NCBI GenBank assembly: GCA_943841495.1 | Contig: CALSYL010000003.1 | Coordinates: 208,915 to 272,914 of the forward strand | Direction: 5' to 3' | Origin: an uncultured bacterium | Lineage (GTDB): Bacteria; Fidelibacterota; Marinisomatia; Marinisomatales; Marinisomataceae | Length of the DNA: 64,000 bases | Shown here: piece after piece, positions 1 through 64,000 of the stretch | Layout of the letters: every line of letters begins with the position of its first letter | Position numbering within the stretch: position 1 is the first letter of the stretch | Position numbers and translations under genes: made by a program | Notes under the pieces: generated by a model | What the model was told of the DNA's origin: nothing | Seen by the model: only the letters and a program-made list of their open reading frames with translations | Databases searched by the model: none

Positions 1-71
1 CTGTAATGTCATTGTCTGTGATGGCCAAGCAAGCAATAGTTAAAAATAGATTAAGTAACTTATTTGAATAA

Positions 72-100
72 AAAAAAGGCCTTCAATTGAAGGCCTTTTT
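72..100. terminator. Bidirectional rho-independent terminator downstream of the rhodopsin gene
   Basis: Perfect 26-nt palindrome AAAAGGCCTTCAATTGAAGGCCTTTT (74-99) flanked by an A-run and a T-run, 17 nt past the stop of the minus-strand gene ending at 117. Confidence 0.8.
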
Positions 101-116
101 AATTACAATGAATTGA

Positions 117-815
117 TTATTTTGTATCCATTCTAGCAGCTGCCCAAACAATGACACCTGGAAGAATTTTGTTAACAAAATCAGCTAGATTGTAAACTTG
201 GTTTACTACATCCATATCAACTCCGCCGCCAAAGTAACCTAGAGCGTATCCAGCTGGATAAATAATCCAACCAAATGTTACGATTTTCTTTAGGTTTTCA
301 TATGCATATTGACCTGCAGCATTTTTTGATCCAGCGTTAGCTTCAGCAGCTTCACCTGACCAAATTTCTCTTAGAGCAAGACCCCAGAAAAGCATACCAG
401 CAACAAAACCAGTTGTTGAATTGATAGCTGCAACTGCACCAGATTCTCCTAAGTAGCCAAAAACAAGCATTAGCGTTGTGTAACCAAGAAGTTTTTGAAA
501 TACACTTGAACTAACTTTAGTTACTGCTAATAATACGATGTAAAGCTCAATCATAAGTAATGGAACTGTAATTAACCAGTCAATATATCTAATAGCAACT
601 GTTTCAACTCCGTCACTTCCTCTCATGTAGAAATAGTGAACAGCAGCAATGAAACATACCAATCCAGAAACTGTTAATGATGTTTTCCATTTAGGATTTA
701 CGTTGTCTCTCTCTAGCCAAAAGAAAAGAGCAGAAGCAAGTAAAGCCATATTAACTACAAAGAATGTGAATCCTGTTAAAGTGCTTGGATCCATTCCAAT
801 TAAGTTTATAAACAT
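117..815 (-). CDS. Proteorhodopsin (light-driven proton pump, green-tuned type)
   Basis: 232-aa 7-TM ORF. RYIDWLITVPLLMIE gives the D/T/E triad (D79, T83, E90, equivalent to GPR D97, T101, E108). Leu87 sits at tuning site 105. VHYFYM holds the His75 equivalent and NLADFVNK the Schiff-base Lys216. GAGG lies about 10 nt upstream of the ATG. Confidence 0.93.
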   Translation of the reverse strand: MFINLIGMDPSTLTGFTFFVVNMALLASALFFWLERDNVNPKWKTSLTVSGLVCFIAAVHYFYMRGSDGVETVAIRYIDWLITVPLLMIELYIVLLAVTKVSSSVFQKLLGYTTLMLVFGYLGESGAVAAINSTTGFVAGMLFWGLALREIWSGEAAEANAGSKNAAGQYAYENLKKIVTFGWIIYPAGYALGYFGGGVDMDVVNQVYNLADFVNKILPGVIVWAAARMDTK

Positions 816-894
816 GTTTTATACCTCATTATTGTTAAATTGCAGTTAATATATAATTAAATTCATTTAAAACTCAAATACTTTAATAAGGAAC

Positions 895-1488
895 ATGGAA
901 AAAGAATTTCAAAGCATTTACGATGAAATAGTTGACTTAATGAAAAGCGCTCTTAATGATTCTTCTCATACATATAGAACATTCTCTTTTGCATCTATTG
1001 ACGAGAAAAGTCCAAAAGTAAGGACTGTTGTTTTAAGAAGTTTTTCGATAAAAGATAATTATTTTGAGTTTCATTCTGATATAAGAAGTCCAAAATTATC
1101 TGAATTGAAAAAAAATAAAAACTTTTCAGCATTATTTTATTCTTCTGAAACGAAGGTTCAAATTAGATTTAGTGGCAAAGTAAAAACGCTTTACAATTGT
1201 TCTGAAACAGAAAAACGTTGGGAGCAAGTGACCCCTTCTTCTAAAAGATGTTACATGGGACCTTATAGTCCATCTGAATCGTTGAATGAATATCATCCAA
1301 ATATTCCTGAAAATTTTCAATTTAATAATCCCTCTGATGAGGAGTCTTCAGCTGGATATAAAAATTTTGTAATTATTAGGTGTTTTTTTGACCGACTTGA
1401 TTATCTAAAATTAAAATATAGCGGACATTCTAGATGCTGTTTTAAATTTTACGAAAATGATATTACTGCTGAATGGATAGCGCCTTAA
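895..1488 (+). CDS. Pyridoxamine 5'-phosphate oxidase (PNPOx)-like FMN-binding protein
   Basis: 197-aa ORF. The C-terminal ...AEWIAP resembles the PdxH W-x3-(R)L-x-P end and the overall pattern is PNPOx-like. Divergent from the rhodopsin gene across a 79-bp spacer. Confidence 0.55.
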   Translation: MEKEFQSIYDEIVDLMKSALNDSSHTYRTFSFASIDEKSPKVRTVVLRSFSIKDNYFEFHSDIRSPKLSELKKNKNFSALFYSSETKVQIRFSGKVKTLYNCSETEKRWEQVTPSSKRCYMGPYSPSESLNEYHPNIPENFQFNNPSDEESSAGYKNFVIIRCFFDRLDYLKLKYSGHSRCCFKFYENDITAEWIAP

Positions 1489-1490
1489 AA

Positions 1491-1598
1491 ATGAAAAGCA
1501 CAATCATACTGATGGCTTTACTTGTAGTATTTGGAACAGTATTTAATTTCTTAACAATTAAACGCTATATTAGAAAAAGAAGAGATGAAGAAAATTAA
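1491..1598 (+). CDS. Possible 35-aa single-TM small protein (MKSTIILMALLVVFGTVFNFLTIKRYIRKRRDEEN)
   Basis: ATG 2 nt after the upstream stop, a hydrophobic helix followed by a basic tail, and a 14-nt overlap with the next gene's start. Too short for homology-type support. Confidence 0.25.
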   Translation: MKSTIILMALLVVFGTVFNFLTIKRYIRKRRDEEN

Positions 1599-1965
1599 AC
1601 TAATTCTATTATTTTTTGTAGTAACTTTTTCTATGAATTTTTGTACCAAAAATGTTGACGTTATAGCTATGCAACAGTTTCAAAGTGAAGTGTTAGATAA
1701 AGATACTATTGTTTTGGATGTACGAACAGAAGAAGAATATTATGGACCATTAGGACATATAGATGGTGCAATTTTAATTCCTATTAATGAGCTTGAAAGT
1801 AGAATGGATGAATTAAAAAAATTTCAAGATGAAACAATTTATGTCGTTTGTAGAAGTGGTAATAGATCTAATTTTGGTAAAGATATATTAATTGAAAAAA
1901 ATTTTAAAGCAGTTAATGTTGATGGTGGCATGCTAGCTTGGAAAGCTGATAAAGATGCGAGATAG
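1585..1965 (+). CDS. Rhodanese-domain sulfurtransferase, probable lipoprotein
   Basis: VLDVRTEEEY... and the active-site loop CRSGNRS. N-terminal signal with lipobox-like FSMNFC. Confidence 0.8.
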   Translation: MKKIKLILLFFVVTFSMNFCTKNVDVIAMQQFQSEVLDKDTIVLDVRTEEEYYGPLGHIDGAILIPINELESRMDELKKFQDETIYVVCRSGNRSNFGKDILIEKNFKAVNVDGGMLAWKADKDAR

Positions 1966-2048
1966 AAAAGATATCATTTCATTCTATAAAAAATCTTTTT
2001 TAACAATCATCATAATAATGGCAATTTTATTAATACCCTTTTTTCTAT

Positions 2049-2684
2049 ATGCAAATTAAGCAAAAATATATTATAGATTTTGCCAAAGGGGTGACTTGGA
2101 TACTGGTTCTATCTTTAATATTCTACTACAATCAAGAACAGAATTTAACGGCATGGATTTATTTTTGCTTGCACGGCTCTTATGGGTTGATGTGGGTCTC
2201 CAAAAGTTATATTTTTCCGGATAAAACATGGGAGAGCAAAGTTGGTATTCCTTATGCTGCTTTAATTTTCATCGGCCTAGTTCTTTACTGGGCTCCCGCA
2301 TTTATTATTGCTTCTACAGGACATCAAGCATCTTTGCCTATAATTACAGCAGCGATTTTTACATTCTCAATTGGAGTATTTTATCATTTTGCTTCAGATA
2401 TGCAGAAATATATTTTTTTAAAAAATAGTTCTGGTTTGATTACTAATGGTTTTTGGAAACAATGTCGGCATCCGAACTATTTTGGTGAACTTTTAATTTA
2501 TTTAAGTTTCGTTCTTTTAGTTATTGAAACAGCATTATGGTGGTTGCCTGTATTAATTCTTTTTCTTTTCATTGCTGCCGTATGGATCCCTAATATGATT
2601 TTGATTGATAAGTCTCTATCAAGATTTGAAGAGCATAAATCTTATAAAGATAAAACAGCTTTTTTTATTCCTTATATACTGTAA
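2049..2684 (+). CDS. DUF1295 / steroid-5-alpha-reductase / ICMT-like polytopic membrane protein
   Basis: 211-aa multi-TM ORF with an RHPNYFGE motif. An upstream 34-codon ORF (1955-2059) with one TM helix would fuse to it if the T6 run at 2039-2044 carries a 1-nt indel. Confidence 0.65.
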   Translation: MQIKQKYIIDFAKGVTWILVLSLIFYYNQEQNLTAWIYFCLHGSYGLMWVSKSYIFPDKTWESKVGIPYAALIFIGLVLYWAPAFIIASTGHQASLPIITAAIFTFSIGVFYHFASDMQKYIFLKNSSGLITNGFWKQCRHPNYFGELLIYLSFVLLVIETALWWLPVLILFLFIAAVWIPNMILIDKSLSRFEEHKSYKDKTAFFIPYIL

Positions 2685-3070
2685 TGGATTCTAAAATTAT
2701 AATTTTTTATGATGGAATATGTATTCTTTGTAATAATGCTGTAGAATTTGTAATTAAAAGAGATAAGAAGAACACCATATTTTTTAGCCCTCTTCAATCT
2801 CCCTTTGCTAAAAAAAATATTGATCAAAAATATATTGAATCTTTAAATACACTTGTTGTTCAAAAAGGAAATAAGGTATTTACAAAATCTAGAGGAGCTT
2901 TTATTATACTTGAAACATTAAATCATCCATTAAGATATTTAAAATATTTTTTACCAACTTTTATTGCTGATATAATTTATAAGCTTATTGCTATCAAAAG
3001 ATATAGCTGGTTTGGAAAAAAAGAAGAATGTATTTTTCCTTTAAACAATCCAAAATTTTTAATTGACTAA
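2684..3070 (+). CDS. DCC-family thiol-disulfide oxidoreductase (DUF393)
   Basis: N-terminal YDGICILCNNAV (the DGxCxLC signature). TAATG overlap with the upstream gene. Confidence 0.75.
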   Translation: MDSKIIIFYDGICILCNNAVEFVIKRDKKNTIFFSPLQSPFAKKNIDQKYIESLNTLVVQKGNKVFTKSRGAFIILETLNHPLRYLKYFLPTFIADIIYKLIAIKRYSWFGKKEECIFPLNNPKFLID

Positions 3071-3483
3071 TGAAAAAAGAACACTTCTCTAGGTTTTACA
3101 AAATGGAAACAAGGTGGTATGATGAGGATATGCTTGGGCATCTTAATCATGGAACTGCTGTAGCTTATTTTGAAGATGCTAGGGTTAGACATGCACATGA
3201 TATTGGTCTTTCTCCTTATGATAGCATTAAATTTCCATTTATTGTTGCATCCATGTCATTTAATTTTTTAAAACAAGTAAAACATCCAAAAAAAATTAGC
3301 ATAGGTCTTAAGGTGTCCAGGGTTGGAGGAAAAAGCTTTGATTATGAATATGGTTTATTTGTTGAAGGAGATGATGAATGCGCAATTAGTTGCAACATGA
3401 CTCTTGTTTGCTTTGACTTTGTAAATCAAAAAAGTGTAAGCGTATTTAAAGAAATAAAAAATGAATTTGGGGACAATAAATGA
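3070..3483 (+). CDS. Hotdog-fold acyl-CoA thioesterase (4HBT/YbgC-like)
   Basis: 137 aa. WYDEDMLGHLNHGTAVAYFEDAR matches the YbgC-type catalytic N-terminus. TAATG overlap with the upstream gene. Confidence 0.7.
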   Translation: MKKEHFSRFYKMETRWYDEDMLGHLNHGTAVAYFEDARVRHAHDIGLSPYDSIKFPFIVASMSFNFLKQVKHPKKISIGLKVSRVGGKSFDYEYGLFVEGDDECAISCNMTLVCFDFVNQKSVSVFKEIKNEFGDNK

Positions 3484-4223
3484 ATGTTGTTATAGAAAAT
3501 GATATAAAAATAATTCAAATGGGCGATTCAGGACCAAATCTCTTAAGTGTTGATAGAGCAAAAAAAATTATTAATGAATTAAACTATAATGAATGTAAAG
3601 CAGTCATTTTTTTAGGAAATGATAAAGTTTTTAGCGCTGGATTAAATCTTAAAGATTTAACATCCGCCACAAAACCAGATGAAGTTGCTTTAATTTTTGG
3701 TACACTTGGAAAATTACTCCAAGCATGCAGAGATTTTAAGGGGCCAGTGATTAGTATTGTTGGCGGTCATGCAATAGCTGGAGGGTGCTTACTTGCTTTA
3801 GCATCTGATTATCGCTATGGAATGCACGGTATGCATAGAATGGGGTTGAATGAAATGGCAATTGGTATAGACCTGCCATCAGATATGCTTTCAATAATTT
3901 CCCACTCTATCAGTAGAGATAATTTGTTTGAAGTTGCAACACAATGTAAAATGTATACTCCAGTTCAGGCAGAGAAAAAAGGTTTAATAAATGAGTTGGT
4001 TGGTCATCGATTTTCAGGAAAGAAAAAAGCAACTTCAATTGCCTTAGAAAAAGCAAAAAAATTGGCTCAATTCTACATAAGTGCTGGTGAGCCATTTGTT
4101 AGACTAAAACAATCGTTAATGCATGAATCCACTTTTGATTACAATATATTGATTGAAAATTGGTTTTCAGAAGAGACTCAGAAAAAAGTCAAAATTGTCA
4201 TGAGCTCTTTAGCAAAAAAATGA
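3480..4223 (+). CDS. Enoyl-CoA hydratase/isomerase (crotonase) family protein
   Basis: FSAGLNLKDL and GGHAIAGGCLLALASDYR oxyanion-hole segments. ATGA overlap with the upstream gene. Confidence 0.7.
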   Translation: MNVVIENDIKIIQMGDSGPNLLSVDRAKKIINELNYNECKAVIFLGNDKVFSAGLNLKDLTSATKPDEVALIFGTLGKLLQACRDFKGPVISIVGGHAIAGGCLLALASDYRYGMHGMHRMGLNEMAIGIDLPSDMLSIISHSISRDNLFEVATQCKMYTPVQAEKKGLINELVGHRFSGKKKATSIALEKAKKLAQFYISAGEPFVRLKQSLMHESTFDYNILIENWFSEETQKKVKIVMSSLAKK

Positions 4224-5119
4224 ATATTCTTGTCGCAGGCGGCACCGGATTTATTGGAAAAAAAATTGTTGAGACTTTAACTAGTCAAGATAATAAAGTT
4301 TTTGTTTTAACTCGAAATAAGGATCAAAATAAAAATTTATTCGGAAAAAATGTTGAGCTAATTGACTGGAATATTACTGACCCTATTTTACTTTCTAAAA
4401 TATCCATACTCATTAAGTTGAATGGGGAAAAAGTAGATCAGTTTTGGACAAAAAATATCAAAAGAAAAATTCTTTCAAGCAGAATTGATACTACCAATCA
4501 TTTATACGAATTTTGCAACAGAAACCAAATTATTCCAAAACAGTTAATTAATGCATCTGCGGTTGGGATTTATGCTAATAATGATGCTAAATATGATTAT
4601 TCTGTAAATGAATTTTCAGAAAATGGAAATACGTTTTTATCAGAAGTTTGTACTCAAAATGAAGACGGATGCGGAATATTTAATTCCTATAAAAATATTA
4701 AAATAATTCAACTAAGAATTGGTGTAGTTCTTCAAAAAAAGATTATATCAATGCTTTCATTGCCATTGTTTTTTTCCATTCCAGTTCCAGGAAATAAAAA
4801 TCACTATTTCCCTTGGGTTCATGTAGATGATATAGTTGGATTTATATCATTTTCTATTAAAAATAATTTAGAAGGACCTTTCAATATAGTGTCACCGCAA
4901 TTTGCAACACACAAAGAGTTCTTTAGGGCAATTATTAGTCATAAAAAAGGTTTACTTAAATGGGTACTTTTTTTGCCAAATAATATTGTAAAATTTTTGC
5001 TGGGAGGTATGAGTGAGATGTTATTATATGGCCCTAAAACAGAGCCTGAAAGAGTTTTAAAAAATGGATATACATTTAAATTTAAATCTTTAAAAGATGC
5101 ACTTTCAAATCTCCCTTAA
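4220..5119 (+). CDS. TIGR01777/SDR39U1-type NAD-dependent epimerase family protein (DUF1731 C-terminus)
   Basis: MNILVAGGTGFIGKK Rossmann start and C-terminal ...GPKTEPERVLKNGYTFKF. The ATG at 4220 forms an ATGA overlap with the upstream stop. The track start at 4160 would overlap that gene by 64 nt. Confidence 0.7.
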   Translation: MNILVAGGTGFIGKKIVETLTSQDNKVFVLTRNKDQNKNLFGKNVELIDWNITDPILLSKISILIKLNGEKVDQFWTKNIKRKILSSRIDTTNHLYEFCNRNQIIPKQLINASAVGIYANNDAKYDYSVNEFSENGNTFLSEVCTQNEDGCGIFNSYKNIKIIQLRIGVVLQKKIISMLSLPLFFSIPVPGNKNHYFPWVHVDDIVGFISFSIKNNLEGPFNIVSPQFATHKEFFRAIISHKKGLLKWVLFLPNNIVKFLLGGMSEMLLYGPKTEPERVLKNGYTFKFKSLKDALSNLP

Positions 5120-5200
5120 TAAATAGCTTGTAAAATCTTTAAAATTTGGTAAATTTCAGGCTGTGAAAACAATAAAAATTCTACTAAAAGGATTAATCAA

Positions 5201-6190
5201 TTGACTGCCAAAATTTCAAATAAACTTTCTAAAGAATTAAAAAATATTGAATCTACCAGTCCTGATGAAATGGCTGCTGCTATTGAAAAAGAGCATGCAG
5301 AAGAAGAAAAGAGAAAACAGGCGCTTGGTAGAGCTGATGAAAGAATCAAGAGATCCAAAGTATCAAGCGGTACTATTAGCATGTATTTATCAGAAATATC
5401 TCAATATGAACCCTTAGCACCTGAAAAAGAGGTTGAATTAGCAGTTTTGATTGCTAAAGGTGACAAAAGAGCGATGAAAGAATTGGTAGAGGCAAACTTA
5501 AGATTTGTTGTTTCAGTTGCTAAAAAATATCAAGGGAATGGACTTTCTTTATCTGACATTATTAACGAAGGTAATTTAGGTTTAATTAAGGCAGCAAAAA
5601 GATTTGACCCTTCTAGAGGATTTAAATTTATATCTTATGCTGTTTGGTGGATTAGACAAGCAATTTTGCAGGCGTTAGCAGAGCAAGGAAGATTAATAAG
5701 ATTACCTTTAAATCGTGTTGGTACAATTACTAAAATAACCAAAGCTGCAGAAAAGCTTGAAGCTGAAATGGGAAGACCTCCAAAAGTTGAAGAGATAAGT
5801 CATCAGCTTGACGTAAAAACTGAAGAAGTCTTTAATGCATTACAATATTCAAGAAGACATAGTTCTTTAGATGCGCCTTTTGCGGAAGGAGAAGATAGTT
5901 CTTTAATTAATGTGATCGAAGATGAACAAGAAAAAGATCCTGATAACAAAGTAATGGATACCTCTATGAAAGAAGAAATTGCTTCTGCATTGAGCACTCT
6001 TACAGAAAGAGAACGCTCGGTAATAGAAATGTATTTTGGAATTAATAGAGATAGATCTTTTACGCTAAATGAGATTGGTGAACAATTTAGTTTGACCAGA
6101 GAAAGAGTTAGACAGATTAAAGAAAAAGCTATTAGAAGATTAGCTCACAAGACTAGAAGTGAGCCATTACGAGTTTATCTTGGACAGTAG
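5201..6190 (+). CDS. RNA polymerase sigma-70 family factor, RpoD/SigA-like (short form, no region 1.1 or NCR)
   Basis: Region 2 (EANLRFVVSVAKKY, DIINEGNLGLIKAAKRFD, FISYAVWWIRQAI), region 3 and region 4 (TLNEIGEQFSLTRERVRQIKEKAIRRL). Apparent TTG start with AGGA about 10 nt upstream. Confidence 0.88.
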   Translation: MTAKISNKLSKELKNIESTSPDEMAAAIEKEHAEEEKRKQALGRADERIKRSKVSSGTISMYLSEISQYEPLAPEKEVELAVLIAKGDKRAMKELVEANLRFVVSVAKKYQGNGLSLSDIINEGNLGLIKAAKRFDPSRGFKFISYAVWWIRQAILQALAEQGRLIRLPLNRVGTITKITKAAEKLEAEMGRPPKVEEISHQLDVKTEEVFNALQYSRRHSSLDAPFAEGEDSSLINVIEDEQEKDPDNKVMDTSMKEEIASALSTLTERERSVIEMYFGINRDRSFTLNEIGEQFSLTRERVRQIKEKAIRRLAHKTRSEPLRVYLGQ

Positions 6191-6614
6191 TTTAAATCCT
6201 ATTTTAATTCTATTTCCTATTTTTCCAATTATCTTAATAATGCATTTACATACATTTGTTAATGCCTTACAGATTAGGAAATCAATAATTGACAAAAAAC
6301 TTGATCCTAGATGGTTAAAATACATGCCAGGTTGGCAAGAAATTCCCAATGAGATACAAGCCTCAAGAGAGTTATATAAAAATCTTTTTGAAGCACCGAT
6401 AGTTTTTTTAATCTTTTGCTTATGTGCATACACTTTGAATCATGTATCTATCTTGAATTTATCTTTTGCGTGGATATATGTTATCTTAAGAGTGTGGCAT
6501 TATTCTGTTAGGATGACAAATCCAAAAATTTCTAAAAGAAGAATTCCTTTCCAATACTCTTTGTTTGCGACTCTTATACTTTGGATTGATTTATTCATTT
6601 TTTTGCTAAAATAA
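6159..6614 (+). CDS. MAPEG-like small membrane protein (start uncertain: 6159 GTG, 6180 TTG or 6240 ATG)
   Basis: About 130-150 aa with 4 predicted TM helices. The pattern ...NLFEAPIVFLIF...RVWHY... resembles the MAPEG family. Assignment is by recollection only. Confidence 0.45.
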   Translation: MSHYEFILDSSLNPILILFPIFPIILIMHLHTFVNALQIRKSIIDKKLDPRWLKYMPGWQEIPNEIQASRELYKNLFEAPIVFLIFCLCAYTLNHVSILNLSFAWIYVILRVWHYSVRMTNPKISKRRIPFQYSLFATLILWIDLFIFLLK

Positions 6615-6655
6615 TTAATAGCACTACAATTCACATAGTCGTATAATCCTTTATT

Positions 6656-7972
6656 ATGGCTAAAAAACCTAAAATAGCAATTATTGGACGTCCAAATGTT
6701 GGAAAATCTACATTATTTAACAAGCTTTCTGGTAAAAGAACATCAATTGTAGATCAATTAGAAGGAGTGACTAGAGACAGAGTTTATGCAAGCGCAGAAT
6801 GGCTTTCTCAGGAGTTTAATATAATAGATACTGGAGGTTTTGTTAGTTCAAATGAGGATATTTTTAATAAAAAAATAAAAGAACAGATCTCTGCAGCTTT
6901 AAATGAGTGTCATGGAATAATTTTTCTTGTTGACGGAAAAGATGGTTTAAATCCGAATGATAATCTTTTATCTAAATTAGTTAGAAAGTCTGGTAAAAAT
7001 TTTGTTATGGGTGTAAATAAGTGCGACACACCAGATCATCATCATAGAAAAGATCAATTTTTTGACATAGGTTTTGAAAATCCTTTTCCAATTTCTGCTT
7101 TGAATGGAGCAGGAATTGGAGATATGTTGGATGAATTATTTGAACATATTGATTTTAATTTAATTGCTAAGTCGGATGATGAAGAAGATTGCTCTCTTTC
7201 AATTGTAGGAATGCCAAATGTCGGTAAGTCATCATTATTAAATGCGCTACTTCAAAGAGACCAAGCAATAGTTTCAGATATAGCTGGTACTACTAGAGAC
7301 TCACTGGACACCATCATTAAATGGCATGGAAAAAATATAAAAGTAATTGATACAGCTGGTTTGAGAAAAAAGAGCAAGATGGATACAGATATAGAATTTT
7401 ATAGTTCTCTTAGAGCAATGGATTCTCTTCTAAGATCTAACTTAGTTTTACTTGTTGTTGATGCTGAAAAAGGATTCACTAAACAGGAAAAATCAATCGC
7501 TAAAGAAGTAATTAAAAAAGGCAAAAGAATGATTATTCTTGTAAATAAGTGGGACTTAGCTTCAGGAACTAATGTGTCTGCCGAATTATACAAAGAAGAC
7601 ATGTATGATGAATTCAAAGATTTAAGACACTATCCTATTTTATTTGTTTCTGCTTTAACAAAAAGAAGAGTATCCAACATTTTAGAAGTTGCTTGGGATA
7701 TTTTTATCAAGCAAAGAGAAAAATTATCAACTAAAAAACTAAATGAGTGGGTTGAAAGAGCTGTTAGAAATTATCCCCCTCCAGCTAAGCTAGGAAAATC
7801 AATTAAGTTAAAATTTATTGAACAGGTGCAACTATCTCCCCCAATCTTTGCAGTATTTAGTAATTATCCTAAATTAATTTCTGTACAATATTTAAGATAC
7901 TTGCACAACCAATTAAGGGATTCTTTTGATTTAAAGGGCATAACCATTAAGTTTTCTGTACGAAAAGGCTAA
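6656..7972 (+). CDS. der: Ribosome-associated GTPase Der (EngA), tandem GTPase domains plus KH-like C-terminus
   Basis: Two G-domains: GRPNVGKSTLFN...DTGG...NKCD and GMPNVGKSSLLN...DTAG...NKWD. Confidence 0.93.
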   Translation: MAKKPKIAIIGRPNVGKSTLFNKLSGKRTSIVDQLEGVTRDRVYASAEWLSQEFNIIDTGGFVSSNEDIFNKKIKEQISAALNECHGIIFLVDGKDGLNPNDNLLSKLVRKSGKNFVMGVNKCDTPDHHHRKDQFFDIGFENPFPISALNGAGIGDMLDELFEHIDFNLIAKSDDEEDCSLSIVGMPNVGKSSLLNALLQRDQAIVSDIAGTTRDSLDTIIKWHGKNIKVIDTAGLRKKSKMDTDIEFYSSLRAMDSLLRSNLVLLVVDAEKGFTKQEKSIAKEVIKKGKRMIILVNKWDLASGTNVSAELYKEDMYDEFKDLRHYPILFVSALTKRRVSNILEVAWDIFIKQREKLSTKKLNEWVERAVRNYPPPAKLGKSIKLKFIEQVQLSPPIFAVFSNYPKLISVQYLRYLHNQLRDSFDLKGITIKFSVRKG

Positions 7973-9264
7973 TGACAAAAAAACAAACTTATAGTTGGGC
8001 ATTATATGATTGGGCAAATTCTGCATTCGCTACAACAGTAATGGCAGGTTTTTTCCCAATATTTTTTTCTCAATATTGGTCCAATCCTGATAATTTATCT
8101 ATTAGCACTTTTTATCTAGGTCTTGGAAATTCTATTGCATCATTAATTGTTGCATTAATGGCTCCTGTTTTAGGAGCTATTGCAGATAGAGGAAGTTTTA
8201 AGAAAAAATTCCTTATTTTCTTTGCATTTCTAGGTATTGTAATGACCTTAGCTTTAGGGTTTATTGCTCAAGGAATGTGGCAAATTGCTTTGTTAGTATA
8301 TATTTTTTCGACTATTGGCTTTTCTGGTGCAAATATTTTTTATGATTCATTATTGCCCGCAGTTTCAGATGAAAAAAAGCGTAGATCAAGTTTCTGCACT
8401 AGGTTTTTCATTAGGATATCTTGGCGGGGGGTATTCTGATTATTATTAACTTTTTAATGATTTCATATCCTTCTGCTTTTGGATTAATTGATGCAGTTCA
8501 AGCAACAAAATACTCTTTTATTTCAGTTGCAGTTTGGTGGACTATATTTTCTTTGCCATTAATATTTTTTGTGGACGAGCCAAAGCTTCATAGTCAGGAA
8601 AGTATTAGAGACTCTATCAAAAATGGTTTGGCTCAATTCAAAAGCACTTTGATGATTTAAGAAAATTGAAAGTTGTTGCTACTTTTCTTTTGGCGTATTG
8701 GTTATATATTGATGGGGTCGACACTGTAGTTAGAATGGCAGCAAATTTTGCTTTTACTTTAGGTTTTGACCAAGCGGCTATAATGGGGGGCATTAGTTTT
8801 TATTCAATTAATAGCTTTTGTTGCAACTTTAGCATACATAAGACTTTCAAAATATATTGGTTTAAAAAAATGGTATATATTTAGGCATATGTGGATATTT
8901 AATTATTATTTTTGCAGGCTTTTTTACGGAGACAATCACCCATTTTTATATTGTAGCTTTTTTAATTGGTTGTTTTTCAAGGAGGAATTCAATCTCTTAG
9001 CAGGAGTTTATACTCAAGAATAATTCCTAAAGAGAAAGCTGCTGAATTCTATGGTTTTTATAATATGTTAGGAAAGTTTGCAGCAGTTTTTGGGCCCTAT
9101 TTTAATGGGAACCGTGACTTTTATTACTAAGTAATGTAGTTGATAATGAAATTTTAGCAGCTCGTTTTGGCTTATTGTCAATTATGATTTTATTTCTATT
9201 GGGAGGTTATATCTTCTCAAAAGTAGATATAGCTGAAGGCGAAGCAATCGCCAAAAATCTTTGA
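7972..9264 (+). pseudogene. MFS transporter, UMF1 (Atg22-like) family, broken by about 8 frameshifts (sequence error or decay)
   Basis: WALYDWANSAF N-terminus. The protein can be followed through all three frames, and track ORFs 7972-8439, 8421-8660 and 8666-8884 are fragments of it. Frame changes fall at A7 8372-78, G6 8426-31, T3 8648-50, G6 8785-90, A7 8864-70, T5 8973-77, C3 9095-97 and about 9128. Confidence 0.8.
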
Positions 9265-9352
9265 AATAAATTTTTACTTACATTTTAATTTTTATTTAAA
9301 ATTTTTTGAAATAAAGCAATCATAAAGTCCCAATTTTTTATAAATTATCGAC

Positions 9353-9748
9353 GTGAATAACATTTCAGAATATTCAGAAGCTAGTTCAGCCAACGCACAT
9401 TAATACTGCTGGTACACTTTTTGGCGGTTATATGCTAGCATGGCTTGATTTAGCAGCAGCAAAAGCAGCCTCAGAATTTTTAGAAAAGGACGGATGCTTG
9501 GGGCGCTGTTACTGCGTGCATTAGATAAAGTGGAATTTAAAGAACCAGTTTATCTTGGAGATTGGGTAAAGTGTAAATCACAAATAGTTGAAGCTGGGAA
9601 TACTTCAGTGAAAGTACAAGTTCAAGCCTTTGCAGAAAGCAAAGATCATGGCAAAAGACTTGCTTGCACTGCTGACATCACTTTTGTTGCTGTAATTAAG
9701 GACAAAAATGGAGAATTAATCAGCTTTGAACATAATCTAAGCTTATAA
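9353..9748 (+). pseudogene. YciA-like hotdog acyl-CoA thioesterase, broken by about 3 frameshifts
   Basis: PTHINTAGTLFGGYMLAWLDLAAAKAA, then AVTAS-LDKVEFKEPVYLGDWV, read in three frames. Shifts lie near 9383, 9500-9504 (G4 run) and 9518. Track ORF 9494-9748 is the C-terminal fragment. Confidence 0.7.
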
Positions 9749-9761
9749 AAGGAAACTAAGA

Positions 9762-11201
9762 ATGGCATATATTAAAGAATTAAAATTTTTAAAAAATCAT
9801 AAAGATTTAGTTGATGAAAATTACAGCATGGTTGCAGTACCTACATTTTCTGATACAATGGATAAAGAACTAGATCAACTATTTAAATCACAAAATAAAA
9901 CTGGAAAAGTTGGTGAATTAGTTTTTGAAATAGATAATGATTCAAGAGTAGTTTATTATGGTCTTGGTAGCTCATCAGAAAAAACTCCTGAAAATTTTAG
10001 AAGAGCAGCTGGTGAGATTGTAGGATATGCTCTTGCACATAAATACAAAGATATTGCCGTAGAGTGTCCTGTTTCAGATGAAGGTGAATATTTTTGTCAA
10101 GCTTTTGCTGAAGGTTTAATCTTGTCAAGCTATAGATTTCTAGATTATTTCACAGATGAAAGAGGGGATTATCATCTGAATAGCATTACAATGGTCGGAG
10201 CTTGTAAAGAAGAAGCTGCTAAAAAAGGAGTAATTATAGGCAGCGCTGTTTGCGATTCTAGAGACTTAGGTAATCATCCTGGTAATGTTACTACCCCAAC
10301 AAGGTTAGCAGAATTTGCAACAGAGGTTGGAAAGAAAGGTAATATGAAAGTTACTATTTTTGATAGAGAAGAATTTACTGAAATGGGAATGGGTTCTTTT
10401 GCTGGCGTTGCTCAAGGAACTAACGAACCTCCAAAATTTATTATTATGGAATATTCTGGTGGCAAGAAAGATGAAAAACCAATAATGCTTGTTGGAAAAG
10501 GACTAACTTTTGATACAGGCGGAGTTTCCCTCAAACCAGGTTTAAACATGGATCAAATGAAATTTGATATGTGTGGATCCGCAGTAGTTTTTGGAGTGAT
10601 GAATGCAATTGCTGAATTAAAACCTAATATGAATGTTGTAGCAATAGTTCCATCAACACATAATATGTTGGGTGGTTCTGCTTATAGGCCAGGAGATATT
10701 CTCACTGCATATAATGGTAAAACAATTGAGGTGCTTAATACTGACGCAGAAGGAAGATTGATTCTTGCTGATGCTTTAGCATACGCAAGCAAGCACTATG
10801 ACCCTGAGTATATGCTTGACTTTGCAACGCTTACAGGTGCAGTTGTAGTCACATTAGGGCACATAGCAACAGGATTGATGAGTAATAATGAATCGTTAGT
10901 TGAAAATATCAAAGTTTCATCCGATAATACAGGTGAACATGTATGGCAATTACCACTCTGGGATGAATATTGCGATCAAGTAAAATCTGAAGTCGCTGAC
11001 GTCAAAAATTTGGGTTCTCCAGGACAAGCTGGAACAATAGCTGGAGCTGCTTTTCTTAAAGCTTTTGTAAGAGAAGATATTCCATGGGCTCACTTTGATG
11101 TAGCTGGAACTTCATATCATGTTGAAAACAGAAGTTATATCCAAAAGAATAGTGCTTCAGGTCAAGTGATTAGACTAGTGCTTGATTTAATTGGTGCTTA
11201 A
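9762..11201 (+). CDS. pepA: Leucyl aminopeptidase (M17)
   Basis: NTDAEGRLILADAL, VGKGLTFDTGG and DMCGSA metal/catalytic motifs. 479 aa. Confidence 0.93.
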   Translation: MAYIKELKFLKNHKDLVDENYSMVAVPTFSDTMDKELDQLFKSQNKTGKVGELVFEIDNDSRVVYYGLGSSSEKTPENFRRAAGEIVGYALAHKYKDIAVECPVSDEGEYFCQAFAEGLILSSYRFLDYFTDERGDYHLNSITMVGACKEEAAKKGVIIGSAVCDSRDLGNHPGNVTTPTRLAEFATEVGKKGNMKVTIFDREEFTEMGMGSFAGVAQGTNEPPKFIIMEYSGGKKDEKPIMLVGKGLTFDTGGVSLKPGLNMDQMKFDMCGSAVVFGVMNAIAELKPNMNVVAIVPSTHNMLGGSAYRPGDILTAYNGKTIEVLNTDAEGRLILADALAYASKHYDPEYMLDFATLTGAVVVTLGHIATGLMSNNESLVENIKVSSDNTGEHVWQLPLWDEYCDQVKSEVADVKNLGSPGQAGTIAGAAFLKAFVREDIPWAHFDVAGTSYHVENRSYIQKNSASGQVIRLVLDLIGA

Positions 11202-11425
11202 TGAATAAGCTAAAAGCAATTAATTCAATTCAGTTTTTTATTCAATTAATCACTGCTCTGCTTTTACTATATTTTACGTTAACATCTGATACTCCTAATC
11301 GAGCTATAATCCCAATTTTACTGTTATTTGCATGGTCATTAGGATTTTATCAGAGAAGAGTTACAAGAAGGCGCGTAAATAAGCTAAGAGGTTCAAAAAG
11401 TAAAGATGTTTTACATGAAGGTTAG
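11201..11425 (+). CDS. Hypothetical 74-aa two-TM membrane protein with a basic tail
   Basis: ORF overlaps the pepA stop (TAATG) and ends 2 nt before the next gene. Two hydrophobic segments. No recognisable family. Confidence 0.5.
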   Translation: MNKLKAINSIQFFIQLITALLLLYFTLTSDTPNRAIIPILLLFAWSLGFYQRRVTRRRVNKLRGSKSKDVLHEG

Positions 11426-11427
11426 TA

Positions 11428-12144
11428 ATGAATGAATTATTCAAAAATGATATTACTTTAGACCAAGAAAATCACAAATATATTCTTGATAGCAATCCTG
11501 ATTTCAAATTTTCCAGCGTTACAGAGTTTATCCATCATTTTTTTGAGAAGTTTGATCAAGAAAAAGTTGCAAAAAAACTAATTAACACACATCCTAAATA
11601 TAGTGGAAAAACAGTAGCTGAAGTTATAAAAGAGTGGGGTAAAGGAGCTGAAAGAGGTACAGTTGTTCACAATGAATTAGAAATGTTTATAAAAGAAAAT
11701 ATTACCCCAAAACATCAAATGTCTGTTACTGGAGTTAAGTGGGTCAAGGAAAAGCAAAAAAATCCACATAACACTTTTTATTCAGAGGTTATAGTATATT
11801 CAAAAGAGCTAGGTATTGCAGGAACAATCGATGTTTTGGTTTATAATAGCGAGCAGGATATGTATCATTTAGTGGATTGGAAAACAAATAAACGCATTGA
11901 TAAAAGATCATTTAGGAAAAAAAGAGGCTTGTTAAGCTCATCAGAGCATCTAGAAGACTGCAATTTTACACACTATTCTTTACAGCTGACATTTTATAGG
12001 TATATCTTAGAGCGTTTCTATGGTCTTGAAGTAGGAAGTCAAACATTGTTTCATTTGAAGGAAAATAATCAATATGAGATTTTTAACGTTGACTACAAAA
12101 GCGAAGATTTAATTAATATGCTTAGAGAGAAAGAATTAATTTAG
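11428..12144 (+). CDS. PD-(D/E)xK (RecB/Cas4-like, no Fe-S cysteines) nuclease, phage-exonuclease-like
   Basis: HKY...FSSVTEFI N-terminus, GTVVHNELE, the GTIDVLV...LVDWKTNK (D...DxK) core and YSLQLTFYRYIL (QxxxY). Confidence 0.7.
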   Translation: MNELFKNDITLDQENHKYILDSNPDFKFSSVTEFIHHFFEKFDQEKVAKKLINTHPKYSGKTVAEVIKEWGKGAERGTVVHNELEMFIKENITPKHQMSVTGVKWVKEKQKNPHNTFYSEVIVYSKELGIAGTIDVLVYNSEQDMYHLVDWKTNKRIDKRSFRKKRGLLSSSEHLEDCNFTHYSLQLTFYRYILERFYGLEVGSQTLFHLKENNQYEIFNVDYKSEDLINMLREKELI

Positions 12145-12729
12145 TACAAAGTAAATAATATCAATTGCAGTATATAAAAATAAATATCCAATAATCTCCA
12201 AAAGCACATTATTAATTCTTCTAATTTTAATTAAAACCTTTTCAGTTGGCTCTGTCTTCTTATATAGAAAAATATTTGGGATAAGTCTCGGGGTAGTTTT
12301 AATATATTTTTGAAATTTTTCACCATGTATTTTTGCTAGTTTTTTTTCTTCATTAGCTATTGTGGGAATGTGAAAAAAAATAAATATAAAGAGTAAGCCT
12401 AAAGGAAGATATATAGCTTTTAATGCAAAACAAAAACCGAATAGCATTATTAGGCTGAAAAAATATAGCGGATTTCTAACCATTGCAAAAGGTCCATCTG
12501 TTATCAAGTTTTTTGTTTTATTTCCTTCAATATAAAGAGATGCCCAAATTCTGCCAAATGAACCAAAGATAACTAGCATGAAACCAATGATGCTCATCTG
12601 AAGAGATTCAATCGAAGTAATGTTTAATGTATATGCTCTGAAATTGTCATTCATGATTGATAAAATAACAAGAGAAAGCATAGAAATTCTCAAAAAATAC
12701 ATGCGATATTCTGCTAGCAAACTAACCAT
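12136..12729 (-). CDS. Isoprenylcysteine carboxyl / phospholipid methyltransferase-family membrane protein
   Basis: Polytopic 197-aa ORF with DGPFAMVRNPLYFFSLIM and EEKKLAKIHGEKFQKY motifs typical of the ICMT/PEMT family. Its 3' end overlaps the convergent nuclease gene by 9 nt. Confidence 0.7.
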   Translation of the reverse strand: MVSLLAEYRMYFLRISMLSLVILSIMNDNFRAYTLNITSIESLQMSIIGFMLVIFGSFGRIWASLYIEGNKTKNLITDGPFAMVRNPLYFFSLIMLFGFCFALKAIYLPLGLLFIFIFFHIPTIANEEKKLAKIHGEKFQKYIKTTPRLIPNIFLYKKTEPTEKVLIKIRRINNVLLEIIGYLFLYTAIDIIYFVLN

Positions 12730-12734
12730 AATTT

Positions 12735-13226
12735 TTATTTTATATTAATCCTCTTTTCTTGAATTAATTCACATCCTGGAATTTCGTTACCATCTTGCAA
12801 AGACTCTTTAATTTTATCTTTATCTAGCACTCTATTCTCTTTTATATTGAAAAACTGTTCAGGAATTAGCTCTTCATTGATAACATTGACTTTAATAGGA
12901 TTTTTGTATATTGCAATTACTATATCCTCGCTTTCAATTCTTTCAGTATTGGTTTTTTCAAAATTAATTCTTAAGTAATCTTTCAATCGTTGAATTTTTT
13001 TTTCTAAACTAGATCTTCTCTTTTTTTGATTTAATTCTACTTCTTTGATACCTGAGGATAGATGTTCAAGATTTCTAATATATTTTGCTACATTAGTAGA
13101 CTTTGATTTGAACTCACCTTCAATTGATTCAATTTCCTTAATCAGATCTGTATCGTCATGATCAAGTAGGTTATCTAGCGATTTTTCAAATTCATTTGCA
13201 ATATCGTAGAGAGTTGTTTTTGACAT
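12735..13226 (-). CDS. Siphovirus Gp157-family protein (phage-derived)
   Basis: 163 aa. The N-terminal LYDIANEFEKSLDNL..., central coiled-coil and C-terminal ...NPIKVNVINEELIPEQF...DKIKESLQDGNEIPGCELIQEKRINIK match my recollection of the Sipho_Gp157 layout and length. Confidence 0.65.
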   Translation of the reverse strand: MSKTTLYDIANEFEKSLDNLLDHDDTDLIKEIESIEGEFKSKSTNVAKYIRNLEHLSSGIKEVELNQKKRRSSLEKKIQRLKDYLRINFEKTNTERIESEDIVIAIYKNPIKVNVINEELIPEQFFNIKENRVLDKDKIKESLQDGNEIPGCELIQEKRINIK

Positions 13227-13257
13227 GATTTAATATAGATAAAATATTAAAAGAATT

Positions 13258-14646
13258 TTACAATTCTTTTACTTCTTTAAGAAGATCATTTAGCATGTCT
13301 TTTGCATCACCAAATACCATTATAGAATTGTCATATCCAAACAATTCATTTTGTACTCCAGCAAATCCTGGATTCATACTTCTTTTATTGATAATTACAG
13401 TTCTAGATTTATCAACATTAAGTATAGGCATGCCATAGATAGGACTAGATTGATCATGTCTTGCGGCCGGATTTACAACATCATTAGCACCTAAGATTAG
13501 CGCAACATCACAGTCTTCAAATTCAGGATTAATTTCATCCAAGTCTTTTAACACATCATAAGAAACATTTGCTTCAGCAAGTAGTACATTCATATGACCA
13601 GGCATTCTTCCAGCAACAGGGTGAATAGCATACAATACTTTTTTACCCATGGACTCTAATGTTTCCGCAACTTCTCTTGCAACATGCTGTGCTTGAGCAA
13701 CAGCTAAACCATAACCTGGAACAATAATAATCTTTTCTGCAGCATCAAGAATCATTGCAGCTTCAGTAGTTGAATAGCTTTTAATATTTACCTCTTTACC
13801 ATCTGAGCTTCCTCCGGATGTTTCTGCCCCAACAGCACCAAAGATAACATTAGCTAATGAACGATTCATTCCCTTGCACATTATATTGGTAAGAATAAGT
13901 CCAGAAGCACCAACAAGTGAACCACTTATAATAAGTGCATTATTGCTAATTAGGAAACCTGTGGCGGCTGCAGCAATTCCAGAATATGAGTTAAGTAAGG
14001 AAATAACAACAGGCATATCTGCTCCACCAATTGGAATTGTAAGTCCAATTCCAAGAAGCAGTGCGAGCGCTATTACTACAAAGAATGCATTTAAATATCC
14101 GCTATATATAGATGATTCAAAAAATAAACCAGGAGCTAAAATCAATGCAATAGAGAGTAATGCAATTATTGCATTTATAGCTTGTTGGCCTTTAAAAGTA
14201 ATTGCTCTCCCAGAAATAAATCCTTGAAGTTTACCAAACGCAACAAAACTTCCTGTAAAGGTTAACGAACCAATAAAAACACTTAAACAAACAATTACAA
14301 AAGGACTATCCGGAGTGGTTAGAAATTCAGATGATGCTACAAAAGCTGATGCTGCTCCACCTAATCCGTTAAATATAGCAACCATTTGAGGCATCTCAGT
14401 CATTTGAACTCTTGTTGCAAAAATTAAACCAATGACAGCTCCAATAGCTACACCAGTAAGTATTAATGAAAAATCAAATTCTTTACCTGGATAAGTTAAG
14501 GTTGCAATTACTGCAATTAACATTCCCAAAGAAGACAAAAGATTTCCACTTCTAGCAGTTTTAGGGTGAGACAATCTCTTAATTCCTAAGATAAAAGCAA
14601 TAGCTGAGATAAGATAAAGTATATTTGTTATTTGAATAGGTTCCAT
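13258..14646 (-). CDS. pntB: NAD(P) transhydrogenase beta subunit
   Basis: 462 aa. N-terminal multi-TM domain plus a C-terminal NADP(H) domain (VPGYGLAVAQAQH, GANDVVNPAA). Confidence 0.93.
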   Translation of the reverse strand: MEPIQITNILYLISAIAFILGIKRLSHPKTARSGNLLSSLGMLIAVIATLTYPGKEFDFSLILTGVAIGAVIGLIFATRVQMTEMPQMVAIFNGLGGAASAFVASSEFLTTPDSPFVIVCLSVFIGSLTFTGSFVAFGKLQGFISGRAITFKGQQAINAIIALLSIALILAPGLFFESSIYSGYLNAFFVVIALALLLGIGLTIPIGGADMPVVISLLNSYSGIAAAATGFLISNNALIISGSLVGASGLILTNIMCKGMNRSLANVIFGAVGAETSGGSSDGKEVNIKSYSTTEAAMILDAAEKIIIVPGYGLAVAQAQHVAREVAETLESMGKKVLYAIHPVAGRMPGHMNVLLAEANVSYDVLKDLDEINPEFEDCDVALILGANDVVNPAARHDQSSPIYGMPILNVDKSRTVIINKRSMNPGFAGVQNELFGYDNSIMVFGDAKDMLNDLLKEVKEL

Positions 14647-14647
14647 A

Positions 14648-14929
14648 TTATTTCTTCTTAAACATTTTTAACATTCTATCTGTAACTAAAAAACCACCTA
14701 CTACATTTATTGTCGCACAAATTAGGGCTGCAAGTCCTATATATTTACTTGCGCTACCATTGTCAATTAAAATTGCAAGAATAGCACCAACAATAGCAAT
14801 GCCTGAAATAGCATTAGATCCTGACATTAAAGGAGTATGAAGTGTTGGCGGAACCTTATTGATAATTTCATTACCAACAAAAACAGCAAGAATAAAAATT
14901 GTAATTAAGCTAACAATATCAATTTGCAT
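14648..14929 (-). CDS. pntAB: NAD(P) transhydrogenase alpha subunit, part 2 (membrane)
   Basis: 93-aa three-TM protein between the alpha-1 and beta subunit genes. HTPLMSGSNAISGI motif. Confidence 0.88.
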   Translation of the reverse strand: MQIDIVSLITIFILAVFVGNEIINKVPPTLHTPLMSGSNAISGIAIVGAILAILIDNGSASKYIGLAALICATINVVGGFLVTDRMLKMFKKK

Positions 14930-16050
14930 TACATTGCCTCCCTTGTAGGTTCGTGTCGTACTACACCATTTTCTAAATATAGCATTCCATCAATAATTTC
15001 ATCTTCTTTATCAAGGTTAAATCCATTTTCGGTATGACAATGATCAATTATTGCTTCGATATTTTTGGAAAACAACTGACTAGAATGAAAAGCCATTGTG
15101 CTCGGTAAGTTAGCATTTCCATCTATTAATACACCGCCATGATTGACAATTTCATTTGGAGTAGTTAGCTCACAATTTCCACCATTTTCAGCAGCTAAAT
15201 CCATTATAACAGAGCCTGGCGACATTGTTTCTACCATTTCTTTAGGTATTAACATTGGCGCAGGTCTATTTGGTATAAGAGCGGTTGTGATTACTATATC
15301 GGATTTACCTACTCTTTGCTTCATTAATTCTTGTTGTTTTGCTTTATAATCATCGCTTGTTTCAGAAGCATAGCCTCCTGAACCAACGCCATCTTCAGAA
15401 TCGCTATCTACTTCAATAAATTTTGCTCCAAGACTTTCAACTTGTTCTTTTACTTCCGGTCTTACATCAAATGCTTCTACTTGAGAGCCTAATCTTTTGG
15501 CTGTAGCAATTGCTTGTAACCCAGCTACACCTGCTCCAATAACAAGCGTTCTAGCAGGTGATATTGTTCCTGCTGCTGTCATTAATAAAGGCATATATTT
15601 TCCAATATGATTAGCACCAATTAAGACGGCTTTGTATCCAGCAATATTAGCCTGAGAACTTAAAACATCCATCTTTTGTGCAAGAGTAGTTCTTGGAAGC
15701 AGGTTTAAAGAAAAAGCAGATACTTTCTTATCAGCTAATCCTTTAACACAGTCAATTTCTTTAATTGTTTGCAGGAGAGATATAAGCAATGTTCCACTTT
15801 TTAAGGATGAAATTTCATTCTCTGAAGGAGAGTTAACTTTGCAAACTATATTACAATCAAAAATTTGATTTTTATCAACAATTTTTGCACCGGCATTAGA
15901 ATAATCATCATTAGAATAATTAGCGTTCAAGCCAGAATCAGTTTCAACAAAAAATTCATAACCTTTTTTTGTGAGTGCAGAAATAGTTGATGGCACAATA
16001 GCCACTCTCATTTCATTAGATTTGTTTTCTTTTAAAATTCCAATTTTCAT
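14929..16050 (-). CDS. pntAA: NAD(P) transhydrogenase alpha subunit, part 1 (alanine-dehydrogenase-like dI)
   Basis: 373 aa. E.RVA..P start, VIGAGVAGLQAIATAKRLGSQVEAFDVR Rossmann motif. Overlaps pntAB by 1 nt. Confidence 0.92.
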   Translation of the reverse strand: MKIGILKENKSNEMRVAIVPSTISALTKKGYEFFVETDSGLNANYSNDDYSNAGAKIVDKNQIFDCNIVCKVNSPSENEISSLKSGTLLISLLQTIKEIDCVKGLADKKVSAFSLNLLPRTTLAQKMDVLSSQANIAGYKAVLIGANHIGKYMPLLMTAAGTISPARTLVIGAGVAGLQAIATAKRLGSQVEAFDVRPEVKEQVESLGAKFIEVDSDSEDGVGSGGYASETSDDYKAKQQELMKQRVGKSDIVITTALIPNRPAPMLIPKEMVETMSPGSVIMDLAAENGGNCELTTPNEIVNHGGVLIDGNANLPSTMAFHSSQLFSKNIEAIIDHCHTENGFNLDKEDEIIDGMLYLENGVVRHEPTREAM

Positions 16051-16136
16051 AGCTGTAAAATCGAGGTAAAATTACGCATTTCATAGCAATCATCAAGAAC
16101 TTTATTCATTATAAATACTTTTTTTATTTAAATTGA

Positions 16137-17084
16137 ATGGTGGAACTATATCCTAAAGCCAAAGTTTTTAATTCTTTCAACCTAAAAGTGTCCGATTTAC
16201 ATACAATCTTTGTTGAAGAATCTGGAAATAAAAATGGTAAACCAGTAATTTTTTTGCATGGAGGGCCAGGGGGAGGAATTAGTTCTAGTTATAGACAGTA
16301 TTTTAACCCTGAGAAATGGCGTATAATTATGTTTGATCAGCGCGGGTGTGGAAAAAGTACACCATTTGCTGAATTGAAAGAGAATACTACTTGGGATTTG
16401 GTTGCAGATATTGAACGAATTAGGTTATATCTTCAGATTGATAAATGGGTTGTTTTTGGAGGTAGTTGGGGAAGTACACTTTCTTTAGCTTATAGTCAAA
16501 AGCACCCTCTGTCTTGTAAAGCTCTTATCCTTCGAGGGATATTTTTAGTAAGAAAGAAAGAGATTGATTGGTTTTATCAATCCGGTGCAAGTAATATTTT
16601 TCCAGATAAGTGGGAATCTTTTTTAGCTCCAATTGCTGAAAGTAAAAGAAATGACTTATTATCAGCATATTATGAAATTCTAACTGGAACAGACCAGAAA
16701 AAAAAGATTGAAGCTGCAAAAGCTTGGAGTACTTGGGAAGGCAGTTCAGTTCGTTTAATATTAGATGATGAGTTTATTTCTGATTTTGGAGATGAAAAAT
16801 TTGCTGAAGCGTTTGCAAGAATTGAATGTCATTATTTTATGAACAATTGTTGGTTTCCAACAGGAAATTATTTAATTGAAAATATCGATAAAATAAGAAA
16901 TATCCCTTCGGTCATTGTACATGGAAGGTACGATATTATATGTCCCGTTGTACAGGCTTGGGATCTCCACAAAGCTTGGCCTGAAGCTGACTTGCATATA
17001 ATTCCAGATGCTGGGCATTCCATCTATGAAGAAGGAATTAAAAATAAACTATTAGAATACACCGATAAATTTGTAGAGCTATAA
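16137..17084 (+). CDS. pip: Proline iminopeptidase (S33)
   Basis: FLHGGPGGG, GGSWGSTL nucleophile elbow and a C-terminal GH catalytic His region. 315 aa. Confidence 0.9.
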   Translation: MVELYPKAKVFNSFNLKVSDLHTIFVEESGNKNGKPVIFLHGGPGGGISSSYRQYFNPEKWRIIMFDQRGCGKSTPFAELKENTTWDLVADIERIRLYLQIDKWVVFGGSWGSTLSLAYSQKHPLSCKALILRGIFLVRKKEIDWFYQSGASNIFPDKWESFLAPIAESKRNDLLSAYYEILTGTDQKKKIEAAKAWSTWEGSSVRLILDDEFISDFGDEKFAEAFARIECHYFMNNCWFPTGNYLIENIDKIRNIPSVIVHGRYDIICPVVQAWDLHKAWPEADLHIIPDAGHSIYEEGIKNKLLEYTDKFVEL

Positions 17085-17085
17085 C

Positions 17086-17688
17086 TTAAATTAAGTTTGA
17101 AATAATTGCTATCAATGACCCGAGTAAAAATGTAGTATTGTTTGTTATATCGGAGCCAGATATTAAAAAACCAAGAAGAACTATAAGTTTATTGTCCAGT
17201 GCTAATTTTGATTTCTGATTATTAGATATTTTAACTTCATCAACATCATCATTATTAATTGTGGCTGTATTTAAAGAAGACTCAATAGATATTTCATTTT
17301 TGGAAATCTCTTGACTGTTTCTAAGAAGAAATTGAATACTTTTTCTTTTAGGTGTATCTATTTCAAAAGATTCAATCTTGCTATCCAACTGCAGTGCTAT
17401 CTGAGTTGACTCTTCAGAGTTTGAAATTTCTACGCTTTTTAATGAATTATTTTTATAGTTTGAAATTGCGGTACTATCAGACTTTGCATCATATATTGTT
17501 ATATAAAACCATTGCGAGGAATACCACGCAGTTACATTTTCAAGATTCAATTTTTTATTTGAATCAAGCAAGATAACAGTACCATTATTCTTAGACTCTA
17601 CGTGCAATTTATTTATAGTTTGATTTTGAGTTAAAGCAGGAGTACAAAAAAACAAAAATAAAACAGTTAGTATTAGATTATTTTTCAC
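17086..17688 (-). CDS. Hypothetical exported protein with a C-terminal TM anchor (possible AMIN-like beta domain)
   Basis: Signal peptide MKNNLILTVLFLFFCTPALTQ, a beta-rich central region, an Asn/Ser-rich linker and a hydrophobic C-terminus. Confidence 0.5.
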   Translation of the reverse strand: MKNNLILTVLFLFFCTPALTQNQTINKLHVESKNNGTVILLDSNKKLNLENVTAWYSSQWFYITIYDAKSDSTAISNYKNNSLKSVEISNSEESTQIALQLDSKIESFEIDTPKRKSIQFLLRNSQEISKNEISIESSLNTATINNDDVDEVKISNNQKSKLALDNKLIVLLGFLISGSDITNNTTFLLGSLIAIISNLI

Positions 17689-17735
17689 CTATTGAATATA
17701 TTATTTGTTTAGATTCATATGAAACAATTTTATCA

Positions 17736-20273
17736 ATGAAAAGTTCACAAATTAGAGAGTCTTTTATCAGCTTTTTTGAAAGCAAAAATCACAAGCGTGT
17801 TCAAAGTGCGCCTGTATTGCCAATCGGAGATAAATCATTATTGTTTACAAACGCTGGAATGAATCAATTCAAATCAATTTTTTTAAATACTCAAGAGCCA
17901 ACAGATCTTCGAATAGTTAATAGCCAAAAATGTATTCGTGTTAGTGGAAAACATAATGATTTAGAAGAGGTTGGGAGAGACGGATTTCATCATACTTTTT
18001 TTGAAATGTTAGGTAATTGGTCATTTGGTGATTATTACAAGAAAGAAGCTATTGAATGGTCATGGGAGCTTTTAACAGAAGTTTGGAAGCTTGATAAATC
18101 AAAATTATGGGTTACAGTTTTCGAAGAAGACGATGAAGCATTTGATTTATGGAAAAATTGTACAGATATTAATACTGAAAGAATTATAAGGTCAGGAGCC
18201 AAAGACAATTTCTGGGAAATGGCTGAAACAGGACCGTGCGGTCCTTGTTCAGAAATACATTATTATGTAGGTGAAGATGTTGATAATCAAAAAGCTGAAA
18301 TGGTAAATAATTCACCTGAATATTGGGAGCTTTGGAATCTAGTGTTCATACAATTCAATAGATTGAAAGATGGAACAATGGAAGACCTTCCAAAAAAACA
18401 TGTAGATACAGGAGCTGGTTTAGAGCGAATATGCTCAGTTTTGCAGAATAAAGATTCTAATTATAAAACAGACCTATTTTCAGCCACAATTAATGATTTA
18501 GAAAAATTTTCAGACACTACATATAAAGATTTTGAGATTACTTATAATGTCATTTGTGATCATATTCGTATGTTGTCATTTGCTATTGCTGATGGTGTAA
18601 TACCTTCAAATGATGGAAGGGGGTATGTTGTTAGAAGAGTGTTAAGAAGAGGCTCAAAATTTGCTATGAATTTGAAAAGCAATGAACCATTGTTGTATAA
18701 GTTGGTTGATTCAGTTGTGAGTACAATGTCAAATCATTATCCAGAGCTAAAAGAAAAACAGCAATATATTGAACAAACAATTTTAAGTGAAGAAAATGCA
18801 TTTTTGAGAACGCTCGAAAAAGGTGTTATGCAATTTGAAAGAATAGTTGAAAATACTTCTTCAGATAAAATTAAAGGCAAAGATGCTTTTAAGTTATATG
18901 ATACATATGGTTTTCCTCTAGATTTAACTGAAATGATGGCTGAAGAAATTAATAAAAAAGTGGATGTAGACGGTTTCAACAAAGAAATGCTGAAACAGCA
19001 AACTTTAGCTAAAAGTGGCCAAAAGTTTATAATGGATAACAATGATATTAAATGGGAAATGGTTTCTGATGAGAAGCATTCTAGGTTTGTTGGATACAAT
19101 GATATGGAAATATCTGCAAAAATAGTTAATTACGCTTTTAATGGAGATAATATAATTTTAGTTCTAAATGAAACTCCTTTTTATGCAGAATCTGGTGGTC
19201 AAATTGGAGATACTGGATTGATTACAAATAACGATTTTACCGTTAACGTTGAAGACACTAAAAAAAATGGAGATTTTATCCTCCACATTTGTAGTATTAA
19301 AAGTGGATCTATCGGTAAAAATTTAAATGTAGATTGCAGAATAGATATTAATAGAAGAGCTGATATTAAGTTAAATCATTCAGCAACACACTTGCTTCAT
19401 CAAGCTATTAAAGATGTATTAGGCGATCACGTTAATCAAGCAGGTTCTTTGGTTCACCATGAATATCTTAGATTTGACATAACGCATCCCAATAAAATTT
19501 CAAAAAATGATTTAAACGCGATTGAAGATATTGTAAACAAAAAAATTAAAGAAAAAATAAATGTAGAAACAAAAATCAAAAGCCTTGAAGAAGCAAAGAA
19601 AGAGGGAGCAACTGCATTGTTTGGTGAAAAATATGGCGATAAAGTAAGAGTATTATCAATGGGTTCATATTCAATGGAGTTGTGTGGTGGTACTCACGTT
19701 ATGAACACAGGAGAAATTCAAAAATTCAAAATAAAACATGAAAAAGCTATTTCTACTGGAGTAAGAAGAGTACATGCTATTACAAATAAGCATGTAGATC
19801 TTTATTTACAAAAGAAAACAGAAGAGTTATCCCTTCAAGATCAGGCTCATCAGAAAAAAGAATTAGAACGAAAAAATCAAATAATGCTTCTAAATGCCGT
19901 GGATATAGAGTCAATTATTAGAGATAAAATTTCTTTTAATGATATTAATTTCTTGATAGCAGAAGTAAATTTAGGGTCAGCTGGAGATTTAAGGGAAATT
20001 AATAAAAAAGTCAGAAGTAATTTTACTTCTGGGTTAGTTTGTCTATTTACTGAGATTGAAGACAAAATAACTCTCTCAATTGGCGTATCAAATGATTTGA
20101 TTAAAAAATCAATTATTGCAGGAGACTTAGTAAAAGATATAGCTCTGAAACTTGGAGGGAGTGGTGGCGGAAGAGAAGATTTTGCAATGGCTGGAATTTC
20201 CTCAAAAAATTCTACTGAAAAAATTAAAGATATAATAAAAAATACAATTACAATTATTTTGGAGAAAATATAA
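17736..20273 (+). CDS. alaS: Alanine--tRNA ligase
   Basis: FTNAGMNQFK, WNLVFIQFNR, the HSATHLLH editing-domain motif and a C-terminal DHHA1-like GGGG region. 845 aa. Confidence 0.95.
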   Translation: MKSSQIRESFISFFESKNHKRVQSAPVLPIGDKSLLFTNAGMNQFKSIFLNTQEPTDLRIVNSQKCIRVSGKHNDLEEVGRDGFHHTFFEMLGNWSFGDYYKKEAIEWSWELLTEVWKLDKSKLWVTVFEEDDEAFDLWKNCTDINTERIIRSGAKDNFWEMAETGPCGPCSEIHYYVGEDVDNQKAEMVNNSPEYWELWNLVFIQFNRLKDGTMEDLPKKHVDTGAGLERICSVLQNKDSNYKTDLFSATINDLEKFSDTTYKDFEITYNVICDHIRMLSFAIADGVIPSNDGRGYVVRRVLRRGSKFAMNLKSNEPLLYKLVDSVVSTMSNHYPELKEKQQYIEQTILSEENAFLRTLEKGVMQFERIVENTSSDKIKGKDAFKLYDTYGFPLDLTEMMAEEINKKVDVDGFNKEMLKQQTLAKSGQKFIMDNNDIKWEMVSDEKHSRFVGYNDMEISAKIVNYAFNGDNIILVLNETPFYAESGGQIGDTGLITNNDFTVNVEDTKKNGDFILHICSIKSGSIGKNLNVDCRIDINRRADIKLNHSATHLLHQAIKDVLGDHVNQAGSLVHHEYLRFDITHPNKISKNDLNAIEDIVNKKIKEKINVETKIKSLEEAKKEGATALFGEKYGDKVRVLSMGSYSMELCGGTHVMNTGEIQKFKIKHEKAISTGVRRVHAITNKHVDLYLQKKTEELSLQDQAHQKKELERKNQIMLLNAVDIESIIRDKISFNDINFLIAEVNLGSAGDLREINKKVRSNFTSGLVCLFTEIEDKITLSIGVSNDLIKKSIIAGDLVKDIALKLGGSGGGREDFAMAGISSKNSTEKIKDIIKNTITIILEKI

Positions 20274-20701
20274 TGCAATTTCAAAAAGTAAAAAATTCAT
20301 ATATAGTGCATGTCGAAAAAGGCGAAAAGGTTGTCGAATCGTTAACAAACTTTTGCAAGCAAAATAATATTCATTCAGCTCAGCTTGCAGGTATAGGCGC
20401 AGTAAAGAATATTGATATTGGAGCATATGATATTGATACAAAAGACTATATCCATAGAGTTTTTGATGAAATTTTAGAATTATTATCTTTTCAAGGCAAT
20501 ATTGCTTTAAAAGATGGAGAACCTTTTTTGCATGCACATATTACTTTAGGTAATCATGATATGGAAGTATTCGGCGGACACCTGTTTGAAATGGAAGTGG
20601 CAGCTGTTGGAGAGTTTATTATTCACGACTTTCAAAATGAAACCCATAGAAAATTAAATGAAGATATTGGACTTGCAACGTTAAGTCTATGCAAAATATA
20701 A
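20273..20701 (+). CDS. PPC (DUF296) domain protein
   Basis: 142 aa. ...GIGAVKN...LSFQGNIA...PFLHAHITLGNHDMEVFGGHL... fits the PPC/DUF296 pattern. Confidence 0.7.
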   Translation: MQFQKVKNSYIVHVEKGEKVVESLTNFCKQNNIHSAQLAGIGAVKNIDIGAYDIDTKDYIHRVFDEILELLSFQGNIALKDGEPFLHAHITLGNHDMEVFGGHLFEMEVAAVGEFIIHDFQNETHRKLNEDIGLATLSLCKI

Positions 20702-20711
20702 GGAGAAAAAA

Positions 20712-21074
20712 ATGTCAGAATTCAAATCACCTAATCCTGTTGGACCATATTCAATGTTCAGAGAGCTTGCATCTGGAGGTTGGATTAGCTCAGGACAAAT
20801 ACCTATAAATCCTGAAACAGGAGAACTAAATAACGATTCAATTCAAGAAGAAGTCCTTCAAGTTTTTAATAACTTGGAAGCAGTATTATCTGATAATGGG
20901 AAATCGATAAACGATGTTAAAAAGTTTTTAGTTTTTTTAACTGACTTATCCATTACACCTTTAGTTAACGCCGAAATAGAAAAAAGATTAATTGAGCCAT
21001 TTCCTGCAAGATCTACAATACAAGTTGCAGGATTACCAATGGGAGCCAATGTAGAAATAGAATGCTTAGGATAA
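20712..21074 (+). CDS. ridA: RidA/YjgF-family reactive-intermediate deaminase
   Basis: VGPYS...SGQIPINPETGEL...VFLTDL...ARSTIQVAGLPMGANVEIE. AGGAG RBS upstream. Confidence 0.85.
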   Translation: MSEFKSPNPVGPYSMFRELASGGWISSGQIPINPETGELNNDSIQEEVLQVFNNLEAVLSDNGKSINDVKKFLVFLTDLSITPLVNAEIEKRLIEPFPARSTIQVAGLPMGANVEIECLG

Positions 21075-21493
21075 TAACTTTCAACTTTATTTTTGTTATT
21101 TTTTTTACATCTATAACTTTAGCTCAACAAAAAGTAGACTTTAGAACACCAGAAGAGCAGGCAAAAAATCCAAAGATTGCTCTTAAAAAATCTTTAACAT
21201 TTCCTGGAATGGGTCAAATTTACAATGATCAAAAAATAAAAGGATATTCGTTGATTGCTGCAGAAATATTTTCCTTATGGAGCTTTAATGAAAACAGAAA
21301 AAAACATAAAAACTATTCAGAAAGTGATGCAAAATCACAAGATTATTATTTAAGAGAGAGAAATCGTTTTGCTTGGATGGCAATTGGGTTGTACTTTTAT
21401 GGAATACTAGATTCTGTTGTTGAAGCACATCTAGATAATTTTGATGAAATAGTCAAACAAAGCGATCCAATAAAAATTGAGGGGAATCAATGA
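21062..21493 (+). CDS. DUF5683-like membrane protein (FCB-group type)
   Basis: Signal/TM N-terminus, then SLTFPGMGQIYNDQKIKGYSLIAAEI, which resembles the PGLGQIYN motif I associate with DUF5683. Confidence 0.55.
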   Translation: MLRIITFNFIFVIFFTSITLAQQKVDFRTPEEQAKNPKIALKKSLTFPGMGQIYNDQKIKGYSLIAAEIFSLWSFNENRKKHKNYSESDAKSQDYYLRERNRFAWMAIGLYFYGILDSVVEAHLDNFDEIVKQSDPIKIEGNQ

Positions 21494-22887
21494 AAAATAA
21501 CAGAGAGCAATGGAGTTCAAAGGCAAGTTTTATTTTAGCTGCTGCTGGTTCAGCAGTTGGACTTGGAAATATATGGAAATTCCCTTACATAGCTGGCGAA
21601 AATGGTGGTGCAGCTTTTTTATTTATTTATTTAATTTGTATCCTGTTAATTGGTTTACCTATTTTAAATATTGAGATTCTACTTGGTAGAGCTACTAAAA
21701 AGAATCCTGTAGGCGCATTTAAAACCTTAACAAATAATCCTTTTTGGAAGTATGTTGGTGCGCTTGGAGTGTTAGCCAGTTTTACTATTCTTTCTTTTTA
21801 TAGTGTTGTCGGAGGTTGGTCACTAGCGTATACTTACGAAGCTTTAATTGGAACTTTTAACACTCCTTCTTTTAATAATCCATCAACTGCAGGTGAGTTC
21901 TTTAATTTAAAAAATAGTAGCCCTTTGTGGGTTTTGGGCTACCATACACTATTTTTATCTATTGTAGTTTTAATCTTGCTTTCAGGGGTGCGAGCAGGGC
22001 TTGAGAAAGCTAGCAAATTCCTCATGCCAATATTATTATTTATTATATTAATTTTGGTTGTTCAAGGGTTGATTTTGCCAGATGCAAATAAAGGAGTGTC
22101 TTTTCTTTTTCAACCTGATTGGTCAAAAATTAATGGTCAAACAATATTATTAGCATTAGGTCACGCATTTTTTACTCTAAGTCTTGGAATGGGAGCAATG
22201 ATGACTTATGGAAGTTATTTATCAGATAATGATGATATCGTAAACGCTTCTTATTTAGTGGCATTTCTAGATACAGTTATTGCTATTCTTGCTGGCGTTG
22301 CAATTTTTACAGTTGTTTTTTCTTCAGGATATGATCCTACCGCGGGTCCTGGTCTAGTTTTCCATGTTTTACCACCTTTGCTTTCAGATCTTGCTGGAGG
22401 TTACTTTTTTGCTTTGCTTTTCTTTTTATTGCTATCAATTGCAGCAGTTACTTCTGGAATATCCATTTTAGAAGTAAGTGTTGCTTATTTAGTTGATGAA
22501 AAACAATATTCAAGGAAAAATGCAGTTCTAACTATGGCAGCTATGGTTTATCTTGCAGCGATTCCTTGCGCGCTATCATTTAATCTATTGTCAGATTTTA
22601 CATTTAGTTTTCAAGAAAAAGCATTTACATTTTTTGATCTTGCAGATTATTTAGCATCAAATGTATTGTTACCATTTGGAGGATTTTTTATAGCGGTATT
22701 TGCAGGTTATGTCTGGGGAATTGATGAAGTGATAAAAAATCTATTAATTGGAGAGTCAAATTCCATTTATTTTGGAAATACAGTCTTTAAAAATCAGAAA
22801 TTTAAATCTTTTTTCAATTTTACAGTAAGATACATATGTCCCATTCTAATATTCCTTGTATTTTTGTATTCAATTGGCTGGATTTAA
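21490..22887 (+). CDS. Sodium-dependent neurotransmitter/amino-acid symporter (SNF/NSS family)
   Basis: WSSKASFILAAAGSAVGLGNIWKFPY N-terminal signature. 465 aa, about 11-12 TM helices. Confidence 0.9.
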   Translation: MKNNREQWSSKASFILAAAGSAVGLGNIWKFPYIAGENGGAAFLFIYLICILLIGLPILNIEILLGRATKKNPVGAFKTLTNNPFWKYVGALGVLASFTILSFYSVVGGWSLAYTYEALIGTFNTPSFNNPSTAGEFFNLKNSSPLWVLGYHTLFLSIVVLILLSGVRAGLEKASKFLMPILLFIILILVVQGLILPDANKGVSFLFQPDWSKINGQTILLALGHAFFTLSLGMGAMMTYGSYLSDNDDIVNASYLVAFLDTVIAILAGVAIFTVVFSSGYDPTAGPGLVFHVLPPLLSDLAGGYFFALLFFLLLSIAAVTSGISILEVSVAYLVDEKQYSRKNAVLTMAAMVYLAAIPCALSFNLLSDFTFSFQEKAFTFFDLADYLASNVLLPFGGFFIAVFAGYVWGIDEVIKNLLIGESNSIYFGNTVFKNQKFKSFFNFTVRYICPILIFLVFLYSIGWI

Positions 22888-22892
22888 AATAG

Positions 22893-23651
22893 ATGATTAA
22901 AAAGTTTTTTCCTGTTGAATCAAAGCAATTTAATTTACTTGAAAAAGCATTCAACTCGTTCAATAAAGATACAATTGATAGGTTGGAAATGTTTTTTCCA
23001 ATGTGGTGCATGATTGCATTCCAGCATTACCTAATGAAATCTTATGATATAGCAATATTTAGATTAATGAGTATTGATTCAAATAAGAGCTATATATTTT
23101 CTTTAATTGCTGAAGATTTGTTTGGGGTGGTTAATATTATTATCCACACTTTTTTATTATTATGGTTGATGAATAAATTTGATTTTTTTGGACCTTTTAG
23201 AGCTGTTAAAACAGATTTTCAAACAAATTTTTTATTGTTTTTAGTGTTTTATTCATTGTTAAGTATAATAATTTTTGGAAAAATGATGTTTGGACTAATT
23301 TTAATGTTATCCATTTTATATTTTATTTATAGATCTGATAGTTTTTTGAGTAGAGTTGTTAGCCTTGTCTTCACATTAATTGCTATGATTTTTTCAATTA
23401 ATATGAATGAACCTATTATTGCCTCATCTGCAGCAATCTATTTGCCAATTTTAATCATTTCTATGTTTTTAAAATCTCAAGAAATAACAGCAGTTCTTCA
23501 AAAATATCTCTTATTAATTATATTTATTTTTATATCTACAAAAGAACTATGGTTTGGATTTATCGGACTTGCATATTTAGTATTTTTCAATATGTACTAT
23601 TATTTTACTTATAAGAGCAAGTATAATTGGCTTAAGTTAGACGTAGCTTAA
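22893..23651 (+). CDS. Hypothetical polytopic membrane protein
   Basis: 252-aa ORF with more than 6 hydrophobic segments, 5 nt downstream of the SNF gene. No family recognised. Confidence 0.55.
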   Translation: MIKKFFPVESKQFNLLEKAFNSFNKDTIDRLEMFFPMWCMIAFQHYLMKSYDIAIFRLMSIDSNKSYIFSLIAEDLFGVVNIIIHTFLLLWLMNKFDFFGPFRAVKTDFQTNFLLFLVFYSLLSIIIFGKMMFGLILMLSILYFIYRSDSFLSRVVSLVFTLIAMIFSINMNEPIIASSAAIYLPILIISMFLKSQEITAVLQKYLLLIIFIFISTKELWFGFIGLAYLVFFNMYYYFTYKSKYNWLKLDVA

Positions 23652-23771
23652 TAATCTGCTGGTTTTTTTTATCTTTATTATTAAATTGTCCAATGTTGAC
23701 CTTAATAAAAACTTTTTATTCAAAAAAGTTAGCTATACAAACCATTCCTCATTTTGCGTCCGGAGATAATT

Positions 23772-25235
23772 ATGTCAAATAACATTGAAAAAAAATTAAC
23801 ATTTGATGATGTTTTATTGGTTCCAAGAAAGTCATCAATTTTGCCAAAAGAAGTAGATTGTTCTACTCAGCTGACTAAGAAAATTTCTTTAAATATTCCT
23901 GTTATGAGCGCAGCAATGGACACCGTAACTGAATCTGATATGGCAATTGCTTTAGCGAGACAGGGTGGAATTGGAGTAATCCACAAAAATTTAAGCATTG
24001 AAGAACAGGCATTAATGGTCGATAAAGTCAAAAGATACGAAAGTGGTATGATAAGAAATCCTATCACATTAGATGAAAATAAGACCGTTAGGGATGCCAA
24101 GCAGTTGATGGAACAATATTCAATTGGCGGACTACCAGTGCTATCAAATAATAAATTAGTTGGTATAATAACAAAAAGAGATATTCGTTTTGAATCAAAC
24201 TTAGATACCTTGGTTAAAGATAGAATGACATCAAAAAATTTAATAACTGTAACCTCTATTGAGAGCAATGATCAAGCAAAAGAAATTCTTCAAAAACATC
24301 GTATTGAAAGATTATTAGTTGTAGATGAAAATAATAACCTTGATGGATTGATTACAGTTAAAGATTTAACAAAAAAAGAAGAATTTCCCTATTCAACAAA
24401 AGATAAAAATGGAAGATTGAGAGTTGCAGCCGCAATAAGTGTTCGCGATGATTGGAAACAAAGAATTTCTGCTCTTGTTGAAGTCGGTGTTGATGCAATT
24501 GTAGTAGATACTGCCCATGGACATTCTCAGTTTGTTTTAGATTTGGTTTCAGAAATTAAAAATGAATTTCCAAACTTAGATTTAATTGCTGGAAACGTTG
24601 CTACTCCAGAAGCTACAGAAGATCTCATTAAATCTGGAGCTGATTGTGTTAAAATAGGTATAGGTGCAGGATCAAGTTGTACTACAAGAATTATTGCCGG
24701 AGTAGGCGTTCCTCAACTTTCTGCAGTTATTGACTGCGCTGAAATTGGATTCAAATATGATATACCGATAATTGCTGATGGTGGCATAAGATATAGTGGA
24801 GATGTTGCAAAATCGCTTGCTGCTGGTGCAAATGTTGTAATGCTTGGTGGCATGCTTGCAGGAATGGATGAAAGTCCTGGAGAAACTATAGTATATGAAG
24901 GTAGAAGATATAAATCATATCGAGGAATGGGTTCTTTAGCTGCTATGAAAGAAGGTGGAGGAGAAAGATACTTTCAACAAGAAAAAGATGAATTAAAACT
25001 TGTTCCAGAAGGCATTGAAGGTATGGTACCTTTTAGAGGTCCAGTAAATAATGCTATCTTTCAACTTATTGGCGGTTTAAAGTCATCAATGGGATATTGT
25101 GGTGCTAAAAATTTAAAATCCTTTCATAAAAATAAAAAGTTTATTGAAATATCATCAGCAGGAGTTAAAGAAAGTCATCCACACGAAGTAAGTATTATAA
25201 AGGAAGCCCCAAATTATCAAGGGCATGATAAATAG
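23772..25235 (+). CDS. guaB: IMP dehydrogenase (with CBS pair)
   Basis: [19 protein letters not shown], the catalytic-Cys loop [11 protein letters not shown] and [12 protein letters not shown] lies 8 nt upstream of the ATG at 23772; the track start at 23754 is less likely. Confidence 0.95.
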
Positions 25236-25493
25236 TTATTTACTTAAAGAATTTAAGTAATTAGTAATTTTTGATTTCTGTCTAGCTGCGTTATTTTTAT
25301 GAATAACATTCTTGCTTGCCATTTTATCTATAAAAGACACTGCATCCGCGTAATGTACATCGGCAGATTTTTTAGATTCTGCAGTTAGTACGCTTTTAAT
25401 CAAAGTACGCATTCTGGATTTGTTTTGAGAGTTGATAGCTCTTCTTTTCAAATCCTGTCTATCTCTTTTAATTTGTTGTTTATGTCTATCCAT
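25236..25493 (-). CDS. rpsT: 30S ribosomal protein S20
   Basis: Basic 85-aa protein, KQQIKRDRQDLKRRAINSQNKSRMRT... Abuts convergent guaB with no spacer. ATG at 25493 preferred over TTG at 25508. Confidence 0.85.
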   Translation of the reverse strand: MDRHKQQIKRDRQDLKRRAINSQNKSRMRTLIKSVLTAESKKSADVHYADAVSFIDKMASKNVIHKNNAARQKSKITNYLNSLSK

Positions 25494-25585
25494 AAAATGT
25501 GGTTGCAACTTATTCTATAAAGCAATAGATGTCAATAATTTTCTAATTTGATTATTGTTTTAAGTTTTATCGTTTAAATTACGCT

Positions 25586-26527
25586 ATGTCGTCAAAAAAG
25601 CTTAAAGAAGTCGCAGATAAAGCAAAGAAAAATGATTTTATCTCTATTTCAGAATTAATGTCTGGAATAGAAAATAATATTTTTTCAAGAAAGCAGGTTT
25701 CTGAATATATCTTTAAAGAATCGCATGAATCGTTAAAAATTGGAATAACAGGACCTCCTGGTGCAGGAAAAAGCTCTTTAATGAATAAGCTAATTCCCTT
25801 GATTAGAAAAGCAGGTTTATCTGTTGGTGTTATTGCCATAGATCCATCAAGTCCAATTACTGGAGGATCTTTCTTAGGAGATAGAGTAAGAATAAATAAT
25901 GCAGTTAATGATGAAAATGTATTTGTTAGAAGTATGGGTTCAAGAGCAGAGCTTGGAGGAGTAACGGAATTAGCTGAAGACTTTAGTGATATTTTAGCCT
26001 TTAGCGGAAAAGATATAATTTTTATAGAGACAGTTGGAGTTGGTCAATCTGAATATAGTGTTTCTGAAATAACTGACTTAACTGCCTTAGTTTTTGTACC
26101 AGAATCAGGAGATGAAATTCAGCTATTAAAAGCTGGAATCCTAGAACTCGCTGATATATTTGTTGTTAATAAATCGGATAGAAAAGATTCTAATTTGTTA
26201 GTCAAATCTATTAATAATATTATTTCATCAACCAAAAAAAATATTAAAAAAATCCCAATTTTTAAAACCAGTTGCAAAACTGGCAACGGGTTAGATATTT
26301 TCGCAAATGCGATTGTTGAATATTATAATTCAATGAAAGAAAATGAAGATATTCAAAACAGACAAGCAGTAAGATATAGCAGGAGAATTAAAACAATAAT
26401 TGAAAAAGATATTTTAAAAAATTTTTGGAGTGAAAATAGATTATCTTTATTAGAAAAAATTGATAAATCTTCTATTAAAATGAAATCACCATATAAAATT
26501 GTTGACGAAATTAAGGGGGAAAAATGA
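25586..26527 (+). CDS. MeaB/ArgK-type G3E-family GTPase
   Basis: GITGPPGAGKSSL P-loop, FIETVGVGQSE and VNKSD motifs. No mutase gene nearby. Confidence 0.8.
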   Translation: MSSKKLKEVADKAKKNDFISISELMSGIENNIFSRKQVSEYIFKESHESLKIGITGPPGAGKSSLMNKLIPLIRKAGLSVGVIAIDPSSPITGGSFLGDRVRINNAVNDENVFVRSMGSRAELGGVTELAEDFSDILAFSGKDIIFIETVGVGQSEYSVSEITDLTALVFVPESGDEIQLLKAGILELADIFVVNKSDRKDSNLLVKSINNIISSTKKNIKKIPIFKTSCKTGNGLDIFANAIVEYYNSMKENEDIQNRQAVRYSRRIKTIIEKDILKNFWSENRLSLLEKIDKSSIKMKSPYKIVDEIKGEK

Positions 26528-27249
26528 CTCAACAAGACATGTCGATAGTGGATCATTTAGAAGAATTGAGATGGAGAATTCTCAAATCATTAGGATCTAT
26601 AGTTTTAATGTCCATTATAACTTTTAATTTTGCAAATTATTTAGTTGATATTTTGATACAGCCAGCTTTACAAATTAATTCTGATTTAAATCTACAAGTT
26701 TTGACAATCCAGGGAATGTTTTTATTGAAATGGAATCTTGCCATCATTGGCGGAATAATTTTATCTATTCCTGTGATTACAGTTCAAGTATGGAAATTTT
26801 TATCGCCAGGATTGTATGATAAAGAAAAAAAAATTCTTCTTCCTCTAATTTTAACAGCTTTTTTATGTTTTGTTTTAGGCGGCATGTTTGCCTATAAAGT
26901 AATATTACCATTTTCTTTAGATTTTTTTGCGTCAATGATAACTGCAGATATTCAAAATAATTTCTCGATTAATTATTATTTTAGTTTTGTGCTGTCTTTA
27001 ATGATTGGAGCTGGACTTATATTTGAATTACCTGTCGCATCTTTTTTATTTTCTTCAATTGGATTAATTAATCCGGAGTTTTTAAAGACATATAGAAGAG
27101 AGGCAATTGCTGTAACTGTTATTCTTTCAGCTATAATTACACCACCTGATCCTATCAGCTTAATAATAATGTCAATTCCAATGCTAATTTTATATGAGAT
27201 AAGCATTGCAGTTTCATGGTTTGCTAACAAACTATTTAAGAATCAGTAA
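26524..27249 (+). CDS. tatC: Twin-arginine translocase subunit TatC
   Basis: M..HLEELRWRILKS start, 6 TM helices, and the P.aL.FL and TPPD motifs (IITPPDPIS). ATGA overlap with the upstream gene. Confidence 0.9.
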   Translation: MTQQDMSIVDHLEELRWRILKSLGSIVLMSIITFNFANYLVDILIQPALQINSDLNLQVLTIQGMFLLKWNLAIIGGIILSIPVITVQVWKFLSPGLYDKEKKILLPLILTAFLCFVLGGMFAYKVILPFSLDFFASMITADIQNNFSINYYFSFVLSLMIGAGLIFELPVASFLFSSIGLINPEFLKTYRREAIAVTVILSAIITPPDPISLIIMSIPMLILYEISIAVSWFANKLFKNQ

Positions 27250-27251
27250 AG

Positions 27252-28247
27252 ATGAAGAAAATATTAATTATTAGAATGAGCTCTATTGGTGATATAGTTT
27301 TAGCGACATCATTTCTAGATTCAGTTAAAAAACAATATCCAAATTCATCCATTGATTTCTTAATTAAAAAAGAATTTTCTCCATTATTACATCATCATCC
27401 TCAAATTAACAATATTATTGAGCTTGATAAGTCAAAAGGTTGGAAAGGTTTAGTAAATTTAGGAAATCAGCTCAAGCATTCAGACTACGATCAGGTATTT
27501 GATATCCATAATGTTTTTAGATCAAAAATTTTATCTTTTTTTTTGAAAAAACAGACTTTTTTACAAATTAAAAAACCAAGATTAAAAAGATTTATGCTGT
27601 TCAATTTAAAGTTAAATTTTTTCAAAAAAGATTTTAGTCATATAAAGATGTATCACTCGATCTTAAAGGATAGCAACTCATTTCCAAGAACGTCACTACA
27701 GGTTTCCAGTGACGAACTTAACAAGGCAAAATTATTTTTGAAAAGTATAGGAGTAGAAAACAAATTTATATGTATTGTTCCTGGAGCAGCCTGGAAACAG
27801 AAACAACTTCCAGTAAATAAATATAACGAACTAATTGATTTACTTAATCAAAAATTTGAATTTAAGATTATTTTATTAGGTTCAAAAAATGACACAATTT
27901 GCGATGAAATAAAAATAGATGATAACGTATTTAATTTAAAAGATAAAACATCGCTTAGAATGGCAATGAGTATTTTATCAATATCTGAGCATACATTTGG
28001 AAGTGATACGGGACTTTTGCATGCTTCTGAGGCTTTAAATACTCCTGTTTCAATGATATTAGGGCCTACTTCTATGGAAACTGGGGCAGGCGTTAATCAT
28101 CCAAATTCTAAATTATTTGAGAAAAATAATCTTTGGTGCAGGCCTTGTTCACAAAATGGCAAGAGGCCTTGCATAAGAAAAGAGCAATACTGTTTAACAG
28201 GAATAAATATCAATAAAATAGCTGAAACATTTCAAAAAGGATATTGA
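27252..28247 (+). CDS. Glycosyltransferase family 9 (LPS heptosyltransferase-like)
   Basis: KILIIRMSSIGDIVLATSF N-terminus, GSDTGLLHASEAL and a C-terminal Cys cluster. Next to waaA. Confidence 0.8.
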   Translation: MKKILIIRMSSIGDIVLATSFLDSVKKQYPNSSIDFLIKKEFSPLLHHHPQINNIIELDKSKGWKGLVNLGNQLKHSDYDQVFDIHNVFRSKILSFFLKKQTFLQIKKPRLKRFMLFNLKLNFFKKDFSHIKMYHSILKDSNSFPRTSLQVSSDELNKAKLFLKSIGVENKFICIVPGAAWKQKQLPVNKYNELIDLLNQKFEFKIILLGSKNDTICDEIKIDDNVFNLKDKTSLRMAMSILSISEHTFGSDTGLLHASEALNTPVSMILGPTSMETGAGVNHPNSKLFEKNNLWCRPCSQNGKRPCIRKEQYCLTGININKIAETFQKGY

Positions 28248-28248
28248 T

Positions 28249-29505
28249 ATGAAAATAATTTTTCTAATTTTATACAACTTTCTGATTTTCCCCATAATTT
28301 TTTTTTCATTTATAATTGCTCCATTCAATAGAAAGCTAAAAGAAGGCATAATTGGAAGGTTTGAATCGTTAAAAAATTTAAAGAAATTTGATTCATCAGC
28401 TTTTAATAAAAAATATTGGTTTCATGTTGCTTCTCATGGAGAGTTCCAACAGGTTGAAACCTTAATAAATTCATTTAAAAAAAATAACAATAATATTGGT
28501 GTAGTAGTTTCTTTTTTTTCACCATCAGGATTCAATAATGTTGATAATCAAAATATTGATTGTAAAGTGTATCTACCATTTGATTTTCCATTTACTATTT
28601 CAAGAGCTTTGAAAATAGTTAATCCTGACAAAATATTTTTTACATCAAATGATTTTTGGCCCAATTTTTTGTATTTATCTTATCTTAAAAAAATTGAGTT
28701 AATCTTAACCTCTGCGCGATTAAATGACGGTAATGATTTTAATTCCATTTTAAAGAATTTATACCAAAAAATGTTTCTTGATTTATTTAATTCTATTTTC
28801 ACTATCACTGAAAACGATCAAAAATCTATTGCTAAATTAACTACTTCTTCAAATGTGTTTTTTGCAGGAAATCCAAGGTTAGATAGAATTCTAAATAATA
28901 TTTCTGATAAGAGCATTGATATTAAAGATAGACTAAATAAGAAAATTTTGGTTCTTGCAAGTATTTGGAAAGAAGATAACAATGTTTTATTTCCCGCTAT
29001 ATTTGAGTATCTAGAAAAAGTAAAAGATAGTAAGATTGTTATAGTACCACATGAAATAAATGATAAAAATATTTCTTTTTATTCATCTTTATTGAATGAT
29101 AGATCAGTTTCTTATAAAATAATTGATACATATTGCAATATTCTTGATTTAGATGAAAGAGTGATTATTATTAACAAAGTTGGTTTTTTATCGAAGATTT
29201 ACTGTCAAACTTTCTTGACATACATTGGCGGAGGTTTTTCAAAGAATGGAATACATAATCTAGCAGAGCCAGCAGCAACAGGTAATCCAGTAATCTTTGG
29301 CCCTAATTTTCAAAATTCTAATAAATTGGATGCTATTTCATTGAAAGCGCATAATGCAGGTTTTTCAGTTAATTCGCGTAAGGAACTTATTGAAATTATT
29401 GATAATTTATGTAATATGGATTTTTACAACGAGTCTTCAAAAAATGCAATGAATTATGTTGCCAAACATAAAGGATCTACGCTAAAAATAATGGAGCTTT
29501 TATGA
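28249..29505 (+). CDS. waaA: 3-deoxy-D-manno-octulosonic acid (Kdo) transferase
   Basis: WFHVASHGEFQQV (equivalent to WxHxxSxGE), VPHE and GGGFSKNGIHNLAEPA motifs. 418 aa. Confidence 0.85.
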   Translation: MKIIFLILYNFLIFPIIFFSFIIAPFNRKLKEGIIGRFESLKNLKKFDSSAFNKKYWFHVASHGEFQQVETLINSFKKNNNNIGVVVSFFSPSGFNNVDNQNIDCKVYLPFDFPFTISRALKIVNPDKIFFTSNDFWPNFLYLSYLKKIELILTSARLNDGNDFNSILKNLYQKMFLDLFNSIFTITENDQKSIAKLTTSSNVFFAGNPRLDRILNNISDKSIDIKDRLNKKILVLASIWKEDNNVLFPAIFEYLEKVKDSKIVIVPHEINDKNISFYSSLLNDRSVSYKIIDTYCNILDLDERVIIINKVGFLSKIYCQTFLTYIGGGFSKNGIHNLAEPAATGNPVIFGPNFQNSNKLDAISLKAHNAGFSVNSRKELIEIIDNLCNMDFYNESSKNAMNYVAKHKGSTLKIMELL

Positions 29506-30062
29506 GCAAGATTTTTAAGTTTAAAGATATATTTCTTGTACCAAATTTAATAACTATTTTGAGATTTTTTTTAATTGCTCCAATGATTATTACATTTCAA
29601 AAAGGAATGCAGAATTATTTTATAATTATTTTAGCTATTTCTTTATTGTCAGATTTTCTTGATGGAATTGCAGCTAGAGTTCTTGATCAGAAATCAGACC
29701 TAGGTAAGACTTTAGATCCTATTGCAGACGGAGTCACACTTTTTGCTTTTATTATACTTTTCAATCGACAAGGATTTATACCAGACTGGTTTACAATTTT
29801 TTATTTTTTAAGACAGCTTACCATACTTCTTTTTTCTTTATGGTACTTATCAAAATTAAAAACTGTATATGGATCCAATATTTTAGGAAAGACAGGAGTA
29901 TGTTTTTTAGGTGCAGTGCTATGCATATTTGCTTTAAGAATTGATACTTTAATTTATATAACTCCGTATTTATTGAATATATCTGCAATCTTATTGTTTG
30001 TTAGTCTTTTAGATTATTTAAGATTTTTTCTTAATCTTCATAAAAATAATAGCACTAATTGA
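29502..30062 (+). CDS. CDP-alcohol phosphatidyltransferase family protein
   Basis: DFLDGIAARVLDQKSDLGKTLDPIADG matches DGx2ARx8Gx3Dx3D. Polytopic. Confidence 0.85.
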   Translation: MSKIFKFKDIFLVPNLITILRFFLIAPMIITFQKGMQNYFIIILAISLLSDFLDGIAARVLDQKSDLGKTLDPIADGVTLFAFIILFNRQGFIPDWFTIFYFLRQLTILLFSLWYLSKLKTVYGSNILGKTGVCFLGAVLCIFALRIDTLIYITPYLLNISAILLFVSLLDYLRFFLNLHKNNSTN

Positions 30063-30113
30063 CATACATTTTATTTTACTTTATCGTTAATAATTTATAA
30101 ATTATTAGTCATT

Positions 30114-32108
30114 ATGGCAGACTTTAAAGTAGAATCAAAATTTTCTCCTGCTGGAGATCAACCATCGGCAATATCTGAATTATCTGGAGGATTAAAAAAT
30201 GGATCTGATCATCAAACTCTTTTAGGTGTTACCGGATCAGGTAAAACCTATACAATGGCAAAAGTAATTGAAGAAATTCAAAAACCAACATTAATTATTT
30301 CTCATAATAAAACCTTAGCTGCGCAGCTTTATGGAGAATTCAAAAATTTATTCCCAAATAATGCTGTGGAGTATTTTATAAGCTACTATGATTACTATCA
30401 GCCTGAATCCTACATGCCTGTTACAGATACTTTTATTGAGAAAGATTTCTCAATGAATGAAGAGATTGATCGATTACGACTTAAGGCAACAAGCTCGCTT
30501 TTACAGAGAAAAGATGTGATTGTGGTAAGTTCTGTTTCTTGTATTTACGGTCTTGGAAATCCTAAAGAATGGAAAAAACAAGTTGTTCACTTAAAATTAG
30601 ATTCTCAAACAAGTCGAAGCAGTTTAACTGAATTTCTTGTTGATATTTATTATCAAAGAAATGACCAGGTTTTAGAAAGATGTAACTTTAGAATACTAGG
30701 AGATATTTTTGAAATTTATCCCGCTTATGAAGACAAAGCGATAAGAGTCGATATTTTTGATAACCGCATTCAGTCTATTGTTTCATTTGATCCATTAACA
30801 GGCGAAGAGCATAAAGAACATGAAGAGTTTTATTTATATCCAGCTAGACATTTTATTTCTGATAAAGATAAAAATGATTCTGTAATTAAAAAAATTAGAA
30901 GTGATTTGAAAAGTAGATTAAAATTTTTTAATGAAAATGAAAAATTTCTTGAAGAACAAAGAATTGGACAGAGAACTAATTTTGATATTGAAATGATTGA
31001 AGAGATTGGTTATTGCTCTGGAATTGAAAATTATTCTAGATATTTTGATGGTAGAAAAGAAGGTGAAAGACCATTTACTTTGATAGACTTTTTTCCAGAT
31101 GATTTTTTAACAATCATAGATGAATCTCATGTAACATTGCCTCAAATTCAAGCGATGTATGGAGGCGATAGAAAGAGAAAAGACAACTTGATTGATTTCG
31201 GATTTAGACTTCCTTCTGCTTATGATAATAGACCATTAAAATCGGAAGAATTTGCATCTTTGCAAAATCAAGTCATATATGCATCTGCTACACCATCTTA
31301 CAGAGAGTTGGATTTGTCACAAGGAGCTATAGTTGAGTTGATTAATCGACCAACTGGGCTTGTAGATCCAGAATTAATCATTAAACCTTCTAGCGGTCAA
31401 ATTGATGACCTTATATCAGAAATTAAAATTAGATCTGCTAAAGATGAAAGATGTCTGGTAACAACATTGACCAAAAAAATGGCTGAAGATTTATCAGAAT
31501 ATTTAAGCTCGGTTGGATTAAGAGTAAGATATCTGCATTCTGAAATTAAAACAATTGAAAGAGTAAAAATTCTTCGAGATTTAAGATTAGGCGATTTTGA
31601 TGTCTTGGTTGGAATAAACCTATTAAGAGAAGGCTTAGACCTTCCTGAGGTATCTCTTGTTGCAATATTGGATGCTGATAAAGAGGGATTTCTTAGATCT
31701 AAAAGTTCGCTGGTACAAACTTCTGGAAGAGCAGCTCGTCATATTGATGGAAAGGTTATTCTGTATGCAGATAAAATTACTGATTCAATGCAATATTTAA
31801 TTGATGAAACAGATAGAAGGAGATCTATTCAGCTTGAATACAATAAGAAAAATAAAATAACCCCAAAAACTGTAAAAAAATCGGTAGATGAAATTATGCA
31901 AGCAACTCGTGTTGCTGAGTCATTTAAGGAAAGCGATATAGAAGTTAAAAGAGATATAGCCACAGATAGATTTTTAAACGAAGATAAAAAAATTGTAGTT
32001 GAAATGATTAGAGAAGAAATGTTAGAAGCAGCAGAAAATTTAGAATTTGAGAAAGCCGCTAAATTGCGCGATGAAATGAATAAGCTAGAAAAAGAAATTA
32101 AATTATAG
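30114..32108 (+). CDS. uvrB: Excinuclease ABC subunit B
   Basis: GVTGSGKT Walker A, DESH box, helicase C motifs and a C-terminal UVR domain (FEKAAKLRDE). 664 aa. Confidence 0.96.
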   Translation: MADFKVESKFSPAGDQPSAISELSGGLKNGSDHQTLLGVTGSGKTYTMAKVIEEIQKPTLIISHNKTLAAQLYGEFKNLFPNNAVEYFISYYDYYQPESYMPVTDTFIEKDFSMNEEIDRLRLKATSSLLQRKDVIVVSSVSCIYGLGNPKEWKKQVVHLKLDSQTSRSSLTEFLVDIYYQRNDQVLERCNFRILGDIFEIYPAYEDKAIRVDIFDNRIQSIVSFDPLTGEEHKEHEEFYLYPARHFISDKDKNDSVIKKIRSDLKSRLKFFNENEKFLEEQRIGQRTNFDIEMIEEIGYCSGIENYSRYFDGRKEGERPFTLIDFFPDDFLTIIDESHVTLPQIQAMYGGDRKRKDNLIDFGFRLPSAYDNRPLKSEEFASLQNQVIYASATPSYRELDLSQGAIVELINRPTGLVDPELIIKPSSGQIDDLISEIKIRSAKDERCLVTTLTKKMAEDLSEYLSSVGLRVRYLHSEIKTIERVKILRDLRLGDFDVLVGINLLREGLDLPEVSLVAILDADKEGFLRSKSSLVQTSGRAARHIDGKVILYADKITDSMQYLIDETDRRRSIQLEYNKKNKITPKTVKKSVDEIMQATRVAESFKESDIEVKRDIATDRFLNEDKKIVVEMIREEMLEAAENLEFEKAAKLRDEMNKLEKEIKL

Positions 32109-32122
32109 ATTATGGAGAAATT

Positions 32123-33325
32123 ATGAATATTGATTTAGTAAAGCAAAAAGCAGGAATTATTGGGGAAAGTGAAGGAATCAATCAAGTATTAGAAATGGTT
32201 GCGCAAGTAGCCAGTGTTGATATATCTGTCCTCATTAATGGAGAATCTGGCACAGGTAAAGAGCTTGTAAGTAAAGCGCTACATCTCGGAAGCAAAAGAG
32301 CTTCTAGTGATCTAGTAATTGTAAATTGTGGAGCAATTCCTGAAGGAATAATTGAAAGTGAACTTTTTGGACATAAAAAAGGTGCGTATACTGATGCTAG
32401 CGATTCAAGAAAAGGATATTTTGAAACTGCAAACAAGGGAACTATTTTTCTTGATGAAATTGGAGATATGCCAATAGAAACACAGGTAAAGGTTTTAAGA
32501 GTTTTAGAATCGGGTGAGTTTATGAGAGTAGGTGATTCTATTACAAAAAAAACGGATGTTCGCGTTCTTGCTGCAACCAATAAGGATTTAGGGAAGCTTG
32601 TAAGGGAAGGAAAATTTAGGCAAGATTTATATTATAGGCTTAAAACGGTAACTATCAATATTCCTCCTCTAAGACATAGAAAGAATGATATAAGACTTTT
32701 AGTTGATAGATTTGCTTTGCAATTCAGTAGATCAAATAATATTAAGTACAAAGGCTTTACACCTGAATCAATTAAAGAGATGTATAATTATCATTGGCCG
32801 GGAAATGTTAGAGAGCTTAGAAATTTCGTTGAAAGTATTCTTATATTACAAAAAGGAGAAAGAATAACTGCTGAAATGGTGAGCAATCAATTGGCTGGAG
32901 ATATACTTGACTATAATCAGTCAAATGATTCATTGCCAGTCGTTGTGAATCGCGATCCCGATCAAGCAGAAAGGGAATTGATTTTAAGACAGTTACTTTT
33001 TCTTAGACAAGATATTGAAGATTTAAAATTAATGATGAAAGAATCTAGTTTTTCTGATTTAAATTCTTCTAGAAGTATTAATCAGTCATTTGACTCAACA
33101 ATTCATAATAATGAAATTATTAATCAAGATGATAATCTCATAAAAGGCGAAGCAATTGGCGCATTTAACACTAAAGATTTAGAAAAAGAAATGATTATTA
33201 GAACTCTGGAACATTTCAATAATAATAGAAGAGCTTCAGCGAAATCTCTAGATATGAGCGAGAGAACTTTATATAGGAAAATTAACGACTATGGTATTGA
33301 AAAAAAGATTAAAAAAGATAACTAA
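32123..33325 (+). CDS. Sigma-54-dependent enhancer-binding protein without an N-terminal sensor/receiver domain (AAA+ plus Fis-type HTH)
   Basis: The AAA+ domain starts at about residue 11. GESGTGKE Walker A, FLDEIGDM Walker B, the variant sigma-54 contact loop GAYTDA (32381-32398) and a C-terminal HTH ...MSERTLYRKINDYGI. Confidence 0.88.
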   Translation: MNIDLVKQKAGIIGESEGINQVLEMVAQVASVDISVLINGESGTGKELVSKALHLGSKRASSDLVIVNCGAIPEGIIESELFGHKKGAYTDASDSRKGYFETANKGTIFLDEIGDMPIETQVKVLRVLESGEFMRVGDSITKKTDVRVLAATNKDLGKLVREGKFRQDLYYRLKTVTINIPPLRHRKNDIRLLVDRFALQFSRSNNIKYKGFTPESIKEMYNYHWPGNVRELRNFVESILILQKGERITAEMVSNQLAGDILDYNQSNDSLPVVVNRDPDQAERELILRQLLFLRQDIEDLKLMMKESSFSDLNSSRSINQSFDSTIHNNEIINQDDNLIKGEAIGAFNTKDLEKEMIIRTLEHFNNNRRASAKSLDMSERTLYRKINDYGIEKKIKKDN

Positions 33326-33860
33326 TTTTTGTTGTATAATTTTACTGACGGGATGTAGTTATTACTCTATGGCAGGGTCTATTCCCGCAAATATTAATAA
33401 TGTTAATATTCCGCTCTTTCAAAATGATACTGCTGAGTTTGAGCTTGCTGAAAATTTAACATCAAAAATTACTCAAGAAATTGCTTCACAGAATATTTTA
33501 AAAGTAACAAATATTGAAAATAGCGATAGTTCAATTATAGGAATTGTTACTGATGTTTCTGATGGCCCATTTTCTTTTGATAGCAATGAGCAAGTAGATG
33601 AATACAGATTTTCTTTTTCAGTGAAAGTTAAATGGATAGATAATGAAAATGATATAAACTTAATTGAAAAAACTTTTTCAGGCTTTGGAACTTATAGTAT
33701 AAATAATGACCCTTCATCTGATGGCTTAGATAATGATAATGATGGACTTTTAGACGAAAATGATGATGACGAATTTGGCGATTCAAGAGAGCTGGCGATT
33801 AATATTGCTATTAACAAAATTGCATCAGATATTGTAAATTCAATCCTTTCAACATGGTAA
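33291..33860 (+). CDS. LptE-like outer-membrane lipoprotein with an Asp-rich Ca-binding-type insert
   Basis: Lipobox LLTGC, then SYYSMAGSIP...NVNIPLFQN (LptE-like). DNDNDGLLDEND (33729-33764) fits DxDxDGxxDxxD. The start overlaps the EBP gene by 35 nt. Confidence 0.5.
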   Translation: MVLKKRLKKITNFCCIILLTGCSYYSMAGSIPANINNVNIPLFQNDTAEFELAENLTSKITQEIASQNILKVTNIENSDSSIIGIVTDVSDGPFSFDSNEQVDEYRFSFSVKVKWIDNENDINLIEKTFSGFGTYSINNDPSSDGLDNDNDGLLDENDDDEFGDSRELAINIAINKIASDIVNSILSTW

Positions 33861-33864
33861 AAAA

Positions 33865-35154
33865 ATGGAAAATGTAACTATAAATAAATTAAAAGATTTT
33901 ATCGGTAAAGAAGTTCAGTTAAATGGATGGATTTACAATATGAGATCTATTGGTAAAATCTGGTTTGCAATCGTAAGAGACGGTACCGGTTTTGTTCAAT
34001 GCGTAGTAACAAGCAACGATGTTAGTTCAGAAGTATTCAAGCTTGGTACATCTTTAACACAGGAGTCATCAATTCAGATTACTGGGATTGTTCAAGAAGA
34101 CTCACGATCTGATCTTGGGGTAGAGATTCTTGTAAAGGATATGAAGGTTATTCATATTGCTGAAGAATATCCCATTGCGCTAAAAGAGCATGGTGTTAGC
34201 TTCTTAATGGATAATAGACATCTTTGGTTGCGTTCCAAAAAACAGTTCGCAATAATGAAAGTCCGTCAAAATATTATTAAATCTATAAGAGATTTTTTTG
34301 ATAACAGAGACTTTGTTTTAATTGATTCTCCAATGTTTACTGGAAACGCAGTCGAAGGAACAACAACTCTTTTTGAAACTGATTATTTCAATCGCTCTGC
34401 CTATTTAACTCAAAGCGGACAATTATATCAAGAAGCAGGTGCAATGGCTTTTGGAAAAACTTATTGTTTTGGTCCTTGTTTTAGAGCTGAGAAATCAAAA
34501 ACAAGAAAACACTTAACTGAATTTTGGATGGTAGAACCAGAAATGGCCTTTTGTGATTTAGATCAAAATATGGATTTAATAGAAGAATTTATCACCCATA
34601 TTGTTTCGGAAAGTTTAAAGAATTGTAAAGATGAGCTTAAAATCTTAGAAAGAGATATATCGTTGCTTGAAAAGGTAAAATCGCCATTTCCAAGAATTAC
34701 CTATGATGAGGCAGCAAAAATTCTTAATGATAATGGTCAAAAATTTGAATATGGGAGCGATTTTGGATCTCCGGACGAAGAATTAATAGCTTCAAAATAT
34801 GATAGCCCTGTCATGATACATAGCTGGCCTCATGAAACAAAAGCTTTTTATATGAAAAGAGACGATTCCGATAAGTTAGCTTTAGGAGTCGATGTTATTG
34901 CTCCTGAAGGTTATGGCGAAATTGTAGGTGGAGGACAAAGAGAGGACGACCATGATACTCTTGTAAAGCGTATTGAAGATCATGGGCTTCCTGTAAGCGC
35001 ATTTAAGTGGTATTTAGATTTAAGAAAGTATGGATCTGTAACTCATTCAGGTTTTGGTCTCGGTTTAGAAAGAACTGTTTCTTGGATTTGTGGAATTGAT
35101 CATGTAAGACAAACTATTCCTTTCCCTAGAACAATGGGAAGATTGGAGCCTTAA
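33865..35154 (+). CDS. asnS: Asparagine--tRNA ligase
   Basis: OB-fold N-terminus and class II motifs (FRAEKSKTRKHLTEFWMVEPE, GFGLGLERTV). 429 aa. Confidence 0.93.
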   Translation: MENVTINKLKDFIGKEVQLNGWIYNMRSIGKIWFAIVRDGTGFVQCVVTSNDVSSEVFKLGTSLTQESSIQITGIVQEDSRSDLGVEILVKDMKVIHIAEEYPIALKEHGVSFLMDNRHLWLRSKKQFAIMKVRQNIIKSIRDFFDNRDFVLIDSPMFTGNAVEGTTTLFETDYFNRSAYLTQSGQLYQEAGAMAFGKTYCFGPCFRAEKSKTRKHLTEFWMVEPEMAFCDLDQNMDLIEEFITHIVSESLKNCKDELKILERDISLLEKVKSPFPRITYDEAAKILNDNGQKFEYGSDFGSPDEELIASKYDSPVMIHSWPHETKAFYMKRDDSDKLALGVDVIAPEGYGEIVGGGQREDDHDTLVKRIEDHGLPVSAFKWYLDLRKYGSVTHSGFGLGLERTVSWICGIDHVRQTIPFPRTMGRLEP

Positions 35155-35611
35155 TGAAATTTGATGGCAGAATTGCTGTTTTTGGAGGAAGATTTATAAC
35201 TGAAGAAATTTATAATGACACCGTAGAAATTGGAAAAAGAATGGCAGAAAAAAATTGGCTAGTTTTTTGTGGTGGCGGTGAAGGTGTCATGGAGGCCATT
35301 GCAAAAGGAGTTTCAATGGCAATGGGACTTGTATTGGTATTTTAAAAGATAAAGATTTCAAAACTGGAAATAAATTTCTTAGTATTCCCATTTCAACAGG
35401 AATGGATATAACTAGAAATGCATTAATTAGCTACAATTGCGATATTGGAGTCGCTATTTCAGGTGCATATGGAACTTTAAGCGAAATAGCATTTACTTTA
35501 GCCCAAGAAAAACAATTGATAGCTTATAATAGTTGGGATATTCCTAAGTCTATTCAAGTAGAAACTATTGACTCTTTAATTGAGGAAGCAGATAAGTGTC
35601 TCAAGCTATAA
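35154..35611 (+). pseudogene. TIGR00725/LOG-like (lysine-decarboxylase-like) protein, single frameshift at the GGG run 35324-35326
   Basis: IAVFGG...VFCGGGEGVMEAIAKG in frame A continues as TCIGIL...GAYGTLSEIAF in frame B. Track ORFs 35154-35345 and 35402-35611 are the two halves. Confidence 0.7.
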
Positions 35612-37186
35612 ATGTTGCTGTTTGCCAGATAAATCCAACTCTTGGAAGTTTTAAAACTAATCTTGAAAAGATTTCTTCTAGCTATCTTGACGCAATAAAA
35701 GATGGAGCAGATCTTGTCATTTTCCCGGAGATGTCTATTACAGGATATCCTCCTCAAGATTTGTTAAGCAATAATAGATTTATTGAAAAAAACATTTCAT
35801 CCTTAAAAGATTTATCTAAAATCGTCACTGTTCCATGTATTGTTGGATTTGTAGATAGAGTTGATGGTAAAAATTTTAACGCAGCAGCAATATGTCAAGA
35901 CGGTAAAGTTGCTTTTAAGTACCACAAAATACACTTACCAAACTATGACGTTTTCGATGAAAGAAGATACTTTTCAAATGGAAATTCTATTGGAATTTTT
36001 TCTTTAAAAATTAGAGATTCAAAATATAATATTGGTCTTCAAATCTGTGAAGATTTGTGGGATGATGAATACGATAGAAAGCTTTCAGCTGAATTAATGA
36101 AACATAATCCCGACTTAATTGTTAATATTTCAGCTTCACCATTTGCTCAAGACAGAAAAGAAGAAAGAGTTAATCTTGTTAAGCGCAAATTTAAAGGGGC
36201 TAATTGTCCTTTTGTTTATTGCAATTTAGTTGGAGGGCAAGATGAATTGATTTTTGATGGATTTTCAATGATTTTTGACAAGAACATGAATTTAATTGAA
36301 ATGGCTAGCGGGTTTATTGAAGAAACTATTTTAACTGATTTAAAAACATCAAAATCTATTCCATCATTTTCTAAAAATAAGCAGCTTTTTGATGGGCTAT
36401 CATTAGGAATAAAAGATTATTTTACTAAAACTGGTCATAGTAAAGCAGTAATTGGCCTTAGTGGCGGTATTGACTCTGCTTTAGTGGCTTGTTTAGCTGT
36501 CAATGCTTTAGGAGCTAAAAATGTATCACTTAATTTCTATGCCCTCTAGATTTTCAAGCAATCATAGTAAGATTGATGCTAAACAATTAGCTAAAAATTT
36601 AAAAACAAATTTTGAAACAATTGATATAGATGGGTTATTTGAAAAATATTTGGATGTACTTTCTCCTAGTTTTAAAGGATTGGATAAAAATGTTGCAGAA
36701 GAGAATATTCAATCAAGAATTAGAGGAAATCTATTGATGGCTATGTCAAATAAATTTGGTTACTTAGTACTTTCAACTGGCAACAAAACAGAACTAGCTC
36801 TTGGATATTGCACTTTATATGGCGATATGAGTGGAGGATTATCTGCAATTGGAGACTTAAATAAAACTGAAGTTTATAACCTTTCACAATGGATAAACAA
36901 CGACAAGGAAGTTATTCCTAACAATATCATCAAAAAAACTCCTTCTGCTGAGCTTGCTCCAGATCAATTCGATCCATTTGATTATGAATTAATAAGTCCA
37001 TTAGTTGATGAAATAGTAATGGATAATAGTGAGTCTAAAAGTTCAGATGACGAGTTTTTAAGCCTCAAAAAGAAGATAAATATTAATGAGCATAAAAGAA
37101 GACAGGCAGCTCCTGTTTTAAGGGTAAGTAGAAAAGCGTTCGGTATTGGAAGAAGAATACCAATTGTAAATCATTTTCATGAATAG
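35596..37186 (+). pseudogene. nadE: Glutamine-dependent NAD+ synthetase (nitrilase domain plus synthetase domain), one frameshift near 36520-36530
   Basis: CN-hydrolase N-terminal half (FPEMSITGYPPQD, ICEDLW), then GLSGGIDSALVA. The frame changes just before ISMPSRFSS, followed by STGNKTELALGYCTLYGDM. Confidence 0.85.
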
Positions 37187-38960
37187 TACAAAACCAATTA
37201 GAAATTTTTGCATTATTGCACATATTGATCACGGTAAGTCTACCTTAGCAGATAGATTGCTTGAGCATACAGGAACCATTTCAAAAAAGAAAATGCAGAA
37301 TCAAGTTCTTGACAACATGGAGCTTGAAAGAGAAAGAGGAATTACAATTAAAAGTCATTCCATTAGAATTAGCTACAAAGACTTTATATTAAATTTAATT
37401 GATACACCTGGTCACGTAGATTTTACATACGAAGTTTCAAGAACTTTATCTGCGAGTGAAGGCGCCTTATTAATTGTTGATGCAGCACAAGGTATTGAAG
37501 CTCAGACAGTCACAAATTATTTATTAGCTCTTGAAAATGATCTTGAAATAATTCCTGTGATTAATAAAGTAGATTTACCGAATGCTGATATTGAAAATGT
37601 CACAGCGCAAATTATTGAAATGGTAGGATGTAATAAGGAAGATATTTTACTTGCTAGCGCTAAAACAGGCGAAGGGATAGAAGATATTTTGAATGCAATT
37701 ACTTCAAAAATTCCTCCTCCAGATGAACCAAAAAATGAAGAGTTTAAAGGTTTAATTTTTGATTCAATTTATGATAGATATAGAGGGGTTGTAGCTTATG
37801 TGAGGGTTTATGAAGGTTCCTTGAAAAAAGGAAGTAGAATTAAATTTTTTGCGCATGATACTCATTATGATGTTGATGAAGTTGGACATTTTATTATTGA
37901 TAGAAAAAAATCCGATTCAATCAAAGCAGGAGAAGTAGGCTATATAATCGCAAATGTTAGAGACATTGAACATGTTCTTGCTGGTGATACAGTTACAAAT
38001 TTTAATAAACCATGTAAAGAAGCTTTACCGGGATTTCAAAAAATAAAACCCATGGTTTTTTCAGGCCTTTTTCCAGCAGATGCGGGTGAGTATGATGATC
38101 TTAGGACTGCACTTGAAAAATTGAAACTTAATGACGCATCACTTTCTTTTGAGCCTGAGGTAAGCGATGCACTTGGTTTTGGCTATAGATGTGGCTTTTT
38201 AGGGTTATTGCACATGGAAATAATCCAAGAAAGACTTGAAAGAGAGTTTAATTTATCCATTGTCACAACTAGTCCTAATGTTAAATATTTAGCAAATCTA
38301 AAAGATGGCACTCAAGAAGAGGTTCAAAGACCTGCATTGTTACCAGAACCAAAATTCTTGGAGAGCTTAATGGAGCCTATAGTGACAGCAGAAATTTTAA
38401 CTCCTGTAGATTATATTGGTAATGTCATGAAGATTTGTGAAGAAAAAAGAGGAAAATATAAATCTACTCAATATTTATCTAAATCTAAGGTACAGCTCAT
38501 CTATGATCTCCCTCTTGGAGAAATACTTTTTGATTTTTATGATAGAATTAAATCTGGTTCAAAAGGGTATGCATCATTTGATTATACTTTTAAAGAATAT
38601 AAAGAGAGCAAGTTAGATAAATTGGACATTTTAATAAATAAAGAGCCAGTTGATGCCTTATCAATGATTTGTTCAAAAAAAGACTCTTACCATAGAGGTC
38701 TAGCCTTGTGTCAAAAATTAAAAGAATTAATTCCAAGACATCAAATACAGATTCCTATTCAAGCATCGATAGGTACTAGAGTAATTGCAAGAACAAATAT
38801 TGCTCCTTTCAGAAAAAATGTTACTGAAAAGCTCTACGGTGGAGATGTAACTAGAAAGAATAAATTGCTTCAAAAGCAGAAAAAGGGTAAGAAAAGAATG
38901 CGTACAATTGGCAGAGTTGAAGTTCCGCAAGAAGCCTTATTAGCCGTTCTCAAAATTTGA
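37179..38960 (+). CDS. lepA: Translation elongation factor 4 (LepA)
   Basis: IRNFCIIAHIDHGKSTLADR, DTPGHVDF, NKVDL and the LepA-specific C-terminal domain. 593 aa. Confidence 0.96.
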   Translation: MNSTKPIRNFCIIAHIDHGKSTLADRLLEHTGTISKKKMQNQVLDNMELERERGITIKSHSIRISYKDFILNLIDTPGHVDFTYEVSRTLSASEGALLIVDAAQGIEAQTVTNYLLALENDLEIIPVINKVDLPNADIENVTAQIIEMVGCNKEDILLASAKTGEGIEDILNAITSKIPPPDEPKNEEFKGLIFDSIYDRYRGVVAYVRVYEGSLKKGSRIKFFAHDTHYDVDEVGHFIIDRKKSDSIKAGEVGYIIANVRDIEHVLAGDTVTNFNKPCKEALPGFQKIKPMVFSGLFPADAGEYDDLRTALEKLKLNDASLSFEPEVSDALGFGYRCGFLGLLHMEIIQERLEREFNLSIVTTSPNVKYLANLKDGTQEEVQRPALLPEPKFLESLMEPIVTAEILTPVDYIGNVMKICEEKRGKYKSTQYLSKSKVQLIYDLPLGEILFDFYDRIKSGSKGYASFDYTFKEYKESKLDKLDILINKEPVDALSMICSKKDSYHRGLALCQKLKELIPRHQIQIPIQASIGTRVIARTNIAPFRKNVTEKLYGGDVTRKNKLLQKQKKGKKRMRTIGRVEVPQEALLAVLKI

Positions 38961-38961
38961 T

Positions 38962-39657
38962 ATGCTTCAAGATTATTTTTCTAAATCAAAATCATTATTT
39001 TATAGCCTTCTCATTACATTACCTTTATTTCTGATATATGAAATGGGTATTTTTTTTATGTTTCAAACAGGTATTTCTTTCGCAAAAAATGGAGGCGATG
39101 TTTTAATTGAAGAATTTATTAAAATGCTTGGATTAAACGGATACTATGCTGCAAGTTCAATATTTATTGCTGTATTATTTTTTATTTTAATTTCTCAAAG
39201 AAAAAATTTCAAAACATTTAACATTAACTATAATTATTTATTTTTTATGACGATAGAATCTTTAGCTTATGCATATGTATTATTATTTTTTTTAAAAAAT
39301 ATTTATCTATTTCAAGGTGAAAATTTTAATTGGTTGAGCAATTTCATTTTATCTATTGGTGCAGGTTTATATGAGGAGTTAATATTCAGATTTCTATTGA
39401 TATTCATTCTTGCAAAAAGCATATCATTTATTTTAAAAACAAAAGAGTTTTCTTCATTAATACTATCTATTGTAGCTAGTTCAATTCTTTTTTCAACGTT
39501 TCACTATATTGGTGAAGAGTCATTTACCCCCATCTCTTTCACATTAAGATTTTTAGCTGGTATTTACTTATCTACAATTTATATTAATCGAGGATTTGGG
39601 ATAGTTGCATTAACTCATGCATTTTATGATTTATTTGTTATTTTTCGTTTAACTTAG
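38962..39657 (+). CDS. CPBP-family (CAAX/Abi) intramembrane glutamic protease
   Basis: GLYEELIFRFLL (EExxxR), FSTFHY and THAFYD motifs in a polytopic 231-aa ORF. Confidence 0.8.
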   Translation: MLQDYFSKSKSLFYSLLITLPLFLIYEMGIFFMFQTGISFAKNGGDVLIEEFIKMLGLNGYYAASSIFIAVLFFILISQRKNFKTFNINYNYLFFMTIESLAYAYVLLFFLKNIYLFQGENFNWLSNFILSIGAGLYEELIFRFLLIFILAKSISFILKTKEFSSLILSIVASSILFSTFHYIGEESFTPISFTLRFLAGIYLSTIYINRGFGIVALTHAFYDLFVIFRLT

Positions 39658-39660
39658 CTT

Positions 39661-40146
39661 ATGAAAAAAACATTTATTTATTTACTATTTTTCAGTCAAG
39701 TATTTGGTCAATCTGTTATTGATACATTATCTGTGACTGTCTATCCAGAATTTTCTTATCCTGGCGTTGCAATAGAATATAAATTTGATAAATCAAACAA
39801 TAACGATTTTACTTTCCCAATTCCTGCAAATATAGATTCTGTTTTATATACAATTTCTACAGATAGTTTAGAATTTGAACAAATAGTTCAGGTTGAAAAT
39901 AATTTGCTTAAAACTTTAAATAAAAACGGGAATCATACAATTTATTTGTTTTTAGATAAGTTTATAAAAGATCCAGGTCCTAGAAGATTTTCATATAATT
40001 TTGAGTCATTACAAGATATTAATACTTTAATATTAGGGGTTCAAATTCCTTTTGGATCCGAAGAGTTCCAAATCTCAGCAGAAAGTTTTGAACTTGAGAA
40101 AGTTCGCGATCAAAATGGCTTAACCTTCTTATCAGGGAATAAATAA
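39661..40146 (+). CDS. Hypothetical exported protein (probably continues into 40172-40387 after a 1-nt indel near GGG 40135-40137)
   Basis: Signal peptide MKKTFIYLLFFSQVFGQ. The downstream frame is open from 40124, and its product ends in a Pro-rich linker plus a TM anchor. Confidence 0.5.
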   Translation: MKKTFIYLLFFSQVFGQSVIDTLSVTVYPEFSYPGVAIEYKFDKSNNNDFTFPIPANIDSVLYTISTDSLEFEQIVQVENNLLKTLNKNGNHTIYLFLDKFIKDPGPRRFSYNFESLQDINTLILGVQIPFGSEEFQISAESFELEKVRDQNGLTFLSGNK

Positions 40147-40171
40147 TAATTTTAGTACTGCAAATAATTCT

Positions 40172-40387
40172 TTGATTAATTTAAAGTATTATAATCCTCA
40201 TGGAGGAACTTCTATCCAGTATGCTGCTAATATAAGTACACAAGATTCTTCTGTGCAACCTCCACCATCTGCAAGTGACAAGTTTGTCAGATACCCTTTA
40301 TTGACTTGGGAACCGATGTTAATGTTCTTTTTATTATCTTTATTTATTGTATTTATGTATGAATTTCAAAGGTCAAAAAATGATTAA
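40172..40387 (+). CDS. Hypothetical C-terminal TM-anchored fragment (likely the 3' part of the preceding gene)
   Basis: No ATG start (TTG). The frame is open upstream to 40124 and overlaps the end of the previous ORF. Contains ...VQPPPSAS... plus the TM helix MLMFFLLSLFIVFMY. Confidence 0.4.
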   Translation: MINLKYYNPHGGTSIQYAANISTQDSSVQPPPSASDKFVRYPLLTWEPMLMFFLLSLFIVFMYEFQRSKND

Positions 40388-41372
40388 AAGAAGCTTTATT
40401 ATATTTTTTACAATCATTTTTGTAATTAGTTGTGAATATAAAAGGGATGCAATCGGCGGAAATGACGACATTGTTGTGCTCGCAGCTAAAGAAGATAGAG
40501 AAAAAATTAGAAACCTTTTATCGATTATTTTTAACGAAACTATTTTAACTCCGTCTCCTGAATCTTTTTATAATATTAAGTTTGCAGATCCTGAAAGTTT
40601 TTCAGCATTAAAAACGCAAACTAACCTTGTTGTTGCCTCAATCGGCAGCTATGAATTAAACCCAGGTACTAAGCTTGCGAAGGAACTCTTAGGGGAAAAT
40701 GCTTTCAAAAAAACTCTAACAGAAGTTCCAGTAATACTTTCTAAGGATCAATTCGCAAAAAATCAATTATTTATGATTTTAAGTGGAAGCACTCCAGACC
40801 AAATTAAAGATTATTTAGTAGCCAACGATGAATTTATTAGAAATCAATTTGATGAAAACTTTTTCAGTAAACAATCTCAGTATTTTTTAGAAAATGAAAG
40901 ACAGGAAGAGCTTGAGAAAGATCTTCAACAAAAATACAATTGGAATATGAAAATACCATGGGGATGGGAGTTAATAAAAAATGATAGCGAAGAATCATTT
41001 TTTTGGATTGGACATGAATTACCTTTTAGATGGATTGCAGTTCATTGGAGAGACGGTAATTTTTTCAGCGAAGAAGAAGTCTTAGAATATGTAAAAGAAT
41101 ACCCCCAAATGTATTTTGAATCAATTAGATATAATCAAGAATATATTAATATTGAATTTAAAGATTTCAAATCTGAATCATCATACGAAGTCTCTGGTTT
41201 ATGGGAATCTATTGATGATGCTAAAGGTGGTCCATTTAGAGGATACTTATTCTATGACTATGAAAATGATAGAACATTTTATATAAGTTATCTAGTTTTT
41301 AATCCTGGTGGAAAAAAAGCATTTTATATGCGACAACTTGAGATGATTGCTAAAACAATAGATATAAACTAA
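40380..41372 (+). CDS. Hypothetical lipoprotein (possibly DUF4837-like, FCB-group type)
   Basis: MIKRSFIIFFTIIFVISC lipobox start at the ATG at 40380. 330 aa, Trp/Phe-rich C-terminal half. The family guess is from memory only. Confidence 0.55.
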   Translation: MIKRSFIIFFTIIFVISCEYKRDAIGGNDDIVVLAAKEDREKIRNLLSIIFNETILTPSPESFYNIKFADPESFSALKTQTNLVVASIGSYELNPGTKLAKELLGENAFKKTLTEVPVILSKDQFAKNQLFMILSGSTPDQIKDYLVANDEFIRNQFDENFFSKQSQYFLENERQEELEKDLQQKYNWNMKIPWGWELIKNDSEESFFWIGHELPFRWIAVHWRDGNFFSEEEVLEYVKEYPQMYFESIRYNQEYINIEFKDFKSESSYEVSGLWESIDDAKGGPFRGYLFYDYENDRTFYISYLVFNPGGKKAFYMRQLEMIAKTIDIN

Positions 41373-42082
41373 TGAAAAACTTGGTCATTCTTCCAACCTA
41401 TAATGAATCAAAGAATATTGTTAAAACAATTGATTTGATTTTTGATCAAAATATAGATGTGGATATTTTAGTTATTGATGATAATTCACCTGATAATACA
41501 GCAAGTATTGTCGAGGGATTGAAAAATAATAAAATTTTCATTTTAAAAAGAGAATCAAAGAAGGGTTTAGGGTCTGCATATGTAGATGGTTTTAAATGGT
41601 CTATAAAAAATAATTACGATAAAATTATTCAAATGGATGCAGATTTATCGCATGACCCTAATGAAATTGTACCAATGTTTAATCTTTTAGACCAATATGA
41701 TTTAGTAATTGGAAGCAGATACAAAGGTGGATTAAGAGTTATTAATTGGCCTATTCAAAGGCTTTACATTAGTTATTTTGCAAATTTATATGCTAAGATT
41801 ATTACTGGAGTACCTTTGAAAGATCTTACTGCTGGATTTAAAGCATGGAAGGTTGAAACACTAAAAAAAATTAAATACAATGAATGTTCATCTCAAGGTT
41901 ATTGCTTTCAAATAGAGACTTCATTTAGAGCTCATCAAAAAGGTTGTAAATTGGTAGAACATCCTATAGTTTTTACAGATAGAACGGTAGGTGAATCTAA
42001 AATGAGTAAAGCAGTTATGTTGGAAGCAGTATTAAAGGTTTGGCTATTTGGGTTCTGGAGATTATTTAGGTTAAAAAAATGA
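41372..42082 (+). CDS. Polyprenol-phosphate mannosyltransferase (GT2, Dpm1-like)
   Basis: VILPTYNESKNI, VIDDNSPDNT, QMDADLSHDP and GSRY motifs. 236 aa. Confidence 0.85.
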   Translation: MKNLVILPTYNESKNIVKTIDLIFDQNIDVDILVIDDNSPDNTASIVEGLKNNKIFILKRESKKGLGSAYVDGFKWSIKNNYDKIIQMDADLSHDPNEIVPMFNLLDQYDLVIGSRYKGGLRVINWPIQRLYISYFANLYAKIITGVPLKDLTAGFKAWKVETLKKIKYNECSSQGYCFQIETSFRAHQKGCKLVEHPIVFTDRTVGESKMSKAVMLEAVLKVWLFGFWRLFRLKK

Positions 42083-43023
42083 AAAAACATTATTTACCAT
42101 TTGAAAAACCTCTTAAAGATTTAGATTTTGAAATAGAAAAACTAACTATTTCTGAACCAGATTCTGAAAAATTAAATGAATTAATAAAAGAGAGAAAAGA
42201 ATTAGAAAAAAATATTTTCTCAGAGCTATCTCCTTGGGAAACTGTTCAATTAGCAAGACATCCTAATAGACCATATACGCTTGATTATATCAATGCATGG
42301 TGCGATAATTTTACTGAGCTTCATGGTGATAAAGCTTTTGCAGATGATAACGCTGTTATTGCTGGAATTGGAATGATTGAAGATACTAAAGTTGCAATCA
42401 TTGGACAGCAAAAAGGAAGAAATACTAAAGATAATATTTTTAGAAATTTTGGAATGATGAAGCCTGAAGGGTATAGGAAAGCTTTGAGGGTAATGAAGCT
42501 AGCTGAAAAGTTTAAACTACCAATTGTAACCTTAATTGATACTCCTGGAGCAGATCCGGGAATTGGTGCAGAGGAGAGAGGTCAAGGATACGCTATTGCG
42601 AACAATCTATTCGAAATGGCATCTATTAAGACTCAAATTCTGTCAGTTGTAATAGGAGAGGGTGCAAGTGGAGGAGCTTTAGGTATTGGCCTATGCGATA
42701 AGATGATTATGTTAGAGCATACTTGGTTTTCTGTTATTAGCCCTGAAGGATGCGCATCAATTTTATGGAAAGACTCTACAAAAGCTCCTGAAGCTGCTGA
42801 ATCTTTAAAGCTAACTCCAAAAGACTTAATGGAGCACAATATATGCAATATGATTGTTTATGAGCCTTCTGGGGGCGCACATAGACATTTTGATTTAACT
42901 GCATCAACATTAAAAGAAACAATATTAAATGAGCTTAATGATTTAAAGAAAAGTGTAAATAAAGATTTTCTGGAAAATAGAGTTGCAAGATATGATAAGC
43001 TTGGAACTTTTAGAGAAGATTAA
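42079..43023 (+). CDS. accA: Acetyl-CoA carboxylase carboxyltransferase alpha subunit
   Basis: WETVQLARHPNRPYTLDYI, LIDTPGADPG and IGEGASGGALGIG. 314 aa. Confidence 0.94.
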   Translation: MKKHYLPFEKPLKDLDFEIEKLTISEPDSEKLNELIKERKELEKNIFSELSPWETVQLARHPNRPYTLDYINAWCDNFTELHGDKAFADDNAVIAGIGMIEDTKVAIIGQQKGRNTKDNIFRNFGMMKPEGYRKALRVMKLAEKFKLPIVTLIDTPGADPGIGAEERGQGYAIANNLFEMASIKTQILSVVIGEGASGGALGIGLCDKMIMLEHTWFSVISPEGCASILWKDSTKAPEAAESLKLTPKDLMEHNICNMIVYEPSGGAHRHFDLTASTLKETILNELNDLKKSVNKDFLENRVARYDKLGTFRED

Positions 43024-44877
43024 TAAAAGTCGTATCTATAATCTTCAATATCTGAATTGTCTCTGAGAGCTTGTAACCAATTAGCCCATAATAGATTTTG
43101 TCTTTGGATAAGTAAGCTAAATTTAATCGATTCTTTCTTTTCTTCGAAATCATTTGAATTTATTTCATCAATTTCAATTACTTTAACAAATGCCTGACCT
43201 CTGATAGTTGGTAATGGACCAAAAGTATCACCAGCTTTAGCATTAGCTAGTGCACCTACTATAAAATTACTTTTTCCAATTGAATCAAAACTACCTATTA
43301 GGCTTGCACTAGATTCAGCTACATATTCGAAAGATTCATTTTCTTTTGCATAGCTCAGAAAGATTCATTTCTTGAGCAGAATTATCTTTGAGAGATTGTG
43401 CTAAACTTTTGATTTGTTCTTTTTTAAAGTTCGATAAAAATTCATTTTTAAGGTCATCTTTGACATCCTCAAAGCTTAAGGTTGATTCATCTGATATTGA
43501 GTCTAGGAAAAAAACACCATAAAAATTATCGTTTTTGATAGCATCTGATGTTGCACCTTCAACATTATTGAAAGCAAAATTAACTGCACTTCTAGCAACA
43601 CCGAAATCGTCAATAAAAATTGATTCTTTTCTTATTGGGCTTGATTCTTTGACTTCAAGTCCTAATGAATCAGCAAGTGCAAAAAATCCAAATTCAGTCG
43701 CTTCTAATGCAAATATGCTTGCAGTATCTTTTAATTTATTTTCAGTTCCTCTACCAGGTGTGATAGTAAGAAGAATATGAGAAGTATTTACTTGTTCAGA
43801 TTCATCTACAACTCTTTTATCATTAATTTTAATAACATGAAATCCATAGTCAGTGAGTATTGGGCCTACAATATCGCCTTTTTTACCATCAAATGAAGCA
43901 ATTTCAAATTCAGGAAGCAGTTGACCTTTGCTGTACCATCCAAGACTACCACCTCTTAATTCTTGAGGATTTGCGCTATTGCTTGGATCTTCAGTGTACA
44001 TATTAGCTAATTGAGCAAAATCTTCTCCGTTGTTTATTCTGTAGATTAAATTCTCTGCTTCAAGCTTAACTCTTAAAGTATCATTTGCATCAGAAATAAT
44101 AGGCCATTTAACATATTGCATAGAATCTTGTCTCGGGTTGATCATAGTCAGCAATATTTTTATTGTATAAGATCTAGCAGTTCATCATCTAGTTGGTCTA
44201 TTTTCAATCATTGAATTATAAAAGTCATTATCTATGGCTTTGTCAGTTATATGTAAGACCTCAAGTTTATGATTTACGAATCTTTTTTTATAATCTTTAA
44301 GAACTTCATCAGCATGAATTGCAGACGCATTAATAATGTACTGCTGAAGTTTATAGTTAGGTAAATAAACGTTTTGCATAAAATCCTCAATGGGCTTCCA
44401 ATCTATTTGATCGGGAGTTAGCACAGCATTAAGATATTTTTCCAAATCAAATCTCCCAAAAGATTGAAATGCTTCACTGTTTTGAAGAAAGGGAGGAGGA
44501 TTATTTTTCATCTGAAAAAGAACTTCTTCTTCTGACACGATAATTTTATTTTTTTCTATTTGTTCTTGAATAATTAAATCTGCAATTAATCTTTCCCAGA
44601 CTACAGCTCTAATATATTCTCTTTCTTCATCTGAAACAGGTTTTCCAGATTGAGAATCTAATCTATTAATTTCATTGGATACTAATTGGTTAAAGTCTTC
44701 AAAAAGAATTGGTTCTCCATTTAAAGAACCAACTTCATTGCCTTGTCTTTGACCAAAAATATCTGTAATACTTGCTCCACCTACAAGTCCACCGATAGCC
44801 ATACTAGTAACAAAGAGGACCAATATAGTCCACATTACTACTTGCATTCTATTTCTCATGCTGGTTATTATGCCCAT
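43020..44877 (-). pseudogene. PpiD/SurA-like periplasmic chaperone with a parvulin PPIase domain, split into three pieces
   Basis: N-terminal TM plus chaperone part (44185-44877), parvulin part GGSLGWYSKGQLLPEFE...YGFHVIKI (43336-44154), and a C-terminal part readable in a third frame (43020 to about 43365, ending ...DIEDYRYDFY). Frame changes lie near 43338-43366 and 44155-44190. Confidence 0.75.
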
Positions 44878-44974
44878 AGACAGCGAATTTATAACAGCAA
44901 CAATGTTTATGCAAACCTATTAAAAAATTTGATATTGGATAGTTTATTCCATAGAAAATAATTATTATTAAGCT

Positions 44975-47215
44975 ATGAGATATAAAATACACATTTTTAT
45001 TGCTATGTTAATAAGCAGTATTTTTGCACAAAGCGAAATATCGCTTAAGAGTGTTTTAGATGGAACTTTTAGTACAGAATCTATTGGAAGGTATACTTGG
45101 AAAAATAGTACCGACTCGTATTACTTTTCAACAAAAAGCGATAGTGGGTTAGATTTTTATAATTACAACCTTGCATCAAATGATACGACAAAAGCATTCA
45201 GTATTCCAAAAACGTTAATCGATAATTTTTCATATTCGTTTAGTCCAAATCAAAAAAAATTATTATTAAAGAAAAACTCAGTGAAGCTTTGGAGGCATTC
45301 ATCATTTGGTACGTATTATATTTATGATATAGAATCTAGCTCTTTAACTTCAGTTACTTCAAATCCAGATAGTTTGAGAAATGTTAAATTCTCTCCAGAT
45401 TCTGAAAATATAGCTTTTGTTAGAAATGATAATAATTTATACCTCTTCTCTTTGGCAACTAATTTAGAAGAGCAACTTACTTTTGATGGAAGCGATGATA
45501 TTCTAAATGGACATTTTGGATGGGTCTATGAAGAAGAATTTGGGACCTATGATTCTTATAAATGGAGCCCTAATAGCAAGCATATTGCATTTATTAGAGA
45601 AGACCAAACTTATGTTAAAAAATATCCACTAGTTGATTACGAATCTCAGTATCCTGTAGTTAAGTATATTCGCTATCCAAAGACTGGAGAAGATAATCCA
45701 GTAGTGTCAATAAGCATTTTAGATTTAGAAAATAAAGAATATAGATCAGTCAATCTTCCGCATACTGCATATTATATTCCTGACATTATTTGGCAAGATA
45801 ATTCAGAAAATTTGTTTTTTGCGACTCTTAATCGCAAACAAAATGATTGGAATTTGTATAGATATGATTTTGCTATGAATAATGGAGAGTTAATACTGAA
45901 CGATTCTAACGATTCATGGATTGATAGAGATCCATTTACAGTTCCTCAAGAAATTGGAACATGGACTACAAAAGGCGGCTTTGGTTTTGCGATCTTAGAA
46001 AATGGTGAAATTATTTGGTTATCTGAACGAGATGGATTCAATCATATTTATAGGAGCAGACCTGATGGAAGATTTATTAACCAGATTACTAGAGGAGATT
46101 GGGAAGTTAGTACAATCAATGCAATAGACTATAATAATGAGATTATCTACTTCACTGCCAAAAAAGAAACTGAAACAGAAAACCATTTATATTCAGTTCG
46201 ATTTAATGGTTCAAAGTTTAAAAGAATTACAAAAGAGAACGGTTCACATTCTGCAGCTTTCTCTCCAACTTTAAATTATTTTATTAATGGATATTCAAGC
46301 TTAACTGTTCCACCAAAAACTTTCTTAAGACAAAGTAATGGAAAAATTGTTAGAGTTTTAAAGGAAACTGATAAATCCAAGTTTGATAAACTTGGTTTAA
46401 CATATCCTCAATTAATTAATATTTTTTCAGATGATGGAACAAGATTAAATGCCTTAATCACATATCCCCACAATTTTGACCCTATGAAACAATACCCAGT
46501 AATTTTATATAATTACGGAGGTCCAGGATCACAATTGGTAATGAATCGATGGGGCGCTGGAAATCATACTCTCCATCAATTTTTTGCTAGTAGAGATTTT
46601 ATCATTTTTTCATTTGATAATAGAGGCACAGGGGGAAGAGGTAAGGCGTTTAAAGATTTAGCTTATGGAGATTATGGAAAATATTTGGTAAAAGATCATA
46701 TAGCTGCTGCAAAATATCTTCAGGGATTGACATATGTTGATGCAGAAAATATTGGAATTTGGGGTTGGAGTGGAGGTGGATATTTAACCAATATGTGTAT
46801 GACCTTAGCAAGCGATTATTACAAAGCGGGTATATCTATAGCTCCTAATGTTGAACCACTACTATACGATACAATTTGGACAGAAAGATATATGGGTCTA
46901 ATTGAAGATAATCCTGAAGGATATAAGAATGCTTCAGTATTAACACACGTTGACAAGGCAAAAGGTCATTTATTACAAATTCACGGAAATGCAGATGATA
47001 ATGTTCATCATCAACATTCATTAAAGTTAGCGAAAGCTTACGCAGAACATGGAAAAGAGATGGAAATGTTTATATATCCTAATGCTAATCACGGAATGTA
47101 TAATAATAACTTTCTAACTCAAGAAAATCCTGCAGATGGCTGGAAAAATAGATACCATTTATATAAAAAGATGACAGATTTTTTCATTGAACATCTTGTA
47201 CCTGAAACGTTCTAA
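44975..47215 (+). CDS. Dipeptidyl-peptidase IV (S9B) family serine peptidase
   Basis: Signal peptide, an N-terminal beta-propeller region (WVYEEEF), then GIWGWSGGGY nucleophile elbow, GNADDNVH and a C-terminal His. 746 aa. Confidence 0.85.
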   Translation: MRYKIHIFIAMLISSIFAQSEISLKSVLDGTFSTESIGRYTWKNSTDSYYFSTKSDSGLDFYNYNLASNDTTKAFSIPKTLIDNFSYSFSPNQKKLLLKKNSVKLWRHSSFGTYYIYDIESSSLTSVTSNPDSLRNVKFSPDSENIAFVRNDNNLYLFSLATNLEEQLTFDGSDDILNGHFGWVYEEEFGTYDSYKWSPNSKHIAFIREDQTYVKKYPLVDYESQYPVVKYIRYPKTGEDNPVVSISILDLENKEYRSVNLPHTAYYIPDIIWQDNSENLFFATLNRKQNDWNLYRYDFAMNNGELILNDSNDSWIDRDPFTVPQEIGTWTTKGGFGFAILENGEIIWLSERDGFNHIYRSRPDGRFINQITRGDWEVSTINAIDYNNEIIYFTAKKETETENHLYSVRFNGSKFKRITKENGSHSAAFSPTLNYFINGYSSLTVPPKTFLRQSNGKIVRVLKETDKSKFDKLGLTYPQLINIFSDDGTRLNALITYPHNFDPMKQYPVILYNYGGPGSQLVMNRWGAGNHTLHQFFASRDFIIFSFDNRGTGGRGKAFKDLAYGDYGKYLVKDHIAAAKYLQGLTYVDAENIGIWGWSGGGYLTNMCMTLASDYYKAGISIAPNVEPLLYDTIWTERYMGLIEDNPEGYKNASVLTHVDKAKGHLLQIHGNADDNVHHQHSLKLAKAYAEHGKEMEMFIYPNANHGMYNNNFLTQENPADGWKNRYHLYKKMTDFFIEHLVPETF

Positions 47216-48810
47216 GCTGCTTCTGATTCAAGAGCAATTTTTTGAAATTGCTGCATAGCAGTTTCATGATTTGAAGTAATATTAATTAGTTTATCAGCCC
47301 ATGGAAGATCTTCATTTTTAACTAAATTTTGTAGTCTATCAATACTATGAGTAAACATTTTAGGAAGGAAGGTTGGCGTAGGAGTTCCTCCAGTACCTTT
47401 TGCTTTTGTTTGATGTTTATAAGGATCTGGTGCTCTTAATATATAGCTTACGACCATTTTGTAATGATCTATTCTGTGTTGAATAATCCATCTAACAGCG
47501 CTGGCTAATATTTTTTTATATTTATTGTTTGACTCAATTCTTGAAAAGTAATCAGAATTTTGAAGAATATTTCTTGTTCTAACAATCATACTATGATGTG
47601 CTGGTGGTCTATATCCAACTCTGAATGATTTTAAAAGCTTTGTAAGAGAGTCTACATTAGCATCCTTAGGCAAATCACTAGCACCAACATATCCTTTTTC
47701 AAGAACGCCTTTAATAATTGAGTTGTCAACATGCTTATCTGCTATGTAAGCATGCGTATGATCACCAACCCCTGTAATCTCATCAGCAATTGGATGGTAG
47801 GAGCTATTTGCACCCGTTTGACCGTGCAAATCTGAAATAAATAAACCATTGGCTTTAAATTCTTCACTATATCTATCGCCACATTTTTCAAAAAAGAGAC
47901 CATTAGTTGAATAGATACTGCCTTGATTTCCAAAAAGCCCTTGAATAAAGATTCTAACTTCTTTGTTGTATAGTAAAGGTTCACTTACTTTCCACATTGC
48001 GTTGAATAATTGATTTGACTGCATTGTTGCTAGTTCAATCTTTTCAAGATTCTCTTTGATATCTTCATTTTCCACTGCAAATAATGCATTTTCTATCATC
48101 ATTTGAGAAGTTCGTTCCATCGCAAGATGGGTCATTCTAAAGCCTTGTTCATTTCCGTCAAAATCATGAAAAGCAACTACAGGTTTTATTGATCTTATAT
48201 AGTCAATATTTTGATTTATATCGCTGTAGTCATCTAATTCATCTTTTGGTAAAATACCAGACCTTAAAACATAATCAGCAGCATATTCAAACTCCGGTTG
48301 TTGCCCAATGATTCTAGATGAAAGTAAGAGTAAGCCAGATAGAGGCCATGGAATGAATGAACACGCTTTTTTGCTTCCATTAAAAATAGGTTCAATTTTT
48401 ACACCATTAGCGAGCCAAGAAGACCAACATCTCACATTAGCTATAAGCTCAGCTGATTCATGCGTTGGGTCTGTAATGTGATTTTGAACATCTAAAATAA
48501 ATCTATCCATCAAGGAATCGTCCAATGCTTTGACTTCTTCAAGTAATGAATTTTTACCAATCAACCCTGTCTTACCAAAATTATTTACTGTCATTTCTTC
48601 TGCTATATCAGATAGGCAAGTATAGGGAGCTGGAAGTTTCTTTAAAGTCGAATATGGGAGCGTTGAGTTTGGTTTCCAAATGAGTTCAGATGTTTTTTGT
48701 ATCAAAGAAGCATCAAAGGTTAACCCAAAAAGCTTTTCATCGAAATTGATACCATTGCCTAAATATGGAAATTTATTATCCGTATTAATTAAAATATTAG
48801 ACTTCATCAA
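47212..48810 (-). CDS. Indoleamine 2,3-dioxygenase (IDO)-family heme protein, extended form
   Basis: 532 aa. It aligns by eye to human IDO1 blocks: VRIFIQGL ~ LRIYLSGW, GQTGANSS ~ GGSAGQSS, YRPPAHHSMI ~ YMPPAHRNFL, DHYKMVVSYIL ~ YHLQIVTKYIL (proximal His449, 47464-47466), and KGTGGT is identical. Confidence 0.72.
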   Translation of the reverse strand: MMKSNILINTDNKFPYLGNGINFDEKLFGLTFDASLIQKTSELIWKPNSTLPYSTLKKLPAPYTCLSDIAEEMTVNNFGKTGLIGKNSLLEEVKALDDSLMDRFILDVQNHITDPTHESAELIANVRCWSSWLANGVKIEPIFNGSKKACSFIPWPLSGLLLLSSRIIGQQPEFEYAADYVLRSGILPKDELDDYSDINQNIDYIRSIKPVVAFHDFDGNEQGFRMTHLAMERTSQMMIENALFAVENEDIKENLEKIELATMQSNQLFNAMWKVSEPLLYNKEVRIFIQGLFGNQGSIYSTNGLFFEKCGDRYSEEFKANGLFISDLHGQTGANSSYHPIADEITGVGDHTHAYIADKHVDNSIIKGVLEKGYVGASDLPKDANVDSLTKLLKSFRVGYRPPAHHSMIVRTRNILQNSDYFSRIESNNKYKKILASAVRWIIQHRIDHYKMVVSYILRAPDPYKHQTKAKGTGGTPTPTFLPKMFTHSIDRLQNLVKNEDLPWADKLINITSNHETAMQQFQKIALESEAA

Positions 48811-49426
48811 TTCCTAATAAGTTATCGATAAAATTAAATACTGATTGGTCATTCCAAAATGCACTTCCGACATCTTTGACAATCAGATCTCCGCTTGAAT
48901 TAATAATAAAAGTTGTTGGAATTCCAGTAGTGGCAAAAAATTCATCATCCGTAACAACTTTATATATTGGAAGTTTTTGAAGCGATTCATCTTTAGGAAT
49001 GTATTCTTGAATTGTTTTTAGTTCTTCTCTTGAGAGATATAAGAAAACGATAGCATCATTGCTGCTGTAACGTTCATATAAGTCAGCCATTGAAGGCATT
49101 TCAGCTAAGCAAGGATTGCACCAAGTAGCCCAATAATTAATAAAAAGAGTTTTTCCTTTAAAATCTTGGATTGAAAACATTTTGCTATCAAGATCAGTGA
49201 ATTGCAAAGCATTGGTTTCAAAATCTATAGAAATAATATTCCCATCTTTTAAAGATGGCTCTAATGCCGGTGCTTCCATAATCTCATTCAAATATCTAAT
49301 AGAAAGGTCTTTGTAGTACCCCTTGTATTTTTTTAAATCATTATTTGTGGTAACATATTTATAACCTAAAAAAGCAAGAGCAATTCCCATTCCTATGATG
49401 ATAACATATAGTTTTTTTGCGTCCAT
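48797..49426 (-). CDS. Membrane-anchored thioredoxin-fold thiol:disulfide oxidoreductase (TlpA/ResA-like)
   Basis: N-terminal TM helix, and FINYWATWCNPCLAEMP (a WCxxC site). The stop overlaps the IDO-like start by 14 nt. Confidence 0.82.
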   Translation of the reverse strand: MDAKKLYVIIIGMGIALAFLGYKYVTTNNDLKKYKGYYKDLSIRYLNEIMEAPALEPSLKDGNIISIDFETNALQFTDLDSKMFSIQDFKGKTLFINYWATWCNPCLAEMPSMADLYERYSSNDAIVFLYLSREELKTIQEYIPKDESLQKLPIYKVVTDDEFFATTGIPTTFIINSSGDLIVKDVGSAFWNDQSVFNFIDNLLGIDEV

Positions 49427-49478
49427 AGTTCCTGATAATATTATAGTTTTTTTAAATAAACTACTTAAATTGTCTTGT

Positions 49479-49682
49479 ATGGAAAAATTAGGGTATATAT
49501 TGTTAATTGGATTTTATGTATTGATAATCAACTTTATCATTGCTGATGTTGAAGTTTTTTATCCTGATGGTTTATTGCTTTTATTGGCTTCATCAGGATT
49601 GCTTGTACTATTTATCAAGGTGCTCAAAGATCGTTTAAATAATAAAGAAGATTCATACTATTCAAAGGAGATTGATAAGTAA
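49479..49682 (+). CDS. Hypothetical 67-aa two-TM protein
   Basis: The ATG at 49479 avoids overlap with the divergent gene, unlike the track start at 49395. Two hydrophobic helices. Stop/start overlap with the next gene. Confidence 0.45.
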   Translation: MEKLGYILLIGFYVLIINFIIADVEVFYPDGLLLLLASSGLLVLFIKVLKDRLNNKEDSYYSKEIDK

Positions 49683-49993
49683 TGATTATAACCACTCAAG
49701 AAAAAATTGAAAATAAATCAGTGTCAAAAGTTTTAGGAGTTGTAAGCGGTCAATCTATAAGAGCGCGACATTTAGGAAAAGATATTTTGGCTGGACTTAG
49801 AAATGTTGTTGGTGGAGAAATAACTGAATATTCAAAGCTAATGGCTGAATCTAGACAGCAAGCAATGGATAGAATGATTTTAAGAGCAGAAGAGATGAAT
49901 GCGGATGCCATCGTTGGGGTACGTTTTACAACTTCAATGCTTCAAGCAGGAGCTTCTGAAATTTTCATTTATGGAACAGCTGTAAAGCTGTAA
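49682..49993 (+). CDS. YbjQ/UPF0145-family protein
   Basis: 103 aa. ...LGVVSGQSIRARHLGKDILAGLRNVVGGEI.EY......R..A..RM...A..MNADAIVGVRF pattern. Confidence 0.8.
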   Translation: MIITTQEKIENKSVSKVLGVVSGQSIRARHLGKDILAGLRNVVGGEITEYSKLMAESRQQAMDRMILRAEEMNADAIVGVRFTTSMLQAGASEIFIYGTAVKL

Positions 49994-50015
49994 TGAAATA
50001 TTTGGTCATTAGCTT

Positions 50016-50345
50016 ATGATTAATCCTCACCAAGTACCCAATAATGTTCAAGGAAATTATGCAGTAATTTTTTCTTATCAATTAAGTGACAACCTTGATG
50101 GATATGAAGATATGGATAAAAAAACCATTGATGCGGTTGTGGATGTTCCAGGCTATTTAGGATATGATAAATTTGGCGACGGAAATCAAAATACTTTTAT
50201 TTCTTATTGGAAAGACTTGAAAAGTATTGATATATGGAGAAAAGATTTTTTACATATTGAAGCAAAAAAACACGGGAAGCAATGGTATAAAAAAATGAGA
50301 ATTCAAATAGTACAAATTCATGACGATATTAATTATTGGTCATGA
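50016..50345 (+). CDS. Antibiotic-biosynthesis-monooxygenase (ABM/Dabb)-like small protein
   Basis: 109 aa. ...FISYWKDLKSIDIWRKD..H.EAKK... resembles an ABM-fold domain. Weak assignment. Confidence 0.45.
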   Translation: MINPHQVPNNVQGNYAVIFSYQLSDNLDGYEDMDKKTIDAVVDVPGYLGYDKFGDGNQNTFISYWKDLKSIDIWRKDFLHIEAKKHGKQWYKKMRIQIVQIHDDINYWS

Positions 50346-50836
50346 ACAAAAAGATTTTTCAAATACCAAACTTGCCATTCTATTTTAGAATTATTTATAG
50401 TGATGAACAATTATATGAATTGACATTTGCCGATCATAAAAATCAACTACTAGATACCCAATTATCCTTAAAAATCTTAAATAATAGCTCTACAAAACTG
50501 GGAAAAGAGGTTCAAAATCAATTAACTGCTTATTTTGACCAGAAGTTAAAAAAATTTGATATACCAACATCTATTAGTGGATCAAGTTTTTCAAAAAAAG
50601 TTTTTAGCGAGATGTCTAAAATTCCCTATGGAGAAACAAGAAGTTATAAACAGGTTGCTGTAAAAATAAAAGAGCCTAAATCTGCTCGTGCGGTTGGTAG
50701 AGCCAGTGGGTCTAATAAGATTCCTATTATTATTCCATGTCATCGAATTGTAGGAAGCAAAGGGGAGCTTGTGGGGTATAGTGGAGGCGGAGGATTATTA
50801 TTTAAATCTTATTTACAATTATTGGAGAAGAAATGA
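50342..50836 (+). CDS. ogt: Methylated-DNA--protein-cysteine methyltransferase
   Basis: IPYGETRSYKQVA...ARAVGRASGSNKIPIIIPCHRIVGSKGELVGYSGG (PCHR active site). The ATG at 50342 forms an ATGA overlap with the upstream stop. Confidence 0.9.
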   Translation: MNKKIFQIPNLPFYFRIIYSDEQLYELTFADHKNQLLDTQLSLKILNNSSTKLGKEVQNQLTAYFDQKLKKFDIPTSISGSSFSKKVFSEMSKIPYGETRSYKQVAVKIKEPKSARAVGRASGSNKIPIIIPCHRIVGSKGELVGYSGGGGLLFKSYLQLLEKK

Positions 50837-51813
50837 AAAAGTTGACGTTGTTATTAATTAGTTCGTTTTTAATTGCACAGGAATCTTTAAATGAAATAAT
50901 TACTTTTGAAAGTGCAAATCCTTTTTCTTTTGAAGAGATAATCACTGATTTAAATAATCAAGAGAAACAAACTGTTTTTGGCGCTTTAACTTTTCCAGAA
51001 AATTTTGATTCAGATATAAAATATCCATTAATTATTGGTGTTGCTGGAAGCTTAAATTGGGGATCTCATCATCTAAAATATTTAGAAATGTATCGTTCAT
51101 TAGGGTTTGCTACGTTTCAATTACAAAGTTTTGATAGTAGAGAAGTTCAATCTACAGTTGGAAGTCAGGTTGAAGTCACATCAGCTATGATGATTCTTGA
51201 TAGTTATTTGGCCTTACAAGTGCTGTCAAGTCATCCAAACATAGATGGTCAAAAAGCAGGAATAACTGGTTGGAGTTTAGGCGGAACGGTATCACTTTAT
51301 TCCGCATGGATGCCACTAATAAATTCAATCAACAATGGGGAATATAGGTTTGCTGCTCATTTACCAATTTATCCAGGATGTTTGGCATATCCTTATCCAG
51401 ATGAATCTATGATTTTTAGCCAAGCGCCAGTACATATTCTTATTGGTGAATTAGATGACTGGGTACCTGCTTCTGCATGTACAAATCTTCTAGACAAATT
51501 GAACGAAAGTGGGTTACCACATAATATTGATATTACCATCTATGAAAATGCGCACCACTCTTTTGATAAAGAAATGGAATTAACCCAAGTAGAAAATGGT
51601 TATACGCTAGGAGATTGCTTTTTCCCGATGAACGATGAAGGTGCTTTATTTCTAAGTGAATTTTGGAATATTCCTATCAACACCCCTATAAGGCAAAAAC
51701 TAGCATTATTAACTTGTGCTGGTAGAGGACCAACAATGGGTGGAAATGATGAAGCTCGCGAGCAATCTTTTAAATTTGCTGCTGAATTTTTTTTAAATCA
51801 TATTAAAAATTGA
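50833..51813 (+). CDS. Secreted alpha/beta hydrolase (dienelactone-hydrolase-like)
   Basis: Signal peptide, GITGWSLGG nucleophile elbow, later GELDDWV (Asp) and NAHHSFD (His). Confidence 0.6.
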   Translation: MKKLTLLLISSFLIAQESLNEIITFESANPFSFEEIITDLNNQEKQTVFGALTFPENFDSDIKYPLIIGVAGSLNWGSHHLKYLEMYRSLGFATFQLQSFDSREVQSTVGSQVEVTSAMMILDSYLALQVLSSHPNIDGQKAGITGWSLGGTVSLYSAWMPLINSINNGEYRFAAHLPIYPGCLAYPYPDESMIFSQAPVHILIGELDDWVPASACTNLLDKLNESGLPHNIDITIYENAHHSFDKEMELTQVENGYTLGDCFFPMNDEGALFLSEFWNIPINTPIRQKLALLTCAGRGPTMGGNDEAREQSFKFAAEFFLNHIKN

Positions 51814-51819
51814 TATCTT

Positions 51820-51848
51820 TTTAGCTAATAGAAAAAGCTAAATTTTTT
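51820..51848 (+). terminator. Weak candidate intrinsic terminator
   Basis: TTTAGC-N11-GCTAAA followed by T6 (51843-51848), 7 nt after the hydrolase stop. AU-rich, low stability. Confidence 0.3.
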
Positions 51849-51975
51849 AATGAGAAATTTTTGGCTTCTTTTAAGCGTCATATGTATTTAATTAAAGTAG
51901 ATTCTCAGGGTAATCAAGAATTTTAAAAACCAATCTTTTCTCTAATTAAGTTCTCTTTTTTTATTATGTTTTGTA

Positions 51976-54374
51976 ATGGGAATTCGCTACAAAATTCTAT
52001 TTCTAATAATTATTCTATTCATCTTGATAAATTATGCTATCAATGCATTTTTAAACCCAGTTGAAGTCGCCTACGAAGGTATTAATACAGAGCTATCATT
52101 GTCAGATGATGTAGAAGTATTATTTGATGATTATGGCGTTCCAAGCGTTTTTGCTGAAAACGATTCTGATATGTTTAAAGTTGCTGGCTATATTGGCGCA
52201 AGAGATAGATTGTTCCAAATGTCTTTTATGAAATATGCATATAAAGGGCAACTAAGCTTAGTGGTTAATGACTCCCTATTTGCTGAAGATCGTTTTTTAA
52301 GAACCTTAGGGTTTGAAAAAACTGCAAAAAAAACGTTAGATAAAGTTTCTTCAGAAACAATGAAGCATTTGCAAGATACATGTTATGGAATTAATGCTTA
52401 TGCGCAAAGTTTAAGTCCTGCACAATATCCGTTAGAATTCAAGTTATTGCAGATAAAAGAATTACCTGTCTTTGAACCGTTAGATATTATTGCATTAAGT
52501 ACAATGATGGCTTGGGAGTTGCAAGGCGGATGGGATTCAGAGCTCTTTTTTGGAGCCATTAATGAACAGCTTGGCCCTGATTATTTAGAGGACATTTTAC
52601 CTTCATATGATAAAAATTTTGTAACCATCGCTTCCAACGATGTTTTGTTAAAAAGCTATCAGCAGTTTGCAAGCGATACGAAGAATTTAAGAAACCTCTT
52701 AAAAATTGACAGAGATGGTTATGGGTCCAATGCATGGGCTGTTTCAGGAGCAAAAACAACTTCTGGAAAACCGCTGTTAGCAAATGATCCTCACTTAGCC
52801 TACAATCAACCCCCATGGTGGTATGAAATAAGGCTTAAAAGTGACAACTTTAATTTTGGTGGGTATGGTCTGTATGGATTTCCTTTACCAGTCATTGGAC
52901 ACAATGAGCATATTGGGTGGGGATTCACTAACGTGATGACTGATGATATGGATTTCTACATAGAATCCTTAAACGAAGATCAAACTCAATATTATGTTGA
53001 TGGTGAATGGAGAGATTTACTAATTGAAGAAGAAGAGATAGTGTTAAAGTCTGGAGAAAGGCGTAAAATTACTATTCGTTCTACACATAGAGGTCCTATT
53101 ATTAGCAATATTCATCGAGATGCTAAAGCTTTAAATAAAGCAATTTCCTTTCAATGGACAGAGTATGATGCTTTTGACGAAACTACTGCATTGTTTATGC
53201 TTGCTCAGGCATCCAATTGGGAAGAATTTTCTGAAGCTTCAAAATTGTTTGGTGCTCCTGGACAAAATTGGACATATGCGGATAAAGAGGGCAATATAGG
53301 ATGGAGACCTAGTTCAAAGATTCCAATAAGACTTGACGCAGAAAAACTTGTTCCATTTGATGGAAGCACTACAAAACATGATTGGCAAGGCTATATCCCT
53401 TTTGATGAAATGCCTTATCTTGTTCAATCCAAAAAAAGGATATATTTCAAACGGAAATAACAAAACTATCGGAGAAGAATATCCATATTATATTTCGCGT
53501 TATTGGGCTGACCCAAGTAGAGGAGAACAGATTGATAGAAGATTGAGAGTTAATTCCAAGCTTGATGTTGAAGATATGAAGTCAGTCTTAAATGATATTT
53601 CCATCACCATTTGCTCAAGATTATGGCCCTTTATTTTTAAAGAATTATGTGAAAGGTTTTTCAGATAATGGTGATATTATATTTTCCATGCTTAAAGATT
53701 GGGATGGCGTTGAATCTATAGATTCAAAAGGAGCTGTTGCTTTTCATGCTGTATATATTCATTTAGTTCAAAATCTATTTCAAGATGAACTCCAAAGTTT
53801 TGGAAATGATTCTTTTGATACATTTTATAGCCTTAAATATATCCGTTCATTGGCAATAAGAAGTATTTTTGATGGAGAGGCAACCTTGTGGGTTGATAAC
53901 GTCCTTACGAGCGATTTAGAGAGTCTTAGTGATATTGTAAACCAATCTTTCGATGATGCATATAGCTTTCTTGATCAAAATTATGGAAATCCAACTACTT
54001 TGACATGGGGCGATGTTCATCAAGTAACATACAGTCATCGTCTTGATAAAGATCCTCTTGTTAAAAGATTTATAAATTTTAGCGTAGGACCATATCCGAT
54101 GGCAGGCTCTGGCATGACTCCAAGAGCTGCAAGTTATTCTGTGAGTAGTCCTTTTGAGGTTAGAGCAGGCTCATCAATGAGAAGAGTGATTGATTTCTCT
54201 AATTTTGATAATGGATTTAGTATTCTTCCTACGGGTCAATCAGGCTTATTTAGATCGAAACATTATGATGATCAAACCGATATGTACAACAAAGGTGAAT
54301 TTAAGCCTTTTAGATTTTCATATGATGCTTTAGACAAAGCAAAATCTTCTAAAATGATTTTCCAATCTAAATAA
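51976..54374 (+). pseudogene. Penicillin/AHL acylase (Ntn-hydrolase, PvdQ/penicillin G acylase family), two frameshifts
   Basis: N-terminal TM/signal, the YGSNAWAVSG autoprocessing Ser-Asn site, NDPHL and NPKKGYISNGNN. Track ORFs 51976-53460, 53333-53668 and 53592-54374 are consecutive pieces. Shifts lie near 53420 and 53603. Confidence 0.8.
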
Positions 54375-54382
54375 TATTTTCC

Positions 54383-54411
54383 TTGAATCCGTATATACCG
54401 ATGATTAAACT
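54383..54411 (+). promoter_or_regulatory. Candidate sigma-70-type promoter (TTGAAT-17 nt-TAAACT) for the aromatic operon leader
   Basis: Hexamers at 54383-54388 and 54406-54411. The predicted start near 54418 would make the leader-peptide ORF leaderless. Promoter rules for this lineage are unknown. Confidence 0.3.
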
Positions 54412-54417
54412 AGTCTA

Positions 54418-54477
54418 ATGAGCACATTTTATAACTATTATTTTTATTTTAGAAGCAGGGGGACTGTAGAAGCCTAA
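54418..54477 (+). CDS. Candidate Phe/Tyr-rich attenuator leader peptide MSTFYNYYFYFRSRGTVEA
   Basis: ATG at 54418 and TAA at 54475-77. Codons 54427-54450 read TTT TAT AAC TAT TAT TTT TAT TTT, giving 3 Phe and 4 Tyr in 8 codons. It sits between the candidate promoter and the terminator, upstream of the Phe/Tyr operon. Confidence 0.55.
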   Translation: MSTFYNYYFYFRSRGTVEA

Positions 54478-54514
54478 AGATAAACTTATATCAAGACTCT
54501 ACATGAACCCTAGC
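54455..54514 (+). promoter_or_regulatory. Candidate antiterminator pairing
   Basis: GCAGGG (54455-60) and TGTAGA (54465-70) can pair with TCTACA (54498-503) and CCCT(A)GC (54508-14). This sequesters the 5' arm of the terminator stem. Paired by eye, no energy computed. Confidence 0.4.
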
Positions 54515-54535
54515 AAAACCCGCTAGGGTTTTTTT
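54506..54535 (+). terminator. Strong intrinsic terminator / attenuator 17 nt upstream of the chorismate mutase ATG
   Basis: AACCCTAGC-AAAACCC-GCTAGGGTT (GC-rich core 54508-14 with 54522-28) followed by a T7 run at 54529-54535. The GGAGG SD at 54543-47 and ATG at 54553 follow directly. Confidence 0.8.
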
Positions 54536-54552
54536 GTTATATGGAGGAAAAA

Positions 54553-54815
54553 ATGAACAAAAAAATATTAGAAAACAGAGATAGAATAGATAAAGCCGAT
54601 AATCAAATTTTTGATTTATTGCTTGAAAGATTGGATGCGGTAAATACAATTGGATACGTCAAAAAACAAGAAGGATTACCGAGTTTTGGATCAAGAAAGA
54701 GAAAATGCGATTTATGCTAAAATTGATGCAAGATTTTCTGACTGTAGAAGCTTCATTTTTAAAGCCTATCTATGAAACTATCATTACCGAATCAAAGAAA
54801 GTAGAGGAATTATAA
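54553..54815 (+). pseudogene. AroQ-class chorismate mutase, two +1 frame changes (about 54682 and about 54740)
   Basis: NRDRIDKADNQIFDLLLERLDAVNTIGYVKKQEGLP / VLDQERENAIYAKIDARFS / TVEASFLKPIYETIITESKKVEEL read in frames 1, 2 and 0. The stop overlaps the next ATG (TAATG). Confidence 0.75.
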
Positions 54816-56156
54816 TGTCAAAATGGACAAAAAATTCATGGAAGAATTTTACCATAAAACATATCCCTGATTATAATGATACTAAACAGCTTGAGAAAGC
54901 GTTGAAAAAATTGGAAGGATTTCCTCCCTTGGTTTTTGCCGGAGAGTGCAGAAATTTAAAAGAAGAATTAGCTAAAGCAAGTAATGGAGATGCGTTTTTA
55001 GTGCAGGGAGGTGATTGTGCTGAGAGCTTTAAAGAGTTTAACGCAAATAATATTAGAGATACATTTAGAGTCATTCTACAGATGAGTGCGGTTATTACAG
55101 CTAAATTAAAAGTACCTGTAATTAAGCTTGGAAGAATTGCAGGTCAATTTGCAAAGCCTAGATCTTCTGATCGAGAAACAATTGATGGTAAGACTTTAAA
55201 TAGCTATTACGGAGACTCAATTAATGGAATAGAGTTTTCTGAAGAGAAGCGTGAACCAAATCCTGCTAGACTATTAAGGGCTTATTCTCAGTCGGCCTCA
55301 ACACTCAATTTATTGCGATCTTTTGCGCAGGGAGGCTTTGCAAATCTGCGTAAAGTTAACTCCTGGAATATGGGATTTGTCAAGGCTAGCGAAGAAGGCA
55401 AAGAGATATGAAGAGATTGCTGGTAAAATTAATGAATATCTAGATTTTATGGATGCAGTTGGCGTAAATACTTCTACTGTAATTGATCTAAATACTGTTG
55501 ACTTTTATACTAGCCATGAAGGGTTGCATTTGCCTTACGAACAAGCCTTAACACGAGTGGATTCACTTTCAAATGAAGTATTTTGTACTTCAGCACATTT
55601 TATTTGGATAGGTGATAGAACTCGTTTTATTGATAGTGCACATGTTGAGTACTGTAGTGGAATAAGCAATCCAATTGGTATCAAATGTGGTCCTAGCCTA
55701 GATAATGAAGAGTTAATAAAAATAATAGATAAAATTAATCCTACCAATGAACCTGGAAAGATTTCACTTATTTTTAGATATGGTGAAGAAAATATCGATA
55801 AATATCTTCCAGGATTAGTTGATACTATTGTCAAAAACAATAAGAATGTTTTATGGATATCGGACCCAATGCATGGAAACACTGTTAAGTCCTCATCGGG
55901 CCTAAAAACAAGAGACTTTAGTGCTCTTTTAAACGAAACCAGTAAAGCTGTTAACATTCTGAAAGCAAAAGACCGACATCTTGGAGGGATTCATCTAGAA
56001 ATGACTGGACAGAATGTAACCGAATGTACCGGAGGTATTTATAAGGTTGGAGATGATGATTTGAATTCTAGATATCATACGCATTGCGATCCAAGATTGA
56101 ATGCAAATCAAGCTTTAGAGCTTTCATTTAATATTGCTGAGGCATTAAAGAAATAA
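54815..56156 (+). pseudogene. Class II (plant/actinobacterial-type) DAHP synthase, one frameshift near 55395-55402
   Basis: WTKNSWKNF...PPLVFAGE...FLVQGGDCAESF, then after the shift RYEEIAGKINEYLDFM...HFIWIGDRTR...DPMHGNT...HLE. Track ORFs 54815-55411 and 55323-56156 are the two halves. Confidence 0.85.
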
Positions 56157-57407
56157 ATGCAATTTAAGGGAACACTGTATTTACCAGGAGATAAATCAAT
56201 TTCTCATCGTGCAATAATGCTTTCATCTATTGCAAATGGAAAAAGTATAATCAGAAATTTAAATGATGGAGATGATCTACAATCTACAATTAGCGTATTG
56301 AAAGCTTGTGGAGCAAAGATTAATAGGATTAATAAAACTATTGAAGTTGAAGGCGTAGATTTAATTAGTCCAAATAAAGAGCTAGACTGTGGTAATTCTG
56401 GAACTACTACAAGGCTAGTTTCAGGACTTTTATCCTCACAGGGATTAAATTTTACACTCATAGGCGATGATTCATTATCATCAAGACCAATGAAGCGAAT
56501 TATTATTCCGCTGCAAAAAATGGGTTGTAATATTTCTTCTAGCAATAATGTATTGCCCTTAATTATAGATGCAAAAAAAGGAACATATCCCATTGACTAC
56601 AAAGTTCCTGTTGCTAGCGCTCAGGTAAAATCATGTATTTTACTCGCAGCCTTGGGAGCTGATAAGCCGTCGACTATTCAAGAGGATATTTTAACAAGAA
56701 ATCATACAGAGATTATGTTGAGTACTATGGGTGCATCAGTGAGTGTTCAAGATAAAATTATTACCATCAATCCTCTAAATAGCAAACTAAGTCCTATTGA
56801 TATAACAATACCTTCTGATCCATCGTCTGCAGCGTTTTTTGCAGCTTTGGCTGTATTGAATGACGATTCAGAATTAACGCTTAATAATGTACTTTTAAAT
56901 AAAACTAGAATTGGATTTATGGAAGTACTTAAAAAAATGAATTGTCATTTATCTATTGATAATAAGCAGTTGAATAATGGAGAAGAGGTTGGAGATATAA
57001 CTTTTAGTACTTCCACAATTCATTCAACAGAAATAGAGTCCAAAATAGTCCCTGCAATCATAGATGAAATACCTATTTTAGCTGTTGTAGCTGCATATTC
57101 AAATGGTGTTACGATATTTCGAAATGTAGAAGAGTTAAAATACAAAGAATGTGATAGATTGCATGCAATTATACATAATCTAAATGCTTTTGGAATTAAT
57201 GCTTATGAAAAAGAAGATAGTCTTTTTGTCGAGGGAGGTAAGCCTGATAAGCTGGCTGAAATTGCAACTTTTCACGATCATCGAATAGCTATGGCTTTCA
57301 CAATTTTAAGTTTAACATCGTTTGGAAAATATCACCTAGATAACAAAGATTGCATCGATATTTCACTGCCAAACTTCTTTAATTTGATAAAAAGGGTAGC
57401 TAAATGA
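56157..57407 (+). CDS. aroA: 3-phosphoshikimate 1-carboxyvinyltransferase (EPSP synthase)
   Basis: LPGDKSISHRAIML, GNSGTTTRL and DHRIAMAF motifs. 416 aa. Confidence 0.94.
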   Translation: MQFKGTLYLPGDKSISHRAIMLSSIANGKSIIRNLNDGDDLQSTISVLKACGAKINRINKTIEVEGVDLISPNKELDCGNSGTTTRLVSGLLSSQGLNFTLIGDDSLSSRPMKRIIIPLQKMGCNISSSNNVLPLIIDAKKGTYPIDYKVPVASAQVKSCILLAALGADKPSTIQEDILTRNHTEIMLSTMGASVSVQDKIITINPLNSKLSPIDITIPSDPSSAAFFAALAVLNDDSELTLNNVLLNKTRIGFMEVLKKMNCHLSIDNKQLNNGEEVGDITFSTSTIHSTEIESKIVPAIIDEIPILAVVAAYSNGVTIFRNVEELKYKECDRLHAIIHNLNAFGINAYEKEDSLFVEGGKPDKLAEIATFHDHRIAMAFTILSLTSFGKYHLDNKDCIDISLPNFFNLIKRVAK

Positions 57408-58225
57408 AATATGCACTGATAGGTAATCCAGTTTCTAAAAGCATTAGCCCAGAATTACACAAACTTTTGTACAAAGAATTAGATATTAAAGATTGTTTTC
57501 TTGAAAAAATTCAACTTACTGAACGTGAGTTAGATAGTTTTTTTGAGGATGTGATTACATCTTATAATGGGTTAAATGTTACTATTCCTTTTAAGAATGA
57601 AGTAATAGGCTATTTAGATAAGCTTGATACAGAATCATCAATATTAAAGAATGTGAATTGTATTGCAATAAAAGAGGGTGTTTTAAAAGGTTACAATACA
57701 GATAAATATGGTTTTGATATGCTTTGTTCAAGAAACGAGATTGTAGTAAAGAATAAAAAATGCATGGTTTTAGGGGCAGGTTCTTCTGCAAAAACTATTA
57801 TTAAATCGTTGATCGATTCAGAAGCAAGAGAGATTATCATTAAAAATAAAAGCGAAAAAAATGCACTAGAAGTTATAGAATTTGCCAAAAAATTAGGCTT
57901 TGACAACATAGCTTTATTTGGCAAGCAGCAATCAACGTGTGAATTAGTCATTAATACAACTCCTCTTGGAATGTATTCAATGGAAGACAAAGATAATTTT
58001 TTTGATATTACTATAAATGAGAATACGGATTTAATTGATCTTGTTTACATATCTAAATCAACACTGTTCTTAAATAGATTTGAAACTAACGGAAAAAAAG
58101 TTAATGGTTTAGATATGCTAATATTTCAAGCATTGAAGTCTATTGAAATTTGGAATGAAACTACCTATAATGTGAATTCAAAAATTGATTCCATTATTAA
58201 ACAATTGGAGAAAATACTATGTTGA
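57404..58225 (+). CDS. aroE: Shikimate 5-dehydrogenase
   Basis: IGNPVSKSISPELH, LNVTIPFK, GYNTD and VLGAGSSAK motifs. ATGA overlap with aroA. Confidence 0.9.
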   Translation: MKYALIGNPVSKSISPELHKLLYKELDIKDCFLEKIQLTERELDSFFEDVITSYNGLNVTIPFKNEVIGYLDKLDTESSILKNVNCIAIKEGVLKGYNTDKYGFDMLCSRNEIVVKNKKCMVLGAGSSAKTIIKSLIDSEAREIIIKNKSEKNALEVIEFAKKLGFDNIALFGKQQSTCELVINTTPLGMYSMEDKDNFFDITINENTDLIDLVYISKSTLFLNRFETNGKKVNGLDMLIFQALKSIEIWNETTYNVNSKIDSIIKQLEKILC

Positions 58226-59379
58226 AGAAAATATCATATATGACCGCTGGAGAGTCGCATGGAAAAGGGTTGACTGGAATCATCGAAGGAATTCCTGCAG
58301 GACTAGAGCTTACAGAGGAGTATATAGCAATAGATTTGCTTAGAAGAATGCAGGGTCATGGTAGAGGAAAAAGAATGAAAATCGAGAAAGATTTCGCTGA
58401 AATTTTTTCTGGAGTTCGTCATCAGATTACTTTGGGTTCTCCCATTGCATTAATAATTAAAAATTTAGATTGGGTTAATTGGGAAGATAGAATGGCGGTT
58501 GGAAAGCCAAAAAAAGATCATAAAAAAGTTACAATGCCCAGACCTGGTCATGCTGATTTAGCAGGAGTAATGAAATATGATTTTGATGATATTCGAAATG
58601 TATTAGAGAGATCATCTGCTAGAGAAACAGCTATGAGAGTTGCAATTGGAGCGATTTGTAGAAAGTTGCTAGAGGATGTAGGAATACAAATTGGAAGTAG
58701 AGTATATCAAATTCATGATATTGTTGACACTAAAGCAATAGATAAAGATTTAAATATGTCAAAATTGAACAGTTTAGCGGATAAGTCTTCCGTTAGATGT
58801 CTTGATAAAGATGCTGAGAAAAAAATGATTGATGTAATTGATCAAGCAAAAAACAATGGAGATTCGGTGGGTGGGTCTTTTGAAGTTATTGCAACAGGAA
58901 TGCCATATGGCTTAGGAAGCTACATTAATGCAGATGGAAAATTGCAGGCCAGAATATCTCAAGCAATGATGTCTGTAAATGCTTTCAAAGGTGTAGAGGT
59001 TGGAGCAGGATTTGCTTCTTCTGCAGTATTTGGGAGCGAATTACATGATGAAATATTGTATGAGAATAATAAAATCACTAGATCAAGCAATAATGCTGGA
59101 GGTATTGAAGGAGGAATGAGTAATGCTCAGCCTATTCATGTAAAAGTGAGTATGAAGCCTATTTCTACGCTTATAAAGCCACTTAGATCAATTGATTTAA
59201 CAACAATGGAGCCAAAACTTGCTCACAAAGAAAGAACGGATTCATGCGCGGTTCCTGCTGCATCAATTATTGGTGAAAGTATGTTAGCTATTGTTTTGGC
59301 AGATGCTTTATTAGAAAAATTTGGTGGCGACAGCATGGAACAATTAAGAAAACATATTGAGAGCAGTGGAAAATATTAA
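58219..59379 (+). CDS. aroC: Chorismate synthase
   Basis: TAGESHG, RPGHAD, SARETA and GGIEGGMSN motifs. 386 aa. An alternative start at 58240 is possible. Confidence 0.94.
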   Translation: MLKKISYMTAGESHGKGLTGIIEGIPAGLELTEEYIAIDLLRRMQGHGRGKRMKIEKDFAEIFSGVRHQITLGSPIALIIKNLDWVNWEDRMAVGKPKKDHKKVTMPRPGHADLAGVMKYDFDDIRNVLERSSARETAMRVAIGAICRKLLEDVGIQIGSRVYQIHDIVDTKAIDKDLNMSKLNSLADKSSVRCLDKDAEKKMIDVIDQAKNNGDSVGGSFEVIATGMPYGLGSYINADGKLQARISQAMMSVNAFKGVEVGAGFASSAVFGSELHDEILYENNKITRSSNNAGGIEGGMSNAQPIHVKVSMKPISTLIKPLRSIDLTTMEPKLAHKERTDSCAVPAASIIGESMLAIVLADALLEKFGGDSMEQLRKHIESSGKY

Positions 59380-59875
59380 TCAACTATGTTTAATTGGTAT
59401 GATGGGGTCTGGAAAATCTTCCACTGGAAAAATACTTTCAGAAAAGCTTGGATGGGATTTTATTGATATTGATCAAGAAATTATGGACTGTAAAAATTTA
59501 TCAATCAATGAACTGTTTAGTAAAAGCGAAATACAATTCAGGGAATTTGAATACGATGAAATAAAAAAGCATTCTTCTAGAGATAAGATTGTTATAGCGG
59601 TTGGTGGAGGAGCAGTTGCTTTTAAAAGGAGTTATGATCTTATGTCTCAGATGTTATGTATATATCTAAGTACATCTACTCATATATTGGCTGATAGACT
59701 TAAGGATGATTCTTCAAGACCTTTACTTGAAGAAAAGAACAAGTACCAAATGCTTGAAAAGATTTTTAATCAACGAAAAGAATTGTATCTTTCCTTGTCG
59801 AGACATCAGATTATTACTGACAACAATACTATCGATGATAATTGTAACAAAATAATTGGATTGATTAATGACTAA
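59357..59875 (+). CDS. aroK: Shikimate kinase
   Basis: LIGMMGSGKSSTGK P-loop and VGGGAV. Non-ATG start (TTG 59357 or GTG 59366) overlapping the aroC end. Confidence 0.88.
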   Translation: MRAVENINQLCLIGMMGSGKSSTGKILSEKLGWDFIDIDQEIMDCKNLSINELFSKSEIQFREFEYDEIKKHSSRDKIVIAVGGGAVAFKRSYDLMSQMLCIYLSTSTHILADRLKDDSSRPLLEEKNKYQMLEKIFNQRKELYLSLSRHQIITDNNTIDDNCNKIIGLIND

Positions 59876-60938
59876 TAGTATTAAAGTAGATTTAGGTTTA
59901 GATAGTTATAAAATAAATATGATTGATAGTTTTGCAGGCTCAATATCAAATATTGCCTCAGCAACAGAATCTCAATGCATGCTCATTAGCCAAGAAAATA
60001 TTTACAAGCTATATAAAAATAAATTCGATCTATTGTCTAGACTACCAAATGTTAGTATTTATCTTATAGATGATGGAGAGCAAACTAAATCATTTGAAAC
60101 AATTACACAAATTACCAATAAGATGGCTTCAGAGCACTTTGATCGCTCATCAATTGTTTTTGCTGTGGGTGGGGGAGTAGTAGGAGATATTGCAGGTTTT
60201 GCTGCGTCAATTTATATGAGAGGAGTTGATTATATCCAATATCCTTCTACGTTACTAGCTATGATAGATTCTTCCATTGGAGGAAAAACTGGTATCAATC
60301 TTAGAAGTGGTAAAAATCTGGTTGGAAGAATTTATCAACCAAAAGCAGTTGAAATAGATATAAATTTTCTATCAACGCTTCCAAGTAGACAAATAAATGC
60401 CGCTCTAGCAGAAGCAGTAAAATATGGATTTATCTATGATAAGCAATTATTTGAGTTAATTGCTTCGAGCATTGACGATATTTTAAAAAGTAGATCAATA
60501 AAAATTTTAGAAAAAATTATAATACAATGTTGTGAAATAAAGAGCGATGTTGTTAGCGAAGATGTAAATGAACATGAATTACGAATGATATTGAATTTTG
60601 GACATACGGTTGGGCACGCAATCGAGGGTTATTATGACTATAAAAAACTGTTGCACGGAGAAGCAATTTTTTATGGGATGAAATGTGCTTTATACCTATC
60701 AAATAAGTATGGAAATCTTTCAAACGATGAGTACAATGAGTCTTTAGATCTGCTATCAAAATTTGATCTACCCTCCGTTAGAATTAAAGATTATGATAAG
60801 TTTATGAACTATATTAAAAGTGATAAGAAAATCAGAGCATCAAATGTAAAGTTTATTTTGTTGGATGAGATTGGAAAATCGCAAATAAATGATAATATAT
60901 CATTTGAGCAAATTAAAGAGAGTTTAAAAGTATTATGA
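59868..60938 (+). CDS. aroB: 3-dehydroquinate synthase
   Basis: GGGVVGDIAGFAAS, PSTLLAMIDSSIGGKTGIN and NFGHTVGHAIE metal site. 356 aa. Confidence 0.93.
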   Translation: MTNSIKVDLGLDSYKINMIDSFAGSISNIASATESQCMLISQENIYKLYKNKFDLLSRLPNVSIYLIDDGEQTKSFETITQITNKMASEHFDRSSIVFAVGGGVVGDIAGFAASIYMRGVDYIQYPSTLLAMIDSSIGGKTGINLRSGKNLVGRIYQPKAVEIDINFLSTLPSRQINAALAEAVKYGFIYDKQLFELIASSIDDILKSRSIKILEKIIIQCCEIKSDVVSEDVNEHELRMILNFGHTVGHAIEGYYDYKKLLHGEAIFYGMKCALYLSNKYGNLSNDEYNESLDLLSKFDLPSVRIKDYDKFMNYIKSDKKIRASNVKFILLDEIGKSQINDNISFEQIKESLKVL

Positions 60939-61363
60939 AAATAATTATTATAAATGGACCCAACCTTAACTTGTTAGGAGAGAGAGAGCCAGAAATTTAT
61001 GGTTATGATTCTCTTGAGGAAATAAATAATTGGATTAAAAACCACAATAGTTGCCAAAATCTTGACCTTGAATTTTTTCAATCTAATTCAGAAGGAAGTA
61101 TCATAGATTTTTTGCATCAAAAAAGAAAAGATACTGATTATTGCATTCTGAACGCAGGGGCTTTAACACATTATTCTTATGCCTTAAGAGATGCAATAGC
61201 AGCAACACAATTAAAAACCGTTGAAGTGCATTTATCCAATATTAACAAGCGAGAAAATTTTAGAAAGACCTCCGTGATTAAAAATGTTTGTATTGGTCAA
61301 TTTTATGGCGAGGGAAAACAAAGTTATATTAAAGCAATTGAGTACATACTGGAGAAAAAATGA
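60935..61363 (+). CDS. aroQ: Type II 3-dehydroquinate dehydratase
   Basis: IIIINGPNLNLLGEREPEIYG, ILNAGALTHYS and EVHLSNI motifs. ATGA overlap. Confidence 0.93.
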   Translation: MKIIIINGPNLNLLGEREPEIYGYDSLEEINNWIKNHNSCQNLDLEFFQSNSEGSIIDFLHQKRKDTDYCILNAGALTHYSYALRDAIAATQLKTVEVHLSNINKRENFRKTSVIKNVCIGQFYGEGKQSYIKAIEYILEKK

Positions 61364-61929
61364 ATAAAATTGGAATTCAAGGAATTGAGGGTAGCTTTAG
61401 CGAACAAGCAGCTAAGTCTTATTGTCAAAAATTTGGTATAAATGAATATGAGTTGGCGTACTTGGTGGGCTCAATGAATGTGTTAAATAGCCTAACAGAT
61501 GGAAGCATTGATACTGGAATCTTTGCAATGGAAAATGCCCAAGGTGGTGTAGTGATTGAAAGCATCGAAGCTTTAGCAAAAAATCAATGCGAAATAATTG
61601 ATATGTTTTATGTAGAGATTAGTCAGAATTTACTTGCAAAGGATGGAGTTGCTTTAGGAGATATTGAAGAAATTCATTCTCATCAACAGGCCTTAAAGCA
61701 GTGTAAAGATTATTTAGCTGAAAAATTTTGGTCAAAAAAACTTGTCGAAGAAGATGATACTGCCAAAGCTGCACAAGATTTGTCAGAAGGAAAATTATCA
61801 GAAAATGTAGCAGTAATAGCTAGCAAATTTTCAGCTGAAAAGTATGGTTTAAACATTCTAGAAAAAGACATTCATGATTTAAAAAGAAACTTAACTCTTT
61901 TTCTAGCTGTGAAGAAGTTACAATCATGA
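61360..61929 (+). CDS. pheA: Prephenate dehydratase, catalytic PDT domain only (no ACT domain)
   Basis: IGIQGIEGSFSEQAA start and ENAQGGVV. It ends ...NLTLFLAVKKLQS, with TLF in place of the usual TRF. 189 aa. The tyrA ATG overlaps its stop, so no room remains for an ACT domain. Confidence 0.85.
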   Translation: MNKIGIQGIEGSFSEQAAKSYCQKFGINEYELAYLVGSMNVLNSLTDGSIDTGIFAMENAQGGVVIESIEALAKNQCEIIDMFYVEISQNLLAKDGVALGDIEEIHSHQQALKQCKDYLAEKFWSKKLVEEDDTAKAAQDLSEGKLSENVAVIASKFSAEKYGLNILEKDIHDLKRNLTLFLAVKKLQS

Positions 61930-62639
61930 ATAAAGTAAGTATTATTGGGTATGGAAGATTTGGAGCAATGTTACATGCATTGCTTTCTAAAGGGTTTGAA
62001 GTAGATGTATATGATAAGAAGCAAATTAATAGCTCTGATGTAAATGAAGTGTCTTTGAAAGATGCTCTTAAAAATGAAACAATTTTTATAGCTGTTCCTA
62101 TCAGAGATTTTGAATCATTAATTCATGAAATTAAAAATGATATCCAAGGCAACAAAACTGTTATAGATGTATGCTCTGTTAAGGTGTTTCCTAAAAATGT
62201 TATGACTCAAAATTTATCTGCTGAGATTGATATTATAGCCACTCATCCACTCTTTGGTCCTGATTCTTTAAAGGATAGCGGTTCTGTAATGACAATGGAA
62301 TCAGTGAGAGATTCATATGGAAGGTTTGAATTTTGGAAAAATTATTTTGATAGCCAAAATATAACCATTGAAGAGATTTCAGCTGAAGAACATGATATGA
62401 TGGCAGCAAGATCGCAGGGATTGACTCATTTTGTTGGAAGGGTAATAGATGATTTTGGTACAGATCAAACAAGGATTGATACAGAAGGATATAAGGCATT
62501 ACATAAATTAGTCAATCAAACTTGCAATGATTCATGGGAGTTATTTGAAGATATTCAAAGCTATAATCCTTACACGCAAAAGATGGTATCAGAATTAAGT
62601 GAAAGTTTCAAAAAAATTAACGAAATTTTAAAAAAATAA
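61926..62639 (+). CDS. tyrA: Prephenate/arogenate dehydrogenase (short, no ACT domain)
   Basis: VSIIGYGRFGAML Rossmann start, DVCSVK, ATHPLFGP and a TyrA-type EEHDMMAARSQGLTHF helix. 237 aa. Confidence 0.85.
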   Translation: MNKVSIIGYGRFGAMLHALLSKGFEVDVYDKKQINSSDVNEVSLKDALKNETIFIAVPIRDFESLIHEIKNDIQGNKTVIDVCSVKVFPKNVMTQNLSAEIDIIATHPLFGPDSLKDSGSVMTMESVRDSYGRFEFWKNYFDSQNITIEEISAEEHDMMAARSQGLTHFVGRVIDDFGTDQTRIDTEGYKALHKLVNQTCNDSWELFEDIQSYNPYTQKMVSELSESFKKINEILKK

Positions 62640-62649
62640 AGGAAATACA

Positions 62650-63012
62650 ATGGATAAAATATTTAATCAAATCAGTATAAGTTTAATTATTCTAGGAGTT
62701 GCATTTTATGCTTTTTCTATGACATTTACTGCTCTAATACCTTCAATTCTCGGCTTATTAATACAGATAGGTCTATTTTTTGGAAGAAAGTTTCCAAATT
62801 TGCATAAGCATTTTGCTCATATTAATATTCTAATTTTAATCCTTGGAATTGGAGCCACTTATGGATCAATATTTGATTTATTAGATTATCTTTTAAATGG
62901 TACCGAATTAGAAAGACCATTAGCGACTATTGAGCAATTTACAGCTTGCGTATTATGTTTGGTTGGGTTTATCGCTGCAATAAAATCATTTATTGAAGCA
63001 AGAAAAAAATAA
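62650..63012 (+). CDS. Hypothetical 4-TM membrane protein
   Basis: 120-aa hydrophobic ORF 10 nt after tyrA. No family recognised. Confidence 0.5.
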   Translation: MDKIFNQISISLIILGVAFYAFSMTFTALIPSILGLLIQIGLFFGRKFPNLHKHFAHINILILILGIGATYGSIFDLLDYLLNGTELERPLATIEQFTACVLCLVGFIAAIKSFIEARKK

Positions 63013-63073
63013 TCTTGGAACATCTTTTCAAGCAGAATTGTATATAAGATATAAAAACAATTTAGGAGTCGTT

Positions 63074-63589
63074 ATGAGAATAGCAATTTTAACTATAATA
63101 TTTTTAACAAGCATATTTGCACAAGAGCAAATGGATAAAGTTGATCGAGATAAAATGGAAATTCGTAAAGAGCGAATGGAGCAATTAAATAATCAACGTC
63201 AATCAACCATGATTGGAGTCCAAACAACTTACTTAAACTTATCAACTGAACAAGCTGAACAATTTTTTCCAATGCAAAATGAATACAAAAATAAGGTTAA
63301 TGAAGTTCAGAAAAAATATCGTAAAAAAGTTGCAGATTTAAGAATGAAAACTAAAGATGCTGCAAAGTTTGACGTAGATAAAGCAATCAAGCTTCAAAAA
63401 GAAATGAAAGATCAGTTAGCAGTGCTTGAAGCTAATTTTTTGAAAAAAACAGTAAACGTACTTTCTAATGAGCAGCGAACAAAATTGGTATTTCAACAAG
63501 AAAAATTGAAATCTCAAATGGCAAAACTTCTTGAAGAAAAACCTGAAATGTCAAGAAAGAGAGATTTTGACAGAAGAAAAAAAAGGTAG
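63074..63589 (+). CDS. Periplasmic Spy/CpxP-like (LTxxQ-motif) protein
   Basis: AGGAG lies 6 nt upstream of the ATG at 63074. Signal peptide MRIAILTIIFLTSIFAQ, LSTEQAEQF and LSNEQRTKL motifs, Lys-rich helical protein. Confidence 0.55.
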   Translation: MRIAILTIIFLTSIFAQEQMDKVDRDKMEIRKERMEQLNNQRQSTMIGVQTTYLNLSTEQAEQFFPMQNEYKNKVNEVQKKYRKKVADLRMKTKDAAKFDVDKAIKLQKEMKDQLAVLEANFLKKTVNVLSNEQRTKLVFQQEKLKSQMAKLLEEKPEMSRKRDFDRRKKR

Positions 63590-63618
63590 TAAGTTTTAAT
63601 TGCAAATAAAGGGGATTT

Positions 63619-64000
63619 ATGAAAAAAATATTATTGATTTTTAGTTTAATTTTTATGGTTAATTCATGTGATGATAATATGTCATATATGGATAAAATGA
63701 CTGATCTACAGCTTATTGAAGCAATTCAAGCTGATCCTAATAAGTTTGAGATTGACGAGGTAGATATTCCTCAATCATCAAAACTGGTTATTGGGTCAGA
63801 ATATTTTGATTATATGATGGTCAAAGCTGAAATCTCACCTGACTATGGATACCAATTTTCTTTAGGAGATATGGCGTTAGATGCTGGAGATATGACAGAA
63901 ATATATTTTTCAAAAGATGGAAGAAAACTTGGTAACAGAGATGGAATGGATGATAGAAAGAGACATGCTAAGAGATGTTTCAAGTATGTATTTCCTCTAA
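63619..64000 (+). CDS. Hypothetical lipoprotein, 3'-truncated by the window end
   Basis: MKKILLIFSLIFMVNSC lipobox. The frame stays open to position 64000. Confidence 0.5.
   Translation, partial: MKKILLIFSLIFMVNSCDDNMSYMDKMTDLQLIEAIQADPNKFEIDEVDIPQSSKLVIGSEYFDYMMVKAEISPDYGYQFSLGDMALDAGDMTEIYFSKDGRKLGNRDGMDDRKRHAKRCFKYVFPL

Follow-up and report, generated by a model that had tools for sequence, protein, structure and literature searches.

A probable ribosome-mediated Phe/Tyr leader-peptide attenuator upstream of a shikimate and Phe/Tyr biosynthesis operon in Marinimicrobia (SAR406)

Following these analyses, we conclude that a ten-gene shikimate/Phe/Tyr operon is most probably preceded by a ribosome-mediated leader-peptide transcription attenuator of the trpL/pheL/hisL class, which would set the expression of the operon by the supply of charged tRNA-Phe and tRNA-Tyr. 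This interpretation had been put forward in the initial annotation of the window, by which we mean the whole 64,000-nucleotide stretch of DNA that was analysed, and it is supported here by conservation in relatives, by the alternative pairings and their folding, by a comparison of the upstream genes and by a sibling leader with Trp codons. What is said below on where transcription starts, on termination at 54535 and on the response to Phe and Tyr is prediction from the DNA sequence. The features are listed in Table 1.

Table 1. Positions, in the window, of the proposed attenuator elements and of the operon downstream
Feature	Coordinates	Strand	Remarks
-35-like hexamer TTGAAT	54383..54388	+	Read directly; TTG invariant in clades A and B
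-10-like hexamer TAAACT	54406..54411	+	6 nt ahead of the leader ATG
Leader ORF	54418..54477	+	19 codons and stop, encodes MSTFYNYYFYFRSRGTVEA*; read directly
Regulatory codons	54427..54450	+	TTT x3 and TAT x4 among 8 codons
Segment 1, tentative partner of 54475-54483	54438..54446	+	UUAUUUUUA; paired in the full-length minimum-energy fold
Antiterminator 5' strand	54455..54470	+	In the 3' end of the ORF: GCAGGGGG, AC, UGUAGA; pairs with 54498-54514
Segment 2b (tentative)	54475..54483	+	Stop codon UAA and next bases (UAAAGAUAA); pairs with Tyr/Phe codons
Segment 3	54498..54514	+	UCUACA (3' strand of the long-range helix), UGAA, CCCUAGC
Intrinsic terminator (predicted)	54506..54535	+	AACCCUAGC, loop AAAACCC, GCUAGGGUU, U7 tract
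Shine-Dalgarno sequence and chorismate mutase ATG	54543..54555	+	GGAGG 54543-54547, ATG 54553-54555; kept in all clades
Putatively regulated operon	54553..62639	+	Ten genes; Pfam assignments

The operon, the leader ORF and its promoter

The genes of the operon are ordered chorismate mutase, class II DAHP synthase, aroA, aroE, aroC, aroK, aroB, aroQ, prephenate dehydratase and prephenate dehydrogenase, an order that is identical on contig L169. Pfam confirms the Phe- and Tyr-making genes, and the operon output matches the control codons, as had been claimed. In the window, single-base insertions, six in all at 53419-55403, interrupt the genes for chorismate mutase, DAHP synthase and the amidase; contig L077, 99.3% identical, has none of these insertions.

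The leader ORF and its seven Phe/Tyr codons out of eight (TTT TAT AAC TAT TAT TTT TAT TTT) are present where the initial annotation had placed them. The Phe/Tyr run exceeds chance: just one stretch of 8 codons with at least 7 Phe/Tyr, that of the leader ORF, occurs in the six frames of the 64 kb. Because shuffled sequence gives a mean of 0.24 such stretches per 64 kb, one of them alone is not decisive. TTT and TAT are common codons at 31% GC, an observation that counts against the attenuator reading.

The leader ORF has no Shine-Dalgarno sequence. We rejected this as evidence of a leaderless start, since such a motif precedes only about 40% of the window's genes and its absence is thus uninformative. 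The proposed promoter TTGAAT-17-TAAACT agrees with the consensus at only 8 positions out of 12 and fell under the threshold of our scan, which counts against the attenuator reading as well. The -35-like hexamer is TTGAAT or TTGCTA in clades A and B, and its distance to the -10-like hexamer is fixed, at 17 nt in clade A and at 18 nt in clade B, while the sequence between them varies. TAAACT was found in 42 of the 43 unique clade A/B leaders among the matches listed, and clade C has TAATAT or TAAAAT in its place at an equal distance. From this hexamer to the ATG there are 6 nt in clades A and C, 7 nt in clade B and 6-8 nt in the Trp leaders described below. It is because of this conserved geometry that we consider the leader ORF to be probably transcribed leaderless. 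The leader peptide of C. glutamicum is reportedly transcribed leaderless.

Conservation across Marinimicrobia

The leader precedes the chorismate mutase gene in at least 68 genome and metagenome copies, at least 51 of them unique, belonging to three Marinimicrobia clades. The metagenome scan used the 18-mer TTTTTTGTTATATGGAGG as anchor, which leaves out clade C and variants in the U tract or the Shine-Dalgarno region; at least about 36 real leaders were among the matches listed, and many other loci were unrelated AT-rich sequence. If the ORF is translated as proposed, relatives should keep it, and this is what was found: in all of the at least 68 copies, among the matches listed, it is open over 17-19 codons with 5-7 Phe/Tyr, and its frame and Phe/Tyr run are kept through at least 26 peptide variants with no stop or frameshift. 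The single gap block inside the ORF is 3 nt long (clade B lacks the block and L028 retains it); outside the ORF the gaps are 1, 2 or 5 nt.

Leader codons 2-3 vary freely. Synonymous TAT/TAC and TTT/TTC changes and Phe/Tyr swaps occur at the leader codons, and within clades 5 of the 9 variant types at the regulatory codons stay Phe/Tyr, compared with about 2 of 9 expected from random single-base changes. None of the copies listed has a stop-creating variant, although a single base change would turn TAT into TAA or TAG.

The gene upstream of the leader varies, being an amidase (acylase), a cadherin-like gene or trpA, and chorismate mutase is constant downstream. The hairpin therefore does not merely end the acylase mRNA, as the leader stays with chorismate mutase when it lies beside the cadherin-like gene or trpA. 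Across clades the spacer is more conserved than the adjoining chorismate mutase coding sequence. Protein searches with two chorismate mutase sequences yielded nothing beyond leaders that were nearly identical and contigs that break off at the gene, and no relatives outside the three clades, so the covariation described below stays limited. An nhmmer profile search of 1.3 Mb of sequence found no extra leader copies, giving only a weak match to the Trp leader of contig L171 (E = 0.0076) and reverse-strand self-matches of the hairpin.

Terminator and antiterminator

The GC-rich hairpin and T7 were found as first placed, the hairpin (54506-54530) consisting of the core CCCTAGC-N7-GCTAGGG and two A-U pairs, with T7 at 54529-54535. 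Its predicted energy is -14.3 to -15 kcal/mol, and no other terminator-like site between 50 and 64 kb of the window is as strong. Terminator-like sites as a whole are near chance (35 versus about 26 expected) and strong ones number only 2, which agrees with the earlier remark that intrinsic terminators are few here. It had also been correctly noted that only 17 nt (54536-54552), with GGAGG inside, separate the terminator from the chorismate mutase ATG (54553). The stem is 100% paired over 27 distinct sequences and includes two independent compensatory changes, from G-C to A-U (L021, L022, L169) and from C-G to U-A (L120, L162); all four single-side variants are G-U wobble pairs. The U tract in the leader copies is U6-U9.

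The CCCUAGC of the terminator 5' arm is common to the terminator and the antiterminator. The alternative pairing had been drawn by eye and was recovered by RNAfold, with the register of the G-run one base off. For a transcript ending before the terminator 3' arm, the antiterminator is the minimum-energy fold (-17 kcal/mol), and the same is true of 3'-arm-less transcripts in all clades; the antiterminator is thus not far weaker than competing folds before the 3' arm exists. Compared with composition-matched shuffles, the antiterminator duplex has z = -3.4 in the window and -2.1 to -4.8 in the other clades. A G-C pair of the UGUAG/CUACA long-range helix is replaced by A-U in clade C, and the alternative pairings are conserved in relatives with compensatory changes. 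This covariation rests on few events (one in the long-range helix, two in the terminator) because the sequences are very similar, the mean column identity of the leader alignment being 81%, and the pairing of the G-run with CCCU is uninformative because it is invariant.

Compared at equilibrium with the part of the antiterminator that competes with it, the terminator is favoured by about 5 kcal/mol, and the switch must therefore be kinetic. In partition functions computed with a ribosome footprint masked, CCCU was predicted to be sequestered with a probability of about 0.97 as long as the A site had not passed codon 10-11. From codon 12 as far as the stop, this probability was about 0.01-0.1 for three of the four representatives, and 0.1-0.5 for L020. 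The resulting switch point stayed at codon 11-13 when the 3' extension of the footprint was varied from +9 to +16. In this model a ribosome with a Phe/Tyr codon in its A site leaves the antiterminator free, and one that has reached codon 12 or any later codon up to the stop abolishes it. Folding without a ribosome predicts the antiterminator, and this default means that untranslated read-through from the upstream gene would escape control. We relied on truncated transcripts; equilibrium folding of the full-length RNA with ribosome masks was dropped, since its results differed from clade to clade, the U tract being drawn into pairs with A-rich 5' sequence. An inner GCAG/CUGU mini-hairpin was rejected, as it is not conserved (L005, L008, clade C).

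A candidate 1:2 helix would join 54438-54446 to 54475-54483. It is 87% paired, and the alignment columns that form it also pair in clade B, two of them being changed on both sides; segment 2b of clade B is UAA UAA UAG, which complements CUAUUAUUA perfectly. Only in clade B does the helix beat shuffles significantly, and the register differs in clade C. Together these data point weakly to a 1:2 helix in the Phe/Tyr leader.

Proposed mechanism and alternative explanations

Transcription from TTGAAT-17-TAAACT would start at or within a few bases of A54418, and the 19-codon ORF would be translated leaderless or nearly so. With Phe and Tyr plentiful, a ribosome would pass the seven Phe/Tyr codons and reach the UAA at 54475-54477, where its footprint would cover the G-run and UGUAGA (54455-54470). 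CCCUAGC (54508-54514) would then be free to pair with GCUAGGG (54522-54528), and polymerase would terminate at U7, 17 nt before the ATG; the effect of the ribosome is here an in silico one. With either amino acid scarce, the folding predicts that a ribosome stalled in 54427-54450 would leave 54455-54470 exposed to pair with 54498-54514 once the latter is made, so that the antiterminator would sequester the terminator 5' arm and polymerase would read into the operon. Perhaps the weak helix 54438-54446 : 54475-54483 stops the antiterminator from re-forming after ribosome release.

Other explanations have to be weighed. The ORF might be translated and sense Phe and Tyr as proposed, with an output that is instead chorismate mutase translation, mRNA stability or Rho-dependent termination, the hairpin serving chiefly as terminator of whatever gene or operon lies upstream. 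Neither the amidase upstream in clades A and B nor trpA in clade C has a terminator of its own before the leader, so that the hairpin must end their transcripts too, and it lies just 8 nt from the Shine-Dalgarno sequence of chorismate mutase. However, that sequence is outside all of the conserved pairings, the competing helix occupies the terminator 5' arm specifically in every clade, and the fully paired, compensated hairpin with its U6-U9 tract is a canonical intrinsic terminator. We therefore consider an output of this kind improbable.

A slightly smaller probability is given to the conserved RNA being a cis-regulatory switch that responds not to the ribosome but to, for example, a protein, a small molecule or a tRNA, with the ORF untranslated and its Phe/Tyr codons a side effect of U/A-rich structure. 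Within the 3' half of the ORF (AGCAGGGGGACUGUAG) the nucleotides are indeed conserved while the amino acids change (T/N, E/D/G, R/G), and the last four or five Phe/Tyr codons are nucleotide-invariant, which the stop-region pairing could bring about. The missing Shine-Dalgarno sequence would also fit an untranslated ORF, but it carries no information in a window where most genes are without the motif. Against such a switch, the only gap block in the ORF preserves the frame whereas the gaps outside are not multiples of three, and no stop has arisen in at least 68 copies despite the closeness of TAT to stop codons, the codon class being preferentially kept. The trpE sibling moreover has Trp codons at the equivalent place, for which an RNA binding a ligand or protein would have no need, and no Rfam riboswitch or T-box match was found: T-box and riboswitch families had no match at the gathering score and only chance-level matches at E up to 10.

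That nothing here is regulatory, the ORF being a chance one in an AT-rich spacer beside an ordinary acylase terminator, is highly improbable, for although TTT and TAT are frequent triplets (Phe/Tyr codons make up 11% of all triplets in the window), the spacer is better conserved than the chorismate mutase coding sequence, the leader tracks chorismate mutase and not the acylase, the frame and Phe/Tyr run are kept in all those copies, the antiterminator beats shuffles, a Trp-codon sibling exists, and the related loci, with their unique sequences from three clades, are not assembly duplicates.

Sibling Trp leaders

In clade C, trpEGDCFBA lies head-to-tail with chorismate mutase, the aro genes, pheA and tyrA in a co-directional 17-gene supraoperon. 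Contig L169 carries a leader with Trp codons (W-K-W; MNNNLKTWKWYFQVGGSVL) before trpE (L169:2600-2712), in the same supraoperon as its Phe/Tyr leader. The candidate promoter of this Trp leader, TTGCAA-17-TAATAT-6-ATG, has a promoter-to-ATG spacing equal to that of the Phe/Tyr leader, and the G-run, the helix and the terminator are likewise shared; the 1:2 helix is clear in the Trp leader. Related Trp leaders were found on four further contigs. In these genomes the public annotations of trpE (512-526 aa) and chorismate mutase (90-96 aa) extend through or into the leaders, and their starts are probably wrong. The sibling Trp leader, as read from its codons and layout, independently supports an amino-acid-specific logic.

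Marinimicrobia may own a lineage-specific family of leaderless aromatic leader peptides, although we hold this to be somewhat less likely than not. One scaffold would be re-coded, with Phe/Tyr before chorismate mutase-aro-pheA-tyrA and with W-K-W or a mixed YY-x-W-Y-W-FF before trpE, and one clade would have the tandem pair in its 17-gene supraoperon. The Phe/Tyr member would be two-state and default-ON, its termination needing translation. The shared scaffold may comprise the -10 hexamer, the ATG, the regulatory codons, the G-run, the stop-codon helix and the C-run terminator.

Relation to known systems

To our knowledge, leader-peptide attenuation is documented almost entirely in Proteobacteria and Actinobacteria, and we know of no earlier report of this known mechanism in Marinimicrobia. 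No Rfam family reached its gathering score in the window. The Phe_leader family (RF01859) aligned over 54416-54538 with 16.9 bits versus a gathering score of 55 (E = 2.5), so the leader is not a member, and in the comparison with the trp attenuator family RF00513, too, no Rfam match reached the gathering score.

The closest known system is the aroR-aroF attenuator of Corynebacterium glutamicum. As the work of Neshat et al. (2014) is summarised in PMC11802643, C. glutamicum aroR is a mixed Phe-Tyr-Phe leader upstream of a DAHP synthase operon and acts by ribosome-stalling attenuation, only Phe limitation being effective and Tyr supply without effect. Because of the latter, the Tyr codons of the present leader may not be sensed. 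Both systems have a short mixed Phe/Tyr leader peptide, a DAHP synthase operon downstream and ribosome-stalling attenuation (here predicted), and the Marinimicrobia promoter geometry suggests a leaderless start as in actinobacterial leaders such as aroR and ilvL. They differ in that Marinimicrobia (FCB group) are an unrelated phylum and the two leaders have no sequence similarity; Phe/Tyr make up 7 of 8 codons compared with three in aroR; the operon spans all seven shikimate steps, chorismate mutase and both terminal branches; and in one Marinimicrobia clade the leader is in tandem with a Trp attenuator inside one 17-gene cluster.

A mixed Phe/Tyr leader in this lineage had been described as unusual. 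Attenuator leader peptides of Actinobacteria (Streptomyces) are transcribed leaderless (PMC8079986), and pheL, though essentially gammaproteobacterial, has tentative cases in Bacteroides and Desulfobacterium only (PMC3082878). Given aroR, the leaderless actinobacterial leaders and the suggested pheL-like leader of Bacteroides, the finding is less unusual than first thought.

With E. coli pheL-pheA the leader shares richness in Phe codons, alternative terminator and antiterminator hairpins and the control, here proposed, of chorismate mutase and prephenate dehydratase activity. Unlike pheL, it has as many Tyr codons as Phe codons, no clear 1:2 hairpin, no Shine-Dalgarno sequence and ten genes downstream. 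The four-segment logic of the classical trpL (RF00513), by which the position of the ribosome on the regulatory codons picks antiterminator or terminator, would also apply, but the 1:2 element of the Phe/Tyr leader is weak and the untranslated leader is predicted to fold to read-through and not to super-attenuation.

The aromatic supraoperon of Bacillus subtilis, aroFBH-trpEDCFBA-hisC-tyrA-aroE, is regulated by TRAP. Marinimicrobia clade C similarly joins trp, aro, pheA and tyrA genes in one co-directional cluster, whereas its gene order and content differ and its control would rest with two leader peptides, one for Trp followed by one for Phe/Tyr, instead of an RNA-binding protein.

Significance

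The attenuator would place a textbook mechanism, conserved over three clades, in an abundant uncultured marine phylum, where a single element would gate every step that leads from DAHP to Phe and Tyr. SAR406 would thereby have a sequence-level reporter of Phe/Tyr limitation, namely the ratio between transcripts that stop at about 54535 and those that read through, which could be taken from existing ocean metatranscriptomes. The mixed YY-x-W-Y-W-FF leader before trpE would, if true, mean cross-pathway sensing of all three aromatic amino acids, and the tandem Trp and Phe/Tyr leaders, together with the Trp leaders that carry Tyr and Phe, would form a natural series for studying the re-coding of attenuators.

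Layout of the leader and its neighborhood

The sequence of the spacer between the amidase and chorismate mutase genes (54375-54552) agrees exactly with the layout described in the initial annotation, a Phe/Tyr-rich ORF followed by a terminator hairpin shortly before the chorismate mutase gene. An 8-codon stretch with at least seven Phe/Tyr codons is found exactly once in the six frames of the window, in the leader ORF, and 0.24 times per 64 kb in shuffled sequence. Taken alone, this uniqueness is suggestive of more than chance; we consider the comparison with relatives to be the decisive evidence. In a pattern scan the leader hairpin (10 pairs, 5 of them G-C) was the top-ranked terminator-like site of the region from 50 to 64 kb. 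Terminators had been described as rare elsewhere in the window; the number of terminator-like sites over the whole window (35 found versus about 26 expected) is near chance, and there is only one other strong site. The other strong hairpin (73-100, minus strand, 12 pairs) is possibly bidirectional, because T-runs flank both sides. No Rfam family was found at gathering scores in the 64-kb window.

Features of the Phe/Tyr and Trp leaders (window coordinates unless a contig is named)
Feature	Position	Remarks
TTGAAT	54383-54388	conserved in clades A and B
TAAACT	54406-54411	17-nt spacer from TTGAAT; conserved in clades A and B
Leader ORF	54418-54477	ATG AGC ACA TTT TAT AAC TAT TAT TTT TAT TTT AGA AGC AGG GGG ACT GTA GAA GCC TAA
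Terminator hairpin	54506-54530	AACCCTAGC / AAAACCC / GCTAGGGTT
T7 tract	54529-54535	at hairpin end
GGAGG	54543-54547	before chorismate mutase ATG
Chorismate mutase ATG	54553	17 bases beyond T7
Gene 5' of leader (Pfam)		penicillin amidase
Genes 3' of leader (Pfam)		chorismate mutase, class II DAHP synthase, EPSP synthase, shikimate dehydrogenase, chorismate synthase, shikimate kinase, dehydroquinate synthase, type II dehydroquinase, prephenate dehydratase, prephenate dehydrogenase
Clade A peptide (window included)		M(S/R/N)KFYNYYFYFRSRGTV(E/D)A
Clade B peptide		MKNFF(N/D)YYYFRSRGTVEA
Clade C peptide		MKNFN(Y/N)YYFYFRC(K/R)GTIGA
First L169 leader ORF	L169:2600-2659	encodes MNNNLKTWKWYFQVGGSVL
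Trp-leader regions upstream of trpE	L169:2560-2722; L173:2330-2505; L170:2320-2505; L171:2322-2505; L172:2324-2505	with promoter, G-run, helix, terminator

Compared with L077, a metagenome contig 99.26% identical to the window, six single-base insertions (53419, 53602, 54553, 54682, 54742 and 55403) split the penicillin amidase into three ORFs, the chorismate mutase into three frames and the DAHP synthase into two, the latter two being the first two genes of the operon downstream of the leader. Two single-base deletions (51849 and 51944) lie in intergenic DNA, and the leader itself matches L077 except for the length of the A-run in front of the chorismate mutase ATG. The frameshifts from amidase to DAHP synthase are probably assembly errors, but may be real pseudogenes. 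In a second local cluster, probably of assembly errors, a membrane-transporter-like gene is broken up into four ORFs that follow one another in different frames (7972-8439, 8421-8660, 8666-8884 and 8966-9130).

Conservation in relatives

A scan with the DAHP synthase N-terminus, one genome per species, placed the organism in the Marinimicrobia (SAR406, Neomarinimicrobiota) and gave 27 related loci including the upstream region. With at least about 36 further copies from a metagenome scan and four from contig look-ups, there are at least 68 leader copies, at least 51 of them unique, in three clades. The ORF frame and Phe/Tyr run seen in the window are kept in 68 of the 68 copies listed (17-19 codons, 5-7 of them Phe/Tyr). 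These copies encode 26 different peptides and contain zero stop codons, although a single change would turn any TAT into TAA or TAG. The single alignment gap block within the ORF is 3 nt long (clade B is one codon short, and locus L028 has AGC at that place), versus gaps of 1, 2 or 5 nt outside it. Within clades, variant types at Phe/Tyr codons include synonymous TAT/TAC and TTT/TTC changes and Phe/Tyr swaps; by our own calculation 5 of 9 types stay within the Phe/Tyr class, compared with about 2 of 9 expected if single-base changes were random. There is free variation at codons 2 and 3 (S/R/N/I and K/N/T), as would be expected of a leader peptide without its own function. Every leader of clade B closes with three in-frame stops in a row, UAA UAA UAG (L009:3665-3673 in one of them).

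The hairpin might merely end the acylase gene. However, the leader stays with chorismate mutase whatever gene is upstream, be it the amidase as in clades A and B, trpB-trpA as in clade C or, in locus L010, a cadherin/Ig-repeat protein of 1109 aa, and therefore the element belongs to the aro operon, as had been proposed, and not to the acylase gene. The non-coding leader is also more conserved than the adjoining chorismate mutase coding sequence.

In clades A and B the spacing of the two promoter hexamers is constant and the spacer sequence variable; clade C has TAATAT or TAAAAT in place of TAAACT. Only 6 or 7 nt separate the hexamer end from the ATG of the Phe/Tyr leaders. This geometry fits a leaderless or near-leaderless leader mRNA with a putative start there, and the Phe/Tyr attenuator is probably leaderless. 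The missing Shine-Dalgarno is uninformative, because only about 40% of the window's genes have one. Such leaderless leader peptides have been described in Actinobacteria (PMC8079986).

Predicted structures and ribosome position

RNAalifold yields both the terminator and a long-range helix between UGUAG (54465-54469) and CUACA (54499-54503); in every clade C sequence the G-C pair of this helix is replaced by A-U. In 27 distinct sequences the terminator stem is paired at 100%. Across all copies, double changes have arisen independently twice in the terminator, as CCCUAAC/GUUAGGG (L021, L022 and L169) and as CCUUAGC/GCUAAGG (L120 and L162), and its single changes are of four kinds, each giving a G-U wobble. 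An alternative 7-bp hairpin of the loop AAAACCC with GGGUUUU (54515-54532) is possible in clade A alone and persists with the antiterminator formed; it is probably incidental, since it is missing in clades B and C.

The antiterminator, initially paired by eye, forms in every clade when the transcript is cut just before the terminator 3' arm (-14 to -19 kcal/mol). It joins the G-run to the CCCU of the terminator 5' arm, and this pairing stacks on UGUAG(A)/(U)CUACA across a small internal loop. Against composition-matched shuffles the duplex is the stronger in every clade (z = -2.1 to -4.8). The G-run:CCCU pairs are invariant, so covariation neither supports nor contradicts them. The terminator reaches -14.3 kcal/mol, which makes it the more stable by about 5 kcal/mol over the part of the antiterminator with which it competes, and therefore the choice must be kinetic, a feature of the classical trp attenuator.

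We masked the ribosome footprint (P-site -14 to +13) codon by codon and read out the probability that CCCU is sequestered before the 3' arm is made. This was about 0.97 for all A-site positions through codon 10 or 11, Phe/Tyr codons included, and about 0.01-0.1 from codon 12 to the stop in the window and the related loci L003 and L009; the fall was smaller in locus L020 (to 0.1-0.5). Varying the 3' extension of the footprint from +9 to +16 left the boundary at codons 11-13. With no ribosome in the model the antiterminator forms; the predicted default would be read-through, and termination would require translation up to the stop codon. In the full-length fold the Tyr/Phe codons (54438-54446) pair with the stop-codon region (54475-54483) in a helix that is tentatively an anti-antiterminator. 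Clade B forms this helix from the same alignment columns, two of which differ on both sides, and only there does it beat shuffles; in that clade UAA UAA UAG exactly complements CUAUUAUUA in the Tyr codon run.

A Trp leader in tandem

The clade C contig L169 (18.9 kb; 1-18893) carries the amidase, a leader, trpEGDCFBA, the Phe/Tyr leader and then chorismate mutase, DAHP synthase, aroA, aroE, aroC, aroK, (aroB), aroQ, prephenate dehydratase and prephenate dehydrogenase. No gene is called at the expected aroB position (L169:14585-15669), which may hold a frameshift. Clade C has a co-directional aromatic supraoperon of 17 genes, trpEGDCFBA through pheA and tyrA, with two predicted leader-peptide attenuators inside; trp genes are not at this site in clades A and B.

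The first L169 leader, an independent sibling of the Phe/Tyr leader, is preceded by TTGCAA-17-TAATAT-6-ATG. Beyond it lie a G-run, the helix UCUUGU/ACAAGA and a terminator, AAACCCCG/UUUAU/CGGGGUUU with a U-run, which ends 7 nt before the likely trpE ATG. It has a clear 1:2 helix that includes the Trp codons, and the model predicts the same footprint-dependent switch as in the Phe/Tyr leader. Four further Marinimicrobia contigs have Trp leaders before trpE (MIDMNTNNYYSWYWFFNHKGVS, MNYKNIENYYNWYWFFSLKGVT, MNNMNTKYFYSWYWFFNREGVS and VNNNLKTWKWYFQVGGSVL), one with a compensatory change in the equivalent helix. Three of the five read YY-x-W-Y-W-FF, so that codons for all three aromatic amino acids are present. 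The Phe/Tyr-leader profile weakly matches one Trp leader over about 115 nt (E = 0.0076). Two elements of the same layout, each with codons matching its downstream pathway, are hard to explain except by ribosome sensing.

Directly 5' of the Trp leader and trpE, three contigs carry a second small type II chorismate mutase gene without its own leader (L170:2048-2317, L171:2049-2321 and L172:2048-2323). Public trpE calls (L169:2620-4200; protein records P0174, P0208, P0212 and others, 512 aa) begin within the Trp leader and cross the terminator, and public chorismate mutase calls (P0001, 90 aa; P0099, 96 aa) begin at an ATG within or 5' of the Shine-Dalgarno. These starts are probably mis-annotated because of the leaders.

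Relation to known systems

Rfam Phe_leader scored 16.9 bits against the Phe/Tyr leader (threshold 55) and the five Trp leaders (L169-L173) reached no Rfam family at gathering score; they are therefore not members of curated families. Apart from tentative cases in Bacteroides, the pheL leader is essentially confined to Gammaproteobacteria (PMC3082878), and a 2010 survey knew leader-peptide systems only in Proteobacteria and Actinobacteria, besides the Firmicutes case that it described itself (PMC2965389). In function, C. glutamicum aroR is the closest system described: its leader peptide has Phe-Tyr-Phe and lies ahead of the operon of aroF (DAHP synthase), and PMC11802643, citing Neshat 2014, reports an effect from Phe limitation only. 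No paper in the literature searched links Marinimicrobia/SAR406 to leader peptides or attenuators.

Both the original observation and its interpretation are borne out. The element is very likely a leader-peptide attenuator of known kind, with covariation resting on few events. The novelty lies in the phylum, the codon mix (seven of eight codons Phe/Tyr) and the scope, with ten genes under predicted control, and also in the probably leaderless start and, in one clade, a predicted Phe/Tyr attenuator in tandem with a putative Trp attenuator.
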